A stretch of DNA of 64,000 nt from Clostridia bacterium (lineage in GTDB: Bacteria > Bacillota > Clostridia > Oscillospirales > CAG-272). Made by a program: the position numbers and the translations under genes. Shown here piece by piece: positions 1-64,000 of the stretch; within the stretch, counting starts at the first letter, position 1; the number at the start of each line of letters is the position of its first letter. The stretch spans positions 18,593 through 82,592 of the forward strand of contig JAGALA010000034.1 of the NCBI GenBank assembly GCA_017625935.1, in the 5' to 3' direction. The notes under the pieces are model-generated. The model searched no databases, was not told where the DNA came from, and saw only the letters and a list, made by a program, of their open reading frames with translations.

Positions 1-474
1 AGCGGTCAGTATAAGATGAACCACACTGCTCTCGGCTCATACGAAAAGGGTATCAACGAGATTCTCTCCGTTGGCGGTATGACAGTTGAGTGCTTACACG
101 AGATAGGTCAAAGCGGTACAATCTGGTCAACATATACATCGACAAACTCCAAGTTTAAGTATCTTGACCAAACAGGCATTTGGGTATGCTCATATACCGA
201 GCTTATTCAGTATATGAAGGAGCAAATTTACTCCACGGTTGAAACAATTTCACGCAGCGAAAACGAGGTTGTATTTAACATCACCGACACGCTCGATGAC
301 CTTATGTTCAACTACGCTCTTACAGTAGAGGTTGACGTTGACGACTCCTGGACGGCTGACAAAATCACCGCAACGCAAAACGGTGAGGCTGTTGAGTTCT
401 TCTTGGAAAACGGATACGTTTACGTTAACGCAGTTCCCGACAGAGGAAATGTTGTTATCACATACAATGCTTAA
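1..474 (+). CDS. Hypothetical protein, C-terminal part (frame is open to the left window edge)
   Basis: The reading frame has no stop from position 1 to the stop at 472-474. A terminator hairpin follows. The C-terminal beta-rich layout loosely resembles the C-terminus of the CE4 protein at 26757-27716. No catalytic motif was seen. Confidence 0.4.
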   Translation, partial: SGQYKMNHTALGSYEKGINEILSVGGMTVECLHEIGQSGTIWSTYTSTNSKFKYLDQTGIWVCSYTELIQYMKEQIYSTVETISRSENEVVFNITDTLDDLMFNYALTVEVDVDDSWTADKITATQNGEAVEFFLENGYVYVNAVPDRGNVVITYNA

Positions 475-480
475 TACAAA

Positions 481-506
481 AAGGGCTTCAACGAAGCCCT
501 TTTTCC
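481..506 (+). terminator. Rho-independent terminator
   Basis: The stem aagggcttc / gaagccctt has a 3-nt loop and is followed by a T-run. Confidence 0.75.
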
Positions 507-610
507 TTTATCAAATTTTGATATCATAATATCATGATTTCATTAGCAAATTAACGGTATTATTAAGAAAATCAAAAGCCAAGATTTTTCGATTTCACAA
601 TCCGATTTTA

Positions 611-647
611 ACCACAAAAAGCACCGACAATCGGTGCTTTTTGTGGT
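611..647. terminator. Bidirectional stem-loop terminator (17-bp perfect stem)
   Basis: accacaaaaagcaccga-caa-tcggtgctttttgtggt lies between convergent genes. A/T runs sit inside both arms. Confidence 0.7.
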
Positions 648-648
648 G

Positions 649-1584
649 TTATAAACAGGTGTTTCCCATATGTGCTTCGCGTATTTCCGCCTCGATTATT
701 TCGTCCTCTTTTTTGTCGAAAAATTCATTCATACGGCAATAAAGCTTAATGCAGGTGCAATTTTTCGGGCAGCTTTGGCAGTTATACGGGCGCACGGTCA
801 TTCTCTTTTCTATATCTTGAGGGTATAGGCCGCTATTCTCTGTAACATGATAGCTTCTTACCTTTGTCGTTGCGCGCTCAAGACGCTTATCACGTATAAC
901 GAGGTTAATGGCGTCGCTTAATTTACTTGCCCTTTGGTCATCAATTACCGCTATAATTCTGTCAAGGTCGCGGTAATATTTTTTGTTGATGAGCGACTTA
1001 TGCTCCTTAAAATATTCCTCATTCTCGTCGATTTTATGGTTAGCCCTTGCAACGGTTTTTTCGTATTCGTGCGTTAAATGCTCAACCTCATTTTGGTATT
1101 CACGCCACAAAATCGGAAATTCCTTTTCGTTAAACTCCCTGTTTTCCTTATTCGTTTGCAGACGCTTTTTATAAATTTGCCTTGAAATAAACGTATAAGC
1201 AACCTCGGCAGTCATCAAAAACGCAAACGAGGCAACGCCGTATGCGCCGAAAAGCCCGACAACTAAGGCAATTATTGAAAAAATAAGTGTAACAATAGCA
1301 ATAGTAGGCAACAAAAGCGTGATAAGACGCAAAATCCAATAAGCCACCAAGCTAAAGCCGCAAATTGCAACACACAAAAGCAACAAAACGAGAAGCCCGA
1401 CTCTTATCGGTGCTGAGGAAAACGGTTCCTTTTCGTCCTTTATTTCCTTTTGCGTCGGCTTTTTTATGCGAAGGGCAATATACTCGTCCTTGCCTGTCAA
1501 TATATCCTTGTGACTGTCCTTGTATTCCTCAACCTTGTTTGAAAGCTCGTAAAGCTGCTCTCTCAGCTCTGAAATTTCAGGCAT
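649..1584 (-). CDS. Hypothetical membrane protein (coiled-coil N-terminus, 3-4 TM helices, Cys-rich C-terminus)
   Basis: The ORF is 311 aa. A hydrophobic block runs LLVLLLLCVAICGF...FLMTAEVAY. The C-terminal cysteine cluster is CQSCPKNCTCIKLYC. An RBS-like ggggagggg lies upstream of the ATG. Confidence 0.5.
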   Translation of the reverse strand: MPEISELREQLYELSNKVEEYKDSHKDILTGKDEYIALRIKKPTQKEIKDEKEPFSSAPIRVGLLVLLLLCVAICGFSLVAYWILRLITLLLPTIAIVTLIFSIIALVVGLFGAYGVASFAFLMTAEVAYTFISRQIYKKRLQTNKENREFNEKEFPILWREYQNEVEHLTHEYEKTVARANHKIDENEEYFKEHKSLINKKYYRDLDRIIAVIDDQRASKLSDAINLVIRDKRLERATTKVRSYHVTENSGLYPQDIEKRMTVRPYNCQSCPKNCTCIKLYCRMNEFFDKKEDEIIEAEIREAHMGNTCL

Positions 1585-1800
1585 ATTTTCCCCTCCCCCG
1601 TGTCTTATTTTACAGTATTTTTCATCTGTGAATTAATTATATCACCGCACTATTTTATTGTCAATATATGAAAAAGGTCTTTATTTGTAAATTTTTGTTG
1701 TATTTTGTATTTTTGATAAAAGCAACAATATTATTAACATAAAAAGGGGCTGGCTCATTAAGAATCCAGCAAAATCAATAGGCTTCGTCTAAATAACGAC

Positions 1801-1836
1801 AAAAAGCAGAATTTCGTCACGAAATTCTGCTTTTTA
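1801..1836. terminator. Bidirectional terminator
   Basis: The sequence aaaa-agcagaatttcg-tca-cgaaattctgct-ttttt has a perfect 12-bp stem with an A-run and a T-run on either side. Confidence 0.75.
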
Positions 1837-2080
1837 TTCTTAATGAGATGCCCTAATTTAGTCAGAGGGTAGGCAGATTAAGAGCAGAAATCTTCGATTT
1901 TTTATCGTCGCCGTACTTGCGTACGGCAGAGAAAAAATCGGAGATAATAAACCACATATATGAAGAAAAACGGAGTTTTTCAACCTAATTTCTCTTACGG
2001 TTAACGCCTTGTACTATTTTGCGCTTTTTGTGGTTTATGGTTGTGCCTTAATGTGTCACCCTCTTATTTTTTATTTACAA

Positions 2081-2692
2081 TTATGCCTTAAAATATTTCG
2101 CATTCAAAACAAAATAGTTTACGCCCGAAGCAACCGTCATAAACGTCATAAGTGCAAGTGAAATATACGATGCTATCCAAAGCGTATTTACGCCGAAGCC
2201 GATATTTATTGCGTATTCAAGTAAAACTATCAAAATAGCGATAATTTGCGTTACGGTCTTTGCCTTGCCGAAGAAGTTTGCGGGGATAACACCGCCGCCG
2301 CCCTGTGCCGAAACAAGACGTACTGAGGTCACTGCAAGCTCACGGAGCACAACAATTGTTGTCACCCAAAGGAGCACATTTGCAAGCACCTTTTCGTTTA
2401 CGCCCGCGTCGCTCTTGCCGCTTAAGATGAAGAACTTAACGGTAATTGAAATCATTGCCGAGAAAACCATAAATTTATCGGCAAGCGGGTCCATAACCTT
2501 GCCGAAGGTTGTCACAAGATTGTATTTTCTTGCAATCTTGCCATCAAGCATATCGGTAAGTGAGGTGATGCCGAATACTGCCGCCGCGATAAATCCGCAG
2601 GCTGCGGGAAACGGCTCTAAATAAATAAGCACCGAGATGAAAACGGGAACTAAAAGTGCCCTTAAAATTGTTAAAATATTTGGTACGTTCAT
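2081..2692 (-). CDS. pgsA: CDP-diacylglycerol--glycerol-3-phosphate 3-phosphatidyltransferase
   Basis: The CDP-alcohol phosphatidyltransferase motif DMLDGKIARKYNLVTTFGKVMDPLADK is present. The protein has multiple TM helices. A strong RBS (aaggag) precedes the start. Confidence 0.85.
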   Translation of the reverse strand: MNVPNILTILRALLVPVFISVLIYLEPFPAACGFIAAAVFGITSLTDMLDGKIARKYNLVTTFGKVMDPLADKFMVFSAMISITVKFFILSGKSDAGVNEKVLANVLLWVTTIVVLRELAVTSVRLVSAQGGGGVIPANFFGKAKTVTQIIAILIVLLEYAINIGFGVNTLWIASYISLALMTFMTVASGVNYFVLNAKYFKA

Positions 2693-2753
2693 TTTTTCTC
2701 CTTACTCGGAAGGTGTAATTATTAAAAATACATCTTACCGTATTATAAATAAG

Positions 2754-4079
2754 CTATATTTCCTTTGCCAAAAAATCAAAATCGTCAAGCACCTCGACAA
2801 TCTTAACCTTGACAAAATCGCCTGCCCTGTGTCGTTTTTTGGCGGTAAAAAATATTTTTCCGTCAATATCGGGGGCGTCGTGCTCACTTCTTGCCACGTA
2901 GATTTTTTCTGCTGTGTCGTAGCCCTCGCAAAGCACGGTAATTTTCTTGCCGAGTCGGTTTTCGTTATATTCCTCTATAACGGATAGCTGCTCGCGCATT
3001 AAAATATCATATCTGTCCTGCTTCACCTGCTCGTCTATTTGATCGGGCAAATTGTATGCAGGAGTGTCCTCCTCGCGCGAATAGGTAAACGCGCCGAAGC
3101 GGTCAAATTTCACCTCACGGATGAACTCGCAAAGCTCGTTAAAATTATCCTCGCTCTCACCCGGGAAGCCTACAATCGCCGTTGAGCGAATTGCAATTCC
3201 CTCAATCTCGCGTAGCTTTTTCATTACCTCGCGCACTAATTTTCCGTCACCGCGCCTGTTCATTTTTTTAAGCACGGAGTCGCTGATGTGCTGCACGGGA
3301 ATGTCTATGTACTTAACGAGCTTTTCGTTTGTTTTCAGCTCGTTTATAAGCTCAGGCGTTATCTTATCGGGATAGCAGTATAAAATGCGAAGCCAAGCAA
3401 CGTCAGTTTCCTTAGCCAAGCGCGAAAGCAGCTCGTGCAGCTTATATTCGCCGTAAATATCAACGCCGTAGGCGGTTGTATCCTGACCTATAACTATAAG
3501 CTCCTTTATGCCCATTGAAACGAGTGACCTTGCTTCCTCAATAATTTCGTCCATAGGACGCGAGCGGAATTTTCCGCGAATAAGCGGTATTGCACAGTAG
3601 GTGCAGCGGTTGTTACAGCCCTCGGAAATTTTAAGGTAGGCGTATGCTTTGTCCTCAGTCAAAACTGCTCTGTCGCCGCCGAGCGCTACCTCATTTTTGT
3701 CCTTATATTCCGAAAAGCGCTCGCCATTCTCCACCTTTTTAACGGCATCTACGATAGAATGCACGCTTCCCGTACCGAGCACCGCGTCAATTTCGGGAAA
3801 CTCGGTGAGCAATTCGTCGCGGTATCGCTCTGCCAAGCAGCCCGTTACCACAATGCCCTTTAAATTTGCGTTTTCCTTTAGCCAAGCAATATCTAAAATA
3901 TTGTCGATTGACTCCTTTTTTGCATCGTTTATAAATGCGCAGGTGTTTATTATAACAATATCTGCCTCGGTTGGCTCAGGCGTGATTTCATATTCCGCCT
4001 TAAAAAGGTGAGCGAGCATAACCTCGGTATCGAGCTGATTTTTCGGACAACCAAGTGAAACAAAGCCGATTTTACTCAT
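2754..4079 (-). CDS. rimO: Ribosomal protein S12 methylthiotransferase (MiaB-family radical SAM with TRAM domain)
   Basis: The N-terminus is SLGCPKNQLDTE. The radical SAM motif is CNNRCTYCAIP. A TRAM-like C-terminus is present. The protein is 441 aa and sits next to pgsA, as is common in Firmicutes. Confidence 0.8.
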   Translation of the reverse strand: MSKIGFVSLGCPKNQLDTEVMLAHLFKAEYEITPEPTEADIVIINTCAFINDAKKESIDNILDIAWLKENANLKGIVVTGCLAERYRDELLTEFPEIDAVLGTGSVHSIVDAVKKVENGERFSEYKDKNEVALGGDRAVLTEDKAYAYLKISEGCNNRCTYCAIPLIRGKFRSRPMDEIIEEARSLVSMGIKELIVIGQDTTAYGVDIYGEYKLHELLSRLAKETDVAWLRILYCYPDKITPELINELKTNEKLVKYIDIPVQHISDSVLKKMNRRGDGKLVREVMKKLREIEGIAIRSTAIVGFPGESEDNFNELCEFIREVKFDRFGAFTYSREEDTPAYNLPDQIDEQVKQDRYDILMREQLSVIEEYNENRLGKKITVLCEGYDTAEKIYVARSEHDAPDIDGKIFFTAKKRHRAGDFVKVKIVEVLDDFDFLAKEI

Positions 4080-4728
4080 CTTGTCCCTTGCTCCTGTCTA
4101 TTGCGATTTTTATGCCCTCTTTGATTTCTCCAATGTTGTAGCCGTAGCGAAGGAGCGCGCCCATCATCTTCTTTACATCGTCGGAGTTACCCGAAAGCGG
4201 CATAAATTTGTTTTCGATAATGTAAGCACAGTTTTGTGCAAAGTTGACCTTTTCAAGGTTTTTCTTTACAAACTCCTGCACGTCCTCACGCTGATAGCCG
4301 TGGGCAACGAGCTCGTTTATAATTTTAAGCTTGCCATATTTCTTTTTAAGGTAGTTTTGGCAAAGAAGCTTAATTTGCTTTTTCTCGTCTATATAACCTC
4401 TGTGCTCCATATAAATTGCAACGTTTTTGCAAAGCTCGTAGGAATAGCCGCGAGCCTGAAGCTTGGTTACAAGCGCTTTTTTATTATTTTCACCGCAGGA
4501 AAGAATAGAAAATGCCGCGCGGCGAGCGTTGTCAAACAGCATTTCCTCTCTGATTTCAAGAAAATGCTTATCATATATTATCTCGCCCTCTTCAATGTCA
4601 AATCTTTCGTACTGCTCATTTGAAACAAGCATTTCAAAAACAGTGCCCATATTTGATTTTATACAAAAAATTCTGCCCGCAGGTGTTTTTTTGATTTTTT
4701 CTACCTTGTAATAGATTTCGTTTTCCAT
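4072..4728 (-). CDS. recX: RecA regulator RecX
   Basis: The gene lies immediately downstream of recA. Repeated helical RecX-type modules are present (LQARGYSYE..., LVAHGYQRED..., LLRYGYNIGE). Confidence 0.75.
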   Translation of the reverse strand: MENEIYYKVEKIKKTPAGRIFCIKSNMGTVFEMLVSNEQYERFDIEEGEIIYDKHFLEIREEMLFDNARRAAFSILSCGENNKKALVTKLQARGYSYELCKNVAIYMEHRGYIDEKKQIKLLCQNYLKKKYGKLKIINELVAHGYQREDVQEFVKKNLEKVNFAQNCAYIIENKFMPLSGNSDDVKKMMGALLRYGYNIGEIKEGIKIAIDRSKGQDE

Positions 4729-4731
4729 ATT

Positions 4732-5835
4732 TTAATCCAAATTAAGTGAATCGAGGTCGAAATCGTCGCTATCGATGTCGAAGTCCTCATCTGGTGTGGC
4801 TTCTTGGTTTGATAATTTTTCCTTGATTTTTTCTTCAAGGACGCTCATAAGCTCCGGGTTGTCCTCAAAATATTTTCTTGCGTTGTCCTTGCCCTGTGCA
4901 ATCTTTGAGCCCTCGTATGAGAACCAAGAGCCACTCTTCAAAACAAGTCCAAGCTCAATTGCAATGTCGATAATCTCGGAGGATTTTGAAATACCCTTGC
5001 CGTAAATCATATCGAATTCGGCAACCGTGAACGGTGGCGCAACCTTATTTTTAACAACCTTGCATTTTACGTGGTTACCGTATGCAACGGTGCCGTTTTT
5101 AAGGGTGTCCGCCTTTCTTACGTCAATTCTTACCGACGCGTAGAACTTAAGCGCACGTCCGCCAGTTGTTGTTTCGGGGTTTCCGTACATTACGTTTAAT
5201 TTTTCACGAAGCTGGTTGATAAAAATTACAATACAGTTTGTCTTTGCAATAGCGCCCGAGAGCTTTCTTAGTGCCTGTGACATAAGGCGCGCCTGAAGTC
5301 CCATATGAGAATCTCCCATTGAGCCCTCAATTTCCTGTCTTGGAACAAGCGCCGCAACGGAGTCAACAACTATAATATCAACCGCACCCGAGGAAACGAG
5401 CTTTTCCGTAATTTCAAGCGCCTGCTCACCGTTATCGGGCTGAGAAACTAAAAGCTCGTCAATATTAACGCCTATTGCCTTTGCATATACGGGGTCAAGT
5501 GCGTGCTCCGCATCGATAAATGCCGCTGTGCCGCCAAGCTTTTGGCTCTCGGCAACCGCGTGAAGCGCAATAGTTGTTTTACCCGAGGATTCAGGACCGT
5601 AAATTTCTATAATTCTGCCCTTTGGAAGTCCGCCAACGCCAAGTGCCAAGTCAAGCGTTAATGAGCCTGTTGAAATAGCTCCTATTTGAATATCTGCCTT
5701 ATCGCCAAGGCGTCTTATCGACTCCTCGCCGCATTCCTTTTTTATTTGTGAGAGCGCGGTTTCAAGTGCCTTTTTCTTTTCCTGGTCATTTGTTACCATC
5801 TCTGCCTTCGTTACCTTTGTAGCCTTTTTTGCCAT
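4732..5835 (-). CDS. recA: Recombinase RecA
   Basis: The Walker A motif GPESSGKTT and the canonical RecA core are present. The start was chosen at MAKKATK (ATG at 5835) because it is preceded by a GGAG RBS. The longer ORF to 5883 lacks an RBS. Confidence 0.95.
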
Positions 5836-5863
5836 TATTTTCTCCTTCAAAATGGATTTAATT

Positions 5864-6487
5864 TCAATACGTCGGTGAGTCAATTCGCCAACCGTTTTCC
5901 TCTAAAATGAGCGTAACCAAAATTGTTTGCTCGCCGCCTAAGGAGGTTACGTACGCCTCTATAAAGCGCCTTGAAATTTTCTTAATTTCAATAGTTGAGG
6001 TATCGTATTTTAAAACGTCAATGCTAAAATAGCCGTCATCAAGCTTTTCTCCGTCTATGCTTTCACCGTGAACGGTTTTTTCCTTCAGCACCAAAAAGCC
6101 CTGATTGTTTTCGATGTAGCGCGCGGGCACACCCGTGCCGCCGACTGCGCCGCTTTGTCCCTCAAACGCGGTATTTTTCATAGTGGTTGAATACTTAACC
6201 GAGAACACCTTGCCAATAGCAACCTCGATATCGTATATTGAGTTATACTTATCGTTTTCCTTAACAAGCGCGTATCTTGTGTTTTTTGATTCCTCGGTTT
6301 CGATATATTCAAGCCCTTCTCCAAAAACGATTTCATTAAGCTCGTAGGATGCGTCAACTAATTCAGCAACCTTCAAGGTTGCCTCCTCCTCAGTGAGCTT
6401 TTTCTGACAGCCTGTCAGCCCAAGTACAAATATAAATACAAGGGCTATACAAGCTAATCTTATTGAATTTTTATTTATTTTTGTCAT
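5864..6487 (-). CDS. Hypothetical lipoprotein
   Basis: A signal peptide with the lipobox LGLTGC is present. The ATG at 6487 has a GAGG RBS. The TTG at 6499 used by the ORF track is less likely. Confidence 0.6.
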
Positions 6488-6501
6488 CGCTTGCCTCAAA
6501 T

Positions 6502-9075
6502 TTATTCATTTTCGGCGGGGGGAGTGTCTGTTTTTTCGTTATTTTCGGTTACTTGCTCGCTTACCTCGGCAGTCTCGTTTACCTCTTGCGCGTTTTCTGT
6601 ACCGTCAAATACTGCCTCGTTTTCCTCATCGTCTTCCTTGTCAACAAGAGTTGTGTTTGCAACAATTGCACCGTCGTCAAGACGCATAATCTTAACGCCC
6701 GTTGTGCTTCTCTTGTATGTTGGGATAACGTCAGTTGCGGTTCTTATGATAACACCCTCGTTTGTAATAACCATTACGTCCTTGTTATCGTCAACACACG
6801 CAATAGATGCAAGCTTACCTGTCTTTTCGCTGATATTATGAGCAATAACACCCATTATGCCGCGGTTTCTCGGCTCAAACTCGTCAAAGAAGCTCTTCTT
6901 TCCGTAGCCGTTTTCGGTAATTGTAAGAAGCTGCTTGTCATTATCAACGATAACCGCGCCGCAAACTATATCACCTGCGCGAAGGTCAATTCCGCGTACT
7001 CCGCGCGCGGTTCTGCCAACCACGTTAACCTTGTTTTCGTCAAAGCGCGCGCCGTAGCCGTTCTTTGTAGCAATAAGAATATGCTTTGTGCCGTCTGTGT
7101 GGCCAACGAAAATGAGCCTGTCGCCCTCGTCAAGATTAATGGCAATCTTACCGCCCTTGCGCTGATATTCGTATTCCGCGATATCCGTACGCTTGATTAC
7201 ACCCTTTTCCGTAACCATAGTGAGGTACTCGCCGTGTATGAACTCGGAAAGCGTTACCATAGCCGTTACGCGCTCACCCTTTTCAATTTCGATAAGGTTG
7301 ATGATATTAGAGCCCTTTGCGGTTCTTGATGCCTCGGGAATTCTATATACCTTACGCACGAAGATTTTACCGCTGTCGGTAAACATAAGCAAATAATCGT
7401 GGCTGTTTGCAACGAGAACCTTTTCAATAAAGTCCTCTTCCTTGGTGTGCATAGCGATAAGTCCCTTGCCGCCGCGTCTTTGTGCGGAGTAGGTATCTGC
7501 GGGAATTCTCTTGATATATCCCGAATTTGTAAGCGTGATTACACACTCGTGACGCTCGATAAGATCCTCAATGTCGATTTCTTCCTCACTGTCGATTATT
7601 TCGGTGCGGCGGTTATCGGCAAATTTTCTCTTAATCTCGGAAAGCTCGTCCTTGATAAGTGATTTAAGCTTACCCTCGTTTGTAATAATCTCGTTTAATT
7701 CCTTAATTGTTTCTTGGAGCTTGAGTAAGCGCTCCTCAATCTTTTGACGCTCAAGACCTGAAAGACGGCCGAGTGTCATCTCAACAATTGCCTGTGCCTG
7801 CTCGTCGGACAGACAGAAGGTTTCCTTTAATTTTTCCTTTGCCTCGGGTGTGCTTGCACTTCCTCTGATTATTGAAATAATCTCGTCAATATTGTCAAGT
7901 GCAATCTTGTAGCCCTCGTAGATATGCTCCTCTGCCTTTGCCTTTGCAAGCTCAAACTTTGTACGGCGGAGCACAACCTCCTCTTGGAATTCAACGTAGT
8001 TTTCAAGCACCTGCTTTAAATTAAGCGTCTTTGGCTCACCCTTAACGAGTGCAAGCATATTAACCGCGCAGGTATCCTGAAGCTGTGTATTCTTGTATAG
8101 AGTATTTAATATAATTTGCGCGTTTGCATCACGCTTATATTCAATTACTATTCTCATACCGGCTCTGCCCGATTCATCACGGATGCCCGAGATGCCCTCA
8201 ACGCGCTTTTCCTTAACAAGGTCGGCAATTCTTTCAACCAATTGGCTCTTATTTACCATATAAGGAATTTCGGTAATGATAATACGGTGGTGGTCCTCCT
8301 CAATTTTTGCTTTTGAGCGAACCATAACACGACCGTGTCCCGTTTCGTATGCGTCAATTATACCGCGCTTGCCGTAAATTGTCGCGCTTGTCGGAAAATC
8401 GGGACCCTTGATATATTCCATAAGGTCGGCAACCGTGCAGTCGGGGTTGTCAATTAAGTGAATTGTACCGTCGATAACCTCACCGAGATTGTGTGGCGGC
8501 ACGTTTGTTGCCATACCTACCGCAATACCAACGCTGCCGTTTACCAAGAAGTTTGGAAAACGGGAAGGAAGCACGGTTGGCTCCTTACGCGAGTTATCAA
8601 AGTTAGGAACGAAGTCAACAACGTCCTTTTCAATATCGCTCATAAGCTCGTTTGCGAGCTTTGACATTCTTGCCTCGGTATAACGGTAAGCAGCCGCGCC
8701 GTCACCGTCAACGTTACCGAAGTTTCCGTGTCCGTCAACAAGTGGATATCTGAGTGAGAACGGCTGTGCCATTCTAACCATAGTACCGTAAACGGACTGG
8801 TCGCCGTGCGGATGGTATCTACCAAGCACGTTACCAACCGTTGTCGCCGATTTTCTAAACGGCTTGTCGCTTGTTAGGTGGTCCTCATACATCGCGTACA
8901 TAACGCGTCTTTGTCCGGGCTTCATACCGTCGCGCACGTCGGGGAGCGCACGGGAAACGATAACCGACATTGAATATTCCAAAAATGCCTCGGGCACTCT
9001 TGATTCAATACTTCTGCCGACTATCATTTGCTCGGTATTTTCATAATCCAATTGATTTATATCTTTTTCACTCAT
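6502..9075 (-). CDS. gyrA: DNA gyrase subunit A
   Basis: The protein is 857 aa. The active-site region is AAAYRYTEARMS, followed by the C-terminal beta-pinwheel repeats. The gene is adjacent to gyrB. Confidence 0.97.
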   Translation of the reverse strand: MSEKDINQLDYENTEQMIVGRSIESRVPEAFLEYSMSVIVSRALPDVRDGMKPGQRRVMYAMYEDHLTSDKPFRKSATTVGNVLGRYHPHGDQSVYGTMVRMAQPFSLRYPLVDGHGNFGNVDGDGAAAYRYTEARMSKLANELMSDIEKDVVDFVPNFDNSRKEPTVLPSRFPNFLVNGSVGIAVGMATNVPPHNLGEVIDGTIHLIDNPDCTVADLMEYIKGPDFPTSATIYGKRGIIDAYETGHGRVMVRSKAKIEEDHHRIIITEIPYMVNKSQLVERIADLVKEKRVEGISGIRDESGRAGMRIVIEYKRDANAQIILNTLYKNTQLQDTCAVNMLALVKGEPKTLNLKQVLENYVEFQEEVVLRRTKFELAKAKAEEHIYEGYKIALDNIDEIISIIRGSASTPEAKEKLKETFCLSDEQAQAIVEMTLGRLSGLERQKIEERLLKLQETIKELNEIITNEGKLKSLIKDELSEIKRKFADNRRTEIIDSEEEIDIEDLIERHECVITLTNSGYIKRIPADTYSAQRRGGKGLIAMHTKEEDFIEKVLVANSHDYLLMFTDSGKIFVRKVYRIPEASRTAKGSNIINLIEIEKGERVTAMVTLSEFIHGEYLTMVTEKGVIKRTDIAEYEYQRKGGKIAINLDEGDRLIFVGHTDGTKHILIATKNGYGARFDENKVNVVGRTARGVRGIDLRAGDIVCGAVIVDNDKQLLTITENGYGKKSFFDEFEPRNRGIMGVIAHNISEKTGKLASIACVDDNKDVMVITNEGVIIRTATDVIPTYKRSTTGVKIMRLDDGAIVANTTLVDKEDDEENEAVFDGTENAQEVNETAEVSEQVTENNEKTDTPPAENE

Positions 9076-9106
9076 CTTATTTTCTCCGCAATCCTATTTC
9101 GATTGA

Positions 9107-11044
<1,938 letters not shown>

Positions 11045-11049
11045 CTATT

Positions 11050-11280
11050 TTAGCCCTTTATTATTGATGAGGTATTAAGTGGGGATAGATATACCTCGCC
11101 GTGTGTCATTACAATAAATGATTTTGGAAGCTCATAGGAAAGAGTAACTACTCTTTTTTCCTTTTGCGCTATACTTAAAAAGCTTCTTGTATTTTTTGAA
11201 ACGGTGGCTGAGTCAAGGTCGAATATGCCTAAAATCATAGATTTTTTCACAACCTTGTTGTTTCCTATATGTAAGTACAT
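11050..11280 (-). CDS. remB: DUF370-family small protein (RemB/YaaB-like)
   Basis: The protein is 76 aa. It occupies the conserved position between recF and gyrB seen in Firmicutes origin regions. Confidence 0.6.
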   Translation of the reverse strand: MYLHIGNNKVVKKSMILGIFDLDSATVSKNTRSFLSIAQKEKRVVTLSYELPKSFIVMTHGEVYLSPLNTSSIIKG

Positions 11281-12453
11281 TTAAAGCTCCGTTTCAGGCG
11301 AAATTTCGCCGTTTTCAGACTCTTGGGAATAAATACATTCATTTAGTATTTCGCCCTTTTTTCCGTCCTTAATATTTATAAAGTGACAGCATTCGTTATT
11401 TTCAAAAACGCTTCTGTCACAGGCGGTTATAATAACCTGTCTGTTCTTAATATTTGATAAAATATATTTCTTTCGTGAGTCGTCAAGCTCGGATAGCACG
11501 TCATCAAAAAGGAACACGGGGTATTCACCCTTCGACTCACGGCTGATCTCGCCCTCTGCCATTTTCATTGCCAAGGCAAGCGAGCGCTGCTGACCCTGTG
11601 AGGAATAAAGGCGTGAATCCCGTCCGTTTATCTCAATTTTTAAGTCGTCCTTATGGATTCCGAAAAGCGTCGCGCCGTATTTATACTCCCTTTCCTTATA
11701 GTCGGTTAAAAGATGCAAATATCTTTGCTTCAACGCTTCTCTGTTTTCAAAATCCTCCTCGCCGCCGTTTGACTCGTAGGTGATTTTCGGCACCTCGCGC
11801 CCATCGGTCATTTCGTTAAAGAAAATTTTAACCCAATAGTCGAGCTTTTTTATATATTCGTTTCTTATATCGGCAATATCGGCGCAAAGCGAGGCAAGCT
11901 CCTCACTGTAAACGTCAATCAAAGCCTCATTTGCTTCCCTTTCCTGTGGGTTCATCTTTATTATCGTGTTTCTTTCCTCTAAAACCTGATTGTATCTTGT
12001 CATCATCTTAAGATAAACGGGCCTTAGCTGAGAAATTGCCACGTCAATAAATTTTCTTCTCACAGACGGCGCATCCTTTATAATACCGAGGTGCGACGGA
12101 CAGAACAAAACCGCACGGAATTCACCTATTATCTCCGAGGTTTTATTAACCTTTACGTTATTACGGTAGAATTTCTTCGACTGTGACTTTGAAATTTCAA
12201 CGCCCAAGCGCGTTTCTTCATCCCTTGACTTAAAGTCCATCTTGGCATAGGCAACATTACTGTCGAAATTTACAAGCTCCTTATCCTTAAAAGCACGGAA
12301 GCTCTTTCCCCTTGCAAAGAGGTAAATTCCCTCTAAAATATTCGTCTTGCCCTGCGCGTTTTCACCGTAAATAACGTTTATTCCGTCACTGAACTCGATA
12401 ATCTCACTTTCAATATTACGAAACGAGTTAAATTCAATTTTAGTAACGTTCAT
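11281..12453 (-). CDS. recF: DNA replication and repair protein RecF
   Basis: The Walker A motif is GENAQGKTN. An SMC-like signature and Walker B (LFDDVLSELD) are present. The ATG overlaps the dnaN stop. Confidence 0.93.
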   Translation of the reverse strand: MNVTKIEFNSFRNIESEIIEFSDGINVIYGENAQGKTNILEGIYLFARGKSFRAFKDKELVNFDSNVAYAKMDFKSRDEETRLGVEISKSQSKKFYRNNVKVNKTSEIIGEFRAVLFCPSHLGIIKDAPSVRRKFIDVAISQLRPVYLKMMTRYNQVLEERNTIIKMNPQEREANEALIDVYSEELASLCADIADIRNEYIKKLDYWVKIFFNEMTDGREVPKITYESNGGEEDFENREALKQRYLHLLTDYKEREYKYGATLFGIHKDDLKIEINGRDSRLYSSQGQQRSLALAMKMAEGEISRESKGEYPVFLFDDVLSELDDSRKKYILSNIKNRQVIITACDRSVFENNECCHFINIKDGKKGEILNECIYSQESENGEISPETEL

Positions 12454-13607
12454 CAGTGTGTCATTCTCATTGGCATAATGAAGTAAGTAAATTTGCCCTC
12501 ATCGGTATTCTGCGGCTCGATAAGAACACCCGTCAACGGGTTAACAAAGCTCAATTTTGCCTTGCCGTTGTCGCAAACCTTTAATGCATCAAGGAAGAAC
12601 TTGCAGTTAAATGCAATAACAAGCTCGTCCCCCTTTATTTTTTCAATTTGGATTTCGTCATACACGTTTCCGTTTGAGGAAAGCGTTGAGATCGAAAGCA
12701 CCTCGTCTATTGTGAACTTAACGTAAGGACGGAGCGTGCCTGCTAAGTTATCCTCGATAATAAGCGCGGATCTTTCAAATGCACCTCTTAATTCCTCACA
12801 GCTTAAGTAAAATTCTATATTTGACTGCTTTGGCATAATTCTTTCGTAATCGATATAAGCCGATTCGATTTTCTTTGAGAAAAGCACGTACTTGCCAACC
12901 TTGAAAATAAGCTGACGGTTTGCAACTCTTATTTCCATTGTTTCCTCAGTATCCTTAACAAGCTTTAAAAGCTCAACTAAGGTTTTGCCGGGAACGATAA
13001 AAAGAATATAAAGCGGCGCCTTGGAGTCGTTTGCGTTTTCAAGTTCCGCCTCGTATTCAAGATGAGCCAAACGGTTACCGTCGCAGGAAACGACAGTCAT
13101 TTTTTTATCTCTTATCTCAAAGTAAGCGCCGTTGAAAACAGGACGAGTGTCGTTTTGACCTATCGCAAACAAAATCTTATTTACAAATTTTCTGAAAAGG
13201 TACTGCGGGATTTTGAAGCCGCGGTCAGCACGAAGCTCGGGAAGTGTCGGAAACTCTGAAGCGGAAAGCGCCTTGAAATCAAAGTGTGAAAGACCGTTTT
13301 CGGATTCTATAACGGTGCGAAGTGAGGTGTCAACCGAAATTTTGATAGGTCCCTTCGGCATTGTTCTTATAATCTGAAGGAGCTTGTTTGCATTAATGAT
13401 GCATTTACCTCTTTCAATAACCTGACATTCAAGCTGCGTTCTCGTACCCTTTTCAAGGTCGTATGAGGTGAGCGTACAAATATTTTCCTCTTGATTACAT
13501 TCAATCAAAATACCCTCAATGCAAGCCATTGTGTTCTTGCCCGAAACGGTATTCATAATAGGACCTATGGATGAAAGAAGTGTGTCCTTATCGAAAATAG
13601 CGATCAT
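12453..13607 (-). CDS. dnaN: DNA polymerase III beta sliding clamp
   Basis: A three-domain clamp-sized protein downstream of dnaA. The start was chosen at the ATG at 13607 (MIAIFDKD), which has a GGAAGGA RBS. The TTG at 13622 is less likely. Confidence 0.92.
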   Translation of the reverse strand: MIAIFDKDTLLSSIGPIMNTVSGKNTMACIEGILIECNQEENICTLTSYDLEKGTRTQLECQVIERGKCIINANKLLQIIRTMPKGPIKISVDTSLRTVIESENGLSHFDFKALSASEFPTLPELRADRGFKIPQYLFRKFVNKILFAIGQNDTRPVFNGAYFEIRDKKMTVVSCDGNRLAHLEYEAELENANDSKAPLYILFIVPGKTLVELLKLVKDTEETMEIRVANRQLIFKVGKYVLFSKKIESAYIDYERIMPKQSNIEFYLSCEELRGAFERSALIIEDNLAGTLRPYVKFTIDEVLSISTLSSNGNVYDEIQIEKIKGDELVIAFNCKFFLDALKVCDNGKAKLSFVNPLTGVLIEPQNTDEGKFTYFIMPMRMTH

Positions 13608-13622
13608 TTTTAATCCTTCCAA

Positions 13623-13948
13623 AAATCCACAAAGACAAGTGGATTTTTTCTTTTATTTTTCTTTTATTTTATTATTTATTTATATATGTAGTAGTTGTAG
13701 TAGTAGGGGGTAGTTTATATGTTGAAAATCCTTTGAAAGCCAATAAATATAGCAAATTTTTCTAAAAATTATAAACAGTTGAGTGTTGAAAAGTGTTGAC
13801 AATTTTTGTTTTGACTTTTGAAAAATTTTGCCTAAAAATACCAAAACTTAGAAACAAACTGTCCACCGTTGAAATTTTACCTGTTCAAAACTACCGCGTG
13901 CCCTTGATTTACAAGGCTTTTTTCGGATGTTGACAAATTGTGGAAAAG
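13623..13948. other. oriC, dnaA-dnaN part (unwinding module)
   Basis: An AT-rich tract lies at 13648-13688. TAG trinucleotide repeats lie at 13689-13706, followed by GGGGG. Several DnaA-box-like 9-mers are present: tgttgaaaa, tgttgacaa and tgtggaaaa (the reverse complement of TTTTCCACA). Confidence 0.75.
13689..13706. repeat. DnaA-trio-like element (TAG TAG TTG TAG TAG TAG) followed by a GC cluster
   Basis: This is read directly from the sequence. It sits between the AT-rich tract and the box-like sites, which is the arrangement described for the Bacillus-type basal unwinding system. Confidence 0.65.
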
Positions 13949-15334
13949 TTATGTAGATGAAATTTCTCTTATTATACTGTTAATCTCGTATTTGAAGGAA
14001 GAATCGTTCTCCATCGTTTCCTTAACAAAGTTTTCACTTGAAATAACGGTTGTGCGGTCACGGTTTATCGCCTTGCCTATTTGTGATTGAGATAGGTTTG
14101 TGCATTGGCGCGCAACGTAAACGCAAATATGTCTTGGAATTGCAATTTCCTTGTTTCTCTTCGTTGACAAAATATCGTCACGCGAGATACCGAACTTTTT
14201 GGAAACCGCCAAAATGATATCGTCCATCTTCTTTTGATCGGAGTCCTTCTTCGGCACAAACTCGTTAATCGAGCTTTTTACCCTTTCCATGCTGATGTCC
14301 CCACCCTCAAGGAGCTGAATTGCACCGAGCTTTTTGATAACTCCCTCAAGCTGTCTTATCGACGAGGTCACGTTTTCTGCAAGATAGCTTATGATGTCAC
14401 TTGAAATCTGAAGGTGATTTAGGAGTGCCTTTTGCTGTAAAATCGCACATCTTAAATCATAGTCGGGGAGCTGAATATCAACGATAAGACCTGCCATAAA
14501 TCTTGTACGAAGGCGATCCTCAAGCGATCTCATTTCGTGCGGGGGACGGTCAGAGGTGAAAATCATTTGCTTGTTTGCGTCGTAAATTGCATTGAAGGTG
14601 TTGAAAAACTCCTCCTGAAGTGATTCCTTACCTGCAACGAAGTGAATATCGTCGATAAGCAAAACATCCGCATCTCTGTACTTATTTTTGAATTCGTCCG
14701 TTGAGTGCTTTCTTATTGCAGTAAAGAGCTGATTTGCAAATTCCTCACCCTTTACGTAAACGATTTTCTTGTTTGGATAGCCAGCTAAAATTCTGTTTAC
14801 GATAGCGTAAAGCAAGTGCGTTTTGCCGACACCGCTCGGACCGTAAATAAAGAGTGGGTTATAGTCCTTTTTGCTAAAGCCGTCAAAGTTCTGACTTGCA
14901 ACCGCAACCGCCGCTGAGTTTGCAAACTTGTTTGAAGCACCGACAACGAAGTTTTCAAAGGTATATTCCGAGCGGAAGCTGTCTTGTGCGCTCGGCACAG
15001 GTGTCACTGTTGATGCTACACTGCTTTGTATAGGTGATGGCTGCATCTCCTTTAAAGAGAGGTCAACCTCGCCGTGCTCGGATGAATAAATAACAACGGA
15101 TGGCTCAAAGCCCAAAATTTCATTTAGCTTGTCCGCCATTGAGATAGCAAAGCGCTGCTGAATAATTTTCTTTTTTAAGTCAGTCGGGGAAACGAAAATT
15201 GCCTCGTTTTCATCAAGAGATGCAAGCTTAAGGTCGCCAAACCATAAATTCACCGCAGTTGACGAGTTGTCCTGAAGCATCATTTCAACAAGCATTGAGC
15301 GAATGCTTTCAAGGTCAAGAGAATTAAAATTCAT
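13949..15334 (-). CDS. dnaA: Chromosomal replication initiator DnaA
   Basis: The AAA+ Walker A motif is GPSGVGKTH and the C-terminal DnaA-box-binding domain is present. The start was chosen at MNFNSLD (ATG at 15334), which is preceded by AAAGGAG. Confidence 0.96.
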   Translation of the reverse strand: MNFNSLDLESIRSMLVEMMLQDNSSTAVNLWFGDLKLASLDENEAIFVSPTDLKKKIIQQRFAISMADKLNEILGFEPSVVIYSSEHGEVDLSLKEMQPSPIQSSVASTVTPVPSAQDSFRSEYTFENFVVGASNKFANSAAVAVASQNFDGFSKKDYNPLFIYGPSGVGKTHLLYAIVNRILAGYPNKKIVYVKGEEFANQLFTAIRKHSTDEFKNKYRDADVLLIDDIHFVAGKESLQEEFFNTFNAIYDANKQMIFTSDRPPHEMRSLEDRLRTRFMAGLIVDIQLPDYDLRCAILQQKALLNHLQISSDIISYLAENVTSSIRQLEGVIKKLGAIQLLEGGDISMERVKSSINEFVPKKDSDQKKMDDIILAVSKKFGISRDDILSTKRNKEIAIPRHICVYVARQCTNLSQSQIGKAINRDRTTVISSENFVKETMENDSSFKYEINSIIREISST

Positions 15335-15620
15335 TAAAGCTCCTTTCACACTCACACGCGCACGTATAGCGCACGCGCGAGAAATTAAAAGCGCAAAAAT
15401 CGTGAAAAATTGCGCCTAATATAATTATAGATATAAATATAGTTATATATAGTATAACATAGGTGTGGAAAACTGTCAAGAAAATTTGAAAAATTTCTTC
15501 TTTATTATATATATTTTTCAACAGTACTCGTGGAAAAGGTTGAAAAATATTCATTTTTTGAATGAATTGTTCAGAAAAAATGAATAGAATTTCGTTCATA
15601 AATTGTGTATTTTGGTACAT
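15335..15620. other. oriC, upstream-of-dnaA part, plus the dnaA promoter region
   Basis: Box-like sites are tgtggaaaa (15464-15472), cgtggaaaa and tttttcaaca. The region is very AT-rich (ataattatagatataaatatagttatatatag). Confidence 0.65.
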
Positions 15621-15677
15621 TAAAAAAATAAAAAAAGAGCAAAATTTAACACTAATTTAACATTAAATTCTGCTCTT
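15621..15677 (-). terminator. Rho-independent terminator (minus strand)
   Basis: The stem is aagagcaaaattt / aaattctgctctt. On the minus strand it is followed by a long U-run (plus strand aaaaaaataaaaaaa). It lies downstream of the 15909-17192 gene and of the hairpin array. Confidence 0.7.
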
Positions 15678-15691
15678 ATTAGATTTTTGAC

Positions 15692-15900
15692 ACGCAATGC
15701 TTGCTCAAAATGACGAAGTAAATTCATGTCTAAAAGACAATTCATGTTGCACCGCAACAATTCATGGCAAAGTCAATTCATGCAACACGTTGCAATTCAT
15801 GTGCTTAGAGCACAATTTATGAAGCCCCGCTTCAATTTATGACGTTAGTCAATTCATGTTTCATATAAACAATTCATGACCGCAGGTCAATTCATTCAAC
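15692..15900. repeat. Mini-hairpin tandem array A (about 10 units, linker CAATTCATG / CAATTTATG)
   Basis: CAATT[C/T]ATG starts at 15738, 15758, 15774, 15793, 15813, 15833, 15850, 15870 and 15888, with aattcatg at 15721. The spacers are short palindromes, for example ttgcaccgcaa, caacacgttg, aagccccgctt, accgcaggt. Confidence 0.9.
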
Positions 15901-15908
15901 TCCGCTGA

Positions 15909-17192
15909 CTACTTTCCAAGCATAATTTTTATAATTTCCTTATCGGTTCCGCTCATTCCGACAGAGGCAAGGCGTCCGACGTTTTTGATTGTTTTTTCAA
16001 CGCCCTTTGTTACAATTCCCTCGCCTGAGTAGAATTGGTGGCCGCTTTTCGCCATCTCGTAGCCCATTATACCAGCTTCAACCGCCATTGAAATTTTAGC
16101 CGCGCACGAGGATTTTGCGCCGTCGCAAATAGTGCCCGATAAAATTGCAACCGCATTGACAAGAGTGTGTGAAATTTCGTAGTATCTGCCGCCGTGAAGA
16201 TAGCAAATGCCACAGCCCGCGCCAACACCTGCCGAAATAGCGCCGCAATATGCGGAAAGACAGCCGATGCCTGTTTTTTGGTGGATTGTAATTAAGTCTG
16301 AAACGATAAGTGCACGCAAAAGCTCCTCTTTTGTAGAGCCGAGCTTCTCGGCATATACGCAAAGCGGAACCGATGCGGTAATTCCCTGGTTGCCGCTGCC
16401 CGAAATTATACAAACGGGAAGCTCACAGCCGTTCATACGTGCGTCCGAGCCTGATGCCGCTAAGGCACGCGCCAAAACGCGCACGTCGTCACCCCTACTA
16501 AGATATAGTGTGCGGCCGATTGATGCGCCAAAATCGCCTGAAATTCCCTCTTTTGCTATTGCCATGTTGTATTCGATTTGCTTTTCCAAAATAGGTGAAA
16601 GCTCGTCAAGGTTGACAGTTTCTGCAAACTCTAAAATTTCCTCTACGTTAAGTGAGGAGCGGTCGGTTGCTTCCTTCTCAACAATATCGTCGGGAGACTG
16701 ATATCTTAGTGTTACGTCCTCTCCGTTTAAGCATGCCTCGACTAAATTTGTGTGGCGCTTAAGAAGATGCGCGCTTGCACTTTGACTGCCTAAAAAGCCC
16801 TCAATGTAAATTTCAAACGGGCTCGATGAATCAATTTCATATATTTCAATGCTTGCACTATTCTGAAAATCGCGTATTTTAGACACGTCCTCGGGTAAAA
16901 TTTCCGAAAGAACCTCTAATTTTTTGTGTGGGGACGCTGAAATAATACCTGCGCAAACGGCAGAATTAATACCGTGCATACCGCCTGTTTTTGGCACAAT
17001 AACGCTTTTTACGTTCTTTATTATGTTTCCGCTAAGTCCTATTTTTATCTCATTCGGATAAGCACCGAGCGCGTGAGAAATTATAGACGCGGCATACGCT
17101 ATCGCAATAGGCTCGGTACAGCCCATAGCGGGGATTAATTCCTCTTTCAGTATATTTGTATAGGCAGCTGCTTTTTCTTTTGTTAAAGCCAT
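15909..17192 (-). CDS. UPF0597 family protein (L-cysteine desulfidase / YhaM-like)
   Basis: The protein is 427 aa. The N-terminal MGCTEPIAIAYAA motif and the Gly/Ala-rich C-terminal half are typical of the serine-dehydratase-alpha-like UPF0597 family. Confidence 0.7.
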   Translation of the reverse strand: MALTKEKAAAYTNILKEELIPAMGCTEPIAIAYAASIISHALGAYPNEIKIGLSGNIIKNVKSVIVPKTGGMHGINSAVCAGIISASPHKKLEVLSEILPEDVSKIRDFQNSASIEIYEIDSSSPFEIYIEGFLGSQSASAHLLKRHTNLVEACLNGEDVTLRYQSPDDIVEKEATDRSSLNVEEILEFAETVNLDELSPILEKQIEYNMAIAKEGISGDFGASIGRTLYLSRGDDVRVLARALAASGSDARMNGCELPVCIISGSGNQGITASVPLCVYAEKLGSTKEELLRALIVSDLITIHQKTGIGCLSAYCGAISAGVGAGCGICYLHGGRYYEISHTLVNAVAILSGTICDGAKSSCAAKISMAVEAGIMGYEMAKSGHQFYSGEGIVTKGVEKTIKNVGRLASVGMSGTDKEIIKIMLGK

Positions 17193-17291
17193 ATTTTTTC
17201 CTTTTTAACCAGCTTTGTCAGTTGATTTTATAAATAATTTTTTGAAAAACAGACACAGGGTGCCTTTTTTTATAATTTTGGACAATAATTA

Positions 17292-18530
17292 TTAAATGTT
17301 CTTTCCGTCAACAGTTACGTTCTTAGCTCCGTCTGTATAAAGAAGATCGCCTGTTTTAAACGGTGCTTCAAAAATATCGGGCACGTTTGGCTGAATATCC
17401 ATTTTGCCGTAGTAATATGGATGCGTGTCGCCCTTTTCATACTTAAACGAGCAATTCTCTATCTTAACTCCGTCAAGGTTTTCTCCGTCACCGACAACTA
17501 TTGATGGGTTTTCCTCGACAAACGAGCAATTCTTGATTTCAATGTTTTTAATTTGACCCGTGGTATTCTTGGCGCAGATAACAAAGCCCTCGCCCTTTCC
17601 CCACCACCAGCCGGCGTGAATTTGAGTTTTAGCTCTTACGTTTTCAATTTTGATGTTTTCAACCACTCCGTTGTCGCCTGTAAAGATTGAAATTGCGCGG
17701 TTAGAGGGTAAAATTTCAATGTTTTTAATTGTCGCGTTTCTAACCTTGCTGTAAAGGTGACCGAAGCGAATTGCAGCCGAGCGCGAGGACATAAGACAGT
17801 TTGAAATTTCCATATTTTCGCACACTCCCTCGGTGTTTGTGATGCACGTTGCCGCAAAGCAATCGTCACCGCAGAGGAATGTTGAGTCACGCACAACGAT
17901 GTTTCTCGATGCTGAAAAATGAACGCCGTCATTGTTTGCAATACGGTTGTGGTTGTCAACGTAGCAGCGCTCAAAAACGATATTCTCACAGTTTGAGAAT
18001 GTAAAGGTCCAGCAAGGGGAGTTGAAAATTTGAAGGTCGTGAATATGTATATTTTTGCAGTTGTTAAAGAAAATAGGCTGAGTCGGACGAGCAATTTTTT
18101 CGTCAGGTCCGATAACCGTTTGCTCCTCATATTTCAGGGTCAAATTTTCATCGCGCATAAATTCGGGCGAGCCGCAGGTGAAGTTTGCAAACGCATCACC
18201 GCTTAAAATAATCTTACCTCCGCCGTACATTTCAATGTTGTCCGAGTCAAGCGCGTATATGAGCGAAATTGTCTTTACCATTTCGTTATGATAAAATTCA
18301 TTAACGTAGTAGTGATTTAAGTTACGTGAGCCGCAAAGCTCCGTACCCTTTTCAATATAAACCTTAATGTCGCCCTTTAATCTGAGTGTGCCCGAGAGAA
18401 AAATTCCCTTGCCGTCAAAAACAAGCGTATCGCCCGCCTCACACGCGTTAATTGCATTTTGAATAGCTACCGTGTCAAGCGTAGCACCGTCACCAATTGC
18501 ACCGAAATCTCTTACGTTTACGTTTTTCAT
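17292..18530 (-). CDS. Glycoside hydrolase family 28 (polygalacturonase-like, right-handed beta-helix)
   Basis: The N-terminus is VRDFGAIGDGATLDT. The GH28 catalytic motifs NNDGVHF, GDDCFA and RFGH are present. Confidence 0.8.
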   Translation of the reverse strand: MKNVNVRDFGAIGDGATLDTVAIQNAINACEAGDTLVFDGKGIFLSGTLRLKGDIKVYIEKGTELCGSRNLNHYYVNEFYHNEMVKTISLIYALDSDNIEMYGGGKIILSGDAFANFTCGSPEFMRDENLTLKYEEQTVIGPDEKIARPTQPIFFNNCKNIHIHDLQIFNSPCWTFTFSNCENIVFERCYVDNHNRIANNDGVHFSASRNIVVRDSTFLCGDDCFAATCITNTEGVCENMEISNCLMSSRSAAIRFGHLYSKVRNATIKNIEILPSNRAISIFTGDNGVVENIKIENVRAKTQIHAGWWWGKGEGFVICAKNTTGQIKNIEIKNCSFVEENPSIVVGDGENLDGVKIENCSFKYEKGDTHPYYYGKMDIQPNVPDIFEAPFKTGDLLYTDGAKNVTVDGKNI

Positions 18531-18555
18531 AATTATCTCCGTTAAATAAAATTTG

Positions 18556-19164
18556 TTAAATTAAATCTTCAGTTTTATATGATTTATAGCCCTCATAAAA
18601 ATAGCTGTTGTCAATGATCTTCATAAATATCTCGCGGTCATTTATCTTATCTGTCAATGCATTTTTGATTACGTGCTTAATTTCAATGTCGCGCACAGGG
18701 CTTCTTTCCATTGCCAAAAGGTAGTCCTCCTTGTCAACAAGAGACCAGTCAACAACGTAGCCAAGCTCCTTTTTGAGCATTAAATCAAGCCAAATGCGTG
18801 TGCTTCTGCCGTTACCCTCACGAAAAGGATGAGCAATGTTCATTTCAACGTATTTTTCAATGATTTCATCGAAGCTTGACTGCTTCATTTTGTCGATATT
18901 TTTCAATGATTCATTAAGATACATAAGCGGTGCAAAGCGAAAATTGCCTTTTGAAATATTCACCTTGCGAATTTCGCCTGCAAAACCGTAAATATCGCTA
19001 AAAAGATATTTGTGAATTTTAGACAAGGAGTCAAACGTGCCGCTTTCGAGCTTATCTAAAAAACCGCTTTCGTAAATCTCAAGCGCACGCTTTTTGGTTA
19101 TTTTTTCTTCAACATCTGCAAGCTCCGCCGAGCTTTCAATACCTAATTTATTTTCAAGCGCCAT
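18556..19164 (-). CDS. fic: Fic-family protein (adenylyltransferase type, class III-like)
   Basis: The Fic motif is HPFREGNGRSTR. The C-terminal SYFYEG matches the (S/T)xxxE(G/N) autoinhibitory motif. Confidence 0.85.
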   Translation of the reverse strand: MALENKLGIESSAELADVEEKITKKRALEIYESGFLDKLESGTFDSLSKIHKYLFSDIYGFAGEIRKVNISKGNFRFAPLMYLNESLKNIDKMKQSSFDEIIEKYVEMNIAHPFREGNGRSTRIWLDLMLKKELGYVVDWSLVDKEDYLLAMERSPVRDIEIKHVIKNALTDKINDREIFMKIIDNSYFYEGYKSYKTEDLI

Positions 19165-19261
19165 AATTTTGCCTCCCCATCACATAATTATCTAATTTAT
19201 ATTATATCATTAAATAATATAAAAAGCAAGAAAAAACCGAGGTAAAAGCCTCGGTATTAAA

Positions 19262-19657
19262 TTATTTATGTTTTTGATTTGGTATTTTATTCCCGTTTTC
19301 ATCAAAGTTTTTCTTTAACATTATTTCCGTTGGAATAACGGGTACTATCATAGGAATAAATTCTAAAAATGTTAAAACAAGTCCTACGTAACTGATAACC
19401 GTCGTACTTTCATTTATAAGAAATAACATCGGGATAGAAAAAATGGGTAAAGAAACTAAACCTAAAATAAGCCAAAGCTTGCCAAAAAGCTTGTGAGAAT
19501 ATTCCCACGTTTCCTTGCTTGCCATTGATTTTTCGGTTCTGTAACCCGAAAATGTATTAATATTTTTCGGCGGATTTTTAATATAAATTGCTCCAAAAAT
19601 AATCATAGAAAGTGGAATTAAAAGAACCATTATAAGCATATAAATCCAAAATCCCAT
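19262..19657 (-). CDS. SdpI/YhfL-family membrane protein
   Basis: The protein has 4 TM helices and the motif GYRTEKSMASKETWEYSHKLFGKLW. The start was chosen at the ATG at 19657 (MGFWIYM), which has an AGAGGTGA RBS. Confidence 0.65.
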   Translation of the reverse strand: MGFWIYMLIMVLLIPLSMIIFGAIYIKNPPKNINTFSGYRTEKSMASKETWEYSHKLFGKLWLILGLVSLPIFSIPMLFLINESTTVISYVGLVLTFLEFIPMIVPVIPTEIMLKKNFDENGNKIPNQKHK

Positions 19658-19786
19658 AAAATCACCTCTTAATGATATTATAATATATCTATTTACCAAA
19701 ATCAACATATTTATAAAATTGGTAAATAAAGAACACCTTTCTGCACAAGGCACGCCACAAGTGTTTCCATTGGTGAAATCATTATA

Positions 19787-20008
19787 TTATTTGTCAAGCT
19801 TTTTTGGCACATCAATAATTCCTGCCAAATAATCAAGTGAAACGTTATAAAACTGTGCGAGGATAATTGCACGGCTGAACGGAAGCTCTCTTTTTCCACT
19901 TTCATATGTGCTGTAATATTGATATGTCGTATTTAACACCTCTGCGACTTGTGCTTGTGTTAGGTCTCTGTCTTCTCTTAAATTTCTTAATCTTTTATTG
20001 TAGTTCAT
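19787..20008 (-). CDS. XRE-family helix-turn-helix regulator (cassette 1)
   Basis: The protein is 73 aa. The HTH_3-type core is LTQAQVAEVLNTTYQYYSTYESGKRELP. It is a paralog of the protein at 34000-34227. Confidence 0.85.
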   Translation of the reverse strand: MNYNKRLRNLREDRDLTQAQVAEVLNTTYQYYSTYESGKRELPFSRAIILAQFYNVSLDYLAGIIDVPKKLDK

Positions 20009-20150
20009 ATAATCACCTCATAAGAATATTACCACATATGATTAGTCAATAATTAAAAATTAATCACAAGTGATTAAAAAATACTTGACAAAAATGAAAA
20101 TGATATATATACTATTATTAATCATATATGGTTAAAAAGAGGTGAAAAAT

Positions 20151-20417
20151 ATGAAAAAAATTATTGAAAATCTATGGTACGGAAATATAGATCCGTGTGG
20201 TGATTATGTAAAAAATACAGATGAATTAAATGAGTTAAGAAAAAAACGTACTGATTTATACGAAAAGCTGTTAGCGGTATTAAATGAAAAAGAGAAAAAG
20301 CTACTTGATGAATACGAAGAATGTAATATCGAGATATTTGCAATACACGAAAAGGAATTATTTGAATATTCCTTTAGCTTAGGGTTTAACCTTGCAATAG
20401 AAATACTAACGAAATAA
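20151..20417 (+). CDS. Small helical protein partnered with the XRE regulator (cassette 1)
   Basis: The protein is 88 aa, starts with LWYGNIDP and is divergent from the XRE gene. The RBS is aagaggtga. It is a paralog of 34337-34606, with a shared ...E.EECxIE...F..G...A pattern. Confidence 0.65.
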   Translation: MKKIIENLWYGNIDPCGDYVKNTDELNELRKKRTDLYEKLLAVLNEKEKKLLDEYEECNIEIFAIHEKELFEYSFSLGFNLAIEILTK

Positions 20418-20421
20418 AAAG

Positions 20422-20455
20422 CCTTCCCCTTTGCTTGGAGGGGAAGGTGGATTTT
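20422..20455 (+). terminator. Stem-loop terminator
   Basis: The stem ccttcccct / aggggaagg is followed by a short T-rich tract. Confidence 0.55.
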
Positions 20456-20501
20456 ACGAAGTAAAAGACGGATGAGGTGTAGCCTTTATAAAAATGAATT
20501 T

Positions 20502-22379
20502 TTATTTACTCTGTAAGTATATGATTAAAACCGAAATATCGGCAGGGGAAACGCCCGAGATGCGTGATGCCTGACCGAGAGTTAATGGCTTTACCTTATT
20601 TAGCTTTTGCACCGCCTCAATACGAAGACCCTTGACAGTTGAATAGTCAAGGTCGGGGTCGAGTGGCTTTGACTCCATTTTTTCAGCCCTTGCAACCTCG
20701 TTTAATTGCTTCTTTACATAGCCGTCGTATTTTATGTCCGTTTGCGCGGTGAAAACAACGCTTTTTGGCAAATTAGCCCTACCTGTGTCTAAGTTTTCAA
20801 ACATAGAGAGGTCAAGCTGAGGCCTTTTTATAAGGTCGGCAAGTGAAATTGGCGTTGAAATCGGCGTTGTTCCCGATGCTTCAATTATCGAATTTACCTC
20901 GTCTGTTGGGTGAATTATAACCTTTGAAAGACGGTTCTTTTCGTCATTAATTTGGTTTCTGCGCTTTTCAAAATGCGCCCATTGACTGTCACTCACGAGT
21001 CCAACCTCTCGTCCTATGGGTGTTAGGCGAAGGTCGGCGTTGTCTTGGCGAAGGAGCAAGCGGTATTCACTGCGTGAGGTCATCATACGGTACGGCTCGT
21101 GCGTGCCCTTTGTAACAAGATCGTCAATTAGCGTGCCGATATAGGACGAGGAGCGCGGAAGAATCATTGGCTCACGTCCCTTTATTTTAAGTGCGGCGTT
21201 GATGCCTGCGACAAGTCCCTGTGCTGCCGCCTCCTCATAGCCCGAGGTGCCGTTAAACTGTCCTGCGCCGTAAAGACCCGAAATTTTCTTGTATTCGAGT
21301 GTGGCAAGCAGCTCCTGTGGGTCTGTGCAATCGTACTCAATTGCGTAGGCGTATCTCATTACCTTTGCGTTTTCAAAGCCCGAGAGAGAGTGAAGCATCT
21401 CCATTTGAACGTCAATTGGCATTGAGGTTGAAAAGCCCTGAAGGTACATTTCCTTAGTGTCAGCGCCCGTTGGCTCAAGGAACAGCTGGTGGCACTCCTT
21501 GTCTGCAAAGCGCACGATTTTGTCCTCAATTGATGGGCAATAGCGCGGACCTGTGCCGTGGATGTTTCCCGAGTACATCGCGCTTCTTTTTATGTTGTCC
21601 TTTATGATTTTGTGTGTTTCAAGGTTTGTGTATGCAATATAGCAGGGCACCTGCTCCTTTATCGGATAAGTGCTTTCATCAGTTTGCCAAGAAAATGGGA
21701 AGGAGCCAAGCTCTCCCTCTTGAATTTCAAGCTTGGAGTAGTCAATTGAATCTGCGTGGATTCTTGCAGGAGTGCCCGTTTTGAAGCGCATCATCGAAAT
21801 CCCCTCGCGAAGGAGCGCATCTGTCAAGAACGAAGCGTGCATAAGTGAATCGGGTCCTGAGTGATAGCAAATATCTCCCGTATGTACCGTTGCATTTAAG
21901 TAAGTTCCCGTGCATAAAATAGCCGCACGGCAAGAGTATTCCTCGCCGAGGCGTGTTACAACCTTGTCAATACGCTTATTTTCCCCCTCGCCCACGGTTT
22001 TTATATCGCAAATTTCCGCTTGAACGAGGCGAAGGTTTGGTGTGTTTTCCAAAACACCCTTCATAATAGAGCGGTATTTCAGTCTGTCGGCTTGAATTCT
22101 CTTTGAGTAAACCGCCGCACCCTTGCCAAGATTTAAGGTTCTTGCTTGCAGAGTAACCAAATCCGCGCTTTTTCCCATTTCACCGCCGAGAGCGTCAATT
22201 TCATAAACCAAATGGCCCTTGGCAGTGCCGCCAATCGACGGATTGCAGGGCAAATTAGCAACGGCATCGAGCGACATTGTAAATAAAACGGTGTTCAGTC
22301 CCATTCTCGCACATGCAAGCGCGGCTTCAATTCCCGCGTGGCCTGCGCCGACAACGGCAACGTCACAATAGTTTGACAT
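20502..22379 (-). CDS. mnmG: tRNA uridine 5-carboxymethylaminomethyl modification enzyme MnmG (GidA)
   Basis: The protein is 625 aa. The FAD-binding N-terminus is VVGAGHAGIEAA and the canonical GidA core is present. Confidence 0.95.
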   Translation of the reverse strand: MSNYCDVAVVGAGHAGIEAALACARMGLNTVLFTMSLDAVANLPCNPSIGGTAKGHLVYEIDALGGEMGKSADLVTLQARTLNLGKGAAVYSKRIQADRLKYRSIMKGVLENTPNLRLVQAEICDIKTVGEGENKRIDKVVTRLGEEYSCRAAILCTGTYLNATVHTGDICYHSGPDSLMHASFLTDALLREGISMMRFKTGTPARIHADSIDYSKLEIQEGELGSFPFSWQTDESTYPIKEQVPCYIAYTNLETHKIIKDNIKRSAMYSGNIHGTGPRYCPSIEDKIVRFADKECHQLFLEPTGADTKEMYLQGFSTSMPIDVQMEMLHSLSGFENAKVMRYAYAIEYDCTDPQELLATLEYKKISGLYGAGQFNGTSGYEEAAAQGLVAGINAALKIKGREPMILPRSSSYIGTLIDDLVTKGTHEPYRMMTSRSEYRLLLRQDNADLRLTPIGREVGLVSDSQWAHFEKRRNQINDEKNRLSKVIIHPTDEVNSIIEASGTTPISTPISLADLIKRPQLDLSMFENLDTGRANLPKSVVFTAQTDIKYDGYVKKQLNEVARAEKMESKPLDPDLDYSTVKGLRIEAVQKLNKVKPLTLGQASRISGVSPADISVLIIYLQSK

Positions 22380-22395
22380 AATTACTCCTTTCTAT

Positions 22396-22598
22396 GCACA
22401 ACTGCGTTGTGATTCCATACAGTAAAACACACTGATTCCATACCGCATTCGGACGGATTCCATACACGAATATGGCGTGATTACATACAACCTGCGGTTG
22501 ATTAAATGTTTACGCAAGTAAACAATTCATGTCAGGCACGCCTGACAATTCATGACAGCTATACTGTCAATTTATGATACCGTAGGTATCAATTCATT
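22396..22598. repeat. Mini-hairpin tandem array B (9 units, linkers GATTCCATAC to GATTAAATG to CAATTCATG)
   Basis: Linkers start at 22411, 22434, 22456, 22478, 22499, 22523, 22546, 22568 and 22590. Palindromic spacers include tttacgcaagtaaa, tcaggcacgcctga, acagctatactgt, ataccgtaggtat and aacctgcggtt. Confidence 0.9.
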
Positions 22599-23081
22599 TT
22601 ATTTATGATATTTCGTACCGTTTACAATAGAAAGTGAACGGTAGGCTGTTTCGTATAAAATAACGCGTAAAAGCTGATGCGGAAACGTGAGCTTAGATAC
22701 CGACAGCTTAAAGTCCGCCCTTTGCTTTACCGATGGGGCAAGCCCAAAGGATGATCCGATGATAAAGCAAATTTCGCTCTTTCCGAGCGTGGTTATTTCG
22801 TTTATTTTTGAGGCAAGCTCCTCGCTTGAAAGCTGCTTACCCTCAACGCACATAGCGATAACGTACGATTTATTTGAGATTTTCTCAAATATCGATTTAG
22901 CTTCCTTTTCAAGCGCTAAATCAATTTGGCTCTGGCTTGGATTTTCGGGCAGCTTTTCTTCCTTGAGTTCAATTTCCTCAACCCTTGCCCAAGCGCCGAG
23001 CCGCTTTTTATATTCGTCAGCCGCTGCGCGAAGATAGCCTTCCTTTAGGTTTCCTGTTGCAATAATTTTTATGTTTAGCAT
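22599..23081 (-). CDS. rlmH: 23S rRNA (pseudouridine1915-N3)-methyltransferase RlmH
   Basis: The protein is 160 aa with the SPOUT fold pattern (IGSSFGL...LSVSKLTFPHQL). Confidence 0.88.
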   Translation of the reverse strand: MLNIKIIATGNLKEGYLRAAADEYKKRLGAWARVEEIELKEEKLPENPSQSQIDLALEKEAKSIFEKISNKSYVIAMCVEGKQLSSEELASKINEITTLGKSEICFIIGSSFGLAPSVKQRADFKLSVSKLTFPHQLLRVILYETAYRSLSIVNGTKYHK

Positions 23082-23084
23082 TAT

Positions 23085-23135
23085 TCTTCAATCAATTTTT
23101 CAGCCGCCGATAAAATTGCCAATTTTCCGCTTTAA
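23085..23135 (-). pseudogene. Orphan duplicated 3' end of the PLP-enzyme gene (encodes SGKLAILSAAEKLIEE*)
   Basis: The minus-strand translation matches the C-terminus SGKIAILHAAENLIKE* of the 23190-24434 gene. Nucleotide identity is about 75%. The fragment's stop codon (23082-23084) abuts the rlmH ATG. Confidence 0.7.
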
Positions 23136-23189
23136 CCGGCTCCTTTGTGTAAAGGGAGCTGTCAGCTTTGCTGACTGAGGGATTGATTA

Positions 23190-24434
23190 TTACTCCTTAA
23201 TCAAATTTTCGGCAGCGTGTAAAATAGCAATTTTACCGCTTTCGTATGTGAGCGAGCCTTGGAAAAATGCGGTGTACGGTGGGCGCACAGGACCGTCACA
23301 GGAAAGCTCTATCGATGAGCCTTGAGTAAACGCGCCTGCCGCCATAATTACCTCATCCTGATAGCCCGGCATTGCCCAAGGCATTGGCGTTACGTATGAG
23401 TCAACAGGGCTTGCTGCCTGTATTCCCTGGCAGAATTTTATAAGCCCGTCAGCGTAGCCAAACTTAACGGTTTGGATAATGTCCGAGCGCATCTCACTGT
23501 ATTTTGGATAAACGTCAAAGCCGAGTGCTTCAAGCACGTATGCGGCAAAATGTGCAGTCTTTATTGCTTGCGCAACAACGTGAGGAGCTAAGAAAAAGCC
23601 CTTGAAAAGATTTCTGTTTTGACCCAAGGTTGCGCCAACCTCACAGCCTGTGCCAACTGAGGTAAGGCGGTATGAGGCAAGCTCAACTGCCCTTTTTGTT
23701 CCCGCAATATATCCGCCGCTTTCGGCAATTCCTCCACCCGGATTTTTTATAAGTGAGCCAATAATCATATCTGCGCCAACGTGTGTAGGCTCGCGCTCCT
23801 CGCAAAATTCGCCGTAGCAGTTGTCAACCACGACGTAAGCACCGCTTCTTTTGTGAACAAAATCGCAAATTTCGCCTATTTCGTCAATAGTCAAGGTCGG
23901 TCGGTTTAAGTAGCCCTTTGAGCGCTGAATGAACACAACCTTAACGCGCTCGCCGTACTCGTTCAGCTTTTCTTCAATTCCGTCAAAGTCGATTTTGTCG
24001 TTCTTAAAATTCACTTGGTCGTACTTTACGCCAAAGTCGGCAAGTGAGCCGTCACCGTTTGCACCGTTAAGGCCGATAACCTCGCAAAGAGTATCATACG
24101 GCTCGTTGGTAACGGAAAGAAGGACGTCATTTGGACGGAGCAAGCCGAAAAGACCTATCGTTAAAGCGGTTGTGCCGTTTGGAATTGTATGGCGCACAAA
24201 CGCTGCCTCAGCACCGAAAACGTCAGCGTAAACCTTGTCGAGCGTATCTCTGCCGATATCGTCGTAGCCATAGCCCGTAGTACCGGAAAACATACTGTCG
24301 CTGACTCTATGCTCACGGAAAAATTCAAGCACGCGCGCGGTGTTTTTATATGATGTTTCGTCTATTTTTTTATAAATATCGCTAAGCGCGGCCTCTGCCT
24401 CACTTGCAATTTTAAGAAGTCTTTCTGAAATCAT
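23190..24434 (-). CDS. PLP-dependent enzyme, aluminium-resistance / YnbB (Cys/Met-metabolism lyase-like) family
   Basis: The protein is 414 aa. The N-terminus ...FSGTTGYGYDDIGRDTLD... is typical of this family. The RBS is aaggag. Confidence 0.65.
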   Translation of the reverse strand: MISERLLKIASEAEAALSDIYKKIDETSYKNTARVLEFFREHRVSDSMFSGTTGYGYDDIGRDTLDKVYADVFGAEAAFVRHTIPNGTTALTIGLFGLLRPNDVLLSVTNEPYDTLCEVIGLNGANGDGSLADFGVKYDQVNFKNDKIDFDGIEEKLNEYGERVKVVFIQRSKGYLNRPTLTIDEIGEICDFVHKRSGAYVVVDNCYGEFCEEREPTHVGADMIIGSLIKNPGGGIAESGGYIAGTKRAVELASYRLTSVGTGCEVGATLGQNRNLFKGFFLAPHVVAQAIKTAHFAAYVLEALGFDVYPKYSEMRSDIIQTVKFGYADGLIKFCQGIQAASPVDSYVTPMPWAMPGYQDEVIMAAGAFTQGSSIELSCDGPVRPPYTAFFQGSLTYESGKIAILHAAENLIKE

Positions 24435-24496
24435 AAATTCTCCTTATTTAGCAAACACAGGTCAAGGTTTTTGCCCTGCCTGTGTCTGTTTTTCTA

Positions 24497-26317
24497 TTAT
24501 TTTAACTTTGCGTATGCCTTAAGTCTTAACTGAGTATTAAGAATTTTCTTTCTTAAGCGGAGCGACTTTGGAGTAACCTCAATAAGCTCGTCCTCTGCAA
24601 TATACTCAATTGCCTGCTCAAGTGACATTTGTCTTGGCGGAGTTAAGATGAGCGCCTCGTCCGCACCCTTTGAACGAATAGCGGTTAAGTGCTTTTTCTT
24701 ACATACGTTGACAACGATATCCTCCATTTTCGGACATTCGCCAACAATCATTCCCTCATAAACGGGAGTTTGAACGCCAATGAACATAGCACCTCTGTCC
24801 TGTGTATTGAAAAGACCGTATGAGGTTGCCTCTCCGTCCTCGGAAGCAATAAGCGAGCCTGTAAATCTTGTGATAACGTCGCCCTTGAAAGGCTGATAGC
24901 CGTCAAATAAGGTGTTTAAGATACCCTCGCCCTTGGTGTCTGTCATAAATTCACTTCTGTAGCCGAACAGACATCTTGACGGAATTAAATATTCAAGACG
25001 CGTTCTTGTGCCTGCCTTGTTCATTTCAAGCAGCTCGCCCTTACGTGAGCCAAGCTTTTGAACAACCGCGCCAACGCTTTCGTCAGGCACGTCAATTGAA
25101 ACTCTTTCCATCGGCTCGTGTAAAGTGCCGTCGATTGTTTTATAAAGCACACGCGGAGTTGAGCAGCAAAGCTCGTAGCCCTCACGGCGCATAGTTTCGA
25201 TAAGAATTGATAAGTGCATTTCGCCTCTGCCCGCAACCTTAAAGGAGTCGGTTGTGTCGCCATCCGTTACGCGGAGGGAAACGTCCTTAAGTGTTTCCTT
25301 GTAAAGGCGGTCACGGATTTGACGGGAGGTAACAAACTTGCCCTCCTTGCCTGCAAACGGGCTGTCGTTTACGCTGAAGGTCATTTCCATTGTCGGCTCT
25401 GAAACCTTAACGAATTCAAGCGGCTCAGGGTTGTTAACCGAGCAAATTGTATCACCTATTGAAAGCTCCTCAACGCCCGAGAAGCAAACGATATCGCCGA
25501 CCGTTGCTGTTTGTGCGGGCTGACGTGAAAGACCCTCAAACTGATAGATTGAAACAATCTTTGCACGTCTTGGGGCTGCATCGGAGTGATAGTTGCAAAC
25601 GGAAACCTCGCCGTTTACCTTAAGAGTACCGCGCTCAATTCTACCGATACCTATCTTACCAACGTACTCGTTATAGTCGATTGCAGAAACGAGAAGCTGT
25701 AAATCCTCATCCTCCTCGCCCTCGGGCTCGGGGATATAGTCGATAATTGTATCGAGAAGCGGCTTTAAGTCAGTGCCGGGAACGTCGGGTGAGAATGAGG
25801 CTGTGCCTGCTCTGCCCGAGCAGAAAAGCATTGGTGAGTCAAGCTGCTCATCAGTTGCGTTAAGGTCGATTAGAAGCTCCAAAACCTCGTCGATAACCTC
25901 GTGCACACGTGCATCGGGGCGGTCGATTTTGTTAACGACAACTATTATTCTGTGGTTAAGCTCCATTGCCTTGCGAAGCACGAAGCGTGTTTGAGGCATC
26001 GGACCCTCTGCCGCGTCAACGAGCAAAATAACGCCGTTAACCATCTTAAGGATTCTTTCAACCTCACCGCCAAAGTCCGCGTGGCCGGGGGTGTCGATTA
26101 TGTTTATTTTCTTATCGCCGTAGCGAATAGCTGTATTTTTTGCCAAGATTGTAATGCCGCGCTCCTTTTCGAGTGCGTTTGAGTCCATTACACGGTCGGT
26201 AGTGGATTGATTTTCGTGGTATGCGCCGCCCTGCTCCAAAAGTCCGTCAACGAGTGTTGTTTTACCGTGGTCAACGTGGGCAATGATTGCAACGTTTCTT
26301 AAATCTTCTCTAAGCAT
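24497..26317 (-). CDS. typA: Translational GTPase TypA/BipA
   Basis: The G1 motif is AHVDHGKTT, the G3 motif is DTPGHADF and the G4 motif is NKID. The protein is 606 aa. Confidence 0.95.
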
Positions 26318-26436
26318 TTCATCCGTCCTTTTTTATATTGAAAAATTTAGCGTGCCTATTATAGCACACATTTTTCTAAAATAAAAGACTTTTTTATAAA
26401 AAAATTAAATTTTCATAAAATCAACACAAAAGCATA

Positions 26437-26545
26437 CTCACTGAGGGTGAGATTCCATACAGAACAAAGTACTGATTCCATTCACGGTGAACCGTAATTC
26501 CATACACATAAATGTGTGATTCCATACAACCTTCGGTTGATTTAG
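26437..26545. repeat. Mini-hairpin tandem array C (5 units, linker [G/A]ATTCCAT[A/T]C)
   Basis: Linkers start at 26451, 26474, 26496, 26518 and 26538 (degenerate). Spacers are tcactgagggtga, acggtgaaccgt, acataaatgtgt and aaccttcggtt. Confidence 0.85.
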
Positions 26546-26547
26546 CC

Positions 26548-26633
26548 GTAGGGTAAGATATTATCTTCCCGCGTATCAAGCAGATGTTAATTAAATCGCA
26601 TTCGCGTTTGTAGGGGAGGGGCTTGCTCCTCCC
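26548..26633 (+). repeat. Two GTAGGG-plus-hairpin REP-like elements
   Basis: The two elements are gtagggtaagatattatcttccc (26548-26570) and gtaggggaggggcttgctcctccc (26610-26633). Confidence 0.7.
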
Positions 26634-26713
26634 GCCTTTCGGATTAAGTCCTGACCTTGTCAGGATGAAGTCGCTTCGCGGTTATATTACCTTCCCTTAC
26701 AAAATCAAAAGGT

Positions 26714-26750
26714 TGATAAAAATCCCTCCTTGAAATACCAAAGAGGGATT
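26714..26750 (-). terminator. Rho-independent terminator (minus strand)
   Basis: The stem is aatccctc / gagggatt. On the minus strand it is followed by TTTTTAT. Confidence 0.65.
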
Positions 26751-26756
26751 GAATTA

Positions 26757-27716
26757 TTATTTTACAGGTTCAAAAACAACGGATTTTACTACGTCTAAGT
26801 AGATTTTTCCATCTTCGCTTGGAGATACGCGTTTTGTGTTTTCGTTTTCGTCATAAACCAAAATATCTGAGTCACTTTCAATTAAAATAGTGAGGGGAGT
26901 GTCTAAAATTGCACTTGGCGTGTCGCTGTTTACGAGAATTTCCGCCTTTAATTTTCCGTCCTGCTCACTCACTTGAAGCGTGCTGTTTTCGTATTTTCTA
27001 AGATATGAGGCAACCTCGTCAAACGAGCCCGTCCAAATTTTACCGCCGCGTGCGCGCTCGGCAAGATAATCACATTCCACCTTAAACTGCTCCGCATTTT
27101 GTGAGTGGAAAACGTCCTCGTCCTTGTGGGTGATCCAGTGGTTCATTTGGACGCCCCAGCCACCCTCACTTATTGTTTTGTCAATATAATCGGTATAGTA
27201 TTTCAAGTCCTTTGCAAGCATAGCGGTTAAGCAGTTTACGTCAAGCCAATTGATTTTTCCGGGCTGGTTTACACCGTCTCCACCCGCACGGCAAGCAATA
27301 TAATGCTCGGCAAGTAGGGCTGTTCCCTCCTCGTCACGCGCGCCGCCTGCAAAAATAAAGGTGTTTACCTCCTCGCCCGGGAACATCTCGCGCAGCTTTG
27401 CTTGAGCACCCTCGGCGTCCGCCTTTCTTCTCTCATACGGAGTTGAGGAGCAAAACGCAATATCGTGTCCAATAGTGTGTGAGGCAATATCAAAATAGTT
27501 AGCTTCGATAGCCTCGCGCCACATATTAATTAAGCGCTCGTGCATAAAAGCAACGGTAATTCCAACGGTTGCTTTAATCTTAACGCCCGTTTTTTCGTAC
27601 ACGTCCTCAAACTTTTCGATTACCTCGCGCGTTGAATCATAGTAGCAGCCGTCGTCAAAGGTAAAGGAAAACGCACAGCCTGCACCGCCCTTGTATTTGC
27701 AAATTTCAATATTCAT
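26757..27716 (-). CDS. Polysaccharide deacetylase (NodB/CE4-like)
   Basis: The NodB-type motifs FTFDDG and SHTIGH are present. The start was chosen at MNIEICKYK (ATG at 27716). Confidence 0.7.
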   Translation of the reverse strand: MNIEICKYKGGAGCAFSFTFDDGCYYDSTREVIEKFEDVYEKTGVKIKATVGITVAFMHERLINMWREAIEANYFDIASHTIGHDIAFCSSTPYERRKADAEGAQAKLREMFPGEEVNTFIFAGGARDEEGTALLAEHYIACRAGGDGVNQPGKINWLDVNCLTAMLAKDLKYYTDYIDKTISEGGWGVQMNHWITHKDEDVFHSQNAEQFKVECDYLAERARGGKIWTGSFDEVASYLRKYENSTLQVSEQDGKLKAEILVNSDTPSAILDTPLTILIESDSDILVYDENENTKRVSPSEDGKIYLDVVKSVVFEPVK

Positions 27717-27790
27717 AAATTTGTCCTCACAAAAAATATTTATTAAAATAATTATATCACACGCACGTAAGATATTCAATATTATAAAAT

Positions 27791-27820
27791 AAAAAAGCAC
27801 CGAAAATCGGTGCTTTCTTT
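27791..27820. terminator. Bidirectional terminator
   Basis: The sequence is aaaaaa-gcaccga-aaa-tcggtgc-tttcttt. Confidence 0.7.
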
Positions 27821-27830
27821 ATGTAGCCAA

Positions 27831-28052
27831 TTAGATATCCATTTTATTAAGAAGCTCTTTAAGGTTCTTAATTTCAGCTTCTGTAAGAGTAATGCCCTTA
27901 CCGAGCTTTTCGTGGCCCTCTTGCCAAACACGAATGTCATAAACAGGCTCGCGCTCGTTCCAGCTGATAAGGTTAACTTCCTTAACCCAACCACTCTCGC
28001 TGTCAGAAACATTACCAAATGTTTTAACGATATCATACTTGAATTCTGCCAT
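27831..28052 (-). CDS. PC4/YdbC-like single-stranded DNA-binding protein
   Basis: The protein is 73 aa. The pattern ...WVKEVNLISWNEREPVYDIRVW... is typical of bacterial YdbC/PC4 homologs. Confidence 0.6.
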   Translation of the reverse strand: MAEFKYDIVKTFGNVSDSESGWVKEVNLISWNEREPVYDIRVWQEGHEKLGKGITLTEAEIKNLKELLNKMDI

Positions 28053-28310
28053 TTCAGTATACCTCCTTACAAAATATCGAGTTTGGTTAAACCACCCTCA
28101 TTTATGCATATTTTACCATACTATTTTTGAAATTGCAATATATTATATATAAAAATATATATAAAAAGAGGGAAAATTCAAAAAAAATTTACAATTTTCT
28201 CGAAAAATGTGTAAAAGATACCGCTTTTTATTAAAGAATGCGCGCTATGCTTTAAAATATAAGCACGCGCGCTAAAATTTCTACTAATATATTATATATA
28301 CGTGAAAGCT

Positions 28311-28339
28311 AAACAAAATGGGCGCAATTTTGCGCCCAT
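28311..28339 (-). terminator. Rho-independent terminator (minus strand)
   Basis: The stem is atgggcgca / tgcgcccat. An A-run on the plus strand gives a U-run on the minus strand. Confidence 0.7.
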
Positions 28340-28344
28340 TTAAA

Positions 28345-29490
28345 TTATTTTGTGTACTTTTTAAGAGTTACCGTAACATCCTTGCCGCCTGCCTTGATAG
28401 GTGCGTCGAAAGTTTCAAGCTCGGCATCTCTGTGGTAAAGCTCCTCTTTTGTTTCGGGAACCTTGTAAAGCGGCTCTTCCTTTGGAAGCTTCTTGCCGAT
28501 GTTTGCAATGTGGTGTCTGTTTTGAGCTACTGTAATTTTGTATTCGTCAACGTCAGGCTCACGGTAAAGCTCGGGAACCGATGCTTTAACAGCACAGATT
28601 GCAACCTGAATTTGATCGTCACTTGGCTCTCTTGTGGTAATTCTCTGCATCCAAAGACCCGGAGCTGAGAGAATTTTTGTGATTTGGTTTTCGTTCTTGC
28701 CCGCGTACATAATGTATTCGTAGCCAATGCCCATAACAAGCGGAAGCACCAAAATCTTAGTAACTATTCTTGTAAAGCCCGTAAACGGAATGAAGCAACC
28801 AACGAGAATACTCAAAAGAATCATAACGAACATAAAGGATGTGCCACATCTTGGGTGGAATCGTGTGCATTTTCTTACGTTCTTTACTGTAAGCTCGTGA
28901 CCTGATTCAAAGCAGGCAATTGTTTTATGCTCCGCACCGTGATATTCAAACGTGCGGCGAATATCCTTCATAAGTGAAACGATAAGCAGGTATGCAATAA
29001 AGATTGCAACCTTGAAAACGCCCTCAATTAATGCAATGATTGAAAAATGCCAGAATTTTTCGGTTGTCAGCTGGAAAAAGTCCGCAATCCACTGTGCAAT
29101 ATATGTCGGCAGAACCGAGAAAAGCACGAGTGAGAGGCAAAGACCAAGCACCAAGGAAACAATCATAACAAGCACGGTGGAAGCACCGCTTTTTTTCTTG
29201 CCGTTTTTCTTGTCCTCCTCAAGGTCAAGCATATCTGTTGAGTGGCTCAGTGTCTTAAACGAAAGCACCAAGGATTCAAAGAAAGCTATAATTCCTCTGA
29301 TTATGGGCTTGTCAAAAAGCTTAAATTTTTTTCTTGGGGAGTGGAATTCAGTATTTTTAATTTCAATGCTTCCGTCCTCCTTGCGCACAGCGAGCGATAC
29401 GCGTTCGCTGTTTTTCATCATAACGCCTTCGATAACGGCTTGACCGCCGACCTTGTTATGACGGTTGACGAGGTTTGAGTTTTTGTCCAT
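28345..29490 (-). CDS. DUF1385-domain membrane protein (YqhQ-like)
   Basis: The motifs GGQAVIEGVMM and EYHGAEHK are present along with several TM helices. The protein has a C-terminal extension. It is located near prmC, as in many Firmicutes. Confidence 0.75.
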   Translation of the reverse strand: MDKNSNLVNRHNKVGGQAVIEGVMMKNSERVSLAVRKEDGSIEIKNTEFHSPRKKFKLFDKPIIRGIIAFFESLVLSFKTLSHSTDMLDLEEDKKNGKKKSGASTVLVMIVSLVLGLCLSLVLFSVLPTYIAQWIADFFQLTTEKFWHFSIIALIEGVFKVAIFIAYLLIVSLMKDIRRTFEYHGAEHKTIACFESGHELTVKNVRKCTRFHPRCGTSFMFVMILLSILVGCFIPFTGFTRIVTKILVLPLVMGIGYEYIMYAGKNENQITKILSAPGLWMQRITTREPSDDQIQVAICAVKASVPELYREPDVDEYKITVAQNRHHIANIGKKLPKEEPLYKVPETKEELYHRDAELETFDAPIKAGGKDVTVTLKKYTK

Positions 29491-29536
29491 TATGTCCTCC
29501 TATTTAAAAGTAAACAGGCTTACCTGTGTACGAAAA

Positions 29537-29971
29537 TTACGATTTATAAATTGACGTGGGTGAATCAAGATAGCTTTGCAAAATCAAGCAAGCAGACATT
29601 TCATCAATAATTTCCTTGCGCTTTTGTCCGTGCGTGCCTGTAATATTGAGCATCACGTGCGCGTTTGCGGTAGATAATCGCTCGTCATAAAGGATAACCT
29701 CAATGCCCGAATGCTCTCTTAGATAATCAGCAAAGGCTTTTATCTTTTCCGAGCGCGGCCCCTCTGTGCCGTTCATATTGATAGGATGCCCGAGCACAAT
29801 CAAGCCAACGTCGTTTTTTTTGGCAATTTCAACCACAGAGTCGCCCGTTTCCTTAAAGCTCTTGCTTTTTATCGTGCCGCATCCGCTTGCCAAAAAGCCG
29901 CTCAAATCCGACAAAGCAAGACCTGTGCGTGCATCACCGAAGTCTACACCAAGCGTTCTTTTCTTCATCAT
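29537..29971 (-). CDS. ruvX: Holliday junction resolvase-like nuclease RuvX (YqgF)
   Basis: The YqgF signature LGVDFGDARTGLALSD is present. The start is uncertain (29971, 29968 or 30007). Confidence 0.85.
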   Translation of the reverse strand: MMKKRTLGVDFGDARTGLALSDLSGFLASGCGTIKSKSFKETGDSVVEIAKKNDVGLIVLGHPINMNGTEGPRSEKIKAFADYLREHSGIEVILYDERLSTANAHVMLNITGTHGQKRKEIIDEMSACLILQSYLDSPTSIYKS

Positions 29972-30055
29972 TTGTCCTTTTTCAGCCAATTTTTTAATGT
30001 TTCGCATCTAATATTTTAACATATGCGCGAAAAAATTTCAATAGAAAAGCGCAAT

Positions 30056-30865
30056 TTATTTATAAATTATAAAAGCGCGCGGATTTTTACCGTAATCGTA
30101 AAGAATTTGGTAGCTTGAAAATCCCGTAGCACTCGAAAGCAGGGCGCAAATTTCGTTTTCTTGGTCGTAGCCGAACTCAACTATCATTTTACCGCCGTCG
30201 TTTAAGTGGCGAGGGCAGTCGCTTACCAAAAATCTGACAAGGTCAAGCCCGTCGTCTCCGCCGTCAAGTGCCAAAATTGGCTCTTTTTTTACCTCGGGCG
30301 AGAGGTTTTGAATATCGTGTGTTTTGATATACGGTGGATTTGAAATTATCAAATCAAATTTTTCGTTTGACAAAGACGTCCTTATATCGCCAAGAATAAA
30401 TCGAGCATCTATACCGTGGGCGCTTGCGTTTCTCTTAGCCATTTCAAGCGCGCCGCTTGAAATATCAACAAGCGTTAAGTCAATCCCCGGCTTATATAGT
30501 GATAATGAAATGCCGATACAACCGCTTCCTGTGCATAAATCAGCCACGTGGTCGCCTTTTTTTAAGAATGTAAGCGCTTTTTCAACCAAAATTTCGGTGT
30601 CGGGGCGCGGTATCAAGCAGTTCGGTGAAACAAAGAACTCCTTGCCCATAAATTCCCACTTACCAAGTATATACTGCAAGGGAACGCGCTCTTTTCTTTT
30701 TTCTAAAATTTCAAAAATACGCGACCCTGTGTACGTTTTTTGTGTGTCGAGCATAATCTGCGCACGGCTGACGCCTTGCGTTTCCTCTAAAATCAAAAAC
30801 GCTTCCTCACGCGGGTTTTCCACGCCGTATTCGCTTAATTTGCTTATTATATCATTTAAAGTCAT
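30056..30865 (-). CDS. prmC: Release factor glutamine N5-methyltransferase PrmC (HemK)
   Basis: The NPPY motif is LIISNPPYIK and the SAM-binding motif is DLCTGSGCIG. The start at MTLNDIISKL avoids overlap with the upstream gene. Confidence 0.88.
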   Translation of the reverse strand: MTLNDIISKLSEYGVENPREEAFLILEETQGVSRAQIMLDTQKTYTGSRIFEILEKRKERVPLQYILGKWEFMGKEFFVSPNCLIPRPDTEILVEKALTFLKKGDHVADLCTGSGCIGISLSLYKPGIDLTLVDISSGALEMAKRNASAHGIDARFILGDIRTSLSNEKFDLIISNPPYIKTHDIQNLSPEVKKEPILALDGGDDGLDLVRFLVSDCPRHLNDGGKMIVEFGYDQENEICALLSSATGFSSYQILYDYGKNPRAFIIYK

Positions 30866-30881
30866 TTCTGCTTCGTTATTT

Positions 30882-31643
30882 TCAGCCTGCAAGTGATGCC
30901 TCGATTTTAGAGATAAGAGCTGCTTTGGAAAGCGCGCCTTCCTTTGCATACGTAATTACGCCGTTTTCATCAATTATAATTGTGTATGGGTAGTAGCCGT
31001 TTCCACCGAAGGTCTCGTAGCATTCGTCAAAATAAACGTTGCCCTCGCCAAGATCCTCATCAGCCGCAAAGATGATATCTGAGTCGGCAAAATTGTTCTT
31101 TATATGGGAAACTGCACCTGTCGAAAAATTCTGTACTGAGTGGATTGCAACAATTGTAACGCTGTCCTTATATTCCGTTGCAACCTCGGAAAACTCGGGC
31201 AGCTCGCCAACGCACGGTGGACACCACGTGCCCCAAAAGTTAATTACCGTTACCTTGCCAAGCGCGCTTGGGTCAATGCATTCACCGCTTAATCCGTTTT
31301 CGTCAAAGGTTTCAACAAAGTAGCTTGGAAGCTTTTGACCGACCTGTGTGCCGATTTCATAGCTTTCCTCGGGTGGCTCGCTTGGATTTTCAACGTCGGT
31401 ATTGGTGTCGCCCTCACCGCTGCTTGTCGATGAGTCGCCTGTGCCCTCACCGTTGCTTGTCGATGAGTCGCCTGTGCCCTCGCCGCTGTCGGTTGAGGTT
31501 CCGCCTTGGCTGCCTGTATCCGTTGAGGTGTCGCCCTCATTCTTTTCGCTCTCCGTGTCTGTGGTTTGCGGTGTCGGCGTGCAGGAAGCAAGCAAAATGC
31601 ATGCAAAAATTATTAATAAAAGACTAAAAATTTTATTTTTCAT
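30882..31643 (-). CDS. Thioredoxin-fold thiol:disulfide oxidoreductase lipoprotein (TlpA/ResA-like)
   Basis: The lipobox is LLASC. The active site is WGTWCPPC. A low-complexity Gly/Ser/Thr/Asp linker is present. Confidence 0.8.
   Translation of the reverse strand: MKNKIFSLLLIIFACILLASCTPTPQTTDTESEKNEGDTSTDTGSQGGTSTDSGEGTGDSSTSNGEGTGDSSTSSGEGDTNTDVENPSEPPEESYEIGTQVGQKLPSYFVETFDENGLSGECIDPSALGKVTVINFWGTWCPPCVGELPEFSEVATEYKDSVTIVAIHSVQNFSTGAVSHIKNNFADSDIIFAADEDLGEGNVYFDECYETFGGNGYYPYTIIIDENGVITYAKEGALSKAALISKIEASLAG
31415..31480. repeat. 2 x 33-bp tandem repeat inside the TlpA-like gene (encodes GEGTGDSSTS[N/S])
   Basis: caccgctgcttgtcgatgagtcgcctgtgccct is repeated with a single mismatch. Confidence 0.9.
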
Positions 31644-32031
31644 TTTTTGTGTCCTCACTGTCTTGTGAATTTTCCAAGCCTGAGCCGTTATCTATTATAG
31701 AATCGTCTGTATTGATGCTTTGATTATCATCATTTGCGGTATTGTTACCGCTGTCCGGCGCGGTTTGGTTGTTATTGCCGCCACTTGTATTGTTGCCGCC
31801 GTTTTCCCCATTGTCAGGGGTGCTTGGCTGCTCTCCACCTGTTGCGCCCTCGTTCTTGTCCGAGTCGTCCTCAACACCTGTTTTCTTAAAAAACAGCTCC
31901 AAGGCGTTATATAAAGTATCGTAAAGACCGTCCATCGCTTCGTCTATCTCGGCGCTGAAGTCCAGTGAGCAGGCACAAAGCGGTGCACAGCACATAAGAA
32001 CTAATAGCGCGCAAGCTATAAATTTTTTCAT
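31633..32031 (-). CDS. Hypothetical secreted lipoprotein, low-complexity Asn/Gly/Asp-rich
   Basis: The signal peptide with lipobox is PLCACS. The RBS is aaaggag. Confidence 0.55.
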   Translation of the reverse strand: MKKFIACALLVLMCCAPLCACSLDFSAEIDEAMDGLYDTLYNALELFFKKTGVEDDSDKNEGATGGEQPSTPDNGENGGNNTSGGNNNQTAPDSGNNTANDDNQSINTDDSIIDNGSGLENSQDSEDTKNEK

Positions 32032-32184
32032 AATAATTCTCCTTTCGCGCGCAAAATGTTGCGCGTTTCTTTATTTAATTTTATCATTATATTATTTTAT
32101 TGTCAATATTTTATTTTTCCGTTGACTTTGCGAAAGTTTTTTGATACAATCAAAGTAACAAATTTTTACTGCCTTGGGGGTACT

Positions 32185-33420
32185 ATGGAAAAGGTTAGAA
32201 TTGGTTTAATTGGATTTGGCTGCCGTGCATACGGTATGAATGATATTTTGCTCGGCTTTGACGATGTTGAGATAGTGGCGGTTTGCGACAAATACGAGGA
32301 CAGAGTAGAAAACGCAAAGAAAAGAGTTATCGAAAAGCGTGGCAACACTCCGTTTGGCACAACAAATTATAAGGAGCTTTTAGCGCTTGACTACGTTGAT
32401 GCGGTTTATATCGCAACCGACTGGAATATGCACTTCCCTATTGCTATTGACGCTTTATATGCAGGAAAGGCAACTGCGCTTGAGGTTGGCGGCGCTTACT
32501 CCGTTGAGGATTGCTGGGCACTTGTTGACGCACAGGAAAAAACGGGCACACCGTTTATGTTTATGGAAAACTGCTGCTATAACCGTGAGGAGCTTTTGGC
32601 AACTGCAATTGTACGTACGGGCAAATTCGGTAAAATCGTTCATCTGAGCGGCGCATACTCACACGACCTTCGCGGTGAGGTAACGGGCGGCAAGGAAAAC
32701 AGACACTACCGCTTGAATGAATACCTTACAAGAAACTGCGAAAACTACCCAACGCACGAGCTTGGCCCTATGGCTAAGGTGCTTAACATCAACCGCGGCA
32801 ACCGTATGACCTCGCTTGTTTCCGTGGCAACCGGCTCTTTCGGTATGGAGGATTACGTTGAGAGCCGCAAGGACACTATCGTAAACAAGGATCTTATCGG
32901 TGTTGATTTTGCACAGGGCGACGTTGTAAACACAATTATCACCTGTGAAAACGGTGAAACAATGCTTCTTAGGCTTGACACCTCTCTCCCTCGCTCATAT
33001 AACAGAGAGTTTACAATCCGCGGCACAAAGGGAATGTACGAGCAGAACACAAACAGCGTATATTTTGACGGTCAGCCCGAATATTGGTCAAGCATTGACT
33101 ATATTAATAAATACGTAAACAGTGCGGAGCAGTTCAAGGAGCTTTTGCCGCACGAATGGAAAATTATAACCAAGGAAGCACTTGAGGCAGGTCACGGCGG
33201 AATGGACTACGTTGAGCTTCGCGAATTTGTTGACCGCGTAAAGGACGGCGGCGAGATGCTTTGCGACGTTTACGACGCGGCAGCCTGGATGGTTGTCACC
33301 TGCCTTAGCGAGCAGTCGATAAAGCAAAACGGCGCACCGCAGTTGGTTCCCGATTTCACCCGCGGCGCATACAAAACCCGCGCACCCAAGGACGTGCTTG
33401 AGTTCGGTAAAATGGAATAA
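32185..33420 (+). CDS. Gfo/Idh/MocA-family NAD-dependent oxidoreductase (GH109-like)
   Basis: The Rossmann N-terminus is VRIGLIGFGCRAYG. The start is the ATG at 32185 (MEKVRIG). The upstream promoter is ttgact-17-tacaat. Confidence 0.7.
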   Translation: MEKVRIGLIGFGCRAYGMNDILLGFDDVEIVAVCDKYEDRVENAKKRVIEKRGNTPFGTTNYKELLALDYVDAVYIATDWNMHFPIAIDALYAGKATALEVGGAYSVEDCWALVDAQEKTGTPFMFMENCCYNREELLATAIVRTGKFGKIVHLSGAYSHDLRGEVTGGKENRHYRLNEYLTRNCENYPTHELGPMAKVLNINRGNRMTSLVSVATGSFGMEDYVESRKDTIVNKDLIGVDFAQGDVVNTIITCENGETMLLRLDTSLPRSYNREFTIRGTKGMYEQNTNSVYFDGQPEYWSSIDYINKYVNSAEQFKELLPHEWKIITKEALEAGHGGMDYVELREFVDRVKDGGEMLCDVYDAAAWMVVTCLSEQSIKQNGAPQLVPDFTRGAYKTRAPKDVLEFGKME

Positions 33421-33423
33421 CAA

Positions 33424-33453
33424 AAATCGCAGAGGTTGTCCTCTGCGATTTTG
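33424..33453 (+). terminator. Rho-independent terminator
   Basis: The stem aaatcgcagagg / cctctgcgattt is followed by a T-run. Confidence 0.8.
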
Positions 33454-33461
33454 ACAAGAAT

Positions 33462-33974
33462 ATGGAAAGAAACGAATTACCCAAAAGAAAACCGATAAGG
33501 TTAAATAATTTTCATTACGGTGCGGGATATGCATATTTTATCACCGTATGCACGAAGGATAGAGCGAAAATTTTATCAAAAATAACCGTAGGGGACGGCG
33601 CCCTCGACGTCCCGAAAACAGAATTAACAAAATGCGGTGAAATTGTTGAGAAATATATTTTATCTACAAATAAAATAAATAATGTATGTGTTGACAGATA
33701 TGTAATTATGCCGAATCATTTTCATATGATTATTAGGATTGAGGGAGATTCAAATGATTTGGAAAACGGGACGTCGAGGGCGCCGTCCCCTACAAACAAA
33801 ACAATTCCGCATATTGTTTCAACCTTGAAAAGATTCTGCAATAAAGAAATAGGGGAAAACATCTTCCAACGCTCATTCTACGACCACGTGATACGCGGAC
33901 GCGAGGACTACGAGGAGATATCAAGGTATATTTACGAAAACCCACTAAATTGGAAAAATGATGAATTATACTAA
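33462..33974 (+). CDS. REP-associated tyrosine transposase (RAYT; IS200/IS605 Y1-HUH TnpA-like)
   Basis: The HUH motif is MPNHFHMII. The C-terminal catalytic Tyr region is YDHVIRGREDYEEISRYIYENPLNW. The protein is 170 aa. Confidence 0.8.
   Translation: MERNELPKRKPIRLNNFHYGAGYAYFITVCTKDRAKILSKITVGDGALDVPKTELTKCGEIVEKYILSTNKINNVCVDRYVIMPNHFHMIIRIEGDSNDLENGTSRAPSPTNKTIPHIVSTLKRFCNKEIGENIFQRSFYDHVIRGREDYEEISRYIYENPLNWKNDELY
33588..33614 (+). repeat. REP-like element inside the RAYT ORF (left arm; translated as VGDGALDVP)
   Basis: gtaggggacggcgccctcgacgtcccg is the perfect reverse complement of 33767-33793. Confidence 0.9.
33767..33793 (-). repeat. REP-like element inside the RAYT ORF (right arm; translated as GTSRAPSPT)
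   Basis: cgggacgtcgagggcgccgtcccctac forms a 27/27 inverted repeat with 33588-33614. Confidence 0.9.
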
Positions 33975-34001
33975 AAAACAGCCACAGGGTGGCTGTTTTT
34001 T
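33973..34001. terminator. Bidirectional terminator
   Basis: The sequence is aaaaaa-cagccac-agg-gtggctg-tttttt, between convergent genes. Confidence 0.8.
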
Positions 34002-34227
34002 AATACAATTTTCTCGGTGTTTTAATGATGTCCGCAATATAGTCAAGCGATACGTCGTAAAATTTGGCAAGAGTGATAAAATGGTGCATCGGCATTTCTC
34101 TTTTGCCGCTTTCGTACAATTGATATTGTTGAGGTGCGATGCCTAATACTTCTGCAATATCTGCTTGTGTCTTATCTAAATCCTCACGCAAATCGCGCAA
34201 TCGATGATAATAATACAACCAACTCAC
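34000..34227 (-). CDS. XRE-family helix-turn-helix regulator (cassette 2)
   Basis: The HTH core is KTQADIAEVLGIAPQQYQLYESGKREMP. The start is a non-ATG codon (GTG at 34227 or in-frame TTG at 34218) downstream of AAGGAG. Confidence 0.8.
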   Translation of the reverse strand: MSWLYYYHRLRDLREDLDKTQADIAEVLGIAPQQYQLYESGKREMPMHHFITLAKFYDVSLDYIADIIKTPRKLY

Positions 34228-34336
34228 TCCTTTTCAATAATATATTCAAATTTTAACAAAAACATTCAAATGAATGATTGAAAAACAATCAAATGATTGT
34301 TAAAATAGAATTATAACTACTTAAGGAGAATATATT

Positions 34337-34606
34337 ATGAAATTTAATTACGAAAAATTTACGGAAAAAGCACTTGCAACAGGAATGGCGGATGAGTTTG
34401 AGTCGCAAATTTTCAAAAAACGTCAGGTTGACATTATGAGAAAAATAGATTTACTGACAGAAAAGCTATCAAAGACGCTGACCAAGGAGCAACGCGCGAT
34501 TTTTGAGCAGCTTGAGGAATGTGAAATTGAATATGAGGATGCATTGGAAAAGCAGGCATTTTGTAAGGGATATATGCTTGCAAGCTCGCTTTTTCTAATT
34601 GAATGA
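34337..34606 (+). CDS. Small helical protein partnered with the XRE regulator (cassette 2)
   Basis: The protein is 89 aa and divergent from the XRE gene. The RBS is aaggag. It is a paralog of 20151-20417. Confidence 0.6.
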   Translation: MKFNYEKFTEKALATGMADEFESQIFKKRQVDIMRKIDLLTEKLSKTLTKEQRAIFEQLEECEIEYEDALEKQAFCKGYMLASSLFLIE

Positions 34607-35263
34607 TTTTTCAACAATTTCTGTGCTCGATTTATAGATAGAGTTTCCCATAACCGTACCGCGCACGCATGAAAGCGGGTAGATAATGGCGTTTGGAAAG
34701 ATGAGCGTGCCGGGGTTTAAAACCGAGCCGCAGCCGACCTCGGCGTGTCCACCGACGACTGCGCCCATTTTGCGCAGCCCTGTGTCGATTTTTTCTCCGT
34801 TTATGCTTACCTTAACGCTTGATTTGTTGATTTTTAGATTTGAAATCACCGCGCCTGCGCCAAGGTGCGCGCCTTCGGAGAGAATCGAATTGCCGACATA
34901 ATTAAAATGCGGAACACACGCGCGGTCATATAGAATAGAATGCTTTATTTCACAACTGTTGCCAACCACCGCGCCGCGCCCAATTATCACCTCGCCGCGC
35001 AAATATGCTCCGTGGCGTAGCTCCGCGCCCTCGCAAATTACGGCTCTGCCCTCAATTTTGACACTGTTTGGAATGGTTATTCCGCGAAAAACGTACACTC
35101 CCTCGCCAATTTTTTCAAAATCGTCACCTAAATCATTAATTACACTTGATATGATATCGGGAATTTTTTCAATCGCCTGCCAAGGCAAGCGGTGCTTTAT
35201 TATCTCGCTGTGCGCAATTGATGCGTCGCTTCCTAAAATTCTTTCTGTTAAATTAATACTCAC
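34595..35263 (-). CDS. Left-handed beta-helix (hexapeptide-repeat) protein, GlmU C-terminal acetyltransferase-like
   Basis: Hexapeptide repeats are present (IGRGAVVGNSCEI, LGAGAVISN, VGGHAEVGCGSVL). The gene overlaps the glmM stop, which suggests an operon. Confidence 0.55.
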   Translation of the reverse strand: MSINLTERILGSDASIAHSEIIKHRLPWQAIEKIPDIISSVINDLGDDFEKIGEGVYVFRGITIPNSVKIEGRAVICEGAELRHGAYLRGEVIIGRGAVVGNSCEIKHSILYDRACVPHFNYVGNSILSEGAHLGAGAVISNLKINKSSVKVSINGEKIDTGLRKMGAVVGGHAEVGCGSVLNPGTLIFPNAIIYPLSCVRGTVMGNSIYKSSTEIVEKSFN

Positions 35264-36584
35264 TATCGCACTCCGAAATTAAATTTTGCAGCTCCGCGCA
35301 AATTTCACGACACAGGGTGGTGCTTTTTCCCTCTACAAGCACGCGAATTTTCGGTTCAGTTCCGCTTGCGCGCACCAAAATCCGTCCACTCCCCAGCACC
35401 TTTTCGTAATAATCAACCATTTCCCAAATGCGCGGATTTTCAATTGTTTTTTCTTTGTTTCCAACCAAAACCGCACCCTGTATCGACGGAAAGGTAGAAA
35501 AGCCGTCAAGCAAGGAGGCAATCTTACCGCCGTTTTTATGCGCCAGCTCACTTATCTTTATTGAGGTTAAAATTCCGTCACCCGTCCTTGCGTATTTACT
35601 TATAATTATGTGACCCGAGTCCTCGCCGCCCAAGGAGTATCCGCCGCGCTTCATTTCCTCGTAAACAAAACGGTCGCCGACCTGTGTTTTCTTTACCTCT
35701 ATCCCCTTTCCTTGAAATGATTCCCAAGTGCCTGAATTTGACATAACGGTTGTGACAACAGTATTCTTGTTCAGCGCTCCCTGCTCCTTTAGGTTGTTGC
35801 CCAAAACGTATAAAATTCCGTCACCGCTTACGACCATTCCCGTTCCGTCAACCGCTAAGCACCTGTCAGCATCTCCGTCGTATGCAAAGCCGATATCGAG
35901 CTTGCTTTCCTTGACAAAGCGCACAAGCGTGTCGATATTTGTCGAGCCGCATCCGTCATTTATATTTACGCCGTTTGGTTTGTCTGCGATAGTATAAACA
36001 CTCGCGCCCAAGCGTTCAAAAGCCTCACGCGCAACCAAGCACGCGCTGCCGTTGGCAGTGTCAAGCCCCACCCTTAGTCCGTTTAGCTCACGCTCATTAC
36101 AGGCAACAAGATAATCGACGTATTTTTTTGCGCCCTCACTAAATTCAACTGCTTTTCCGATGCTTTTTGCCTTTTTGGTCGGGGACGTGTCTGTTTTTGC
36201 GTCCAAAAACTGCTCTATTTTGTCTGTTTCCTCATCACTCAGCTTCTCGCCTGTATGGCTTAAAATCTTAATTCCGTTGTCGTAATACGGATTATGGCTT
36301 GCCGAAATCATAACGCCATAGTTAAAGTCGCACGTGTACGTTAGGTATGAGGCACACGGTGTTGTGTTTACACCCAAAAGATATACGTCAGCACCCATGC
36401 TCGTCGCGCCTGCGCTCAGTGCACATTCAAGCATACCTGACGAGAGGCGTGTGTCCTTGACAACGAGAATTTTTCCACCGCTTGACTCTTTGCCTAAATA
36501 TTTTCCTATCTTAAAGGCATGCTCTGCACAAAGCTGTTCCCCTGCTTTTCCGCGAAAGCCGTCTGTCCCAAAATATTTTCCCAT
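35253..36584 (-). CDS. glmM: Phosphoglucosamine mutase
   Basis: The N-terminus is YFGTDGFRG and the active-site loop is SASHNPYYDNGIK. The start was chosen at MGKYFGTDG (ATG at 36584) after a GGAGG RBS. Confidence 0.93.
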   Translation of the reverse strand: MGKYFGTDGFRGKAGEQLCAEHAFKIGKYLGKESSGGKILVVKDTRLSSGMLECALSAGATSMGADVYLLGVNTTPCASYLTYTCDFNYGVMISASHNPYYDNGIKILSHTGEKLSDEETDKIEQFLDAKTDTSPTKKAKSIGKAVEFSEGAKKYVDYLVACNERELNGLRVGLDTANGSACLVAREAFERLGASVYTIADKPNGVNINDGCGSTNIDTLVRFVKESKLDIGFAYDGDADRCLAVDGTGMVVSGDGILYVLGNNLKEQGALNKNTVVTTVMSNSGTWESFQGKGIEVKKTQVGDRFVYEEMKRGGYSLGGEDSGHIIISKYARTGDGILTSIKISELAHKNGGKIASLLDGFSTFPSIQGAVLVGNKEKTIENPRIWEMVDYYEKVLGSGRILVRASGTEPKIRVLVEGKSTTLCREICAELQNLISECDSEY

Positions 36585-36679
36585 ATAATCCTCCAAAATT
36601 TTGCAAATTACGAGAAAAACTACATTATTTATTATATGTATGTTATTTTGGTTTGCTATTTTCTAAAATAAAAATTGGC

Positions 36680-36699
36680 TGACACATTAAGGCACAACC
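36680..36699. repeat. 20-bp repeat (tgacacattaaggcacaacc), inverted copy of 2039-2058
   Basis: It is an exact 20/20 reverse-complement match to ggttgtgccttaatgtgtca at 2039-2058. Confidence 0.85.
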
Positions 36700-36820
36700 T
36701 TAAACGAGAACCCCAAACCTCATACTTCGGTTCGGGAAACCCCTACACAAACAGAAAGAGAGAACAAATCGGTTTTATAGCCGAACTGTTCTCTCTTTTT
36801 CTGTTCGTTTTAAGTTTAGA

Positions 36821-37006
36821 GTTATGAAGCTCGCTTTGCTTGCCGTTATGAGCTTGCACAGCAAGCGTTATGATATGATTGCCTTGCTAACCTGTAACTT
36901 GGCGTAGCCAATCATAACAATGCGTAAGCATTTCATAACTCATAACTTGCCCGTAAGGGCAATCATAGTTTAGCGTGATACTCCGTTAAGAGTATCACGC
37001 TAAACG
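36821..37006. repeat. Mini-hairpin array D (GTTATGA units on the left, inverted TCATAAC units on the right)
   Basis: GTTATGA starts at 36821, 36845 and 36867. TCATAAC starts at 36912, 36933 and 36940. Hairpins are gcttgcacagcaagc, aatgcgtaagcatt, ttgcccgtaagggcaa and a 13-bp stem at 36971-37002. Confidence 0.8.
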
Positions 37007-37016
37007 TGGGAAATTT

Positions 37017-37949
37017 TTATTGGTTTTTGTTTTGACTAATTTTCTCTTCCTCTTTTTTCTTTGCTTCCTCAAGCTCGCGCTTTTTGTTTGCGCGTGCGGC
37101 GGCGTCGGAAATTGAGCGGCGGCGCCTCTGCTCTCTCACCTTGGAAAGATATTCAAATGCGTAATACGGCTTGATGCCTGCGGGCAACGGGTCGTACTCT
37201 GCTTCCTCCGGGTAAAGCTTAAAGATCCTTCTCATATGCTTGTCGTAAAATCTAAGGTACTGCCACGAGCGGTATTCCGCCATAATGATGCAAGCAACAA
37301 CGCCAAAGGCTATAAGCGATATGCCGAGAAACGGATTTATCGCAATGCCTGCTATGCCAAAAAGGGCAAGCGAGGCAAAAAGGAACATCACAATTTGAGA
37401 GTTGCGCTTGATTGTGAAAATCTCCTCCTCAAAGCGCGAAATATATTTTTTTACGGTAACCACGCGTCCCTTTGTATCGTCGAAAATAGTCAGGTCGGGG
37501 TTTTTGCAAATCTTGCGCTGTAAAAGCGTATAGTCATACATTGTGTTTCTTTGCGGTGTGTATTTGCCGTATTCAACAATCTCCGCGCCGTAGGGTCCCT
37601 TCAGGTATGCGTAAATACGGTCAATCTGAAGTGCCAACGGAACGCCGATAACGGTGATTCTTAAAATAAACGCAAGGAGTGAATAACAAAATCTCGCGCC
37701 GTAGCCGCCGAAAAGACACCAAATCACGTTTAATACCCTGCGCTTCGGTGTGGGTCTGTACACAACCGTTTTGCCGCTTGGCATAAATATAATAGGAATA
37801 AACTTAAAATGCTTTATTCCAAACGGAATGCCGATAATTGAAAGGCAGCAAAGCGTGCCTATAACCGCGCTTATTATGCTTGCCCAAATACCGACAAGCA
37901 AAACCCAAGCAATGAAAAAGCCCTTGGAGCTTGTGTTTTTAATCATCAA
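37017..37949 (-). CDS. YccF-domain (DUF307) membrane protein with a charged C-terminal tail
   Basis: Two YccF-like motifs are present (IGIPFGIKHFKF and VIGVPLALQ) along with multiple TM helices. The RBS is aaggagg. Confidence 0.6.
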   Translation of the reverse strand: MMIKNTSSKGFFIAWVLLVGIWASIISAVIGTLCCLSIIGIPFGIKHFKFIPIIFMPSGKTVVYRPTPKRRVLNVIWCLFGGYGARFCYSLLAFILRITVIGVPLALQIDRIYAYLKGPYGAEIVEYGKYTPQRNTMYDYTLLQRKICKNPDLTIFDDTKGRVVTVKKYISRFEEEIFTIKRNSQIVMFLFASLALFGIAGIAINPFLGISLIAFGVVACIIMAEYRSWQYLRFYDKHMRRIFKLYPEEAEYDPLPAGIKPYYAFEYLSKVREQRRRRSISDAAARANKKRELEEAKKKEEEKISQNKNQ

Positions 37950-38157
37950 ATTCCTCCTTATATAAAAAATAGGGGCACGGCGTGCTCCTTTATTGTGTTT
38001 TCAGAACGCGCCGTAAACAGCAAACGAGGCCTTCGTTGCTCTAAATTTATTATAACATATAAAAACGCGCGTTTTCAATATGTAATTGAGAAAATTTTGC
38101 GACAAAATACGATTTTTCAAAAAATTAAAAAAATTCAAAAAAATTTTTAAAAACCTA

Positions 38158-38199
38158 TTGACAAACGAAAAAATTTTGATATAATGATAATAGTAATCA
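38158..38199 (+). promoter_or_regulatory. Sigma-A-type promoter with an overlapping Fur/PerR-box-like operator
   Basis: TTGACA lies at 38158-38163, a 16-nt spacer follows, and TATAAT lies at 38180-38185. tgataatagtaatca (38185-38199) resembles the 7-1-7 Fur-family box TGATAATnATTATCA. Confidence 0.6.
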
Positions 38200-38223
38200 T
38201 TACTGATAAGGATGGTGAAGAAA

Positions 38224-38601
38224 ATGAGAGAAACAAAGCAAAAAACGGCTATACTCGAATTTCTTCGTTCCAAGCGTCAGCATCACAGCGCAATTCAAAT
38301 ATATGATGCGGTCAGGGAAAAAATTCCCAATATTAGCCTCGGCACGGTATATAGGAATCTTGGCGCGCTTATTGAAAGCGGAGAAATTATATCTGTCGAA
38401 ACGAACGATAAATGCGTTTTTTACGATGGATTTATAGCTGACCACGCGCATTTTGTCTGTCAAGGGTGTAAGGGCATTTTCGATTTTGATATGCCGACGG
38501 GAATGACGGAGGAAATGAAAAAATCGGGCTTTAAGGTAAGCTCCGAGCATCTTGTTTGCTACGGCTTATGTAGCGAATGTGCAAAAAATACTGCACAATA
38601 A
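38224..38601 (+). CDS. perR: Fur-family peroxide-responsive repressor (PerR-like)
   Basis: The winged-helix motif is GTVYRNL. The CxxC...CxxC zinc site is present (CQGC, CSEC). The gene is adjacent to rubrerythrin. The start is at 38224 or 38212. Confidence 0.75.
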   Translation: MRETKQKTAILEFLRSKRQHHSAIQIYDAVREKIPNISLGTVYRNLGALIESGEIISVETNDKCVFYDGFIADHAHFVCQGCKGIFDFDMPTGMTEEMKKSGFKVSSEHLVCYGLCSECAKNTAQ

Positions 38602-38640
38602 AAAAGCTAAAAATTTTATTTATATAGAGGAGTTAAAATT

Positions 38641-39189
38641 ATGAAAAAGTTTGTATGTTCTGTTTGCGGTTACGTTCACGAGGGAGATAGCGCACCTGAA
38701 AGATGCCCACAATGCAAGGTTCCCGCGGAAAAATTCAACGAGGTTGTTGAGGAAAACCGTTTTTGGGCTGCTGAGCACGTTGTAGGTGTTGCTCAAGGCG
38801 CACGTGAGGACATTATTATGGACCTTCGCGCTAACTATATGGGCGAATGCACAGAGGTTGGTATGTATCTTGCAATGGCAAGAGTTGCACACCGCGAGGG
38901 CTATCCCGAGATCGGTCTTTATTGGGAAAAGGCAGCTTGGGAGGAGGCTGAGCATGCTGCAAAGTTTGCAGAGCTTCTCGGCGAGGTTGTAACTGACTCA
39001 ACAAAGAAGAACCTTGAAATGCGTGTTGAAGCGGAAAACGGCGCAACAGCCGGCAAGTTCGACCTTGCAAAGCGCGCAAAGGAGCTTAACCTCGACGCCA
39101 TCCACGACACCGTTCACGAAATGGCTCGCGACGAGGCAAGACACGGAAAGGCATTTGAGGGACTTCTTAATAGATATTTCAAAAAGTAA
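38641..39189 (+). CDS. rbr: Reverse rubrerythrin (N-terminal rubredoxin domain plus ferritin-like diiron domain)
   Basis: The N-terminus has CSVCGY...CPQC. Diiron ExxH motifs follow ([16 protein letters not shown]). Confidence 0.88.
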
Positions 39190-39305
39190 GATAAAGCCTT
39201 CTGTTTTTGTCCATAGGGACACTTTCTGACAGGTGGGTATTCGGCTAATAGCAAAGGCGGACGGCGAAAGCTGTTCGCCTTTGCTATACTGTTCTGTGCG
39301 TTGTT

Positions 39306-40973
39306 TTATGCTGATTCTGAGATTGTTTCCGTGCATTGAGGCGGTTTTTCTTCGCTTTCCGCTTCCTGATCCCATTCTCCGATATCACGGTAGACGATTC
39401 GGATTTTTTGAGTGGAATGCCTTGAGTATTTTTCGGTACGCTCGCCTATCTCAATTCTTGCAATAAACAATCTTACGATTTCGGGTGTCAGCACATCAAT
39501 GCTCTTGTACTTTTTGGCTTTTTCAATGAAGGCATTGACATTGTCGGCAGAGGACTTCAGCTTACCGAGCCTTTCTTCCTTCTGCGGTATTGCTTCATCC
39601 AATCCATTCTGCTCGGCATTATAATCGCCGGAGAGTAGTCGGAACTGCTCGTTGGTGATTCGTCCAAGCACGTTATCCTCGTACAGCCGTTTGAATAATG
39701 CGGTCAGCTCATCACGGCGTTTACGCATGGAGTCAAGCTCTCGCTGAAGTGAGGTTATCTCCCTGCGAAGTTCTACGCTGTTTTTGCGATTGATATACTC
39801 CGCAAACTGCCGTTCCTTCATTCTCGCTATATGCGTTACTCTACGCAAGTCATCCAGTATGATTTCATACAGTTCATCCTCACGGATATGGTGAGGCGAG
39901 CATTCCGCTTTGCCACGCTTTCCGTAGGTATAGCATTTGAAATTATAACTAGATTTTTTCATTGTGCTTGCTCTGTGCAAAACCATTGATCTTCCGCAAT
40001 CGGCACAGAAGGTGATTCCCGAAAATATATTCGGTTCTTCCATCTGTTTCGGCGCTCTCTTTTTCTGCTTGCGCAGATCCTGAACGATATCCCATTGCTC
40101 TCTTGTTATCAACGCAGGATGCGTATTTTCCACGATAATAACTTCATTGTCGGGGCGAGTGATCGCCTTTTTGTTTTTGTAGGATATCGTAGTGTGGCGC
40201 AATCCAACCGTATGACCAAGGTATACCATATTTTCAAGGATAGCGGTAACGGTACTGCCTGTCCAATGATACGGGTGAGTCGTGTCCAATTGATTGTGCG
40301 ACTTTCCGAATGCGTGATAATAATAGTTTGTGGGATTGTAGATTTTTTCGTTACTCAAAATACGGGCAATCTGATTGGGGCCTTTGCCTGCCGCACACAT
40401 TGCAAATATCCTTTTTACGATGATGGCTGTTTCCTCATCGGGAATAATCGCTTTACTGTCCTTATCGACCTTTTTGTATCCATAAGGCGGTTTACCACCG
40501 AGCCGTTCACCACGCTCTGCCTGAAGCTTTTTAACGGCACGAACCTTCTTGCTCGAATCCTTTGCGTGAAGCTCGTTCGCCCAATTTCGTATAGGGCTGA
40601 AATCGTTACTGCTTTCAATCAGCGAGTCAACGCCGTCGTTGATGGCAATGAAGCGAACGCCCATTCTTGGAAAATACAGTTCGGTATAATATCCGACCTG
40701 CAGGTATTCTCGTCCGAGTCGGGAGAGGTCTTTGACGATTAAGGTTTCGACCTCGCCTCGTTCAATCATTTCCTCAATTTGCTTCCACGAAGGACGGTCA
40801 AAGTTCGTTCCCGAATAACCGTCATCCGCAAGGAATATCGTGTTTTCAAAGCCGTTGTCCTTCGCATATTTTTCGAGCAATAATCTTTGATTGATGATAC
40901 TGTTGGAGTCACCCATACGAGCATCCTCTTGACTCAATCTTCCATAGAGTATATTAAATTTTTGGCTTGTCAT
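39306..40973 (-). CDS. Large serine recombinase (TnpX-like, with zinc-ribbon, coiled-coil and DUF4368-like C-terminus)
   Basis: The resolvase catalytic N-terminus is YGRLSQEDARMGDSNSIINQ...KDLSRLGR. The recombinase domain and the Cys cluster CADCGRSM...C are present. The protein is 555 aa. Confidence 0.9.
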   Translation of the reverse strand: MTSQKFNILYGRLSQEDARMGDSNSIINQRLLLEKYAKDNGFENTIFLADDGYSGTNFDRPSWKQIEEMIERGEVETLIVKDLSRLGREYLQVGYYTELYFPRMGVRFIAINDGVDSLIESSNDFSPIRNWANELHAKDSSKKVRAVKKLQAERGERLGGKPPYGYKKVDKDSKAIIPDEETAIIVKRIFAMCAAGKGPNQIARILSNEKIYNPTNYYYHAFGKSHNQLDTTHPYHWTGSTVTAILENMVYLGHTVGLRHTTISYKNKKAITRPDNEVIIVENTHPALITREQWDIVQDLRKQKKRAPKQMEEPNIFSGITFCADCGRSMVLHRASTMKKSSYNFKCYTYGKRGKAECSPHHIREDELYEIILDDLRRVTHIARMKERQFAEYINRKNSVELRREITSLQRELDSMRKRRDELTALFKRLYEDNVLGRITNEQFRLLSGDYNAEQNGLDEAIPQKEERLGKLKSSADNVNAFIEKAKKYKSIDVLTPEIVRLFIARIEIGERTEKYSRHSTQKIRIVYRDIGEWDQEAESEEKPPQCTETISESA

Positions 40974-41079
40974 TTATAAGCATCCTCCTTGTTCTGCAGG
41001 GCAAGCCGATACGGTACACCAAGCATATCACATCGGCTTGCCGAAGTCCAGCGGAAAGAAGTAAAAAATCGGATAACTT

Positions 41080-41349
41080 TTACTTCTTTTTCATATCCGC
41101 ATCTATTAATTCAAGCATTTTATCCGTAGCGGTTGCGGTGCTTTCAACGGGAAACACGGATGATATAATAAACCGCTTTCCCTTGATAATCATACTTCGC
41201 TCACGGGTATAATTAACATCGTCAACCGTATAATCGGAGTCTTGGTAGACGGCTCTTGCCGTGCCATCCTCCGATTTTTTAATTGTGGCTTTTTCGGGAT
41301 AGTAAGCTCCCAATCTTCCTGTTGTAAGGTATTCTTTCGCTTCGTTCAT
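41080..41349 (-). CDS. Small hypothetical protein of the integrative element
   Basis: The protein is 89 aa from the ATG at 41349, which has a strong AAGGAG RBS. It lies directly upstream of the recombinase gene. Confidence 0.5.
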   Translation of the reverse strand: MNEAKEYLTTGRLGAYYPEKATIKKSEDGTARAVYQDSDYTVDDVNYTRERSMIIKGKRFIISSVFPVESTATATDKMLELIDADMKKK

Positions 41350-41470
41350 AGAGTTCTCCTTTACATTCCACTCATTACGGGGCCTGATTGTTGTTCTTTC
41401 TTCTTTCTGCTCGGTGCATAGTGTATCGTGGTGCAATCTTCAACGTAGGCATCCTCGTCGATGATATTGG

Positions 41471-41764
41471 TTAGATCAGCGATAAAATAAGCCGTATCAC
41501 TTCCCAGACTATAAGCACCGCCGTCGGTATCAAAGCGATGCGGTTGAGCCGCTTCGTATATGCTTCCATCGCTTCCTTCTCCGAAGACATATTCCTCGAA
41601 AAGCTTTCGCTCGCTTTCCCAACCTGTTCCGTTACGCTCTGTGCTGCCGTGGTCATCTTGCTCTCGGTGTCCGTTGCCAAGCTCGTCAGCAGTTCCTGAA
41701 ATTCTGCCGTTTCGTCCCGACATGCATCCGAGTATCTCGTCAGCGTATCGATCTGTTGATCCAT
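41471..41764 (-). CDS. Hypothetical coiled-coil protein with a C-terminal TM anchor, probably 5'-truncated or degraded
   Basis: The frame has a helical Ala/Ser/Glu-rich sequence and the hydrophobic tail IALIPTAVLIVWEVIRLILSLI. A second long ORF (41361-41864) overlaps it in another frame. Coding status is unresolved. Confidence 0.3.
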   Translation of the reverse strand: MDQQIDTLTRYSDACRDETAEFQELLTSLATDTESKMTTAAQSVTEQVGKASESFSRNMSSEKEAMEAYTKRLNRIALIPTAVLIVWEVIRLILSLI

Positions 41765-41806
41765 AAGACTTGTGAGTTCGTTCTTCGTCGCAAGGCTCGG
41801 AAGCGT

Positions 41807-43810
41807 ATGAAAAAGAGAAAAGAAAGCTTTTGGGGACTGCATTTTGATTTTCACGCAAAGCCAACGGATGTGTCTATCGGAAAAGCTCTTAAGGAAGAGG
41901 AAATAAGAGAAATATGCAGGGAGCTAAAGCCTGATTTTATTCAGATTGATTGCAAGGGCCACCCCGGATATACGTCTTATCCGACAAGTCTTGGAAACGC
42001 TGTTCCCGATATGGAAAAGGATACACTTGCGCTTTGGCGCAGAGTAACAAAAGAGGAAGGTGTTTCTCTTTATATGCATTACTCGGGCGTGTATGACGTT
42101 AAATATTGTGATGAGCATCCAAATGAACGCGCGCTTATGGCAGGCGGAAGGTATCACAATGGCTCAACGAGGTTGATTGGCTCTTACAGTGATGAGCTTT
42201 TAATCCCTCAGCTTTTAGAGCTTGCCGAAAAATACGAGGTTAACGGTGTTTGGATTGACGGGGATTGCTGGATGGCTCTTTCTGATTTCTCAGGTGAAAC
42301 AATTTCCGCCTTTGAAAAGGAAACAGGAATAGATTTAGAGGGAAATTTGCCTGAAAATCCAAGCGATAAATATTATTATGAATACAAGGAATTTAACAGA
42401 GAGCTTTTCAGAAGATATTTGCGCCACTATGTAGACGCAGTCCATGAAAAGCATCCTGATTTTGAAATATGCTCCAACTGGGCATTTAGCGACCATATGC
42501 CGGAGGAGGTTTGTGCAAACGTTGACTTTTTATCTGGCGATTTAAATCCCATGAACTCCTTTAGTTCTGCGCGCTATGCCGCAAGAGCGCTTGCACAGCA
42601 AAACGGATACGCTTGGGATTTGATGTCATGGAACTTCAGAAACATAGTGGGCGGCAAGCAGGGATACTGCGCAAAGCATCCAAATCAGTTAAAGCAGGAG
42701 GCAGCGTCTGTAATTTCCGTTGGTGGAGCGTTTCAGGATTATATTCCTCAAAACAGAGACGGCTCTCCCAGAATGTGGGAAATAAGAAACCTAAAGGACG
42801 TTTCGAAATTCGTCCTTGAAAGAAAGGAGTTTTGTCATCGCGGAAAAGTGGTGCCACAGGCTGCACTTTTGCTCTCAACCTACGATAGAGCCAGGGAGTC
42901 GGAGCATTTATTCTCGCGCACGGGCTATGAAAAGACAATGGGTATGACTGCTCTTCTTTGCGATGTAGGTCAATCTCTTGAAATTGTCGGTGAACATACC
43001 TTATTTGAAAAAATAAACGAATATAAGATGATAGTTGTGCCTGAGCTATACTGTGGTCTTGAAGAAAAAACAATAGAAGCGCTCCTTGGCTATGCAAAAA
43101 ATGGTGGAAATTTGGTTTTGGTTGGTAAAAACACCTGTTCTGTTTTTTCAAGCGCGGGCGCACCGTACTTATGCAAGGAGTTTTCCGAATTTGTTGCTAA
43201 CGAGTCAAAGGGCACAGAAGATGGACACAATAACGCATCTACAAATAAACTTAAGCCGTATTGGTTTACAATTGATGGTAGATGCTTTGGCAATTTATTC
43301 TCTCCCTGTGAAATATATGCAGAGAACGGAAAATATAACGCGTATTTTTGCGAAAATCCGACAGAAAAACCACACCCCATTTCTGCAACGGTGATATTTG
43401 GAAAGGGAACCGTTACAGCAATAGGCTTTGACATTGGCTCGGAGTATTTGAACGGAACGCAGTTTTTGCAAAGAGATCTTATGCGTGAAATAGCAAATAG
43501 TCTATACGTGCCCATTGTAAGAGTAGAAAAAGCGAATGGAAGACTTGAGGTTGTATCGTTAGAAAAGGATGGAAATCTTATGATTCAGCTTGTGAATGCG
43601 GGTGGCACCCACACCGATGCGAGTGTGGCAAGTGATGATTATATTCCGCCAATCCTTGATATAACTCTTTCACTTTCCTTGGAAAACGAGCCTGAAGCTC
43701 TTATTTTACAGCCACAGGGTCGAGAATTGATGTTTACAAAGGAATCAGACGGAAGCTTTAGAGTAGATATTGACAGGGTAGATATTCATAGTGTTGTTGA
43801 GGTATGCTAA
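41807..43810 (+). CDS. Putative glycoside hydrolase (TIM-barrel, GHL6 / alpha-L-fucosidase-like N-terminal domain)
   Basis: The N-terminal pattern is GLHFDFHA...IQIDCKGHPGYTSYPT...LYMHYSG. The protein is about 668 aa from MKKRKESFWG. Family assignment is tentative. Confidence 0.5.
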   Translation: MKKRKESFWGLHFDFHAKPTDVSIGKALKEEEIREICRELKPDFIQIDCKGHPGYTSYPTSLGNAVPDMEKDTLALWRRVTKEEGVSLYMHYSGVYDVKYCDEHPNERALMAGGRYHNGSTRLIGSYSDELLIPQLLELAEKYEVNGVWIDGDCWMALSDFSGETISAFEKETGIDLEGNLPENPSDKYYYEYKEFNRELFRRYLRHYVDAVHEKHPDFEICSNWAFSDHMPEEVCANVDFLSGDLNPMNSFSSARYAARALAQQNGYAWDLMSWNFRNIVGGKQGYCAKHPNQLKQEAASVISVGGAFQDYIPQNRDGSPRMWEIRNLKDVSKFVLERKEFCHRGKVVPQAALLLSTYDRARESEHLFSRTGYEKTMGMTALLCDVGQSLEIVGEHTLFEKINEYKMIVVPELYCGLEEKTIEALLGYAKNGGNLVLVGKNTCSVFSSAGAPYLCKEFSEFVANESKGTEDGHNNASTNKLKPYWFTIDGRCFGNLFSPCEIYAENGKYNAYFCENPTEKPHPISATVIFGKGTVTAIGFDIGSEYLNGTQFLQRDLMREIANSLYVPIVRVEKANGRLEVVSLEKDGNLMIQLVNAGGTHTDASVASDDYIPPILDITLSLSLENEPEALILQPQGRELMFTKESDGSFRVDIDRVDIHSVVEVC

Positions 43811-43875
43811 TGCTGTCAAAATAGTGATTCATCACGGGAACTCCAAGGTTGAATTGACGTAAATCTTGGCAACTA

Positions 43876-43927
43876 GGCAAGACACGGCAAGGCATTTGAA
43901 GGTTTACTTAATCGTTACTTTAAATAA
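43876..43927 (+). pseudogene. Orphan rubrerythrin 3' fragment A (encodes [16 protein letters not shown])
   Basis: ggcaagacacggcaaggcatttgaaggtttacttaatcgttactttaaataa aligns to rbr 39136-39189 but is diverged. It is followed by its own terminator. Confidence 0.8.
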
Positions 43928-43939
43928 TAAATACATAAA

Positions 43940-43965
43940 GGGAGTGCATAAGTGCTCCCTTTTTC
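43940..43965 (+). terminator. Rho-independent terminator after fragment A
   Basis: The stem gggagtgc-ataa-gtgctccc is followed by TTTTT. Confidence 0.7.
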
Positions 43966-44065
43966 CGTGTCAACTCCTTCCACCGCTTACATAGTGAGTG
44001 CGTAGTTAAAGTATATACGCTGCGGTCCCTCTCTGCACAAGGCACGCCGCAAGGGTGCCTCAAAG

Positions 44066-44122
44066 ATGGAGGCTATTGGAAAGGCATTCGAGGGACTTCT
44101 CAACAGATACTTCAAGAAATAA
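44066..44122 (+). pseudogene. Orphan rubrerythrin 3' fragment B (encodes ...[17 protein letters not shown])
   Basis: ggaaaggcattcgagggacttctcaacagatacttcaagaaataa aligns to the end of rbr. It is followed by a REP and a terminator. Confidence 0.8.
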
Positions 44123-44125
44123 AAT

Positions 44126-44151
44126 GTAGGGACAGGCGTCCCCGACTGTCC
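44126..44151 (+). repeat. GTAGGG-plus-hairpin REP-like element
   Basis: The sequence is gtagggacaggcgtccccgactgtcc (gggac / gtccc stem). Confidence 0.65.
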
Positions 44152-44184
44152 GTTAATACAAGGGTTTTTAGAACTAATACATAG

Positions 44185-44215
44185 AGGGAATGAGTTTAAC
44201 TTGTTCCCTTTTTTG
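44185..44215 (+). terminator. Rho-independent terminator
   Basis: The stem agggaa...ttccct is followed by TTTTTT. Confidence 0.7.
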
Positions 44216-44401
44216 TTGCACTTTTTCCACAAAAACATGGAAAATTTATGGAATTTTGAAGGTATTGTTTTTGGAAAAAGGTCAAATTATGGAATTTGTA
44301 ATTATGGAATTTTCAGATCGTGATTTTAGGATATGCAAAACTTTACAAACGATTTTAGTAATGCTATAATATTATAAACAAGCCAAATGCGAGGAGAGTA
44401 T

Positions 44402-45133
44402 ATGTTTATTGCAATAGATAAAGATAACAATCGAGTAGAAATTGAAAACGCAGATAAAACAAAAGAATATTTTTGCCCTGTTTGTGGAGAAAAATTAAGC
44501 ATTAGGGCGAAAGAGTCAATTTCTGTCAAAACGCATTTTGCTCACAAAAGAAATAGCCAATGTGTCGATGATTGGAATCACGATATGAGTGAGTGGCATT
44601 TAAATTGGCAAAGAAGGTTCCCGACCGAGTGCCGTGAAGTGGTTATAGAACATAACGGGACAAAGCATAGGGCAGACGTTTGTATAGGAAAAACAATAAT
44701 AGAATTTCAACATAGCCCGTTAAGCAGCGAGGAATTTGGAAAAAGAAATGAGTTTTATACAAATTGTGGCTATAAAGTGGTTTGGGTGTTTGATGCAGAA
44801 GGAAAGATAGCAAGTTGCCATCCGAAAGCCTATGGTATCGATCCAAATGAACTTTCTTTTGTTGAACTTTGCTGGAAAAGAAAAAATGTTCTTTTTTTGA
44901 CTAAACCTTCTTCTAAATTGGAGATTTTTATACAGTATAAAGTCGAAAAACAAGATATAATGCTAAAACTGAAAAACGTTTCTTCTAAAGGTTTTAAGTT
45001 TTATCGCACATATCCTAACTATTTGTTGATTGAAAATTTTTTGAAAGAATATGGTGCGAATGTAGATCCAAGAGTCCGCTCTGTTTCAGTGATTATCGAG
45101 CAAACAAAGGACATTTACAAAAGCATTCCATAA
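44402..45133 (+). CDS. CoiA-like competence family protein (putative nuclease)
   Basis: The motifs YFCPVCGEKL...HFAH, SEWHLNWQ, KHRADV and IEFQHSPLSSEEF match the CoiA family layout. The RBS is gaggagag. Confidence 0.7.
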   Translation: MFIAIDKDNNRVEIENADKTKEYFCPVCGEKLSIRAKESISVKTHFAHKRNSQCVDDWNHDMSEWHLNWQRRFPTECREVVIEHNGTKHRADVCIGKTIIEFQHSPLSSEEFGKRNEFYTNCGYKVVWVFDAEGKIASCHPKAYGIDPNELSFVELCWKRKNVLFLTKPSSKLEIFIQYKVEKQDIMLKLKNVSSKGFKFYRTYPNYLLIENFLKEYGANVDPRVRSVSVIIEQTKDIYKSIP

Positions 45134-45343
45134 GAGAATTTGAGATTTTATTGTCCTATGAATTGAAAAATTAATTGAAAATTTAATCTTTTGCAGTTGC
45201 AGAGCTAACACCATTTTTTGCTTGAACTGTGTTTGCGATTGTGATATAATTTAACTAACAAGCAAAGTGACGATAGAGAGAATATGCACAAGTGCAAAAA
45301 ATTATTTTTACAAGCACGGTGAGTTGAAAATAAAGGAGCAAAA

Positions 45344-46297
45344 ATGCGCAGGCTTTTATCTATAATTTTAATTATTTTGATTGCGGTTTCCTCTGTGGCG
45401 GTGTGTGGCTGCACAGATAGGGGTGACGAAGGCGCCCACCTTGAATTGAATACCGATTTTAAGGAGCCGACAAGTTTAAGCGACGGCGAGGGGAAAGACG
45501 TCAAGGTGATTTTGTTGCTTGGTCAGAGCAATGCAACAGGCTGTGCGCTAAACAGCTATCTTGAGGAAAACGTCGGCAAGGAGGAATACAGCATATATGA
45601 AGACGGCTTTTCGGGTGTTTTAACCAACTTTAGCGTTGACAATCAGCTTAACACATCATGCGGTGAATTTGTAAAAACCGCCGTCGGTTTTGGACACAGG
45701 GTCGAGTATTTCGGACCCGAGCTTGGCATTGCCGAGAAGCTTTCGAGCGCGTACCCCGACGAAACAGTTGTAATTTTGAAATACACGTATTCGGGGAGCT
45801 GTCTTAAAACACAGTGGCTTGATGACGGTGAGCGCGGCGATATTTACAAGGCGTGTATGAATTTTACGGAAACTTATATGAATGCACTCATAGAAAGCAA
45901 TTATGACGCAAAAATCGGTGCAATATGCTGGATGCAGGGCGAGAGCGATGCCGTGAAAAACGTCGCTGATGAATATTATGACAACCAAAAGCGGTTTGTT
46001 TCCTTTCTAAGAGAGGACCTTGATAAATACGCGGACGATGGAAAAATATACTTTATTGATGCGGGAATTCAAGCGGGCAATATTTTCCCAATGTATGAAA
46101 CGGTCAACGAGGCGAAGGCGCGATTTGCAAATGAATCCGAGCTGAATTTATATTTTTCAACGATAGATGAAGGTTTGACAACAAATCTTGAGCCAAAAGA
46201 AGCTCCCGATCTTGCACACTATGATTCTATGAGTGAATTAAAGCTCGGTCATCTTTTTGCTGAGTATATAATAAGCTCGTATGAAAAAAGAAATTGA
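45344..46297 (+). CDS. SASA/DUF303-type carbohydrate esterase lipoprotein (sialate O-acetylesterase-like)
   Basis: The lipobox is AVCGC. The motifs LLLGQSNATG and WMQGESD are present. Confidence 0.7.
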   Translation: MRRLLSIILIILIAVSSVAVCGCTDRGDEGAHLELNTDFKEPTSLSDGEGKDVKVILLLGQSNATGCALNSYLEENVGKEEYSIYEDGFSGVLTNFSVDNQLNTSCGEFVKTAVGFGHRVEYFGPELGIAEKLSSAYPDETVVILKYTYSGSCLKTQWLDDGERGDIYKACMNFTETYMNALIESNYDAKIGAICWMQGESDAVKNVADEYYDNQKRFVSFLREDLDKYADDGKIYFIDAGIQAGNIFPMYETVNEAKARFANESELNLYFSTIDEGLTTNLEPKEAPDLAHYDSMSELKLGHLFAEYIISSYEKRN

Positions 46298-46321
46298 AAT
46301 AAATAAAAGGCGGTGCGTAAT

Positions 46322-47851
46322 ATGAAATATAAAAATCCAATTATTAGGGGCTTCAATCCCGACCCGAGCATTTGTCGCGTAGGCGAGGACTTTTACCTTG
46401 TTACATCTACGTTTGAGTTTTTCCCGGGTGTTCCCATTTATCACAGCAAGAATCTTGTAAACTGGGAGCTTATCAATTACTGTCTTGTGTCAGACTCTCA
46501 GCTTCCTTTAGAGGGTGCTGCCGCATCGGGCGGCATTTATGCGCCGACCATCAGATATCACGACGGCGTGTTTTTTATGACCACCACCAATGTTTCAAAC
46601 GGTGGAAACTTCATTGTGCATACCGAGGATATTTACGGTGAGTGGAGTGAGCCTAACTATGTTGACCAAGGCGGAATTGACCCGTCGCTGTTTTGGGATG
46701 ATGACGGAAAATGCTACTTTGTGTCGAACGGACTTGACGAAAACGAAAGAGTGTCTATTTATCTTTGTCAGCTTGATCCGTTCACGGGAAAGAAGCATAC
46801 GCCCACTGAGCTTATTTCATACGGCTGTGGCGGCAGATATCCCGAAGCACCTCATATATACAAGGAAAACGGCTATTATTATTTGATGCTTGCAGAGGGT
46901 GGCACCGAATACGGACATATGGAAACCATACAGCGCTCAAAAAATATATACGGACCATTTGAAAAATGCCCTCATAATCCAATTCTTACTCATCGTGACA
47001 CCCCGGGGCGTATTCAAGCAACGGGACACGCCGACTTGATAGAGGATCAAAACGGAAATTGGTGGCTTGTTTGTCTTGCAATCAGAACCGTTAAAAAATT
47101 TCAGCTGCACCATATAGGCAGGGAAAGCTTTTTAGCACCTGTTATCTGGGACGAGGACGGTTGGCCTGTTGTTGGCAACAATGGTAAAATCGATATTGAA
47201 ATGCAGGGTCCTCTCCCGGGACCGACTCCGCAGCCTGTCAGCCTTGATTTTTACGATAATTTTTAAAAAGATAAGCTGGATTTGAAATGGAATTTTGTTC
47301 GCAATCCGAGAAGAGAAAATTATCTTTTGGAAAAGGGGCGCATGATTTTAAGGGGAGGCAAGGACGGTCTTTCTACACCTTTAGGACATCCTACAATGAT
47401 TGCGTTGCGTCAGCAATCGTTTGATATGGAGGCTGTTGTGCATATAGAGGGTGAGGTGCAGTGCGGTCAGCGCTCGGGTCTTTGTGCATTTTACAATAAC
47501 GAGCATCACTATGACATTTTTATAACCAAGGAGCAAAATGAACACGCAGTGTGCCTGCGCAAGCGCGTGGCAGATATTGACGTTATCGTGGAAAGACACG
47601 CGGTGGACTATAACGGGTCTATTCGATTCAAAATTGAGTCAAACGACGAATGGTATAAGTTCTTCTACGAAAAAGACGGAGAATTCTTCGAGTTGGGAAA
47701 AGGAAGGTCATCGTTGCTCGCCACAGAGGTTACATTTCCCAATTCATTTACGGGAACATTCTTTGGTGTCTTTAGCGAACAAGGAAGCATTTCCGTAAGG
47801 AGCGTTGCGGTAAAAGAGCTGAATGATGTTGACACGAGAAATAAAACGTGA
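46322..47851 (+). pseudogene. GH43 beta-xylosidase/alpha-L-arabinofuranosidase interrupted by one in-frame TAA (47264-47266)
   Basis: The N-terminal catalytic domain (NPIIRGFNPDPSI) is encoded at 46322-47263. The C-terminal beta-sandwich domain (KWNFVRNPRRENY) is encoded at 47267-47851. Both are in the same frame, separated only by the TAA. Confidence 0.75.
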
Positions 47852-47934
47852 TATAATTATAAAAAATAGTAATGAGAGGAGCCAGCTGACTGTAGAGGAC
47901 GTTGGTTCCCTTATGCTTTTCAGAGGAAATTTTT

Positions 47935-49296
47935 ATGGTTAGAAAAAAGAAATTCAAGCTTTCAACCACGCAGATTATATTGCTCAGCTTTCTTGTGACA
48001 ATTCTTGTTGGAAGCGGACTCTTGGCGCTGCCGATAAGCTCTGCAACGGGGGAGGCGGTGCCGTATCTTGATGCGCTTTTTATGGCGACAACCTCAACCT
48101 GCGTGACGGGACTTGTTACGCTTCCGACGGTGTCAACTTGGAGCATATTCGGGCAAATCGTCATTCTGCTTCTCATACAGATAGGCGGTCTTGGCATTAT
48201 TACAATTATGTCGGGGATAATGCTTCTTTTAAACAGAAAAATGGGCATTGGCGACCGCTTGCTTATTCAGGACGCCTTCAACCTTAATACGATGTCGGGG
48301 CTTGCTAAGTTTGTTAAGAACGTGCTTTTCGGCACGCTCACCATCGAGGGCATAGGTGCTATCCTCTATATGCTTGTGTTCGTACCGAAGCTTGGTGCGA
48401 GGGGCATCTGGATATCAATATTTAATTCGGTTTCCGCCTTTTGTAACGCAGGAATTGATATTATCGCGGAAAACAGCCTTTGCGATTACGCAACTAATCC
48501 TCTTATCAATGCAGTAACCTCTGCGCTGATCATTCTCGGCGGTCTTGGCTATATCGTATGGTGGGACGTGCTTCGTGTTTTGAGGAGCCGTTCAAAAAAG
48601 AACCGCAGGGTTTTCAGGCATCTTACCCTGCATTCAAAAATAGCGATTACCGTTACCGCAGGGCTCATTCTCGTCGGTGCGATTCTTATATTCATTTTTG
48701 AATACGCTAACCCGTTGACCATCGGTGAGATGTCCTTGCTTGATAAAATTCAAGTTTCCCTCTTTCAATCGGTTACTACGAGAACGGCGGGCTTTGCCTC
48801 TGTCCCTCAGGAAAATCTGACAAACGCCTCATCTGCCGTATCTATTATATTGATGCTTGTCGGCGGTTCACCCGTGGGTACGGCGGGAGGAATGAAAACC
48901 GTGACGCTTGCCGTTCTTGTCTGCTCTGCATTTGCTACAATACGCAACAAGAAAAGCGCAACACTCTTCGGCCGTCACATTTCCGAGGAATCGCTGAAAA
49001 AGGCGGTTGCCGTAGCGGTATCGTTTGTGACAATATGCACCGTGTCAACCGTGCTTTTGATGGCAACGAGCGATGCGTCAGCTCTTGATGCGGTTTATGA
49101 AGCGGTCAGCGCGACCGCGACCGTCGGTCTTTCAAGAAATCTAACGCCATCGCTTAATACAATCGGCAAGCTGATTATTATAGTAACAATGTATTTAGGC
49201 AGGGTCGGTCCAATATCACTTGCGGTTGCACTCGGCAGTAAAAACGAAAGTCAAAACGTCATTTCCGAGCCGACGGAGGACATCAGTATAGGATAA
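47935..49296 (+). CDS. ktrB: Potassium uptake membrane subunit (TrkH/KtrB family)
   Basis: Multiple TM-P-loop-TM repeats with the Gly signature are present (QIGGLGI, NAGIDI, TRTAGFA, VGGSPVGTAGG). Confidence 0.85.
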   Translation: MVRKKKFKLSTTQIILLSFLVTILVGSGLLALPISSATGEAVPYLDALFMATTSTCVTGLVTLPTVSTWSIFGQIVILLLIQIGGLGIITIMSGIMLLLNRKMGIGDRLLIQDAFNLNTMSGLAKFVKNVLFGTLTIEGIGAILYMLVFVPKLGARGIWISIFNSVSAFCNAGIDIIAENSLCDYATNPLINAVTSALIILGGLGYIVWWDVLRVLRSRSKKNRRVFRHLTLHSKIAITVTAGLILVGAILIFIFEYANPLTIGEMSLLDKIQVSLFQSVTTRTAGFASVPQENLTNASSAVSIILMLVGGSPVGTAGGMKTVTLAVLVCSAFATIRNKKSATLFGRHISEESLKKAVAVAVSFVTICTVSTVLLMATSDASALDAVYEAVSATATVGLSRNLTPSLNTIGKLIIIVTMYLGRVGPISLAVALGSKNESQNVISEPTEDISIG

Positions 49297-49306
49297 GGAG
49301 AAAAAT

Positions 49307-49957
49307 ATGAAATTGAAAAAAACATATGCAGTTTTTGGACTTGGACGATACGGCATAGCCGTGGCAAGGGAGCTTGTAGAGAACGGTATGGAGGTTATTG
49401 CGGTAGACAGCGAGCAACGGATTGTCAACGATGCGGCTGCGTATCTGCCCGTGTGCAAGTGTGCCGACGTGACTGACGCGGAGGTGATCTCCCGTCTTGG
49501 CATCGGTAATATTGATACCGTTATTATTTGTATGGCAGGCAATCTTGAAGCAAGCGTAATGGCGGTTACGCTTTGTAAGGAAGCGGGTGTTGAGACTGTT
49601 ATTGCAAAATGTGCCAACGAGATGCATCGAAAAATATTGCTTCGCATAGGTGCGGATCAGGTGGTTTTCCCCGAAAGCGAATCGGGCATACGCCTCGCCA
49701 AAAACCTGCTCAGCTCGGGCTTTATCGATATGCTTTCTCTGTCAAGTGATGTATCTATCGTCGAAATTGGCGTGAAGGATGAGTGGCGCGGCAAAAACCT
49801 CATCGAATTGAATCTCCGTAAAAAATACGGCTTCAATATCGTTGCTGTCAAAAACGGTGAAAGCGTTGACGCAAACATAAATCCCGAGAAGCCGCTTGAT
49901 GCGGAAAGCTCGCTAATCGTTATTGCAAATACCGCAAAATTGGGAAAATTGAAATAA
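49307..49957 (+). CDS. ktrA: Potassium uptake peripheral subunit with RCK domains (TrkA/KtrA family)
   Basis: The Rossmann N-terminus is VFGLGRYGIAVARELVENGMEVIAVD and a C-terminal RCK_C domain is present. Confidence 0.85.
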   Translation: MKLKKTYAVFGLGRYGIAVARELVENGMEVIAVDSEQRIVNDAAAYLPVCKCADVTDAEVISRLGIGNIDTVIICMAGNLEASVMAVTLCKEAGVETVIAKCANEMHRKILLRIGADQVVFPESESGIRLAKNLLSSGFIDMLSLSSDVSIVEIGVKDEWRGKNLIELNLRKKYGFNIVAVKNGESVDANINPEKPLDAESSLIVIANTAKLGKLK

Positions 49958-50007
49958 GCTGTAAGCCAAGCATATCAAATCCCGAATTCTTATTATGAAC
50001 AGAGAAA

Positions 50008-50053
50008 GAGCAAACACGCAAGGCGTAAAACCCTATGTGTCTGCTCTTTTTTT
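50008..50053 (+). terminator. Rho-independent terminator
   Basis: The stem gagcaaacac / gtgtctgctc is followed by TTTTTTT. Confidence 0.7.
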
Positions 50054-50068
50054 ATGCAATGATTATAG

Positions 50069-51928
50069 TTAAATTCTTTTAAGTGTAAAGCTATCCGAAA
50101 TGTGCAAATAATTGGCAAGGACACAAACGCCGTTTTCGTTTAATTCTTCGGTTGTTACTGCCCTGCTTTCACCACCTTGCTTGAGTGTGTAGATGCCATC
50201 TCCCTCTATGAAGGGATAAACCGTTGCGTACTCCTGCACGGGATGCTCGGTATATGAATAAATCCTTATTTCGTTATAGTCCTTGTCGTTAAATTGCAAA
50301 ACGGTGAGCGTTGGCGTATTGCAAAGAATATGGCACTCGCTGCTTGCCCAAAATTCTCTTTCGCCCTTATACGTGTCGATAAACTCGCCCAATTCCTTGA
50401 TTGTGGCGCTTGAAACCTGCGTTAAATCACAGCTTATGCCGATAGGTCCGCCAACGAGCGCGTTTTTGATAAAATCAAGGCTTGATTCCTCTGCCCTTTG
50501 CCAGTTGGACGTGGAGCTTAACAGTATTTTTTCCTGCGTGCCGCCCACGGGATAAGTGGGTGTGAAGCCTTCAACCGAGCGTATAGTAGCCCATCTTTCA
50601 AGCATTGATACAGGCATACGCACAAGCGCGTTTTTGAAAATCTCAAGCTGGGTGTAAATGCCGTGGCTGTCACTCATCCAAAACGAATCAAAATACGGGG
50701 CGTTGGAAAGCGACATTCTGCCGCCTCCGCTTGCACAGCATTCCAAATGCAAATCGGGATAATCGGTTTTTATTTTCGAAAGGAAATAATTATACCCCTC
50801 GTGGTATTTAACAAAGCTGCACCTTGACTTGTCGTAGTATAAGGGGGCGTTTAGGTCAAACTTGATAAATTCCACGCCGTACCTATCAATATTTGCTTTC
50901 AAAACATCATAAATAAAGTCGCAGGCTTCTCTGCTTGAAAAATCAATGAAGCAATGCTCTCCCTCGGTTATGTAATATTCGGGGTGTGCTCTTACGTTTT
51001 CACAATTTGGGTTGGCTCTTTCAATCTCAAACCAAAGACCGAATTTAAGTCCCTTTTCTCGCACACGGTCGGCAAATTCAGACAGCCTTCCCCTCATTGC
51101 GCTTTCGTTTGACTCCTGCCAATCTCCGACAACGTCCCACCAAAGCTGAGTCTTGCCAAACCAGCCTGCGTCAACCGTGAAGTATTCGCAGCCAAGAGAG
51201 GCGGCGCCCTCAAGCTGAGATACAAGGTTGTCAAAATCGATATAATCAAAGTGGCTCATCCAGGTGTTATAGATAATGGGTAAGCTGTGAGGCTTTTTTT
51301 CGTTCCAATATCTGTGCAGCTTGTAGGCGTCCATATCAAGCTTCGATTTGAAGGTGTAATATAGAATGGTCGGAAATGCAAGCACCTCACCCGGGTGCAG
51401 GACGTATCTGAAATCCTGACTTTTTATACCCAATTCAACCGTTACAACCTTGTGGTCCAAAAACTCTCCGTGGCGGCTGACTCTGTATTCAAAGCAGGAG
51501 TTGGACATTATGTGAAAAGCAAGCCCTCTTTGGTTTTGCTCGTTGAAAATTGCTACAAATGGGTTTACGTCTTGGTTTGTGCGGATTTCATCGCTCATTC
51601 CGAAAACGCCGCTTACAAGAGGCTGCCAGCCGCCAATGCCCTCCTTAATATGCTTGCTCGTCTGCGTGTAGACCTGGTATTCGCCGCCGTTTAAGGTGAA
51701 TTTGGAAAGCAGGGTGCTTATTTCAATGTCCCTGTCCGATATGTTTTTTAAGGTGTCGCATCTTTCAAAAACCCCCGAGGAGTGTCTGTTTTTTACACTT
51801 TTTAATTCAATTTCGCTGTTTTTATAGATGATGGCGTTGCCGCTTTTTTCAACCAAGCCGACTGCCCTTTCAAAATCACCGTAAACGGTGAATAAATCCG
51901 TGACCTTTTCGCTATATGTAAAATTCAT
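50069..51928 (-). CDS. GH36-family alpha-galactosidase-like glycoside hydrolase
   Basis: The motifs FTVDAGWF, KFGLWFE, FIKFDLN and ECCASGGGRM match the GH36 catalytic-domain layout. Confidence 0.7.
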   Translation of the reverse strand: MNFTYSEKVTDLFTVYGDFERAVGLVEKSGNAIIYKNSEIELKSVKNRHSSGVFERCDTLKNISDRDIEISTLLSKFTLNGGEYQVYTQTSKHIKEGIGGWQPLVSGVFGMSDEIRTNQDVNPFVAIFNEQNQRGLAFHIMSNSCFEYRVSRHGEFLDHKVVTVELGIKSQDFRYVLHPGEVLAFPTILYYTFKSKLDMDAYKLHRYWNEKKPHSLPIIYNTWMSHFDYIDFDNLVSQLEGAASLGCEYFTVDAGWFGKTQLWWDVVGDWQESNESAMRGRLSEFADRVREKGLKFGLWFEIERANPNCENVRAHPEYYITEGEHCFIDFSSREACDFIYDVLKANIDRYGVEFIKFDLNAPLYYDKSRCSFVKYHEGYNYFLSKIKTDYPDLHLECCASGGGRMSLSNAPYFDSFWMSDSHGIYTQLEIFKNALVRMPVSMLERWATIRSVEGFTPTYPVGGTQEKILLSSTSNWQRAEESSLDFIKNALVGGPIGISCDLTQVSSATIKELGEFIDTYKGEREFWASSECHILCNTPTLTVLQFNDKDYNEIRIYSYTEHPVQEYATVYPFIEGDGIYTLKQGGESRAVTTEELNENGVCVLANYLHISDSFTLKRI

Positions 51929-52148
51929 TTTGAAAATCTCCTTATGATTTGAATTTCTAAATTAACTATATCATATTTTAGCACAGTCCGTCAAGCGTTT
52001 TGAATCGGTTTTGGCAAAACCGCTCTTTAATATTATAAAAATGAAAAGTTGAAAATTGTAGGATATTATGGTATAATTTAGTTGTAAACGCGCCGAAAGG
52101 AAAAAAGGCGCGCAAAAATGTCGCGCACGCGGCAGAAACGAGGGTTTT

Positions 52149-55082
52149 ATGAAAAAGCAAATATGCATATTTTTCGCACTGCTTATGGCAATACTTATGC
52201 TTGCGGGCTGTGCTTTAAGCGGTGGTAGGGACACAGGCGGAGCAACAGATGACACAAGCGGAGGCGAGGTAGAGGTGCCCGATGCACCAACCGATTCCGA
52301 CACGAATGTGGACAAGCCTACCGACACAGACACGGGCGTTGGCGGCGAGCCAAGTGAGCCGAGTGAGCCGAGTGAGCCAAGCGAGCCCGAAAAGCCGAGT
52401 GAGCCAAGCGAGCCGAGCAAGCCCGAAAATCCAGATGAGCCAAGCGGTGTTGAAATTACAGTATCCAAAACCGCGGCACAGCTTGCCGAATCAATTGGCA
52501 AGGGGGAAAACGGTGACATTGTCAGCGGAAGCGAAATCAAGCTTGACAATAACATTTCAGTTGAGTTTGGCAAGGGTACAGCAAACACCGAGCCTGCGCT
52601 TTACAGTGAGGCAATAAGAATTTACCAAAACGGCGGTACGCTTACCGTTAGTGCCAAAAACGGCAGAGAGCTAAAAGCAATTATCATCACCGCATCTGAC
52701 GGTAAAACAGGCAGCGGCAGGCTTGTTGCCTCTGACGGAAGTGAAATAAGCGTAAGTGGCAACATAATTACAATTACGCCAAGCAATACTCAAGAGGTGA
52801 CAGTTACCGTTGGCGGCTCAAATAAGAGTGACCGTCTTTACGTTGAGTCAATTGAGGTTGTCTATATGGGACAAAGCGGCGACGGTACGATACCAAACGA
52901 GCCGAGCGAGCCCGAAAATCCCGATATAGGCGGCGGTGACGGAAAGGAATATTTATATAATGATTTTACCGCCGAGGAAAAAAGCACGTATGAAAAATAC
53001 GTAGGGCTTGTAATTCCGTTCCTTGCAAACAATGATTACTACATAGAAAGCTATGACGAGGAGGGCTATCAGGGCGTTTACCTCTCTGCCCTTTGCGAAA
53101 GCGAGGAGGATTTCGGTTGGTATCTTGCAAAATTCTCATCCTATACAAATGACGGCACAGACGTTGACGAATACGGCGACACGTGGTATCTTTTCTCACA
53201 AGGAAACGTATATATTGACGTTTGCTACTATGAATATGAGGGCGCGTACTACGTTGACGTTGACGCATACCGCGAGTCAAGCGGTGACGTTGGCGGTGAC
53301 ACAACCGAGCCCGAGGACCCCGACACGGGTGACGGAGAGGGCGAATATCAGTATTACGAATTTACAGCCCAGGAAAAAAGCACGTACAACGATTACGTTG
53401 GGCTTGTGATTCCGTTTATTCCAAACAACTACTACGAAATAGAAGCATATGACGAGGGCGGCTACCGTGGCGTTTACTACTCTGCTCTTTGCAAGAGCGA
53501 AACCGCGTTTAGCTGGTATCTTGCAATGTTCTCCTCTTACTCAAATGACGGCACGGACGTTGACGAATACGGTGACACTTGGTATCTTTTCTCACAAGGC
53601 AATGTTTTTATTGACGTTTGCTACTATCAATACGAGGGTGCGTACTACGTTGACGTTGACGCATACCGCGAGTCAAGCGGTGACGTTGGCGGCGATGTTG
53701 GCGGCGGTGACGATGGCGGCGACTCAGGCGGAAACGATAATATCGGCGGCGAGGGTGACAAGGACGTAATAACAAACGCAGGTGCTTCCCTGCCAGAGGA
53801 CGACGGCGACGGAATATATGACGTTGATTTTACGGATGCCGACAAGGTAAAGGACGTAACCGACCAGGGCTACTTCCTTGACGGATGCCCAACGCTCGGC
53901 TCCTCGGGCGTGCTTGTTATTCCCGTTGAGTTCAGCGACAGAACCGCATCGAGCTTAGGCTACGATATAGACAACATTAAAAGCGCATTTGAAAAGGGCG
54001 GCGAAAACATCTATTATTCCGTTTACGACTATTACTACATATCGAGCTTAGGTCAGCTGACGCTTGATATTACCGTCGTTGACGAGTGGTTCCGTCCGTC
54101 AAAGCCAAGCACCTACTATGCAAGCTACACCGATAACTACGATGGGACAGAAACTCCAATGGGTGACCAGCTCGTAATTGACGAGGCACTTGCTTACCTT
54201 GCGGAAATAATGGACCTTTCAAAATTCGATTCCGACTCTAACGGAACGATAGATGCCGTTGTGCTTGTAACAACGCTTGAAATTGACCCCGACACAGATT
54301 TTTATTGGGCGTACAGATATTGGAACATATACGCGGACGAGAATGACAATTACTACGAATATGACGGAGTGAGCGCAAACGATTACCTTTGGGCGCCCTA
54401 CGAGTTCATTCACGAAAACCCCGAAAATAGCGAGGACTACTCCGATAAATCGATTATAAATCCGTACACCTTTATTCACGAGTTTGGACACATTCTCGGC
54501 GCTGAGGATTACTACGATACAGCCTACGCAGGCTCGTCCCCGCTTGACGGCAACGATATAATGGATGCAAAAATCGGTGACCATAACGCCTACACGAAAT
54601 TCAACCTCGGCTGGATAACAAATTCCCGCCTTGTTGTAACAGACACCGAAATCACCGTAACGCTCGATGCGTTTTCCGAAAGCGGCGATACGCTGATAAT
54701 AGCAAACAACTTCGACCCATCCCTTGGCGTATATCAAGAATACTACATAATAGTTTACTATACCGAGGATGAATTAAACTCGGGCGTGGGCGGCTATTTT
54801 GACGGAGAGGGCATTATCGTTTACCACGTCAACGCTTCTCTTTTCTGTGAGGAGTACGATGGCGAGATGTATTACGACGTATATAACACCAACACCGACC
54901 CAAGCGACAGCTACGGCACGGAAAACAACCTAATTGAGCTTGTAGAAAACGACTTTGGTTATCTATTCTTAGAGGGCGACACCTTAGGTACGCTCACTGA
55001 TGACCTCGGCGCGCCCCTTGGCTACACCTTCACGGTTGAGTCCTTGGGAGAACAGGCAACTCTTACAGTAAGCGCAAAATAA
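52149..55082 (+). CDS. Secreted zinc metalloprotease lipoprotein (M6/immune inhibitor A-like, HEFGH)
   Basis: The lipobox is LAGC. An (EPS)n linker and two internal repeats of about 118 aa are present. The C-terminal peptidase domain has FIHEFGHILGAEDYYD. Confidence 0.75.
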   Translation: MKKQICIFFALLMAILMLAGCALSGGRDTGGATDDTSGGEVEVPDAPTDSDTNVDKPTDTDTGVGGEPSEPSEPSEPSEPEKPSEPSEPSKPENPDEPSGVEITVSKTAAQLAESIGKGENGDIVSGSEIKLDNNISVEFGKGTANTEPALYSEAIRIYQNGGTLTVSAKNGRELKAIIITASDGKTGSGRLVASDGSEISVSGNIITITPSNTQEVTVTVGGSNKSDRLYVESIEVVYMGQSGDGTIPNEPSEPENPDIGGGDGKEYLYNDFTAEEKSTYEKYVGLVIPFLANNDYYIESYDEEGYQGVYLSALCESEEDFGWYLAKFSSYTNDGTDVDEYGDTWYLFSQGNVYIDVCYYEYEGAYYVDVDAYRESSGDVGGDTTEPEDPDTGDGEGEYQYYEFTAQEKSTYNDYVGLVIPFIPNNYYEIEAYDEGGYRGVYYSALCKSETAFSWYLAMFSSYSNDGTDVDEYGDTWYLFSQGNVFIDVCYYQYEGAYYVDVDAYRESSGDVGGDVGGGDDGGDSGGNDNIGGEGDKDVITNAGASLPEDDGDGIYDVDFTDADKVKDVTDQGYFLDGCPTLGSSGVLVIPVEFSDRTASSLGYDIDNIKSAFEKGGENIYYSVYDYYYISSLGQLTLDITVVDEWFRPSKPSTYYASYTDNYDGTETPMGDQLVIDEALAYLAEIMDLSKFDSDSNGTIDAVVLVTTLEIDPDTDFYWAYRYWNIYADENDNYYEYDGVSANDYLWAPYEFIHENPENSEDYSDKSIINPYTFIHEFGHILGAEDYYDTAYAGSSPLDGNDIMDAKIGDHNAYTKFNLGWITNSRLVVTDTEITVTLDAFSESGDTLIIANNFDPSLGVYQEYYIIVYYTEDELNSGVGGYFDGEGIIVYHVNASLFCEEYDGEMYYDVYNTNTDPSDSYGTENNLIELVENDFGYLFLEGDTLGTLTDDLGAPLGYTFTVESLGEQATLTVSAK

Positions 55083-55089
55083 AACAATA

Positions 55090-55118
55090 AAAAGAACAGC
55101 CTCGGCTGTTCTTTTTTT
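55090..55118 (+). terminator. Rho-independent terminator
   Basis: The stem gaacagcc-tc-ggctgttc is followed by TTTTTTT. Confidence 0.8.
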
Positions 55119-55179
55119 GCGCATCGGGAGGAATTTGATACAACAATTGATGCAAAAACGGCGAAAAAACGAGGGAAAA

Positions 55180-55500
55180 TGAAAATATTTTCAAAAATTG
55201 TGTCAAAATTGTAAACTGACAAAAATTCAAAAACGAAAGTAATTTTCACGAAAATGGCGAAAAAGTGAAAAAAATTTTCAAAAATGTGCGATTTTGTAAA
55301 AATTAGTGAAAATTTTTCTATATTATAGATTACTTGGTTTATTTTGAAAACCGTACTAAAATTTTACGGAAATTGTTGACAAAACGTAATTCTTGTGCTA
55401 AAATCGGAATTGTGAAAGTATTTTTCATTAATATTGAAAATAATTTTCATAAAACACAAAAGTTAAGTGAAAATGTTTCAAAAAGTGAAAATAATTTTCA
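55180..55500. promoter_or_regulatory. Cluster of about 7 TGAAA-N3-5-TTTCA palindromes plus a sigma-A promoter upstream of the rpiR/BMC locus
   Basis: Palindromes: tgaaaatattttca at 55180-55193, tgaaaaaaattttca at 55266-55280, tgaaagtatttttca at 55413-55427, tgaaaataattttca at 55435-55449 and 55486-55500, and tgaaaatgtttca at 55468-55480. The promoter is TTGACA (55375-55380), a 17-nt spacer and TAAAAT. Confidence 0.6.
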
Positions 55501-55544
55501 TTCAACGAAAAATGAGATGCGAAATTTCAGAAAGGAGGCAAATA

Positions 55545-56384
55545 TTGAACAGGACTTTACTTCAAGCTCAGCTTATGTACAATGACATGGGCAGATCCGA
55601 GAAGAAGGTCGCTGACTGGTTGTTTTCTCACTCCGGTGAGGTACTGCCCTATTCCATAACAGATTTTGCCTCTAAATGTGAAAGCAGTGAGGCAACGATA
55701 GTCCGTTTTTCAAAGCGGCTTGGCTGCTCGGGCTATAAGGATTTAAAAATCACATTGGCACAGGAGCACGAAAAGAAGGTTATCGCTCCTATGATAACGA
55801 GCGAGGACGACTGCTTCTCTATTTTTGAAAAGGTATGCAACGATGCGTATATGTCGCTTGAGCGTACGAAAAAGACCCTTTCCGCCGGCAGTATGACAAA
55901 CGCGGTTAAGGCAATTTCGTCGGCAAGGCGCGTGGTGCTTATCGGTCTTGGCACGTCGGCTCAGGTTGCGGAGGATGCAAGCAATAAGCTGCTTCGCGCG
56001 GGCTGTAACTCAAGTGCGTATGCCGATACGCATATGCAGGCGATAGCCGTTTCTCAGCTGAGAGCAGGCGACGTCGTTGTGGGAATATCTCAATCGGGCT
56101 CGTCTAAGGATATAGTGGAGGCAATGAAGATGGCAAGGGCGCACGGCGCTACCACCATCTCGATAACCTCAAAGGAGCGCTCGCCTATCATAAGGCAAAG
56201 CGATATTGTGCTTCTTACCGATACGGAGGAAACAAGACACAGTACATTAGGACTCAATTCTCATATTTCAAGGCTTGTCGTTATTGACGCCTTGTGCTAC
56301 AAAATCGTTTATCAGAACTCCGCAACCGCCCACAGCGTTGGCGAAAGCGAGGCGGAGCTTCAGTCTAAACGAATAATTGAATAG
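55545..56384 (+). CDS. RpiR-family transcriptional regulator (HTH_6 plus SIS domain)
   Basis: The HTH region is ITDFASKCESSEATIVRFSKRLGCSGYKDLK. The SIS region is GLGTSAQVA. A TTG start at 55545 lies 6 nt after AAAGGAGG. Confidence 0.8.
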   Translation: MNRTLLQAQLMYNDMGRSEKKVADWLFSHSGEVLPYSITDFASKCESSEATIVRFSKRLGCSGYKDLKITLAQEHEKKVIAPMITSEDDCFSIFEKVCNDAYMSLERTKKTLSAGSMTNAVKAISSARRVVLIGLGTSAQVAEDASNKLLRAGCNSSAYADTHMQAIAVSQLRAGDVVVGISQSGSSKDIVEAMKMARAHGATTISITSKERSPIIRQSDIVLLTDTEETRHSTLGLNSHISRLVVIDALCYKIVYQNSATAHSVGESEAELQSKRIIE

Positions 56385-56426
56385 CTTACAATTAAATTTA
56401 TATATCAATAAAGAAGGAGAGGAAAA

Positions 56427-57617
56427 ATGAAAATTCTCGTTGTAAACGCCGGAAGCTCATCACTTAAGTATCAGCTTTTCGATATGGACACCGGCGACGT
56501 TCTCGCAAAGGGCTTATGCGAGAGAATCGGCATTGACGGAGCAATCACTCACAAGCGCCCGGGAAAAGAAAATTACAAGAGCGAAGCACCCCTTAAAGAC
56601 CATAAGGCTGCTATTGAGCTTGTTTTGTCGCTTCTTTGCGACCCCGACCTTGGCGTAATTTCAAGTGCGGACGAAATCGGTGCTGTCGGACACAGAGTTG
56701 CCCACGGCGGAGAAAAGCTCCGCCAGTCAAGCGTAATCGGCGAAAAAGAGCTTGAATACCTTGAAAGCATAGTTGAAATCAACCCACTCCACGGCCCACC
56801 CGCCATAAGCGGAATCAAGGCTTGCCAAAGTGTAATGCCAAACGTGAAGCACGTTGGAGTCTTTGATACCTCCTATTATTCAACAATGGAGGAAAAAGCG
56901 TACATCTACCCTATTCCCTATGAGCTTTATGAAAAATATAAGATTCGTCGCTACGGCTTCCACGGTACCTCACACAGGTACGTGTGCCAAAAGGTGATGG
57001 ACATTTTAGGAAATAAGGATGCAAAAGTAATCACCTGTCACTTAGGTAACGGCTCGTCCATTACCGCAAGCGTAGGCGGACGCGCAGTTGACACCTCAAT
57101 GGGCTTTACCCCGCAGGAGGGCGTGCCGATGGGAACGCGCAGCGGCTCCCTTGACCCAACGGTTGTAACATATATAATGAAAAAGGAAGGACTTAATCCT
57201 GAGGAAATGGAAAAGCTCCTTAACTCGAAATCGGGACTTCTTGGCGTGTCGGGTGTTTCAAGCGACTGCCGTGACGTTATGATTGCCGAGGGTGAGGGAA
57301 GCAAGCGTTCAGCTCTTGCTATGGAAATTCTCGTTCATTATATTAAAAAAATTATCGGCTCGTACGTTGCTGAAATGAACGGGCTTGATGCCTTGGTGTT
57401 TACAGCGGGCATCGGTGAAAACGACGGCGTTGTAAGAGAGCTTATTTGTAAGGATCTTTCCTATCTCGGCGTTGAAATCGACAGCGAGGTAAACCTTGGC
57501 GCAAAGCGAGGCACACAAACGGAAATTACAAAGGCGGGTGCTAAGGTAAGAACCTTTGCTATACCAACCGACGAGGAATATATGATTGCCCTCGATACCT
57601 ACGCTTTATCAAAATGA
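56427..57617 (+). CDS. ackA: Acetate (acyl) kinase
   Basis: The N-terminus is ILVVNAGSSSLKYQLF. The protein is 396 aa and the canonical AckA core is present. Confidence 0.93.
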   Translation: MKILVVNAGSSSLKYQLFDMDTGDVLAKGLCERIGIDGAITHKRPGKENYKSEAPLKDHKAAIELVLSLLCDPDLGVISSADEIGAVGHRVAHGGEKLRQSSVIGEKELEYLESIVEINPLHGPPAISGIKACQSVMPNVKHVGVFDTSYYSTMEEKAYIYPIPYELYEKYKIRRYGFHGTSHRYVCQKVMDILGNKDAKVITCHLGNGSSITASVGGRAVDTSMGFTPQEGVPMGTRSGSLDPTVVTYIMKKEGLNPEEMEKLLNSKSGLLGVSGVSSDCRDVMIAEGEGSKRSALAMEILVHYIKKIIGSYVAEMNGLDALVFTAGIGENDGVVRELICKDLSYLGVEIDSEVNLGAKRGTQTEITKAGAKVRTFAIPTDEEYMIALDTYALSK

Positions 57618-57660
57618 TTATTAAAAAAATTTATATACAAATTGAAAGGAAAAAAGAAAA

Positions 57661-58410
57661 ATGAAATCAGCTTACGAAATTAAAAAGGAAATCTGTGAAG
57701 TCGGCCACGCGCTCTATCACCTCGGCTTTGTTGCCGCAAACGACGGTAATATCTCCGTTAAGGTTAGCGAAAACGAGTACTACTGCACACCAACAGGCGT
57801 ATCAAAGGGTACTCTTACCCCTGATATGATTATCAAGGTTGACAGAAACGGAAACAAGATTGAGGGCAAGCTCAATCCGTCATCTGAAATTAAGATGCAT
57901 ATGCGCGTTTACCAAAAGCGTCCCGACGTTGGCGCGGTTGTTCACGCTCACCCACCGATAGCTACTGCATTTACAATCGCAGGCATCGACCTTGACCAGT
58001 ATATTCTTCCCGAGGCAGTTCTTACAATCGGCGAGGTTCCAACCTGCGCATACGGAACACCCTCAACTATGGAAATTCCCGACTCACTTGAGCCATACAT
58101 CGAAAACCACGACGCATTCCTTCTCCAAAACCACGGTGCTTTGACAGTTGGCTTCAACCTTCAAAAGGCTATGTTCGTTATGGAAGAGGTAGAATTCAAC
58201 GCAAAGATTTGTAAGTACGCAATGGAGCTTGGCGCGGTACACGAAATCCCGAACGATCAGCTTAAGAAGCTTATGGACCTTCGTAAGAAGATGAACATCC
58301 CTGGCCGTCACCCCGGCATTGACTACGGTGAGCATGAGTGCAAGTGCGATGCTAACGAGGAGCTCGTTGCTGAAATCACACGCCGCGTTATAGCAGCTCT
58401 CGGAAAATAA
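57661..58410 (+). CDS. Class II aldolase (L-fuculose/rhamnulose-1-phosphate aldolase-like) with a C-terminal encapsulation-peptide-like helix
   Basis: The class II aldolase/adducin N-terminal pattern AANDGNISV and the His cluster VVHAHPP are present. The amphipathic C-terminal tail is EELVAEITRRVIAALGK. Confidence 0.8.
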   Translation: MKSAYEIKKEICEVGHALYHLGFVAANDGNISVKVSENEYYCTPTGVSKGTLTPDMIIKVDRNGNKIEGKLNPSSEIKMHMRVYQKRPDVGAVVHAHPPIATAFTIAGIDLDQYILPEAVLTIGEVPTCAYGTPSTMEIPDSLEPYIENHDAFLLQNHGALTVGFNLQKAMFVMEEVEFNAKICKYAMELGAVHEIPNDQLKKLMDLRKKMNIPGRHPGIDYGEHECKCDANEELVAEITRRVIAALGK

Positions 58411-58450
58411 TTTCTCCACATCATATCAATTTTAAGGAAAGGAGAAAATT

Positions 58451-59908
58451 ATGGCTATAAATTGGACAGATGCGCAAATTGAAGAAATCGTAGCCTCTGT
58501 TATGAAGGGGCTGACGGGCGAGGCTCCCAAGGCGAAGCCACAGTACTGCGGTGCGGGCTATAACGGCAAAAAATATATCGGCGTTTACGAGGATATGAAC
58601 GACGCAATCGATGCCGCCGAGGCAGGCTACCGTGCAATTCGCGCAATGTCGCTTGAGGAAAGAGAAAAGGTTATCAATATAATCCGTGACCTTTGCCGTA
58701 AGGAAGCGCCGACAATGGCGTCCTTAGGTGTTGATGAAACCAAAATGGGCAGAGTTGACCACAAAACCGCAAAGCACATCTTGGTTGCGGACAAAACACC
58801 GGGCACATCCGACATTGTCGCAGACGTAAAAACGGGCGACTACGGCTTGACCCTTACCGAAATGGCTCCCTTTGGAGTTGTCGGCAGTATCACCCCAAGC
58901 ACAAACCCATCGGAAACAGTTATTTGTAACAGTATAGGAATGATAGCCGCAGGCAACGGCGTTGTTTTCAACCCACATCCTAACGCTATCGCAACCTCAA
59001 ACTACGCGGTAGATTTGATTAACCGCGCGAGCGCTATGGCAGGCGGCCCCTCCGTTCTTGTTTCATCGGTTGTGAAGCCGACGCTTGATACCGCAAGCAT
59101 AATGTATAAGGACCCAAGAATCAGACTGCTTGTTTGCACAGGCGGACCGGGGGTTGTTAAGAGCGTTTTATCAAGCGGTAAAAAGGCAATCGGCGCAGGT
59201 GCGGGAAATCCTCCTGTAATAGTTGACGATACAGCTGATATAAAGAAGGCGGGCAAGGACATCATCGACGGCTGTACCTTTGACAATAACCTACCCTGCA
59301 TTGCGGAAAAGGAGGTATTTGCCTTCGCTAATATTGCAGACGAGCTTATCGATGCAATGAAAGCAAACGGCGCTTACCTTATAAGCTCACAGGATGCAGA
59401 TAAGCTTGCCAAGATTGTTCTCGTTGAGAAAACAAACCCGAAAACAGGTATAAAGTCAAAAATTGTCAACCGTGACTGCGTTGGCAGAGACGCAAAGGTG
59501 TTGCTTGAAAAAATCGGCATTTATGTAGGCAACGACATTCGCTGCATTATTTGCGAAACATCCTTCGAGCACGAGTTTGTGCAAGAGGAGCTTATGATGC
59601 CTATTTTGCCTATCGTAAGAGTAAAAAATATTGACGAGGCAATTTCGCTTGCGGTTAAAGCCGAGCACGGCAACCGCCACACAGCGCATATGCACTCTAA
59701 AAATATTGACAATCTCACAAGATTTGCACGCGCCGTTGAAACTACTATATTTGTAAAGAACGCACCGTCCTACGCAGGCATCGGCTTTGGCGGAGAGGGA
59801 CACACAACCTTTACAATAGCAGGCCCGACAGGCGAGGGTATTACAAGTGCAAGGAGCTTTACAAGAAAGCGCCGTTGCGTTCTCTCTGAAAGCTTCAGAA
59901 TAATCTAA
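58451..59908 (+). CDS. CoA-acylating aldehyde dehydrogenase (PduP/EutE family) with an N-terminal encapsulation peptide
   Basis: The catalytic Cys context is NNLPCIAEKE. The N-terminal amphipathic helix is DAQIEEIVASVMKGL. Confidence 0.85.
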   Translation: MAINWTDAQIEEIVASVMKGLTGEAPKAKPQYCGAGYNGKKYIGVYEDMNDAIDAAEAGYRAIRAMSLEEREKVINIIRDLCRKEAPTMASLGVDETKMGRVDHKTAKHILVADKTPGTSDIVADVKTGDYGLTLTEMAPFGVVGSITPSTNPSETVICNSIGMIAAGNGVVFNPHPNAIATSNYAVDLINRASAMAGGPSVLVSSVVKPTLDTASIMYKDPRIRLLVCTGGPGVVKSVLSSGKKAIGAGAGNPPVIVDDTADIKKAGKDIIDGCTFDNNLPCIAEKEVFAFANIADELIDAMKANGAYLISSQDADKLAKIVLVEKTNPKTGIKSKIVNRDCVGRDAKVLLEKIGIYVGNDIRCIICETSFEHEFVQEELMMPILPIVRVKNIDEAISLAVKAEHGNRHTAHMHSKNIDNLTRFARAVETTIFVKNAPSYAGIGFGGEGHTTFTIAGPTGEGITSARSFTRKRRCVLSESFRII

Positions 59909-59922
59909 GAAAGGAAAAAGAA

Positions 59923-61119
59923 ATGAATATTTCATCATCACAGGTAGAGAGCATAGTTCGCAAGATTCTCGGTGAGGTTTCTGGCGCAAAGACTGCATCG
60001 GCAGGTGTGCCGAAAACCGCTAAGGTTGCAATGCTCACCGCGCCTAAGAAGATTGAGGTTAAGGAATACCCTATTCCAACCGTTGGTGACAACGATATCC
60101 TCGTTAAGGTTGAGGGCTGCGGCGTTTGCGGAACTGACGTTCACGAGTGGAAGGGTGACCCCTTCGGCATTATTCCCGTTACTCTCGGTCACGAGGGAAC
60201 AGGTGAAATTATCGCTCTCGGTAAAAATATAAAGGCAGATACCGCAGGCAACCCGATTAAGGTTGGCGACAAGATTGTTACCTCAGTTATCAGCTGCGGC
60301 GAATGCTTCGTTTGCCGTAACAAGCCCGCAAATACCAACCTTTGCGACAAGCAGGGCGTATTCGGACTTATCCCACATAACGATGCAAATCCGCTTACAG
60401 GCTGGTTTGCTTCACACCTTCTTATCAGCGGCAAGGGCTCTACATATTTCGTTGTAAACGACCTTGACTTGAAGGAAAGAATGCTCCTTGAGCTTGCTTG
60501 CGTTTGCGTGCACGCACTCAAAAGAGCTAACACCACGGGTCTTATCAACTTTAACTCAAAGGTTTTGGTTCAAGGCCTTGGCCCTGTCGGTCTTGTTATG
60601 ATTAGCGTGCTTCGTGCAGCGGGTGTAAACCATATCGTTGCAATTGACGGCACTCCCAAGCGCCTTGAAATGGCAAAGAAGCTTGGCGCTAAGACAGTTA
60701 TCAGCTTCAAGGAGGTTAGCTCACTTGAGGAAAGAGTAAATATCGTTAAGAAGGCCGCAAACGGCGTGGGCGTTGACTTTGCATTCCAATGCACAGGCGC
60801 ACCTATGGCGGCTAAGGATATTTACGAATACATTCGCCGCGGCGGCGGAATGTGCGAAATGGGCTTCTTTGTAAACAACGGCGAATATACCGTTAACCCA
60901 CACTTCGCAATGTGCAACAAGGAAATTAACATTGTAGGCTCTTGGGACTACAGCGCGGATGACTATCCGACGACTATGGCGTTCCTCCGTCAAGCAAGAG
61001 AAATGAACATTCCGATAAAGGAGCTTATCACTCATACCTTCCCTCTTGACAAGCTCAACGAGGCAATGGAGGTTAACGTTTCTCAGGCAGGCATTAAAAT
61101 CTGCTACGTTGCGGAATAA
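59923..61119 (+). CDS. Zinc-dependent medium-chain alcohol dehydrogenase with an N-terminal encapsulation-peptide-like helix
   Basis: The motifs CGVCGTDVH and GHEGTGEI are present. The N-terminus is SSQVESIVRKILGEV. Confidence 0.8.
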   Translation: MNISSSQVESIVRKILGEVSGAKTASAGVPKTAKVAMLTAPKKIEVKEYPIPTVGDNDILVKVEGCGVCGTDVHEWKGDPFGIIPVTLGHEGTGEIIALGKNIKADTAGNPIKVGDKIVTSVISCGECFVCRNKPANTNLCDKQGVFGLIPHNDANPLTGWFASHLLISGKGSTYFVVNDLDLKERMLLELACVCVHALKRANTTGLINFNSKVLVQGLGPVGLVMISVLRAAGVNHIVAIDGTPKRLEMAKKLGAKTVISFKEVSSLEERVNIVKKAANGVGVDFAFQCTGAPMAAKDIYEYIRRGGGMCEMGFFVNNGEYTVNPHFAMCNKEINIVGSWDYSADDYPTTMAFLRQAREMNIPIKELITHTFPLDKLNEAMEVNVSQAGIKICYVAE

Positions 61120-61150
61120 GCCAAGACCGAGGAAGCAAAGGAGTTAAATT

Positions 61151-61468
61151 ATGGCTCTTGGAATGATTGAGGTTTATGGCTTTGCCACTGCAATTGTGGT
61201 TGCTGACGCTATGGCTAAGGCGGCTGAGGTTAAGGTGGTTGCCATTGACAAAAACAAGCCCGCAGGCGGTGACTCGGCAAGAGTGCCACTCGTTATGGCT
61301 ATAAAGATAGAGGGCTCGGCTGCCGCTGTTGAAGCTGCTATTTTGGCAGGCAAGGCGGAGGCAGAAAAGCGCGAGCTTTATATCACACATAAGGTAATTG
61401 CCAGACAGAGCGAGGATATTGAATGGTTTGCACACCTCTCTGCTCTTGGTAAGGATAAATTAAGATAA
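61151..61468 (+). CDS. BMC-H shell protein (Pfam00936-type) with a C-terminal extension
   Basis: The sequence is ALGMIEVYGFATAIVVADAMAKAA... Confidence 0.85.
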   Translation: MALGMIEVYGFATAIVVADAMAKAAEVKVVAIDKNKPAGGDSARVPLVMAIKIEGSAAAVEAAILAGKAEAEKRELYITHKVIARQSEDIEWFAHLSALGKDKLR

Positions 61469-61492
61469 TTAAATTAAAAGGAGAATAAAACA

Positions 61493-61768
61493 ATGATGGA
61501 AGCATTAGGAATGGTAGAAACAAGAGGCTTGGTTGCTGCAATTGAGGCGGCAGACGCTATGGTAAAGGCGGCAAACGTAGTTCTCGTTGGAAGCGAAAAG
61601 ATCGGTAGCGGTCTTGTTAGCGTTATGGTTCGCGGCGACGTTGGCGCAGTTAAGGCAGCAGTTGAGGCAGGAAGCGCAGCTGCAACATCACTTGGCGAGG
61701 TTATTGCAACTCACGTAATCCCAAGACCGCACGCAGACGTTGAAAAGCTTCTTCCTATTATAAAATAA
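61493..61768 (+). CDS. BMC-H shell protein (PduA/EutM-like)
   Basis: The sequence is [27 protein letters not shown]...IPRPH. Confidence 0.92.
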
Positions 61769-61785
61769 TTTAAGGAATTTATAGT

Positions 61786-62058
61786 ATGAAGGCAATAGCG
61801 TTACTTGAAGTGCAGGCAATGGTAGCCGCCATCGCAGGACTTGACGCTATGGTAAAGGCAGCCGACGTAAAGCTCATTCACGTGGAAAAGCGCCTCGGCG
61901 GCAGACTGGTGACGGTTGTTGTTGAGGGTGAGGTTTCCGCGGTAAAAGCATCGCTTGAAGCAGGTGCGGCGGAAGCGGCTAAGGTCGGAAACGTTAAGTG
62001 CTGTGAGGTTATTGCACGCCCACACCCCGACGTTATGAGATTTTTAACAACGGGCTAA
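61786..62058 (+). CDS. BMC-H shell protein
   Basis: The sequence is AIALLEVQAMVAAIAGLDAMVKAADV...IARPH. Confidence 0.85.
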   Translation: MKAIALLEVQAMVAAIAGLDAMVKAADVKLIHVEKRLGGRLVTVVVEGEVSAVKASLEAGAAEAAKVGNVKCCEVIARPHPDVMRFLTTG

Positions 62059-62148
62059 GATGGCAAAGCCATCACAAAATCAGTTTTTGAAGCTTATGCT
62101 TTGAAATATAAAACAAAATAATAATAATTCTTATAGGAGGATTTTAAA

Positions 62149-62421
62149 ATGGAAGCACTCGGAATGGTAGAAACAAGAGGTCTTGTAGCTGCAATTGAGG
62201 CGGCTGACGCTATGGTAAAGGCAGCAAACGTTGTTCTTATCGGCAGCGAAAAGATCGGTAGCGGTCTTGTTAGCGTTATGGTTCGCGGCGACGTTGGTGC
62301 AGTTAAGGCAGCAGTTGAGGCAGGATCAGCAGCTGCAACTTCACTCGGTGAGGTTATTGCAACTCACGTTATTCCAAGACCGCACGCAGACGTTGAAAAG
62401 CTTCTCCCTTCAATTAAATAA
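62149..62421 (+). CDS. BMC-H shell protein (near-identical paralog of 61493-61768)
   Basis: The protein differs from the paralog at 2 aligned residues, plus one extra N-terminal Met in the other copy. Confidence 0.92.
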
Positions 62422-62546
62422 TTATAGAAGGATAGCTTTCAGTATCCAAAGGGCACTTGCCCTTTGGGTACTGCAAAAGAGCTTAAATAAACCGTTGAGC
62501 TTTTTTGCAGTACTAATCTATGAAAAAGCGAGAGAAAGGAAAGAAA

Positions 62547-63200
62547 ATGGATATTTCAACTGAAAAAATAGCCGAAATGGTAAAGCGCGCGCTTCTTGAA
62601 ATAAAAGGCGAGCAAAAGCCAAGCACAGATGGCGCAATTCCCATCGGCGTTTCAAACAGACACATACATCTATCGAAGAGCGACCTTGAAACCCTGTTCG
62701 GCGAGGGATATGAGCTGACACCCATAAAGGAGCTTTCTCAGCCGGGACAGTATGCGTGCAAGGAGCAGCTTACCATAATCGGCCCGTCAATGCGCCCGAT
62801 TGAAAACGTAAGAGTTTTAGGACCTGTAAGAAAAGCATCACAGGTTGAAATATCAGCGACTGACTCCTACGTTTTGAAGGTGAAGCCGCCTGTGCGTGAG
62901 TCTGGCAATATAAAGGACTCCGCCCCCATAAGAATCGTAGGGCCTAAGGGCGTTGTGGAGCTAAACGAGGGCTGTATAATCGCAAACAGACATATTCATA
63001 TGTCCCCTGCCGAGGCTGAGGTGTTTGGACTTCGCGACGGTGACTACGTTGATATTGACGTAAACGGAAAGCGCCGCACAAGATGGTTTGACGTTCAGGT
63101 AAGGGTGCACAAGGATTTCCGCCTTGAGATGCACGTCGATACAGATGATGCAAACGCGGCAGGCATAGGAAACGGCTTTACGGTAACTATCGCAAAATAA
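62547..63200 (+). CDS. pduL: Phosphate acyltransferase PduL with an N-terminal encapsulation peptide
   Basis: Two PduL repeats are present (GVSNRHIHLS and ANRHIHMS). The N-terminal helix is EKIAEMVKRALLEI. The start at MDIST (62547) follows AAAGGAAAG. Confidence 0.88.
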   Translation: MDISTEKIAEMVKRALLEIKGEQKPSTDGAIPIGVSNRHIHLSKSDLETLFGEGYELTPIKELSQPGQYACKEQLTIIGPSMRPIENVRVLGPVRKASQVEISATDSYVLKVKPPVRESGNIKDSAPIRIVGPKGVVELNEGCIIANRHIHMSPAEAEVFGLRDGDYVDIDVNGKRRTRWFDVQVRVHKDFRLEMHVDTDDANAAGIGNGFTVTIAK

Positions 63201-63231
63201 CATAGCAAATAAAATTTGTGAGGAAATAAAA

Positions 63232-63480
63232 ATGTTAAAGGGAATTATCAGAGGAAACATCGTTTCCACAAGAAAGCAGGACTCCTTGGTTGGCAGTAAG
63301 TTTATGGAGGTTCAGCTTATTAAAAACGGTCAGTTTACAGACGAATATATTATAGCTATTGACTCCGTTGGCGCAGGCATAGGTGAAACCGTGCTTATAA
63401 CAACGGGCAGCTCAGCGCGCTTGGCTTTGCATAACACAAACAGCCCCGCTGACGCAGTTATTGTAGGTATTGTCGATTAA
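63232..63480 (+). CDS. BMC-P pentameric vertex protein (EutN/CcmL family)
   Basis: The protein is 82 aa with MLKGIIRGNIVSTRK...AVIVGIVD. Confidence 0.88.
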   Translation: MLKGIIRGNIVSTRKQDSLVGSKFMEVQLIKNGQFTDEYIIAIDSVGAGIGETVLITTGSSARLALHNTNSPADAVIVGIVD

Positions 63481-63497
63481 AAAACGTGAGGGGGCGG

Positions 63498-63588
63498 GAC
63501 GTCGCCCAAAACAGGTCGTCGAGGACGTCGCTAAAACGGGTCGTCGAGGACGTCGCTAAAACGGGTCGTCGGGGACGTCGACCCCTAC
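63498..63588 (-). repeat. REP-like element expanded into about 3.6 tandem 25/26-bp units (GTAGGGG head on the minus strand)
   Basis: Units of gacgtcgc[c/t]aaaac[a/g]ggtcgtcgag lie at 63498-63523, 63524-63548 and 63549-63573, with a partial unit at 63574-63588 ending in cccctac. Confidence 0.85.
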
Positions 63589-63616
63589 GATGGAAATTAT
63601 TTGAAAGAGTGAAAAG

Positions 63617-64000
63617 ATGCAGGAACTAAAGAACATAATGCGCAATTTCGGCATTGTTGGTGCCGGAGGAGCGGGGTTCCCCTCTTACGCGAAGCTTGCG
63701 GAGGGGGCAAACCTCCTCCTTATTAACGGCTCGGAGTGTGAGCCGCTTTTATACACAGACTACGTTATTCTTAAAAACGAAATGACTATGGTGCTCTCGG
63801 GCATTTCAGAGGTGCTTTCGCACACGGGCATACCAAAGGCACTTTTGGCGGTAAAATCGCATACGGCGAAAATGCTCGGTCTTTGGGACGGTGAAAAGCT
63901 CGCTGAGAAAATTTACGTAAGAGAGCTGCCCGACGTCTACCCTATCGGTGACGAGGTGAGCCTTATATATGAATCAACGGGCAGACAGATAAAGCCGGGT
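63617..64000 (+). CDS. RnfC/PduS-like flavoprotein, N-terminal part (runs off the right window edge)
   Basis: Manual translation gives MQELKNIMRNFGIVGAGGAGFPSYAKL...NGSECEPLLYTDY. The GAGGAGFP and ECEP motifs are typical of the RnfC/NuoF-like SLBB family found in BMC loci. Confidence 0.7.
   Translation, partial: MQELKNIMRNFGIVGAGGAGFPSYAKLAEGANLLLINGSECEPLLYTDYVILKNEMTMVLSGISEVLSHTGIPKALLAVKSHTAKMLGLWDGEKLAEKIYVRELPDVYPIGDEVSLIYESTGRQIKPG

Follow-up and report, generated by a model that had tools for sequence, protein, structure and literature searches.

Within the 64,000-nucleotide window (the whole stretch of DNA that was analysed), an SDH_alpha-like gene is encoded on the minus strand at positions 15909-17192, and its intrinsic terminator, a 20-pair stem followed by a T-run, is located on the same strand at 15635-15677. 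As had been predicted, a tandem array (A1, 15706-15896, plus strand) lies between the stop codon of this gene and the terminator. In A1, ten hairpin units follow one another as a forward arm on the linker CAATTYATG, and the sequence reads (C)AAAATG-ACGAAGT-AAATTCATG-TCTAAAAGA-CAATTCATG-TTGCACCGCAA-...-ACCGCAGGT-CAATTCAT/T, in which the first linker is degenerate (CAAAATG) and the last one truncated (CAATTCAT/T). Beyond the terminator, a decayed reversed arm (15561-15605) retains AATGAATTG at 15561-15569 and CATAAATTG at 15597-15605; this arm is better kept in strain L002, with the hairpins ACC-TTC-GGT and TGTC-TTTC-GGCACA. Since the terminator falls in the centre of the bipartite element, A1 would make up the 3′ UTR of the SDH_alpha-like gene, and the linker would read CAUGAAUUG in the predicted transcript. 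The motif CAATTYATG matches the window 12 times against 2.2 expected, a number attained in none of 100 shuffles, and eight of these matches lie inside A1 and three at 22523-22576. TRF did not detect A1 in the window, because the units differ. A1 was also considered as a cluster of intrinsic terminators and rejected as such: only the separate hairpin at 15635-15677 clearly qualifies, and one unit of A1 was marginally flagged, the units being followed by AATTCATG rather than by a T-run.

A1 was found again in independent NCBI, ENA and Logan assemblies, which answers the concern about an assembly artefact and confirms that the observation is real; short-read contigs often stop within arrays (L001, L005, L289). 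The placement of A1 next to oriC has only the neighbouring dnaA in its favour: the minimum of the cumulative GC skew lies at about 36-40 kb and the DnaA boxes are unclustered. Three further arrays occur in the window, at 22396, 26437 and 36821, which gives a density of about one per 16 kb. A2 (22396-22598, plus strand) occupies the whole rlmH-mnmG spacer and is composed of five units with the linker GATTCCATA (two of them transitional, ATTACATA and ATTAAATG), followed by four units with CAATTYATG and a terminal CAATTCAT/T. It is missing in the sister species, in which the rlmH-mnmG spacer measures 35 nt and holds one degenerate unit. A3 (26437-26545, plus strand) is situated upstream of bipA and contains five units with the linker GATTCCATA; at the same site, strain L002 and the sister species L290 carry reversed CATRAATTG arrays instead, with five clear hairpin units in the former and 17 linkers in the latter. 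A4 (36821-36968, without an assigned strand) is a complete bipartite element of a different linker type, or flavour, with a reversed arm of three GTTATGA linkers (36821-36873), a centre (36874-36898), and a forward arm of three TCATAAC linkers plus TCATAG (36899-36968), whose loops are GTA or GTAA; a 16-bp hairpin follows at 36969-37005. The genes flanking the window arrays are the SDH_alpha-like gene, dnaA, rlmH, mnmG, bipA, and glmM.

The spacers between the linkers are predominantly self-complementary. Counted from the split sequences and with the constant TG/CA flank taken in, about 28 of the 31 units in A1-A4 form stems of 3 bp or more, so the earlier estimate of some 25 in 30 was conservative if anything. 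A wider census took in 72 sources and 220 distinct spacers; an end-anchored stem of 2 bp or more was found in 88% of the spacers, far above the shuffled controls (mean 8.8%, maximum 14.5% in 1000 shuffles), and stems of at least 3 bp were found in 69% compared with 2.6% after shuffling. This census supports the view that structure rather than sequence is kept in the spacers. That stems differ completely between units was too strong a statement: they do vary, but limited stem families (ACGAAGT, TTTC/GAAA, AAGC/GCTT, CAAC/GTTG, ACC/GGT, and TGC/GCA) recur between arrays and species with varying loops. The loops are strand-specific, as G..A occurs 83 times and T..C five times in the spacer census, and the same bias is seen in three other linker flavours; the GATTCCATA units of the window have no such bias. 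Of 194 hairpins, 155 are closed by C-G, loops of 3 nt are the most frequent, and stem mismatches (six G·T versus three A·C) are too few to choose a strand. Among strains, variable sites amount to 1/171 in linkers, 6/144 in stems, and 6/68 in loops; the linkers are the least variable part, in agreement with their proposed role as the constant element. Homologous elements of different species show compensatory stem changes, e.g., AAATC/GATTT to AAAAC/GTTTT and CCC/GGG to TCC/GGA. When flavour-A arms were aligned with MAFFT, gaps fell out of register with the stems, and a covariance model built on sequence alone would do no more than repeat the match to the 9-mer.

The CAATTYATG architecture is present in dozens of rumen/gut Clostridia MAG species, and arrays also occur on phage contigs with terminase and portal genes, where the elements sit between these two genes. 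A viral scan for ATTCCATA yielded chance or low-complexity matches only, and BLAST against annotated phages and plasmids gave no match. The usual element consists of 3-4 reversed units, a centre of 25-90 nt, and about four forward units, with arms paired divergently in 56 cases and convergently in six, and the linkers of the two arms are mutually reverse-complementary in every flavour. Besides the window flavour CAATTCATG, the flavours ATTTCAC, ATATCAC, ACTTCAC, AATTTAGC, ATATCGA, GATTCCATA, and TCATAAC were observed, and a flavour-A unit is CAAUUCAUG-hairpin. In the window, the bipartite form is complete in A4 and recognisable in A1 through its decayed reversed arm; the window arrays reach 10 units versus the canonical 3-4. 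The gain and loss of units between strains, a check proposed with the original prediction, was seen at A1, where 10, 7, 5, 4, or 1 units are present in close strains and the differences are nested deletions that run from linker to linker. Together with block duplications and common unit families, these deletions show that the arrays grow, shrink, and swap units via their identical linkers, and elements persist at orthologous sites across species.

Outside strain-orthologous loci, PF05635 is the only gene family that recurs beside arrays (six loci), and an element lies directly upstream of all four additional PF05635 homologues that were looked up independently. Chains of at least four linkers were found in 76 of 86 distinct upstream regions of PF05635 genes and of at least five linkers in 69 of 86, compared with 2 of 125 control windows, in a sample made up largely of a few gut lineages, in which the 86 regions are not phylogenetically independent. 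The PF05635 search returned thousands of close homologues, mostly on contigs of 0.5-1.5 kb. In most PF05635 clusters the forward arm stands beside the gene with its last linker 12-80 nt before the ATG, and in one case (L073) the gene is placed between a reversed and a forward arm. The linker flavour is uniform within each 80%-identity protein cluster and different between many clusters. For example, two PF05635 paralogues on one contig (L292) each have their own flavour. A point against recognition comes from a single 20-kb neighbourhood (L394): the IVP gene there has an element of flavour A, but a solo element at a distance of 1.6 kb is of a different flavour. The co-variation of flavour and protein could also reflect co-descent of a cassette rather than recognition. 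A GAGCGAAGCGAG unit is conserved in IVP-proximal arms and absent from the window arrays. Among all ORFs of 60 aa or more in the 64-kb window, hmmsearch detected no PF05635 member; the window copies are gene-less 'solo' elements dispersed in intergenic DNA, and the arrays on phage contigs likewise come without a PF05635 gene. A bipartite array upstream of PF05635 (TIGR02436, '23S rRNA intervening-sequence / four-helix-bundle') genes was not found reported in the literature, and literature searches on the 9-mer and on generic tandem-hairpin wording returned nothing directly relevant. Otherwise, this large family is familiar chiefly through 23S rRNA intervening sequences and Avd, the accessory protein of diversity-generating retroelements (DGR), and the sole solved relative, 2RLD, was deposited with five chains.

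The array had been taken for an undescribed repeat class. Its architecture turned out to be that of the Gut-1 RNA motif (Rfam RF01706), an orphan since 2010 (Weinberg 2010, Genome Biol 11:R31, PMC2864571), but the flavour of the window itself does escape the Gut-1 model. As published, Gut-1 is a single-strand three-hairpin unit with no function, context, or organism stated, and it was graded 'certainly RNA' from covariation (Weinberg 2010, PMC2864571); the seed alignment in supplement 95 of that paper includes the same locus as L348 of the present set. No Rfam family matched the window at its gathering threshold, which is 50 bits for RF01706, and RF01706 gave no match over 15400-37200 at E-values up to 10. 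Sister flavours score 51-69 bits with this model, and the orthologous array of the sister species L290 has a sub-threshold score of 33.4 bits (E 0.008), RF01706 being the only Rfam family to match it. In PF05635-upstream elements, RF01706 matches both arms, on opposite strands (linkers GTGAAAT, ATGAAAT/TGAAATA, GTGATAT, and AGTTATA/AGTGATA). Like the window arrays, Gut-1 has free-sequence hairpins (three, supported by covariation) on a constant linker, GUGAAAU, and its source is gut bacteria; its consensus CAaUGAAAU-hp-GUGAAAU-hp-GUGAAAU-hp-UGUGAAAU stands against CATGAATTG-hp repeats on the minus strand of the window, and free hairpins, a constant linker, and the UGAA(A/U)U core are all present in the window arrays. 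The Rfam strand (GUGAAAU) is opposite to the strand with G..A loops, and the opposite-strand loops of Gut-1 are of the GNA, GNRA, or cUUCGg type. Unlike Gut-1, the window arrays have the linkers CAATTCATG, GATTCCATA, and TCATAAC and shorter stems that the model does not detect, and the description of Gut-1 mentions neither the bipartite inverted form nor the range of 1-17 units, the diversity of flavours, the copies in phages, or the linkage to PF05635.

The anatomy of the arrays supports the original assessment that they are neither REP/BIME nor CRISPR nor a plain satellite. REP sequences are conserved imperfect palindromes of 20-40 nt with a 5′ GTAG, the same stem genome-wide, and a RAYT gene that they flank. 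The present arrays share with REP/BIME/REPIN the form of abundant intergenic hairpins, often set in tandem or as inverted doublets and with conserved linkers, as well as the location in 3′ UTRs and intercistronic spacers and a supposed action as ssDNA. However, a REP keeps its stem throughout a genome, with a 5′ GTAG, whereas the present arrays keep the linker and leave the stems free; membership of REP/BIME, or of REPIN with RAYT, was rejected because stems vary between units and GTAG is missing from the arrays. The ORF at 33462-33974 is RAYT-like (NF047646, 72 bits with a cutoff of 80), but the suggestion that the arrays are its substrate found no support: it has no flanking mini-hairpin arrays, it holds its own GTAG-type REP (GTAGGGGACGGCGCCCTCGACGTCCC) inside the ORF, the ORF is flanked by ordinary terminators, and RAYT genes are not enriched beside arrays (76 loci). 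Footprints of hairpin-forming excision found no support either, as target duplications are lacking and the palindromes do not reach into the linker past its TG/CA. CRISPR arrays have repeats of 23-47 bp and unique, non-palindromic spacers of similar length, and this class was rejected for a repeat of 9 nt and spacers of 7-15 nt that are 88% palindromic. In TIGR arrays, dual-repeat or stem-loop, each unit contains two spacers of 8-12 nt with box C (CCA-like) and box D (UG) on their flanks, and a tas (Nop-domain) gene is adjacent; the anatomy found here does not fit these published definitions (Faure et al. 2025, PMC12045711). Both kinds are tandem arrays of palindromic but sequence-variable hairpins with too little conservation for repeat finders (PMC12045711), but the present arrays are without dual spacers and box C/D and have units of half the size.

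About an even chance is given to a joint explanation, in which the array is an expanded, divergent arm of a Gut-1-type hairpin-linker element of gut/rumen Clostridia (Oscillospirales-like MAGs) and phages, and in which such elements would serve as a multivalent single-strand platform for an oligomeric PF05635 protein. The active form of the element would be single-stranded, RNA or ssDNA, and its hairpins would be sequence-free spacers: a helix joins its two ends whatever its length, so that consecutive linkers would be shown at a fixed spacing. The repeated linkers may then form a putative multivalent binding platform for the PF05635 oligomer, through which the protein might regulate its own gene from the upstream element, and it might also act on the dispersed gene-less copies. 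As the window has no PF05635 gene, the protein could act on these four arrays in trans only. Known RNA platforms that present many sites to an oligomeric protein are the TRAP-binding GAG/UAG repeats and the GGA arrays of CsrB/RsmZ. By analogy, a short motif would be repeated at roughly fixed spacing for a symmetric oligomer or many protein copies; unlike in these systems, the motifs here are placed between hairpins and not in loops. A ring-wrapping model has no need of arrays as long as those of the window (up to 10 units).

Several other explanations were weighed. The elements may be selfish, REPIN- or MITE-like non-autonomous repeats, with the linker recognised or cut by a mobilising enzyme (HUH/RAYT-like or other) on folded ssDNA, PF05635 as cargo or neighbour, and no host function beyond the incidental. 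This is considered rather unlikely, although elements occur in all intergenic settings (35 tandem, 20 convergent, 16 divergent) and in phage genomes, their presence varies between sister species with entire arrays swapped at one site, and their inverted-doublet form is REPIN-like. The short PF05635 contigs are also as expected of multi-copy sequence, and G-N-A triloops with C-G closing favour the DNA strand. According to Hirao and Yoshizawa, C-G-closed G-N-A triloops are reportedly classic ultra-stable DNA mini-hairpins, e.g., d(GCGAAGC). However, the flanks of about eight elements that were inspected have no target-site duplication at the ends, no near-identical copies were found at unrelated sites within the DNA available, transposase-like genes are not enriched near arrays, and the window RAYT has a different, GTAG-type REP. 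Persistence at orthologous sites with compensatory stems is also unlike decaying copies, although template-switch 'palindrome correction' could mimic it.

A low probability is likewise assigned to an RNA-level cis element without a role for PF05635, i.e., a small RNA, as Rfam reads Gut-1, or a REP-like site of mRNA stabilisation or processing; in bipartite elements, linker-linker pairing of the arms would give a long branched nuclease-substrate stem as in 23S rRNA intervening sequences. Such intervening sequences carry an S23p/PF05635 ORF in Leptospira and Coxiella, and the gene has flanking inverted repeats able to pair into a stem, comparable to the arrangement in L073; the present elements differ in lying outside rRNA, having modular arms, being mostly upstream of the gene, and often being gene-less. 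The location of A1 within a 3′ UTR directly before the terminator, the extension of A2 over the intercistronic spacer to the mnmG ribosome-binding site, and the phage copies between terminase and portal genes are in line with a function in RNA, as are the reverse-complementary arm linkers of all flavours, the fold of a bipartite element, in which the linkers of its two arms pair (z = -3.6 to -4.1), and the covariation-based grading of Gut-1 (Weinberg 2010, PMC2864571). Against this, arrays run counter to the flanking genes in 12 cases and along with them in eight, and also occur between divergent genes, and the G..A loops change strand from one arm to the other, so that a single transcript would have the favoured loops in only one arm. 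Nor does a generic stabiliser need a 9-mer conserved across bacterial families, and the conserved variant linker CATGATTTG is uncompensated in the partner arm. Operator or iteron arrays in dsDNA, with spacers as filler between the sites of a sequence-specific DNA-binding protein, would explain direct and inverted sites of 7-9 bp just upstream of a gene, the last one 12-80 nt before the ATG, but are very unlikely: filler would not be 88% palindromic with strand-specific loops and C-G closing pairs, and a spacing that varies over 16-23 bp means that the sites are not helically phased. The probability of a guide-RNA array of the TIGR-Tas stem-loop kind, or of another CRISPR-like adaptive array, is close to nil; stem-loop arrays likewise hold 'variable but consistently palindromic' hairpins (PMC12045711), but units of 16-23 nt without non-palindromic spacers, the lack of box C/D-flanked 8-12 nt intervals and of a Nop-domain gene among the flanking ORFs scanned, and the scattering of arrays over many loci rather than beside an effector gene are at odds with it.

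The preferred reading, a Gut-1-type element that would act as a platform for PF05635 proteins, can be extended, tentatively, to a wider proposal: PF05635/TIGR02436 proteins and hairpin-linker arrays might constitute a widespread, unrecognised protein-nucleic-acid system, in which an oligomeric protein would read the short single-stranded linker, shown repeatedly between hairpins of free sequence, protein and flavour would co-diversify, and gene-less copies would spread in chromosomes and phages as targets, decoys, or mobile derivatives. Neither TRF nor CRISPR finders nor the Rfam model picks the arrays up, so MAG annotation misses them systematically, and they break short-read assemblies. The orphan Gut-1, described from the human gut only, is now tied to rumen/gut Clostridia lineages and their phages, and the published three-hairpin model covers a single arm of an element that is larger and bipartite, exists in many flavours, and varies in copy number between strains. 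If the proposed system is true, Gut-1 would gain a partner and the PF05635 family a ligand, and the linker arrays offer a candidate ligand for these proteins that may be the first testable one.

The array A1, at 15706-15896 of the window, consists of ten short head-to-tail units whose spacers read, in order, ACGAAGT, TCTAAAAGA, TTGCACCGCAA, GCAAAGT, CAACACGTTG, TGCTTAGAGCA, AAGCCCCGCTT, ACGTTAGT, TTTCATATAAA and ACCGCAGGT. Every spacer is followed by the 9-mer CAATTYATG (Y = C/T); the opening linker is AAATTCATG, and the closing one is cut short at CAATTCAT, before a T. The window contains 12 copies of the 9-mer where 2.2 are expected, and 0 of 100 shuffles reach 12. A1 is a real feature, far beyond chance, and the same array is present in independent NCBI, ENA and Logan assemblies, which removes the earlier concern about an assembly artefact. 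Tandem Repeats Finder did not detect it because its units differ. A minus-strand SDH_alpha-like gene (15909-17192) borders A1 with its stop codon on one side and its terminator (15635-15677) on the other; beyond the terminator lie the dnaA promoter (15479-15451) and dnaA (13949-15355). The location next to oriC given in the original prediction is not established: the cumulative GC-skew minimum lies at about 36-40 kb, near which gene orientation also switches, and dnaA lies at 14-15 kb with only two near-consensus DnaA boxes beside it (13939, 15464). Therefore, the replication origin may not adjoin A1.

Spacer self-complementarity was assessed for 220 distinct spacers with this linker sequence (flavour A, core AATTCAT) from 72 sources, using 1000 shuffles as a control. 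End-anchored stems of 2 bp or more are formed by 88% of the spacers versus a shuffled mean of 8.8% (maximum 14.5%), and stems of 3 bp or more by 69% versus 2.6%, so that the proposed self-complementarity holds against shuffled controls. The most frequent loop size is 3 nt (104 of 194 hairpins), and C-G closes 155 of the 194. On the CAATTCATG strand, loops are G..A in 83 cases versus the complementary T..C in 5, common units being GCGAAGC, GCGCAGC, GCGTAGC, CCGAAGG and ACCGCAGGT; the bias is also present in three further linker flavours. The element combines a conserved linker with sequence-free hairpins and is strand-specific, the loop bias indicating that structure matters on that particular strand and speaking against a role as duplex DNA. 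C-GNA-G is a classic, very stable DNA mini-hairpin, and GNRA-type loops are good in RNA too, so the active strand may be either RNA or ssDNA.

Most arrays form an inverted pair, namely 3-4 reversed units (CATGAATTG), a centre (typically AATTGCC...(T)AATG plus one hairpin) and about four forward units, with both outer linkers shortened (CAATTCAT, then T, C or A). Arm pairing is divergent for 56 arms versus convergent for 6. The gene pairs around the elements are tandem (35), convergent (20) or divergent (16); solo arrays run opposite to the flanking genes in 12 cases and in the same orientation in 8. A1 obeys this bipartite rule: its reversed arm is decayed (15561-15605; better preserved in the close strain L002), and the terminator at 15635-15677 occupies the centre. 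The three further loci first proposed in the window are all real arrays. A2 (22396-22598) runs from five GATTCCATA-type units, via ATTACATA and ATTAAATG, into four CAATTYATG units; A3 (26437-26545) contains five GATTCCATA units; and A4 (36821-36968) is a complete bipartite element of a non-A flavour, with three copies of GTTATGA, a centre, three to four copies of the reverse complement TCATAAC, and forward-arm loops GTA and GTAA. Against the roughly 25 of 30 self-complementary units counted originally, a recount gave about 28 of 31 pairing over at least 3 bp, constant TG/CA flank included.

The RAYT proposed as a partner at 33462-33974 (plus strand) does exist as a RAYT-like HUH/Y1 gene (NF047646, 72 bits, cutoff 80; no Pfam match at E up to 1e-3), but it goes with a separate, GTAG-type REP. 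This ORF contains the REP-like GTAGGGGACGGCGCCCTCGACGTCCC and its reverse complement within its reading frame (33589-33615, 33769-33794) and is bordered by ordinary terminator hairpins. GTAG-type REP-like hairpins (GTAGGGGAGGGGCTTGCTCCTCCC) also adjoin A3 at 26595-26640, and in L002 (about 4600-4700) such a REP is inserted within an A2 hairpin unit (CCG / TCCGCTG...GTAGGGGACGGCGCCCTCGACGTCCC / GCATTTGGACG). Ordinary tandem repeats at 52345-52446 (periods 9/27/36 nt), 63497-63580 (25 nt) and 31410-31488 (33 nt) are unrelated to the hairpin arrays and probably lie within coding sequence.

At the A1 site, five strains with 97-98% protein identity carry 10, 7, 5, 4 and 1 units, i.e., the proposed strain alignment reveals changes in unit number. 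These variants are explained by nested deletions between the linkers of one longer array, except for the TCTAAAAGA unit, which occupies another position in L002. The sister species L290 (92% identity) has eleven, mostly different units at this site; upstream of bipA it carries 17 linkers in reversed orientation, with a block of three units duplicated, and this array shares units, inverted, with its own A1 array. It is without A2, the rlmH-mnmG spacer being 35 nt with one degenerate unit. The array upstream of bipA is made of GATTCCATA units in the window and of reversed CATRAATTG units in L002. Among strains, linkers vary at 1 of 171 sites, stems at 6 of 144 and loops at 6 of 68 (loop versus linker, Fisher p = 0.002), and compensatory changes preserve the stems of homologous elements between species (L063, L113, L098). 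Complementarity is thus kept as predicted, but the stems do not differ completely, as stem families (ACGAAGT, TTTC/GAAA, AAGC/GCTT, CAAC/GTTG, ACC/GGT, TGC/GCA) recur with different loops. No target-site duplication was seen by inspection of the ends of about eight elements. The elements are remodelled via recombination or slippage between identical linkers. The segment 17300-20500 of the window (mnmG to a GH28-like gene) is a variable islet relative to L002, the close strain L003 and L290, with HTH and SdpI-like genes in the window, L002 and L290, an SLFN/AlbA_2 ATPase instead in L003, and a Fic gene in the window, L002 and L003 that is absent in L290; before rlmH, L002 and L290 carry an inserted DUF559/Vsr-like gene that the window lacks.

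A GTDB scan (one genome per species; two linkers 6-16 nt apart) returned at least 120 loci. Among the matches listed, true arrays (at least three linkers with palindromic spacers) occur almost only in rumen and gut Clostridia MAGs (Acutalibacteraceae, Oscillospiraceae, Ruminococcaceae, 'Eubacteriales'), and other phyla give only single chance matches or plain satellites. Arrays are also found on phage contigs, where they separate terminase and portal genes. Short-read contigs frequently terminate within arrays (ends of L001, L005, L289), and contigs with PF05635 homologues are mostly just 0.5-1.5 kb; in gut and rumen metagenomes, hairpin-linker elements appear to break assemblies systematically.

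An Rfam search of the window gave no match. RF01706 (Gut-1), whose model consensus is three hairpins with GUGAAAU joins, matches both arms of related elements on opposite strands at 51-69 bits, and it is the sole Rfam family to give a sub-threshold match to the sister-species A1 orthologue (33.4 bits, E 0.008). Gut-1 was described in 2010 from human-gut environmental sequence as 'certainly' an RNA, with no more stated (PMC2864571). The seed alignment of that paper includes a locus recovered here (L348), in whose flank a second, inverted arm is visible without annotation (PMC2864571). A1 is of the Gut-1 kind, new in linker, size and copy number; the original view that this is not a described repeat class is only partly right, the kind having been in Rfam as the orphan Gut-1 since 2010. 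TIGR-Tas stem-loop arrays resemble A1 in their 'variable but palindromic' hairpins, and need, in every unit, two spacers of 8-12 nt flanked by box C/D, together with a Nop-domain gene nearby (PMC12045711). They were rejected, with no box C/D-flanked spacer pairs and no Nop-domain gene among the flanking ORFs scanned; REP/BIME, CRISPR and a terminator cluster were rejected because their defining features are lacking.

The 254 ORFs lying up to 1.5 kb from arrays at 76 loci include a sole family that recurs outside strain-orthologous loci, PF05635 (TIGR02436 four-helix-bundle protein, or '23S rRNA intervening-sequence protein', IVP), found at 6 loci. The element lies directly upstream of the PF05635 start in 4 of the 6; at L073 the gene lies between the reversed and forward arms, at L041 the forward arm alone is seen, overlapping the called ORF start, and at L098 (1815-2070) the upstream array has another linker (TATATCATCA/TGATGATATA). 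Four more homologues, selected on protein alone, are each directly preceded by a bipartite element whose end, CAATTCATA, is followed by a ribosome-binding site and ATG. On one contig (L292, 100-320), a second paralogue has an element of its own, the linker of which is different (TCGATATG/ATATCGAA). A PF05635 alignment was used to seed a metagenome scan, which together with the PF05635 loci obtained before gave 86 distinct upstream regions. A chain of one 7-mer in both orientations reaches at least five copies in 69 of them and at least four in 76, versus 2 of 125 control windows from the same loci; this sample is not phylogenetically independent, many loci being from the same gut lineage. In most PF05635 clusters the forward arm adjoins the gene, with the last linker 12-80 nt before the ATG. 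Flavour is uniform inside each 80%-identity cluster and differs among many clusters (AATTCAT, ATATCAC, ATTTCAC/ATTTCAT, ATATCGA, ACTTCAC, AATTTAGC, TATAACT). The 64-kb window contains no PF05635 ORF.

Several further features of these cassettes were observed. At L292 (1090-1125), L299, L304, L073, L316, L348 and L336, the arm nearest the gene has a conserved GAGCGAAGCGAG (or GAGCGAAAGCGAG) as its first unit; this GC-GAA-GC mini-hairpin, with possible tandem G·A pairs on its flanks, is conserved across linker flavours and absent from the window arrays. Cassettes repeatedly lie just 3' of an rlmD/trmA-like tRNA_U5-meth_tr gene or of tRNA genes and terminators (L292-L313, L394, L041, L084; L326, L348, L354, L385), the neighbourhood at L385 being tRNA, 6S RNA, tRNA. 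The PF05635 gene is often followed by a 111-123 aa ORF without family match or by an ASCH-like ORF. At L394, a gene-less GTGAAGT/ACTTCAC element (11633-11779) is separated by 1.6 kb from an IVP gene that itself has an element of flavour A.

A1 very probably belongs to a Gut-1-type, PF05635-associated repeat family. Elements of this kind are physically coupled to PF05635 genes. How such elements act is a more tentative matter. A hairpin of any length would bring the chain back to its start and would therefore be an ideal sequence-free spacer, holding consecutive linkers at constant spacing. By analogy with TRAP or CsrB-type arrays, this suggests a multivalent single-strand platform for the PF05635 protein: three to four linkers per arm could be bound, flavour by flavour, by a small oligomeric helical protein, the sole solved relative (2RLD, uncharacterised) having been deposited with five chains. 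That the protein reads a flavour-specific single strand in this way is possible, though somewhat doubtful; as a joint account of identity and mechanism, it is the best explanation, with the chances about even. The main rival readings are a selfish REPIN-like DNA element and an RNA stabiliser or processing element acting without the protein; both are considered unlikely, with the same low probability.

If the platform reading holds, the PF05635 protein would regulate its own gene via the element in front of it, and the dispersed copies that lack the gene would be recognised by it as well. In the literature searched, no description was found of the bipartite architecture, the flavour diversity, the strain dynamics or the PF05635 association. 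The single array matters less than what was reached through A1, namely the bipartite form, the diversity of flavours, the strain-level dynamics and the association with PF05635.

Follow-up and report, generated by a model that had tools for sequence, protein, structure and literature searches.

The Rfam family Gut-1 (RF01706) is the only curated relative of the intergenic hairpin arrays that we describe here. Weinberg et al. (2010, PMC2864571) listed 43 representatives of Gut-1, from "human gut only", and rated the motif as "certainly" RNA and as not cis-regulatory; they reported neither a function nor a gene association. It resembles our arrays in its consecutive short hairpins, its covarying stems and the constant, purine-rich word between them, and both come from gut Clostridia-type metagenome sequence. 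However, Gut-1 was described as a stand-alone small RNA with a consensus of three hairpins, for which neither inverted pairing nor dispersed copies were described, whereas the arrays in the DNA studied here have up to 9-10 units, are intercistronic, and use several word classes per genome.

REP elements are known as stabilizers of mRNA 3' ends. As described in textbooks, the REP and BIME repeats of Proteobacteria and their RAYT genes (REPINs) share many features with our arrays: hairpin repeats in intergenic spacers, often past stop codons; clustering into arrays and inverted doublets; repeats that far outnumber a small associated gene, which is itself flanked by repeats; and a repeat type that covaries with the clade of this gene. 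However, REPs have a conserved palindrome and variable linkers, and the arrays show the reverse. The partner of REPs is a Y1 transposase, whereas that of the arrays is a four-helix-bundle protein without known catalytic activity, and the host lineages differ (Proteobacteria as opposed to Firmicutes).

The mode of action that we propose would also share its logic with the textbook cases of TRAP (11 GAG/UAG repeats) and CsrB/RsmZ (GGA motifs), in which many short single-stranded words serve a symmetric oligomer. The words are different, because only our type-B word contains GGA, and RNAs of the TRAP/CsrB type are single genes or leaders rather than dispersed repeats. Finally, the stable DNA mini-hairpin motif d(C-GNA-G), as in GCGAAGC and GCGNAGC/GCGNNAGC (PMC13037366), has the C-G closing pairs and G...A loops that are seen in units of our family, although d(GCGAAGC) and d(GCGNNAGC) represent a thermodynamic motif and not a genetic element.

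In this report, we analyze array B (22396..22598, minus strand), which lies in the spacer between rlmH and mnmG of a Clostridia bacterium. Positions refer to the window, that is, the whole stretch of 64,000 nucleotides that was analyzed. We estimate at roughly 85% the probability that array B is a locus-specific copy of a dispersed intergenic repeat family with fast turnover in gut and rumen Clostridia. This widespread family, its relation to Gut-1 and its linkage to PF05635 genes are absent from the preliminary description of the locus.

Anatomy of the rlmH-mnmG array

The genes rlmH (SPOUT methyltransferase, PF02590; 22599..23081, minus strand) and mnmG/gidA (PF01134; 20502..22379, minus strand) flank a spacer of 219 bp (22380-22598). 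Array B extends from the first base after the rlmH stop codon, which abuts word 1, to a point 5 nt short of the mnmG Shine-Dalgarno sequence AAGGAG (22385..22390, minus strand); the mnmG start codon is at 22377-22379 on the same strand. The array comprises nine mini-hairpins and nine words, and reads AAUGAAUUG ... GUAUGGAAUC on the sense (minus) strand. Our parse into hairpins and words covers 22397-22598, with variable segments of 11-14 nt and conserved words of 9-10 nt. Written on the plus strand as hairpin / word, units 1 through 9 are CACAACTGCGTTGT / GATTCCATAC, AGTAAAACACACT / GATTCCATAC, CGCATTCGGACG / GATTCCATAC, ACGAATATGGCGT / GATTACATAC, AACCTGCGGTT / GATTAAATG, TTTACGCAAGTAAA / CAATTCATG, TCAGGCACGCCTGA / CAATTCATG, ACAGCTATACTGT / CAATTTATG, and ATACCGTAGGTAT / CAATTCATT. 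We refer to CAATTCATG as the type-A word and to GATTCCATAC as the type-B word, both as they appear on the plus strand.

Evidence for secondary structure was assessed by shuffling each variable segment in 5000 rounds. The stems of array B contain 36 Watson-Crick pairs, compared with 9.9 +/- 2.8 in shuffled segments (maximum 23), and none of the 5000 shuffles reached 36, which rules out a chance origin. Six hairpins are good, with 4-5 bp plus a fixed closing pair, and three are weak, with stems of 2-3 bp (AGT..ACT, CG..CG and ACG..CGT). Loops of the mini-hairpin DNA type account for only two of the nine (GCAA and GTA, plus strand). In the 64-kb window, ATTCCATA occurs 12 times, where 2.4 occurrences are expected. 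The preliminary description had proposed that nine stem-loop units fill the spacer and that their linker changes stepwise. Our coordinates agree with those given there, the stem pairs exceed shuffled expectation, and the plus-strand words indeed proceed as GATTCCATAC three times, GATTACATAC, GATTAAATG, CAATTCATG twice, CAATTTATG and CAATTCATT.

Two arms in tandem, each with about five words, describe array B better than a single graded array does. Arm 1 (22509..22598, minus strand) has four hairpins and type-A words, which on the sense strand are AAUGAAUUG, CAUAAAUUG, CAUGAAUUG and CAUGAAUUG. The junction word between the arms is CAUUUAAUC (sense strand; 22500-22508). Arm 2 (22394..22499, minus strand) has five hairpins and type-B words, with sense-strand words GUAUGUAAUC, GUAUGGAAUC three times, and a truncated final GCAUA that merges into the mnmG Shine-Dalgarno sequence, which lies immediately 3' of the last hairpin and truncated word. 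This ending, in which a last hairpin is followed by a truncated word, a Shine-Dalgarno sequence and ATG, also occurs in loci L132, L137, L144, L158, L159, L175 and L179.

The claim that the spacer has no terminator or obvious promoter agrees with a consensus scan of 22250-22750, which finds no promoter-like site; its three terminator-like matches are all array hairpins followed by a T-rich word. These hairpins do not qualify as intrinsic terminators, which call for a G+C-rich stem of at least 5 bp and a U-tract, since an AATTCAT/TTT word follows the hairpins and there is no real U-run. Because the spacer has no promoter-like site, it is plausible that rlmH and mnmG are cotranscribed across array B. 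Nonetheless, arrays may have a weak terminator-like role, because in the related locus L018 a five-word array occupies the site at which the window has a plain terminator.

Several other classes of repeat were considered. CRISPR arrays have direct repeats of ~23-50 nt, nonpalindromic spacers of ~26-72 nt, and cas genes or a leader, whereas array B has repeats of 9-10 nt and self-complementary "spacers" of 11-14 nt. The sole match to an Rfam CRISPR repeat in the array slices scanned was to CRISPR-DR51, in another array of the window (array A; see below), and at 16 bits (E = 6.8), well under the gathering score of 45, this match is consistent with chance. REP/BIME-RAYT elements combine a conserved imperfect palindrome with a GTAG-type head, which recurs throughout the genome, with a Y1 transposase gene that the palindromes flank. 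Array B does not belong to them, as the palindromes all differ, only the linkers are conserved, and no transposase family is enriched near the arrays. Simple tandem duplication was rejected too: Tandem Repeats Finder reports nothing at array B, because the units share only the word.

The 219-bp spacer, or a variant of 217 bp, is found in nine independent gut-metagenome contigs, and array B is therefore not an assembly artifact. The variants differ by the exchange of one whole hairpin (CCGTCCGAATGCGG versus CCGCGCAAGCGG) and by three point changes.

A dispersed family with rapid turnover

Four arrays (A, B, C and D) are present in the 64-kb window, and they carry type-A, type-B and GTTATGA words, so that several word classes coexist in one genome. 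The words of array A (15720..15896, minus strand), ten in all, are of type A (CAATTCATG on the plus strand). The array starts 13 nt past the stop codon of a serine-dehydratase gene and is upstream of the DnaA-box region and dnaA. A link of the arrays to oriC was considered for this reason and was rejected, as relatives have the same boxes without the array. In array C (26438..26545, minus strand), whose position is 5' of the bipA promoter, type-B words (GATTCCATAC on the plus strand) join five hairpins. Arm 2 of array B and array C are identical at 76% of positions (89/117) and have the stems of units 1 and 4 in common, which suggests a common five-hairpin ancestor within this genome. Array D (36821..37005) is an inverted arm pair with a fourth word (GTTATGA ... 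TCATAAC); its hairpins include GCTTGC-ACA-GCAAGC, AATGC-GTAA-GCATT and TTGCCC-GTAA-GGGCAA, and a long terminal hairpin is located at 36961-37005. No tRNA or tmRNA was found in the window.

The preliminary description regarded the two linker types as variants of one system that can coexist within one array, and proposed to compare the spacer among relatives. Both types recur elsewhere in the window with the same architecture (CAATTCATG at 15720-15896 and GATTCCATAC at 26438-26545), and a classical inverted pair built on the type-B word is present in a metagenome-assembled genome (MAG) of Acutalibacteraceae (locus L121). Mixed or graded words within single arms are also seen in L184 and L191. 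As reported below, comparison with relatives reveals that both unit number and word type vary. The idea that array B might be a one-off event is refuted by the three additional arrays in the window and by the arrays in at least 113 Clostridia MAG stretches.

These stretches were found by a pattern scan with three words, using one genome per species. The scan yielded at least 120 stretches with arrays of the CAATTCATG type, of which at least 113 are from Clostridia MAGs; about seven of the 120 stretches listed are not from gut or rumen Clostridia MAGs. Hosts include Oscillospiraceae, Acutalibacteraceae, Christensenellales, "Eubacteriales" and others. Copies are also present in IMG/VR viral contigs, but all five matches to type-B arrays in viral contigs proved to be unrelated coding repeats. 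We found nothing relevant in the literature on the word sequences or on "hairpin arrays".

An arm typically consists of about four variable, perfectly paired mini-hairpins, with stems of 3-6 bp and loops of 3-4 nt, joined by a linking word of 7-10 nt that is constant within a lineage. On the strand reading toward the adjacent gene, the words include AUGAAUU, UAUGGAAU, GUGAUAU, GUGAAAU, AUGAAAU, AGCUAAAUU and AGUUAUAUU. Arm size is sharply peaked, with exactly four full words in 180 of 236 arms among the loci listed. Unit length ranges from 14 to 26 nt. Two thirds of arms sit in divergent inverted pairs, often bounded by a longer hairpin. Such a pair has a left arm of the form AATGAATTG, hairpin, CATGAATTG, hairpin, CATGAATTG, hairpin, CATGAATTG; a center, AATTGCC..AATG; and a right arm of the form hairpin, CAATTCATG, hairpin, CAATTCATG, hairpin, CAATTCATT. 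Other arms, without a gene of their own, are scattered over other spacers, where they fill the interval from a stop codon to the Shine-Dalgarno sequence that comes next. Single arms between codirectional genes have no orientation bias (14 sense versus 11 antisense among the loci listed).

Among the CAATTCATG loci listed, 298 of 354 distinct inter-word segments have at least two stem pairs beyond the fixed G-C pair, compared with 25 after shuffling. The pair adjacent to the loop is 5'C-G3' in 214 of these 298 segments, and loops of the form G...A outnumber the complementary T...C form by 117 to 3. The dominant loops in these loci are GCA, GAA, GTA, GTAA, GCAA and GTCA, and many units are GCGAAGC, GCGTAGC, GCGCAGC, CCGAAGG or similar, with C-G closing pairs and G...A loops. 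Internal mismatches in stems are rare (10 G.T and 6 A.C in 342 units), and stems are otherwise almost all perfect Watson-Crick helices. These counts, 10 against 6, are uninformative as a guide to the functional strand.

RNAalifold pairs the outermost and innermost words of the two arms, as in a possible ladder of four-way junctions. However, the word columns in this pairing are invariant, and the deviant words in L110 and L147 are uncompensated in their nested partners. A leader peptide encoded through the right arm was rejected, since units whose length is not divisible by three leave no conserved reading frame.

Across the window and its relatives, the rlmH-mnmG spacer has lengths of 219, 217, 157, 182, 60 and 51 bp, with arrays of different words in three cases. 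Two relatives have array-free spacers (51 and 60 bp). In a third, the spacer of 157 bp has five hairpins, all with the type-B word, whose sequences bear no relation to those of the window. A fourth has a spacer of 182 bp and five hairpins with a different word, AGUGAUAUU. Among these relatives, the arm with the type-B word in this spacer is that of locus L132. Arrays A and C are missing from three syntenic 20-kb loci of relatives whose rlmH genes are 83-90% identical, and these loci retain the promoter and DnaA-box sequences around the missing arrays. The locus L018 that has an array in place of a terminator is ~86% identical to the window over an aligned stretch of 3.8 kb and 75-87% identical over other aligned pieces. 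Given the spacer differences among relatives, arrays are gained, lost and replaced quickly. The architecture is constant; the word, the hairpins and the presence or absence of an array change quickly.

PF05635 genes and the relation to Gut-1

All-against-all clustering of open reading frames in the 120 listed loci identified only one family enriched beside type-A arrays, a PF05635 protein of ~115 amino acids (E = 5e-25; 13 of the 120 loci). No transposase or recombinase was enriched in this clustering (no HUH or tyrosine transposase, relaxase or integrase). PF05635 is the "23S rRNA intervening-sequence protein" family. To our knowledge, no function has been assigned to PF05635 proteins outside diversity-generating retroelements since their discovery inside 23S rRNA intervening sequences. 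The retroelement protein Avd is a four-helix-bundle barrel. PF05635 is homologous to Avd (PMC10053308), which is pentameric and positively charged; in a cryo-EM structure, an RNA stem-loop is in contact with all five Avd protomers, which hold flipped-out bases in the crevices between them (bioRxiv 10.1101/2023.10.23.563531).

The Avd-RNA system thus resembles ours in that the partner protein is of the same superfamily (PF05635/cd16375), and the solved structure closest to the PF05635 proteins, PDB 2RLD, has five chains. However, the Avd ligand is one stem-loop of 11 bp and not an array of repeated words, and no reverse transcriptase, template repeat or variable repeat is near the arrays in the loci examined.

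The linkage was also approached from the protein side. An alignment of ten PF05635 proteins led to 80 metagenome loci, of which 71 have at least three words of one class no more than 300 nt upstream of the PF05635 gene. Nearly all 80 have an inverted arm pair immediately upstream of this gene, whose ribosome-binding site directly follows the last word of the right arm, and in many of them another arm lies downstream and extends into the Shine-Dalgarno sequence of the next gene. With a strict detector of exact words, arrays were found in 32 of 50 distinct upstream regions and in none of 82 control windows. At least seven word classes occur upstream of PF05635 genes (ATGAATT, ATGAAAT, GCTAAAT, GTTATAT, GTGATAT, ATGATAT and GTGAAAT), and the class tracks the clade of the protein: in 35 of 42 cases, a protein and its nearest neighbor share the word, and protein identity is 69% within a word class versus 55.5% between classes. 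Common descent of the hosts might be enough to produce this covariation.

Upstream of the left arm, six loci (L126, L144, L116, L075, L086 and L015) have an extended -10 box followed by a 5' hairpin, and the arm pair is therefore the leader of the PF05635 mRNA, with a length of ~170 nt. In L144, the left arm is repeated exactly on both sides of a segment comprising the center, the right arm and the PF05635 gene, the kind of duplication that recombination or insertion leaves behind. The module of array and gene is located directly after tRNA genes of differing identity in L172, L185, L190, L191, L212 and L058, and in several other loci it follows the end of a RumA/RlmD-like gene.

Array B connects to these loci through its type-A word (CATGAATTG / CAATTCATG), which is identical to that of PF05635-leader arms in L098, L126, L110, L141-L160 and others. 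The single inverted pair found with the type-B word (L121) precedes an open reading frame of 16 codons and not an intact PF05635 gene. By tblastn, the 64-kb window has no PF05635 homolog, so that a partnership of arrays and protein is putative for this genome. The PF05635 proteins have a pI of 6.7-8.8, not the strong positive charge expected of an avid nucleic acid binder.

The same loci connect the family to Gut-1. In L191, where the left arm lies 5' of a PF05635 gene, the Gut-1 covariance model scores 59.1 bits on this arm, above the gathering score of 50; it matches more weakly both arms of L177 and the loci L184 and L171. All four loci are built exactly like type-A loci. By contrast, with L191 serving as the positive control, the model gives no match to the whole window at the gathering score, to 15200-26900 at E <= 5, or to 240-nt slices with arrays B and A at E <= 10, and no known RNA family in Rfam 15 accounts for the window arrays at gathering or lax thresholds. 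In form, array B nevertheless agrees with Gut-1, as it has nine consecutive variable hairpins, where at least three were sought, joined by a word of ~7 nt that resembles RUGRWAU. Its sense-strand words AUGAAUU and UAUGGAAU each match the Gut-1 word GUGAAAU at five of seven positions. The GUGAAAU orientation corresponds to the sense strand of rlmH and mnmG, so read-through transcription would yield it. In our best reading, array B belongs to a Gut-1-like class of dispersed repeats, of which it represents a new word-variant. Neither the link to PF05635 nor the wider picture of the family was found in the literature and databases searched.

Possible roles of the arrays

Because unit length varies from 14 to 26 nt, a regular presentation of words requires that the hairpins be folded out, and the array presumably acts as a single-stranded nucleic acid rather than as duplex DNA. 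The hairpins would be sequence-free spacers that hold each short word single-stranded and regularly presented, whatever the length of the hairpin. One arm could then be a multivalent ligand, most plausibly for a ring-shaped PF05635 oligomer, with about five words per pentamer, and the PF05635 protein might autoregulate through its own double-arm leader. We regard this protein-ligand mechanism as tentative, with the odds somewhat against it. Our data demonstrate how the arrays are built, that they form a family with rapid turnover, and that this family is linked to PF05635 and related to Gut-1; binding by the protein, its stoichiometry and any effect on mRNA are inferences. At the rlmH-mnmG locus, two tandem, sense-oriented arms would be transcribed with both genes as a structured, possibly protein-coated intercistronic spacer, which might shield the 3' end of rlmH and the 5' end of mnmG from exonucleases in a REP-like manner while leaving the mnmG ribosome-binding site free. 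The best explanation as a whole is a dispersed repeat copy with two tandem arms that forms a cotranscribed structured spacer and a multivalent ligand made of words, a combination to which we give even odds.

An extended version of this proposal is that arrays and stand-alone PF05635 proteins constitute an undescribed two-component system. One arm, with about five words and four hairpins, would wrap one pentamer, and protein and word would coevolve in lineage-specific pairs. The protein would autoregulate through the double-arm leader and also coat or regulate dozens of gene-less arms, or else aid their spread as RAYT does for REPINs. This extension is possible but rather unlikely to be correct in full.

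An RNA role is not secure, because single arms have no orientation bias, the stems of the family have nearly no G.U pairs, and the PF05635 proteins are near neutral. Both of the following alternatives are compatible with the PF05635 linkage and are serious rivals. The arrays might function as single-stranded or extruded DNA in replication, recombination or mobility, with transcription being incidental. The strand with the AATTCAT word would fold into very stable C-GNA-G or GNNA mini-hairpins, and an inverted pair would provide one such arm per strand, which an enzyme that binds DNA hairpins, for example, might recognize. The preference for G...A over T...C loops (117 versus 3) and for C-G closing pairs (214 of 298) fits mini-hairpin DNA (PMC13037366), and the strand with this preference is the one antisense to rlmH and mnmG. 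Near-absence of wobble pairs points the same way, as do the lack of orientation bias relative to flanking genes, which would not be expected of an RNA with a single working orientation, and the two-fold symmetric inverted pairs in every word class. Variation in unit length between 14 and 26 bp, which rules out phased binding to a duplex, would be harmless with extruded hairpins. Stems of 3-6 bp, however, are too short for unaided cruciform extrusion from duplex DNA. The conserved promoters and 5' hairpins also place the arm pair in PF05635 mRNA leaders, the genes near arrays show no enrichment of HUH or tyrosine transposases, relaxases or integrases, and Gut-1 was rated "certainly" RNA by its describers (PMC2864571). 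We consider a DNA-level function quite unlikely.

Alternatively, the arrays might be selfish or neutral repeats, similar to MITEs or REPINs, whose arms spread and decay in tolerant intergenic sites. PF05635 would then be cargo or a helper, the rlmH-mnmG copy would be useless to the host, and the hairpins would be kept perfect by template-switch correction of quasi-palindromes. Such a lifestyle would account for presence or absence and wholesale replacement between close relatives and strains, for copies that fill spacers exactly in any orientation, and for copies in IMG/VR viral contigs. It also fits the exact duplication of the left arm around the center, right arm and gene in L144, the modules after different tRNA genes in six loci, and the appearance of arm 2 and array C as diverged copies of one five-hairpin arm. 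However, no target-site duplications and no transposase were found, and copies within one genome differ in nearly all hairpin sequences, unlike recent bursts of MITEs. The word is invariant across Clostridia orders and arm size is fixed at four words, which argues for selection on the structure of the element, and within one pair family stems are kept while loops vary across different genomic contexts. We consider a purely selfish or neutral repeat unlikely. It is very improbable that array B evolved for this operon as a cis-regulator specific to mnmG or rlmH, such as an attenuator, thermosensor, ribosome standby site or processing site. Array B does end exactly at the mnmG ribosome-binding site, and some array is present in this spacer in three of five lineages; nevertheless, two close relatives have array-free spacers of 51 and 60 bp, the sequence offers no terminator/antiterminator alternative and no U-tract, and elements of this type next to unrelated genes, both here and at over 100 MAG loci, argue against gene specificity.

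At the rlmH-mnmG locus itself, the practical consequences are modest; close relatives dispense with the array there. For annotation, the arrays explain many spacers in gut Clostridia MAGs that are "empty" yet highly structured, and they carry a warning, in that the Rfam Gut-1 model recognizes only a small part of the family. The Gut-1 motif is one word-variant of a large modular family, characterized by a constant word, free hairpins, a fixed arm size, inverted pairs, rapid gain and loss, and more than one word in a genome. Gut-1 has been an orphan "certain RNA" since 2010, and the link to PF05635 makes both directly testable. If the two-component reading is true, it would provide a function for the Gut-1 RNA motif and for the PF05635 family outside diversity-generating retroelements.

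Duplication and spread of arms

The hairpin arrays consist of variable mini-hairpins separated by short constant words, and an arm typically carries four full words. Inverted pairs of arms often form the leader of a small Avd-like gene (PF05635). At one compared locus (L144, positions 1240-2010), a complete four-hairpin left arm is present as an exact second copy, such that the two copies flank the centre, the right arm and the PF05635 gene, and the second copy runs into the ribosome-binding site of the next gene. In some other PF05635 leaders the arrays are far longer and count 8 to 16 or more units (L176, 1-450; L155, 1240-1500; L156, 350-610). Some units in these long arrays are near-identical repeats, and arms are therefore able to expand by unit duplication. 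In one locus from a metagenome-assembled genome (L105, 690-3860), nearly the same four-word arm occupies each of four consecutive intergenic spacers, the main difference being one loop. These near-identical arms show local spread or homogenisation.

Other repeats and an insert in the window

An insert of roughly 150 bp (26546-26705) adjoins array C, the array upstream of the bipA promoter (26438-26545). Inverted repeats of about 20 nt lie at its two ends (GTAGGGTAAGATATTATCTTCCC ... GGTTATATTACCTTCCCTTAC), G+C-rich hairpins lie inside it, and it is missing in all three syntenic relatives. The insert looks like a MITE.

Upstream of an ORF starting at 44387, ATGGAATTT is present in three to four copies (44240-44315). 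These are direct copies without hairpins, and we place them outside the hairpin-array family; they look like protein-binding iterons. Tandem Repeats Finder also reported tandem repeats of 33, 9-36 and 25 bp (31410-31488, 52345-52446 and 63497-63580, respectively), which are unrelated to the hairpin arrays.

The dnaA region

Both dnaA (13949-15355) and a dnaN-like gene (12453-13622) are on the minus strand. DnaA-box-like TTTTCCACA and TGTGGAAAA motifs and AT-rich runs are abundant in the spacers flanking these genes (13623-15908). The region has a bipartite, oriC-like organisation and is kept in relatives. Yet cumulative GC skew, plotted along the window, does not turn until about 36-40 kb, and between 16 and 36 kb gene direction is toward dnaA.

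Genes preceding the arrays

Array pairs, whether or not the PF05635 gene accompanies them, occur directly downstream of tRNA genes (among L172, L185, L190, L191, L212, L058, L098 and L121), and these tRNA genes differ in identity (Val, Thr-Tyr, Arg, Ser-Ser). In a further subset, the pair comes after the 3' terminus of a gene for a RumA/RlmD-like 23S rRNA methyltransferase. The window has a parallel in the array that follows rlmH, likewise a 23S rRNA methyltransferase gene.

Some strains and relatives (L003, L004, L007, L135 and L140) carry, between the Met_gamma_lyase gene and rlmH, a gene encoding a 122-aa DUF559/MTES_1575 protein (Vsr-like endonuclease fold). It is missing from the window, and is a second presence/absence polymorphism, one gene from the rlmH-mnmG array (22396-22598).

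Follow-up and report, generated by a model that had tools for sequence, protein, structure and literature searches.

The window, by which we mean the whole 64,000-nucleotide stretch of Clostridia bacterium DNA that was analysed, carries on its minus strand a gene for a PLP-dependent enzyme (methionine gamma-lyase or 'aluminium resistance' family) and, downstream of it, rlmH, with a second copy of the end of the PLP gene and a double hairpin lying between the two. The PLP gene product matches the Pfam profile PF06838 (Met_gamma_lyase) at E 2e-171 over residues 8-411 of 414, the match reaching position 404 of the 405 in the profile. The features are as follows, where M denotes the hairpin repeat and E1 and E2 the two copies of the gene end.

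22599-23081, minus strand: rlmH (Pfam PF02590), whose native translational coupling to the PLP gene may be read from the stop/start overlap
23081-23131, minus strand: E2, the displaced native gene end (SGKLAILSAAEKLIEE and stop), presumably an untranslated relic, which resembles the tail of the empty allele
23126-23234, minus strand: the 109-nt insert, from the alignment of filled and empty conspecific alleles
23132-23189, minus strand: the 58-nt spacer between E1 and E2
23132-23138, minus strand: variable filler CGGTTAA from hairpin A to the relic, from junction tables
23136-23188, minus strand: M, a copy of a dispersed double-hairpin repeat and one terminal inverted repeat of the DUF559 element (covariance model, blastn, nhmmer)
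23139-23159, minus strand: hairpin A, GCTCC-C-TTT-ACAC-AAA-GGAGC, the outer end of the element (fold; covariation of the closing pair)
23161-23175, minus strand: hairpin B, GTCAGC-AAA-GCTGAC (fold; 3 of 6 pairs with compensatory changes)
23176-23185, minus strand: the 'tail' block of M, CAATCCCTCA, which is the inner end in full elements and here adjoins the stop codon of E1
23190-23240, minus strand: E1, the working last 16 codons and stop (SGKIAILHAAENLIKE and stop), which arrived with the insert
23190-24434, minus strand: the PLP-dependent enzyme gene (PF06838), whose present 3' end is E1

A sequence-only reading of this region had described a duplicate of the PLP gene end separated from the original by a module of two GC-rich hairpins, and this is indeed the arrangement present, E1 and E2 agreeing at 38 of 51 nt and at 12 of 16 residues, in the same frame and with the stop at the matching place. 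Together they form a 54-nt direct repeat of 76% identity, by far the longest within the kilobase in a repeat search, and the alignment of the flanks scores 56 against a maximum of 27 in shuffle controls. The 13 of 51 positions that differ (about 25% of bases) show changes of all kinds, including T to A, G to T and C to A, and adenine mutagenesis of the DGR type (VR/TR) was rejected as their source. E2 encodes the very amino-acid sequence of the live P0132 tail, and the last A of its TAA stop is shared with the ATG of rlmH, so that the TAATG overlap is retained. Read 5' to 3', the spacer consists of TAAT, the tail block, hairpin B, a single A, hairpin A and the filler, a position that is occupied in other M copies by 0-11 unrelated nucleotides. 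The insert comprises the body of E1, its stop, M, CCGGTT and AAAGCGGA, with boundaries that are ambiguous inside an 8-nt repeat, AAAGCGGW. The list of open reading frames places none within it, and it is hence without a transposase or integrase gene. The neighbouring genes are a large GTPase gene, BipA/TypA-like from the Pfam matches of its counterpart on contig L167, rlmH, and an FAD-dependent gene (GIDA/MnmG on related contigs).

Both hairpins fold as they had been drawn from the sequence (DNA MFE -10.6 kcal/mol, z = -3.7), and they belong to a family with strong support for pairing: 14 pairs, 98% of cells paired and 5 pairs with compensatory double changes, a level reached in none of 500 shuffles. 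The closing pair of hairpin A covaries between G-C and C-G, split 6:5, and the last base of the tail, CCCTC(C/A), covaries with this same pair; on the complementary strand the GAGGG of the tail mirrors the GGGAG of hairpin A, a likeness read from the letters. Hairpin B differs among M copies in both stem and loop, and a flip-flop of its loop was considered and set aside, as complementary loops do occur (AAA/TTT, TAT/ATA) and the loops are too variable to conclude. The stretch tgagggattgatta, which had been likened to the linker variants of the mini-hairpin arrays, is instead the tail block that is invariant across the M family, present as CAATCCCTC in all 11 aligned copies, and the proposed relation to those arrays is not supported, since the M covariance model finds nothing significant there (best E = 0.49). 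M has no match in Rfam, the sole match in the region being a chance malK-III in the neighbouring array.

The copy at the locus is recovered by nhmmer at E 1.5e-18, by the covariance model R1 at 79.5 bits and E 1e-21, the model having been built including this copy, and by blastn, which places it at 94-98% identity to five other loci of the genome. Full-length copies in this genome number 18 by nhmmer and 34 by the covariance model, and within the genus the latter detects M in 46 of the 50 genomes, a single genome having as many as 81 copies. Copies in the genus amount to ~1000 in total. M-family repeats often sit at contig ends.

M is one terminal inverted repeat of elements of ~0.5 kb whose only gene encodes a DUF559 nuclease (Vsr-like, PD-(D/E)xK), and the copy behind the PLP gene is a member of this DUF559-associated family of double-hairpin terminal repeats. 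A full element is present in the same genome (C50:19431-19900), where inverted M copies bracket the DUF559 ORF and the tail block overlaps the end of that ORF. This element is itself flanked by a duplication of ~105 nt, and the element on C61 by one of ~70 nt. Across the order, DUF559 ORFs were found in 19 of 61 genomes; ~22 of 30 such ORFs are bracketed by inverted repeats with the order hairpin A, hairpin B, tail, and ~6-8 of the 30 have flanking duplications of 39-111 nt. Among the titles and abstracts listed in a full-text literature search for DUF559, none concerned a mobile element.

The history of the locus is decided by conspecific DNA. The metagenome contig L082 carries an empty site with flanks 97-99% identical to those of the filled allele and a single E2-like tail, from which E2 differs at 5 of 54 positions, and the filled allele is present in G000 and again in L083 and L084, two assemblies from other samples. 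The empty allele comes from ERZ27317532, and ERZ27318266 and ERZ28594933 contain the filled one. Furthermore, the junction of the PLP gene with rlmH is uninterrupted in 24 species of the genus, where stop and start overlap or are separated by at most 25 nt. An empty allele within the species together with 24 uninterrupted species identifies the 109 nt (body of E1 plus M) as a recent insertion, and as the flanks are nearly identical while E1 is 25% removed from E2, E1 was already diverged at its arrival. Insertion, presence/absence polymorphism and the divergence of E1 before arrival are thereby established for the PLP locus. The sequence-only reading had taken the module to be an insertion, called for variants that lack it (it had thought of roughly 105 bp) and suspected that the hairpin modules are mobile; each of these points is borne out, the last also by the many dispersed copies. 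Its placement of the ancestral end at the second copy, the one whose stop overlaps rlmH, agrees with the tail of the empty allele, and this supports E2 as the ancestral gene end and E1 as a tail supplied by the insert. It had left open whether the new end was supplied or duplicated; the divergence between the tails, beside flanks that are nearly identical, indicates supply and not duplication in place.

Polarising E1 and E2 by species representatives failed, the tail region being ~25% diverged among all species, and it was the conspecific contigs that settled polarity. A donor for E1 was sought in 45 species of the genus and in the best 120 protein homologues; none comes closer to it than 38 of 48 nt or, once conspecific filled alleles are set aside, 13 of 16 residues. 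We also considered that a metagenome assembler had concatenated two strain variants of the gene end, given that the genome is a MAG of 61 contigs in which repeats of this family often end contigs. This explanation can practically be dismissed, because the same structure recurs in the two assemblies from other samples, analogous structures exist at many loci and in 46 genomes, and the element at the junction shows compensatory base changes.

A search of the genome for other duplicated gene termini at hairpin modules, which the earlier reading had suggested, was productive: significant flanking direct duplications of 41-93 nt accompany 9 of the 18 M copies. Among the copies sampled in relatives the figure is 36 of 94, with lengths of 23-190 nt and identities of 71-100%, which puts the share of flanked copies at ~40-50%, and about half of M copies have no flanking duplication. 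In the junction tables the intact gene end always lies on the inner, or tail, side of M, and the sites are the 3' ends of co-oriented genes or the 5' ends (RBS and first codons) of genes on the opposite strand. One account of such a pattern would be transposition in the proper sense, with a target duplication that is long and staggered, in which M or the DUF559 element inserts and duplicates 40-100 nt exactly, E1 and E2 are equal at birth, and the relic later drifts while a foreign allele is imported into the working copy. Young pairs are indeed nearly identical (65 of 67 at C4, ~90 of 93 at C15 and several pairs of 95-100% in relatives), duplication length is variable yet bounded, full elements are flanked by duplications as well, and a first cassette at a gene may well be born by this route. 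At the PLP locus, however, the alleles share flanks of 97-99% identity around E1 and E2 that agree at only 75%, and the foreign tract begins exactly at the repeat boundary and does not extend further upstream, the preceding 100 nt being 98% identical between filled and empty alleles. The differences themselves also resist this account: pooled over E1/E2 pairs they give a pN/pS of 0.16, and their synonymous fraction of 0.63 is far above the 0.35 expected for a relic drifting in place (P = 1e-6). We therefore hold transposition of this kind to be quite improbable as the origin of the structure seen here.

Other loci bear on the divergence of E1 at its arrival and on secondary recombination. At an ABC-transporter locus the empty allele of a conspecific alternates in blocks between E1-type and E2-type sequence (runs test P = 0.003), and so the relic-type sequence is a live allele elsewhere. 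In the nadA array of G015 the tail in the middle combines sequence of the two beside it, the product expected of unequal crossing-over, and the relics of G012 and G015 have one frameshift in common and a downstream stretch that is near-identical by eye, although their nadA bodies differ in ancestry. A 'reciprocal mosaic' at TatD, considered as proof of a single Campbell crossover, is not significant (P = 0.26) and is suggestive only. Finally, identity among M copies from different loci is 94-98%, against 70-90% for the tails that flank them, an excess that would need either concerted evolution of M or repeated re-insertion.

We propose a model for the PLP locus that most reasonably fits these observations, and we consider it probable: a hairpin cassette that is non-autonomous and brings with it a foreign allele of the gene tail recombined with the resident tail and was thereby integrated. 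The cassette would consist of M, a 50-nt double-hairpin repeat, and E1, a spare copy of the last 15 codons and stop of its target gene, which would be a natural allele other than the resident one. The unit would have entered the PLP gene within the species when the carried tail recombined with the resident tail, formally by a Campbell-type or 'ends-in' event or by one homologous arm and a short-homology join at AAAGCGG. After integration the PLP gene would read into E1 and stop at the inner end of M, and the native end E2 would be displaced 109 nt downstream, where its relic still adjoins rlmH. Such cassettes can be amplified into (E-M)n arrays, and they may be lost again when the two tails recombine, with mosaic gene tails as the result. 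We infer the route of recombination, and likewise whatever part the DUF559 nuclease may play. Two results weigh against the model: no donor lineage with an E1-like native tail turned up in the species and homologues searched, and M copies are more alike than the tails beside them.

As for the route, the homology on the right-hand side amounts to only 7-8 nt (AAAGCGG), less than a RecA-type crossover needs and indicative of an illegitimate join. Alternatively, the event may have been homology-facilitated illegitimate recombination with no element-specific machinery, in which a fragment from a diverged relative, consisting of a gene end with M behind its stop, was anchored in the conserved block coding for LTYESGK and by chance ended at M, the hairpin end being joined at the 7-nt match AAAGCGG. 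A block of ~35 nt just upstream of the boundary looks highly conserved in the alignment, the 7-8-nt repeat lies at the join, variable filler nucleotides are found at hairpin-A junctions, and M copies without a duplication are predicted wherever the join falls downstream; the published cases of long target duplication are, moreover, mostly in naturally competent species (PMC2853133). Chance would nevertheless have to explain why hundreds of independent events end at one 50-nt element in constant orientation to the intact gene, and it leaves the stop-codon and RBS precision at the other junction unaccounted for. Microhomology at hairpin-A junctions, which such joins should enrich, is barely above background (3.9 against 3.5 nt, P = 0.04). 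By eye the junction microhomology had looked striking, with AAAGGAG set against GAGGAAA or AAAGCGG. We regard illegitimate recombination without a contribution of the element as unlikely.

A further explanation would make the locus the scar of a site-specific integrative element that gave the gene its new 3' end, with E1 and E2 as attL and attR around an island that has been almost fully deleted. The outcome, a working foreign end and a native relic, would be identical, yet the reading is very improbable, as no integrase lies within or beside the insert (the adjoining genes being the GTPase-like gene, rlmH and the GIDA/MnmG-like gene), the identical core measures only 7 nt, the 50-nt module occurs at many unrelated genes with differing 'att' sequences, and what the module terminates is a DUF559 element and not an island.

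Returning to the cassette that carries its own gene tail, we can extend it, speculatively and with more doubt than belief, to a reading in which the spare tail, diverged mostly at synonymous sites, is a working part of a selfish system and not a by-product. DUF559 nucleases would then act on empty sites, or on heteroduplexes with the M hairpins looped out, repair would be biased to the filled allele, and the carried tail would both rescue the gene and make the filled allele immune to the nuclease. Engineered 'recoded-rescue' gene drives and fungal mitochondrial mORFs follow such a logic, but here it would operate in bacterial chromosomes on dozens of housekeeping genes, and the hairpin cassettes, which have no enzyme of their own, would be mobilised in trans. 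Were it so, the orphan DUF559 family and BoxC-like repeats would gain a function.

Several known systems resemble parts of this picture. The integrated elements e14 in icd and ICESt1/CIME (micro-CIMEs) at fda supply a replacement 3' end to their target gene, and like the insert described here they leave a working end of foreign origin and a native end as a downstream relic. Those elements depend on a site-specific recombinase of their own and a single att site, whereas here there is no recombinase gene, the targets are many and the core is 7 nt. The classical MITE or IS, with two TIRs and a short target duplication of fixed length, does not describe M either, which is present as a single end with duplications of 23-190 nt or none. 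The REP/REPIN-RAYT system is closer in that it has short hairpin repeats in tens of copies, an enzyme gene bracketed by inverted copies, and gene-less copies that are far commoner than those flanking the enzyme. The partner of M is a Vsr-like nuclease and that of REP a Y1 HUH transposase (RAYT), and solo M copies are single ends whereas REPINs are doublets. To our knowledge, REP elements are not flanked by long duplications of gene ends.

The BoxC, PIT and TM (TMECO) repeats, a class of intrastrand-triplex repeats (Holder et al. 2015, PMC4666352), are likewise short, GC-rich, intergenic and multicopy and are associated with locus instability. TMECO further shares with M a C-rich/G-rich hairpin and a third matching block, which in M is the tail CCCTC(C/A). 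M differs by the second hairpin between its blocks, and the TMECO consensus CCCTCNCCC N3-6 GGGNGAGGG N3 GGGNGAGGG (PMC4666352) is absent from M when the letters are read against it. The paper on these repeats reports no partner enzyme, and the word 'duplication' is absent from its main text (PMC4666352).

Insertion with long target duplication (Nobusato et al. 2000, Gene 259:99; Furuta, Abe & Kobayashi 2010, PMC2853133) offers a footprint that is largely the same. In both cases the insert is absent from a close relative in which the flanking repeat is a single copy (here L082 as against G000, L083 and L084), the direct repeat exceeds 30 bp (54 nt here), no transposase or integrase is found in the insert, and the repeat may overlap the 3' end of a gene and be usable for amplification; the cycle proposed for the published cases is one of insertion, amplification and release (PMC2853133). 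Their cargo consists of 1-20 kb of restriction-modification genes, whereas the cargo in the present family is either a non-coding hairpin repeat of 50 nt or a DUF559 cassette of 0.5 kb, and their repeats are mostly ~93-100% identical in the tables of PMC2853133 as compared with 70-76% here. The junction rules seen here, with the inner end at a stop codon or RBS and a constant orientation, also set M apart from the published cases.

The mORFs of fungal mitochondria, in which a gene bears a foreign C-terminus, resemble the PLP locus in the order of their parts; they are described for atp6, atp9, cox2 and nad3 of Glomus (Beaudet et al. 2013, PMC3630166) and for atp6 of Allomyces (Paquin et al. 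1994, as cited in PMC3630166). Both there and here the gene core is followed by an inserted foreign C-terminus, a mobile element and a relic of the native C*-terminus. In both the native relic is nearer to relatives than the inserted tail, as the distances of E2 from the empty allele and of E1 from E2 show at the PLP locus, the differences are largely synonymous, and horizontal transfer of the tail is the interpretation given. Each mORF encodes its own LAGLIDADG or GIY-YIG homing endonuclease and has one target gene; the insert here has no ORF, and the nuclease tied to the M family is DUF559/Vsr-like. M cassettes are in addition usually enzyme-less, multicopy (tens per bacterial chromosome), hairpin-ended and found at the 5' ends of genes as well.

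Our best reading is that the PLP locus is likely a case of insertion with long target duplication and a bacterial parallel of the fungal mitochondrial mORFs, in which a 50-nt hairpin repeat and a spare gene end behave as a unit that enters the ends of housekeeping genes without breaking them. For gene evolution this would mean that termini are horizontally swappable in pieces of ~50 nt, and for annotation it would account for relic mini-ORFs, chimeric gene tails and contig breaks in MAGs of gut Clostridia. Because filled and empty alleles occur naturally in one and the same species, the mechanism lends itself to direct test. Furthermore, the footprint of long target duplication, formerly tied to restriction-modification genes, would be extended to a much smaller element and linked both to the uncharacterised DUF559/Vsr-like nuclease family, as a candidate partner, and to BoxC-like repeats.

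The junction between the PLP enzyme gene and rlmH is built from the following parts, in which E1 is the working end of the PLP gene, E2 the native relic tail and M a double-hairpin repeat of ~50 nt.

24434..23190, minus strand: PLP enzyme gene of the methionine gamma-lyase family, 414 residues (PF06838, E 2e-171)
23190-23240, minus strand: E1, last 16 codons and stop of this gene
23136-23188, minus strand: M, consisting of tail block, hairpin B and hairpin A
23081-23131, minus strand: E2, second tail copy, encoding SGKLAILSAAEKLIEE plus stop and separated from E1 by a 58-nt spacer
23126-23234, minus strand: insert relative to the empty allele, 109 nt, comprising the E1 body, stop, hairpin module, CCGGTT and AAAGCGGA

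The PLP enzyme covers the PF06838 profile up to position 404 of 405 and ends in SGKIAILHAAENLIKE plus stop, the last 51 nt of its gene being E1, and the TAA of E2 overlaps the ATG of rlmH (PF02590). E1 and E2 have 38 of 51 nt in common, a repeat search returns a 54-nt direct repeat of 76% identity spanning them, and the two flanks align locally with a score of 56, shuffles reaching at most 27. The spacer holds both hairpins and folds at -10.6 kcal/mol (z = -3.7). Coordinates, alignment and fold all agree with the sequence-only reading, which had described two tails with two hairpins between them.

That reading had also proposed an insertion displacing the original gene end, and this is borne out by an empty site in a conspecific contig and by the uninterrupted junction in 24 species of the genus, in which the PLP stop overlaps rlmH or lies within ~25 nt of it. 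The protein database contains a cluster of conspecific PLP variants, and all relatives compared are MAGs or metagenome contigs. The conspecific protein P0001, 97% identical and ending in SGKLAILSTAEKLIEEQC, is encoded on a contig (L082) with both flanks 97-99% identical to the window and a single, E2-like tail (5 differences in 54 nt) whose stop overlaps rlmH, representing the empty allele. Two contigs from other samples, L083 and L084, share the filled structure of the window, which excludes an assembly artefact. Divergence between filled and empty alleles is no more than 1-3% around the site, the 100 nt upstream of the repeat being 98% identical to the empty allele, whereas E1 and E2 differ by 25%, and the foreign tract starts exactly at the repeat boundary. 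This disparity rules out E1 as an in-place duplicate that later drifted, so E1 was already diverged on arrival; the 109-nt insertion is recent. Thus, where the new end had been suggested to be either supplied or duplicated, supply of a foreign E1 stands and duplication in place does not. A donor of E1 was not found among 45 species of the genus or the best 120 protein homologues.

The PLP-rlmH junction (window 23081-23190; L001-L030 and L198-L217 in relatives) is a hot spot for insertions within the genus: it carries a RAYT gene starting at TAATG in G004, mini-hairpin/linker arrays in G002, G007 and G062, and a solo repeat of another subfamily with a relic in G056, and other inserts measure 190-790 nt. 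In G001 (L004) the PLP stop is followed by TTTA, a 12-codon partial second tail (ILSAAEKLINN plus stop) lacking M, and then a DUF559 element; this partial tail may be a deletion derivative of the E1-M-E2 structure.

M belongs to a dispersed family and is composed of a tail that does not vary, CAATCCCTC, followed by hairpin B, with variable stem and loop, and hairpin A, (G/C)CTCCC-TTTRCACAAA-GGGAG(C/G). A 58-nt query (blastn-short) found copies 94-98% identical on five other contigs along with many weaker ones, a profile search found 18 full-length copies in the 2.08-Mb genome, and 34 matches there came from a covariance model of 14 base pairs, 5 of which show compensatory changes (98% of cells are paired; pairing as good in 0 of 500 shuffles), the PLP-rlmH copy being the only one within the window. 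Of 50 genomes from the genus, 46 contain matches to the same model, with up to 81 per genome, often at contig ends; an Rfam search returned nothing resembling it. The string tgagggattgatta, previously likened to the linkers of the mini-hairpin arrays, is the invariant tail of M, and as the model has no match in the arrays (best E = 0.49) a link between M and the arrays is unsupported. The suggestion that the hairpin modules are mobile fares better, given the dispersed copies, their presence or absence within species and the further duplicated gene ends. Some M copies of several species carry a ~27-nt nested hairpin (e.g. AACACAAGGCACGCCCTAAAGGGTGCC) inside hairpin A, which looks like a second small element targeting M, at

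C13:12106-12183 and C53:3178-3254, contigs of the window's genome
L066 and L166, loci of relatives

Two copies without flanking duplication (C40:16429-16520 and C55:11150-11239) share a ~35-nt extra module directly after hairpin A, GG.GA.ACAAGGAACCGTC.AC.TGT, which suggests a composite repeat.

Significant direct duplications flank 9 of the 18 copies in the window's genome (41-93 nt, 70-97% identity) and 36 of 94 sampled from relatives (23-190 nt, 71-100% identity), and in all junctions compared it is at the tail of M that the intact gene lies. One class includes nadA, tatD, an ABC transporter, a membrane protein and the PLP gene; here the M tail abuts the stop of a co-oriented gene, mostly with a gap of 0-4 nt, and in four cases the stop is formed by the preceding T and the first two bases of M. 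In a second class, 5-15 nt separate the tail from the downstream ribosome-binding site of an opposite-strand gene, and the duplicated piece is this site with the first codons. On the hairpin-A side, 0-11 unrelated filler bases precede the relic. Tandem arrays of gene end and M are common; they have periods of 84-122 nt and up to at least three units at four loci.

L119 (G004:C35:41773-41993)
L095 (G064:C21)
L114 (G055:C33)
L069 (G015:C18)

In the nadA array of G015 the central tail combines sequence of the tails on either side, the product expected from unequal crossing-over.

The junction geometry of solo M is also that of the DUF559 ORF within a full element. Four intact DUF559 ORFs (PF04480, Vsr-like; ~130 residues) are present in the window's genome. 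At C50 a pair of inverted M copies encloses the ORF, each with its hairpin A facing outwards. The 5'-side tail adjoins the ORF start and the 3'-side tail overlaps its end, and at C61 the 5'-side tail reads as the ribosome-binding site of the ORF; target direct duplications of ~105 nt and ~70 nt, respectively, flank these whole elements. M is thus one end of the DUF559 element. A DUF559 element of another subfamily occupies the PLP-rlmH junction only in some genomes or strains (G019, G001, G055, G064 and the strain of L167), which shows the element to be polymorphic and mobile. DUF559 ORFs have a patchy distribution in the order, with 1-4 copies in each of 19 of the 61 genomes; inverted repeats of hairpinA-hairpinB-tail architecture enclose about 22 of 30 ORFs, and ~6-8 of these have flanking duplications of 39-111 nt. 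Among the titles and abstracts listed by a full-text literature search on DUF559, none describes it as a mobile element. The subfamily at L167 (ENA ERZ27316224) ends in TAGCC...GGCTA, putting a stop codon at either junction; its 558-residue PLP-DUF559 'fusion' protein, P0127, requires TAG to be translated as Q, and is a gene-calling artefact across the terminal TAG of the element.

Both tails are natural alleles of the gene end. Seven coding E1/E2 pairs give pS 0.50 and pN 0.08 (ratio 0.16), with 63% of differences synonymous against 35% expected had the relic drifted neutrally beside a constrained working copy (P = 1e-6); the tails are short, and single-locus statistics are weak for that reason. 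At the ABC transporter locus two conspecific contigs have an empty site, and the single tail of one is a block mosaic of the E1 and E2 types of the window's genome (blocks of 5, 8, 5, 2 and 1 sites; runs test P = 0.003), so that relic-type sequence serves as coding sequence in another strain. Directly behind this mosaic-tail gene lies a convergent GIY-YIG ORF of 90 residues (L218/L219 2552-2858). At tatD one conspecific contig is empty, with a tail resembling E1 on the left and E2 on the right (not significant, P = 0.26), and another is filled with identical junctions and a different M interior. There (C19:16894-16947 vs L166) hairpin B is GTCGCCC-TTT-GGGCGAC in one strain and CCGCC-AAA-GGCGG in the other, resembling a loop flip, and in the family as a whole one stem can bear complementary loops (AAA/TTT, TAT/ATA); hairpin inversion, or flip-flop, might account for the loop differences. 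At nadA the relics of G012 and G015 carry an identical frameshift, and the stretch after the relic looks nearly identical when the printed sequences are compared by eye, while the nadA bodies are 91% and 73% identical to the window's genome, which places recombination breakpoints in the E-M-E zone.

From these structures we propose a model. The comparisons place a hairpin repeat, an end of a DUF559 element, between foreign and native gene-tail alleles, in a structure that is polymorphic within the species and recurs at many genes in fixed orientation. The unit moving between genomes would be M with one tail copy, and the carried copy would recombine with the resident tail, formally a Campbell-type or 'ends-in' event yielding working tail, M and relic. 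Reversal would leave mosaic tails, and iteration would give arrays. At the PLP locus the two copies share only AAAGCGG at the crossover, which is placed at the far left edge, and the right-hand join is better called a short-homology, illegitimate join; the left side falls in a block of ~35 nt whose conservation looks high in the genus alignment displayed. The microhomology signal at hairpin-A junctions in general is weak. A long staggered target duplication possibly creates the cassette the first time at a new gene, and nearly identical young tail pairs would fit this.

The insertion footprint and the logic of tail replacement are both already known. 'Insertion with long target duplication', a footprint known from restriction-modification genes (Nobusato 2000; Furuta 2010, PMC2853133), resembles our case in an insert missing from a close relative, a flanking repeat >30 bp and the absence of a transposase, and differs in the M cargo, the low repeat identity and the junction rules. 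The TMECO consensus of BoxC/PIT/TM triplex repeats, as quoted in PMC4666352, is absent from M. Closest in logic are fungal mitochondrial mobile endonuclease ORFs, which supply a foreign C-terminus while the native one persists as a relic, with synonymous changes and inferred horizontal transfer (PMC3630166); unlike M cassettes, each of these carries the gene for its own LAGLIDADG or GIY-YIG enzyme and has a single target gene. New here are a 50-nt enzyme-less hairpin cassette linked to DUF559, its abundance on bacterial chromosomes and its strongly diverged, allele-like tails.

Follow-up and report, generated by a model that had tools for sequence, protein, structure and literature searches.

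A hairpin-linker array joined to GTAGGG REPs in a Clostridia genome, probably one diverged copy of a BIME-like mosaic repeat of the host species

REPs and BIME mosaics are known mainly from Proteobacteria. GTAG-tagged REPs and their RAYTs form a known system (PMC3733652, PMC2817692, PMC3116915), the BIMEs of Enterobacteria combine REPs with other short conserved motifs (PMC2817692), and REPINs are inverted REP doublets that are mobilised by RAYTs and form one long hairpin (PMC3116915, PMC3337134). The Gut-1 RNA motif (Rfam RF01706; Weinberg et al. 2010, PMC2864571) consists of short hairpins with a conserved GAUGAUAU-type linker between them; membership in that class is taken here to require a multi-hairpin core inside a closing stem and expression as a small RNA. 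Here we describe a Clostridia locus at which an array of short hairpins runs directly into two GTAGGG REPs.

The host assembly comprises 2.08 Mb in 61 contigs (43.5% GC), and the window, by which we mean the whole stretch of 64,000 nucleotides that was analysed, lies on contig C29. The spacer under study has on one side a typA/BipA gene (Pfam; 24497-26317) and on the other a CE4-like gene (26757-27800), both of which lie on the minus strand. On the plus strand of the spacer the order is five short units (26437-26547), REP1, an interval of 38 nt, and REP2; in genome coordinates, the array lies at C29:45044-45118 and the junction at G000:C29:45128-45145 (G000 being the host genome). The features are as follows.

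26393-26421, plus strand: sigma-70-like promoter match TTTATA-17-TAAAAT, a weak consensus match in AT-rich DNA
26437-26451, plus strand: mini-hairpin 1, CTCACtgaggGTGAG, a 5-pair stem in the sequence
26451-26460, plus strand: linker 1, GATTCCATAC, from the linker word search
26461-26473, plus strand: spacer 2, AGAACAAAGTACT, a degenerate unit that closes with about 3 pairs
26474-26483, plus strand: linker 2, GATTCCATTC, from the linker word search
26484-26495, plus strand: mini-hairpin 3, ACGGtgaaCCGT, from the sequence and the spacer-pairing test
26496-26505, plus strand: linker 3, AATTCCATAC, from the linker word search
26504-26517, plus strand: mini-hairpin 4, ACACATaaATGTGT, from the sequence and folding
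26518-26527, plus strand: linker 4, GATTCCATAC, from the linker word search
26528-26538, plus strand: mini-hairpin 5, AACCttcGGTT, the family's commonest hairpin word, from the sequence and the genome array listing
26539-26547, plus strand: degenerate terminal linker GATTTAGCC, the array side of the recurrent junction of GTTGATTWANNN with GTAGGG
26548-26571, plus strand: REP1, GTAGGGTAAGATATTATCTTCCCG, a diverged GTAG-headed REP (12.2 bits, E 0.88, with covariance model R1, which was built from a REP subtype other than REP2's and used for both REP scores)
26597-26609, plus strand: small hairpin CGCattcGCG plus TTT directly before REP2, from the sequence
26610-26634, plus strand: REP2, GTAGGGGAGGGGCTTGCTCCTCCCG (19.1 bits, E 0.024, model R1)
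26714-26750 (approximate), minus strand: terminator-like hairpin and U-run behind the CE4-like gene, from alignments
33462-33974, plus strand: RAYT-like HUH/Y1 gene, with an HFH (HUH) motif and a Tyr, and with REPs inside the gene at 33588 and 33767-33793

The sequence-only reading had counted five units in the array. The array is real, but it has four full linkers (GATTCCATAC at 26451 and 26518, GATTCCATTC at 26474, AATTCCATAC at 26496) and a degenerate fifth, GATTTAGCC, at a period of 22-23 nt, and all five of its inter-linker segments form clean hairpins except the weak one at 26461-26473. Allowing up to one mismatch, GATTCCATAC has 11 matches in the window against 3.2 expected, a number reached in none of 100 shuffles, and these cluster at the array and at 22411-22488. 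With self-complementary spacers and the linkers above, the array belongs to the hairpin-linker (A/B linker) family, which we define by at least three same-strand GRTKMYATRC linkers, a period of 17-31 nt and self-complementary spacers. A CRISPR-like array was rejected because the repeats are 10 nt long and the spacers are 12-13 nt and self-complementary.

That two REPs directly abut the array, as had also been claimed, was confirmed. We take REPs to be imperfect palindromes of 20-40 nt whose 5' end carries a conserved GTAG head, and both elements belong to this class: they are GTAGGG-headed, they fold, they have many copies, and a cognate RAYT is present in the genome. REP1 is a diverged member of the GAGGATATTATCCTCCC subtype, with one compensatory pair change, one mismatch and no T-run, and REP2 is letter for letter the most abundant REP subtype (26 copies). 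Judged by its sequence, the CGCattcGCG hairpin before REP2 looks like what is left of AACGCnnnGCGTT, the hairpin with which arrays usually end. Behind REP2, at 26640-26700, the small hairpins GTCCTGACcttGTCAGGAT and GTCGCttcGCGGT occur with GAA/GAT-type words between them, which may be a further degenerate array.

The linker-sense strand of the array is antisense to both flanking genes, and the array lies upstream of the region that must contain the typA promoter. Hence it does not serve either gene as a 3' UTR or as a 5' leader, and the earlier remark that such arrays are not always found in a 3' UTR holds true here. The same reading had placed it downstream of a CE4 gene terminator. A terminator-like hairpin does appear there in the alignments, but the CE4-like gene matches no Pfam family at E up to 0.001; its TFDDG and HTIGH motifs are the sole family clue and suggest a polysaccharide deacetylase fold. 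The candidate promoter at 26393-26421, a weak match, would begin a plus-strand transcript a few bases ahead of the array, and the plus strand folds better than its shuffles (z = -2.8) whereas the minus strand does not (z = -0.7). For such a putative transcript, the REP could serve as a terminator or 3' stabiliser. A CsrA-type GGA sponge on the minus strand was dropped because the GATGATATAC linker contains no GGA and the minus strand folds no better than shuffles.

We compared the locus with the four described systems. As in BIMEs, RAYT-type REPs form a mosaic with a second short conserved module, the whole being extragenic, multi-copy, modular and variable in unit number, and clusters in the host read Array-REP-X-REP. 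The non-REP module, however, is itself a structured array with private hairpins and a constant linker, where BIMEs have a simple motif such as L or S. At the locus, the REPs are direct and 62 nt apart instead of alternating (other host clusters mix both orientations), and the host mosaic occurs in one species among 151 sampled. The locus is mosaic-like but not a BIME in the strict sense, which calls for alternating, regularly spaced REPs with conserved motifs between them. Like the GTAG-tagged REPs of the REP/RAYT system, the two elements at 26548 and 26610 combine a GTAG(GG) head with an imperfect, GC-rich palindrome whose stem positions covary, and the RAYT-like genes carry cognate REPs; in contrast to that literature, which is mainly on Proteobacteria (PMC3733652, PMC2817692, PMC3116915), the host is a low-GC member of the Clostridia, its RAYT family falls under the Pfam Y1_Tnp cut-off (19.6 bits for the gene at 33462-33974 versus 23), and its REPs are fused to arrays. 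The resemblance to REPINs lies in a candidate non-autonomous unit of putative mobility that exceeds one REP in length, has defined boundaries and was amplified in a single lineage, but this unit is not made of two inverted REPs: its second arm is replaced by an array of unrelated mini-hairpins. At the locus itself, the REPs are direct and of different subtypes and do not form a REPIN. The architecture of Gut-1 is common to the whole array family, and arrays of relatives match its model in linker sense, directly before a terminator; they reach 25-30 bits, however, against a gathering score of 50, and the array at 26437-26547 differs further in having a ATTCCATA linker and no closing stem. The Gut-1 model gave no match at the gathering score, and none at E up to 10 in 26300-26760 or at E up to 1 in 15500-27000, and an Rfam search of the locus returned chance-level matches alone.

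The array-REP junction is precise, orientation-specific and far beyond chance in the host genome. Twelve of the 25 strict A/B arrays have a same-strand REP that starts 5-45 nt past the last full linker, compared with one array with a 3' REP on the opposite strand, one with a 5' REP on the same strand and none with a 5' REP on the opposite strand, and when REPs were placed at random in the 212 kb of intergenic DNA, the count averaged 0.185 over 2000 trials and never exceeded 4. Sites of the form GATTnA(n2-4)GTAGGG number 26, 24 of which are preceded by A/B-type arrays or array remnants, and the 18-nt junction GTTGATTWANNNGTAGGG has 22 exact sites in the genome, the locus at 26437-26634 among them. 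None of the 40 AATTCAT-type (C) arrays has such a same-strand 3' REP; three have any REP nearby, in no fixed register and at chance level. The junction joins at least five REP subtypes to array interiors of either linker type (A or B). Full-length copies share a 5' terminus, (A/T)ATGC-AACCTNCGGTT, and a last hairpin, AACGCnnnGCGTT, and 5'-truncated copies occur too. In clusters, the order is Array-REP-X, with ACGCACCCAACAA as X, and then a reverse REP or the next array. Many junction copies lie at contig ends, and segmental duplication is visible in the copies C22:8110 and C22:10398, which have their downstream flank in common. The copy at 26437 has no canonical 5' terminus, its hairpins are private, and its REP1 is degenerate and without a T-run, so it possibly represents an independent or older fusion; the locus at 26437-26634 may therefore not be a copy of the amplified unit. 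Taken together, we consider it probable that the two repeat classes form one lineage-specific mosaic repeat, a new variant of the REP mosaic.

Three linker classes were found in the host genome, namely A (GATTCCATAC and variants), B (GATGATATAC) and C (AATTCAT), and shuffled genomes contained no hairpin-linker arrays. Among 44 distinct inter-linker spacers, 61% close with at least 5 pairs compared with 0.5% after shuffling, which makes the hairpins a genuine property of the family. Counted with a detector that uses one linker pattern, so that arrays with other linkers fall outside the counts, the host has 69 two-linker and 35 three-linker matches, and its congeners G031 and G120 have 23 and 8, and 17 and 5, respectively; the host exceeds its congeners by roughly as many arrays as are joined to a REP. 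In the rlmH-mnmG spacer of the window (22396-22598), a sister array begins with a degenerate canonical 5' terminus (ATGCAC-AACtgcGTTG), changes from ATTCCATAC linkers to AATTCAT linkers and has no REP; at about this site, the congeners carry a B-type array. Two further host arrays, in the mutS-mutL spacer (C5:8746-8905) and in a release-factor-like operon (C20:4097-4196), are intercistronic and sense-oriented, the latter lying between a stop codon and the next ribosome-binding site, with flanks ATACC...GGTAT.

REPs with a GTAGGG head and a hairpin number about 140-157 in the 2.08 Mb of the host, in about nine subtypes, and the genome encodes three full RAYT-like paralogues, the gene at 33462-33974 among them, and a fragment. 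In the 27-nt REP class, pairing holds in 99% of cells, and double changes were seen at 3 pairs, in 22 cells versus 4 in shuffles. Among the strict REPs, 62% are followed by at least three T within 6 nt, and 55 of 77 are co-oriented with the upstream gene. We detected no replication-strand bias of REPs (34 vs 34) or arrays (9 vs 10 on the GC-skew strand), compared with 802 vs 226 for genes, which leaves targeting of the lagging-strand template without support.

On balance, we favour the reading that the locus is one diverged copy of a species-specific, BIME-like array-REP mosaic that has been amplified in the host species. The first module of this mosaic would be four or five short, GC-closed hairpins whose sequence is arbitrary; between them would lie a constant single-stranded linker of 8-10 nt that is rich in AU, here GATTCCATAC, of which GATGATATAC would be an interchangeable variant. 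The second would be at least one GTAGGG REP, a putative RAYT substrate, fused to the 3' end of the array through a degenerate last linker, GATT(T/A)ANNN. We propose that the arrays belong to an older, independent, Gut-1-like class that co-occurs with PF05635 genes and not with RAYT. In relatives, such arrays run in sense direction directly ahead of an intrinsic terminator, very often the bidirectional one behind a tRNA gene. In the host, the REP, a GC hairpin usually followed by a T-run, would take the slot of that terminator hairpin, probably through one event or a small number of them. This fused unit, ending in (A/T)ATGC-AACCTNCGGTT at its 5' side and in the REP at its 3' side, may then have been copied to about 20 places, with modules shuffled between copies. 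It could have been amplified through recombination between identical 10-nt linkers and through segmental duplication, perhaps also with RAYT acting at the REP end; copying by recombination or duplication, with or without RAYT, is what we infer.

Arrays of relatives were surveyed at loci L012-L039 of seven genomes (G031, G120, G017, G039, G048, G072 and G107). At 14 of 20 loci, B-type arrays form inverted pairs directly behind tRNA genes together with a bidirectional terminator, and each arm, in linker-sense orientation, runs into that terminator. Array ends in relatives and in five viral contigs read GAT(T/A)-A/T run-hairpin-T run; the viral contigs came from an IMG/VR scan for three GATGATATRC linkers, which returned mostly plain tandem repeats and five contigs with true arrays plus terminator. 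In the inverted pairs, half of the terminal hairpin (CATTGCGAAAGCAATG or CAAGCCGCAGGCTTG) is repeated at the pair's centre. From locus to locus, this half-copy changes along with the terminal hairpin, a pattern suggestive of a closing stem or of an alternative pairing.

Arrays turn over quickly, being gained and lost between congeners. Two clean empty sites were found in the congeners, both for REP-free arrays, and the mutS-mutL and release-factor-like operon arrays are absent from both congeners. For the REP-joined composites, no empty site was recovered and the flanks are non-syntenic in G031 and G120; the typA-upstream region of these two genomes, in which synteny differs, has neither array nor REPs. 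At the tRNA-Gly/Arg/His cluster, the host array (C55:21991-22047) is A-type (ATTCCAT linker) and the orthologous L022 of G120 is B-type (GATGATAT). The hairpins of these two arrays are unrelated, and the linker type has been replaced as a whole at the orthologous site.

We further examined 151 genomes of one family, the host included. Matches were found to the RAYT protein family in 63 genomes, to REP model R1 (E up to 1) in 74, to two A/B linkers around a spacer in 38 and to PF05635 in 82; REP counts at the top of the range stand for at least 50 per genome. The junction is restricted to the host lineage. Across the 150 other family genomes, the junction word GTTGATTWANNNGTAGGG had one chance-level match (G004), and a scan of species-representative genomes gave, among the matches listed, single matches in unrelated taxa. 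The mosaic would offer a recent, single-lineage Clostridia case in which a REP was fused at a fixed position to an independently evolving structured repeat and then multiplied. The congeners, which have arrays, lack RAYT and carry 0-1 REP, provide a natural experiment on how REP systems recruit neighbouring sequence, and the same contrast may help to find out whether a REP can replace an intrinsic terminator.

The alternative that survives best, which we nevertheless regard as rather doubtful, is that RAYT-driven REPs integrate preferentially just 3' of a terminal array hairpin plus GATTTANNN, perhaps because the array end in single-stranded DNA mimics a REP target, so that many junctions would be independent insertions. 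Several observations point this way: one 9-mer junction (e.g., GATTTATCC or GATTTACCC) precedes clearly different REP subtypes (CGGGGGCTTGTCTCCCGCC, GGCGACGTCCTCGACGCCCC), the GATTTA... end linker is native to REP-free arrays in the host mutS-mutL spacer (GATTTACTACGTA) and in relatives, and the copy at 26437 has private hairpins yet an identical junction. However, the junction is missing from all 63 RAYT-positive genomes except the host. We also found no REPs within 73 kb around the arrays of eight relatives, including the array-bearing and REP-rich G107 (at least 38 REPs) and G017 (11), in the loci covered. Which hairpin comes last goes partly with the REP subtype, an indication that fused units were copied, as the mosaic reading has it.

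A further possibility, which we judge improbable, is that the composite is a non-autonomous mobile element, for which RAYT would treat the REP as one of the two ends and let a mini-hairpin of the array stand in for the other. If true, this would account for the defined 5' terminus ATGC-AACCTNCGGTT, for the 5'-truncated copies and for the three- to seven-fold excess of arrays, and it would mean that REP/RAYT had captured as cargo an unrelated Gut-1-like repeat that is normally linked to PF05635.

The sequence-only reading had taken the side-by-side placement as a possible sign of a mechanism shared by both repeats, such as the RAYT at 33462, or else as coincidental accumulation in a permissive region. 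The placement is indeed meaningful, given the same-strand 3' REPs of 12 in 25 arrays against 0.19 at random, but mobilisation or maintenance of both arrays and REPs by RAYT is very unlikely. What speaks for it is that both elements consist of a single-stranded head and a hairpin, and that the two are physically fused and co-amplified in the host. In Fisher tests on raw presence/absence, which take the MAGs as they stand and ignore kinship and MAG incompleteness, the positive control of RAYT versus REP across the 151 genomes gave an odds ratio of 31 (P = 5e-17), showing that the co-occurrence test has power. In the co-occurrence check, the association between arrays (at least 2 matches) and RAYT was weak (odds ratio = 2.5, P = 0.04, uncorrected for phylogeny) and disappeared in array-rich genomes (at least 5 or at least 10 matches; odds ratio = 0.8-0.9, P = 1). 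By comparison, arrays were associated with PF05635 (odds ratio = 7.5, P = 6e-5), and all eight genomes with at least 10 array matches were PF05635-positive. The RAYT family and PF05635 also co-occur (odds ratio = 4.5, P = 3e-5), which could explain the weak association between arrays and RAYT.

The arrays are independent of RAYT, and their association with REPs, real as it is in the host genome, is secondary. The expectation that genomes lacking RAYT would also lack arrays failed in seven array carriers (G031, G120, G058, G072, G048, G076 and G135), which have 6-65 array matches and 0-8 REPs but no relative of the host RAYT and no Pfam Y1 transposase. Among them, the congeners G031 and G120 have 23 and 17 array matches with 0 and 1 REP, respectively, and G058 has 65 array matches, the second-largest load, and no REP. 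Conversely, 45 RAYT-positive genomes have fewer than two array matches, and the AATTCAT-type arrays of the host are never REP-joined. These orphan Gut-1-like arrays are thereby constrained: no HUH enzyme is needed for them, congeners differ through their gain and loss, and their occurrence follows that of PF05635 genes. In G058, contig ends (C1:1-362, C2:43786-44126, C4, C12, C25 and C38) carry arrays of at least 16 units with near-identical hairpins; these long arrays break the assembly, and the genome carries four PF05635 genes.

Least credible of all is a mere pile-up of unrelated arrays and REPs in permissive spacers, which would fit the preference of both elements for gene 3' ends and intergenic DNA and the chance-level REPs near three of 40 AATTCAT-type arrays, but which is rejected genome-wide, though not formally for the single locus 26437-26634, by the fixed offset and strand in 12 of 25 arrays (0.19 expected, maximum 4 in 2000 permutations) and by a junction that occurs 22 times in the host and essentially nowhere else in 150 relatives.

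Some minor observations concern the window and the REPs. The cumulative GC skew in the window has its minimum near 38-42 kb. A putative dnaA-dnaN-recF-gyrB-gyrA-like block, recognised by ORF order and sizes, occupies 6.5-15.4 kb of the window, and from this block to about 41 kb every gene is on the minus strand. Several host REPs (C31:17684, C37:471, C37:712 and C52:15098) have in their loop a palindromic insert of about 48 nt (gtgtccgagaaccccc...ggggaaccccgtg), which looks like a small element nested within the REP.
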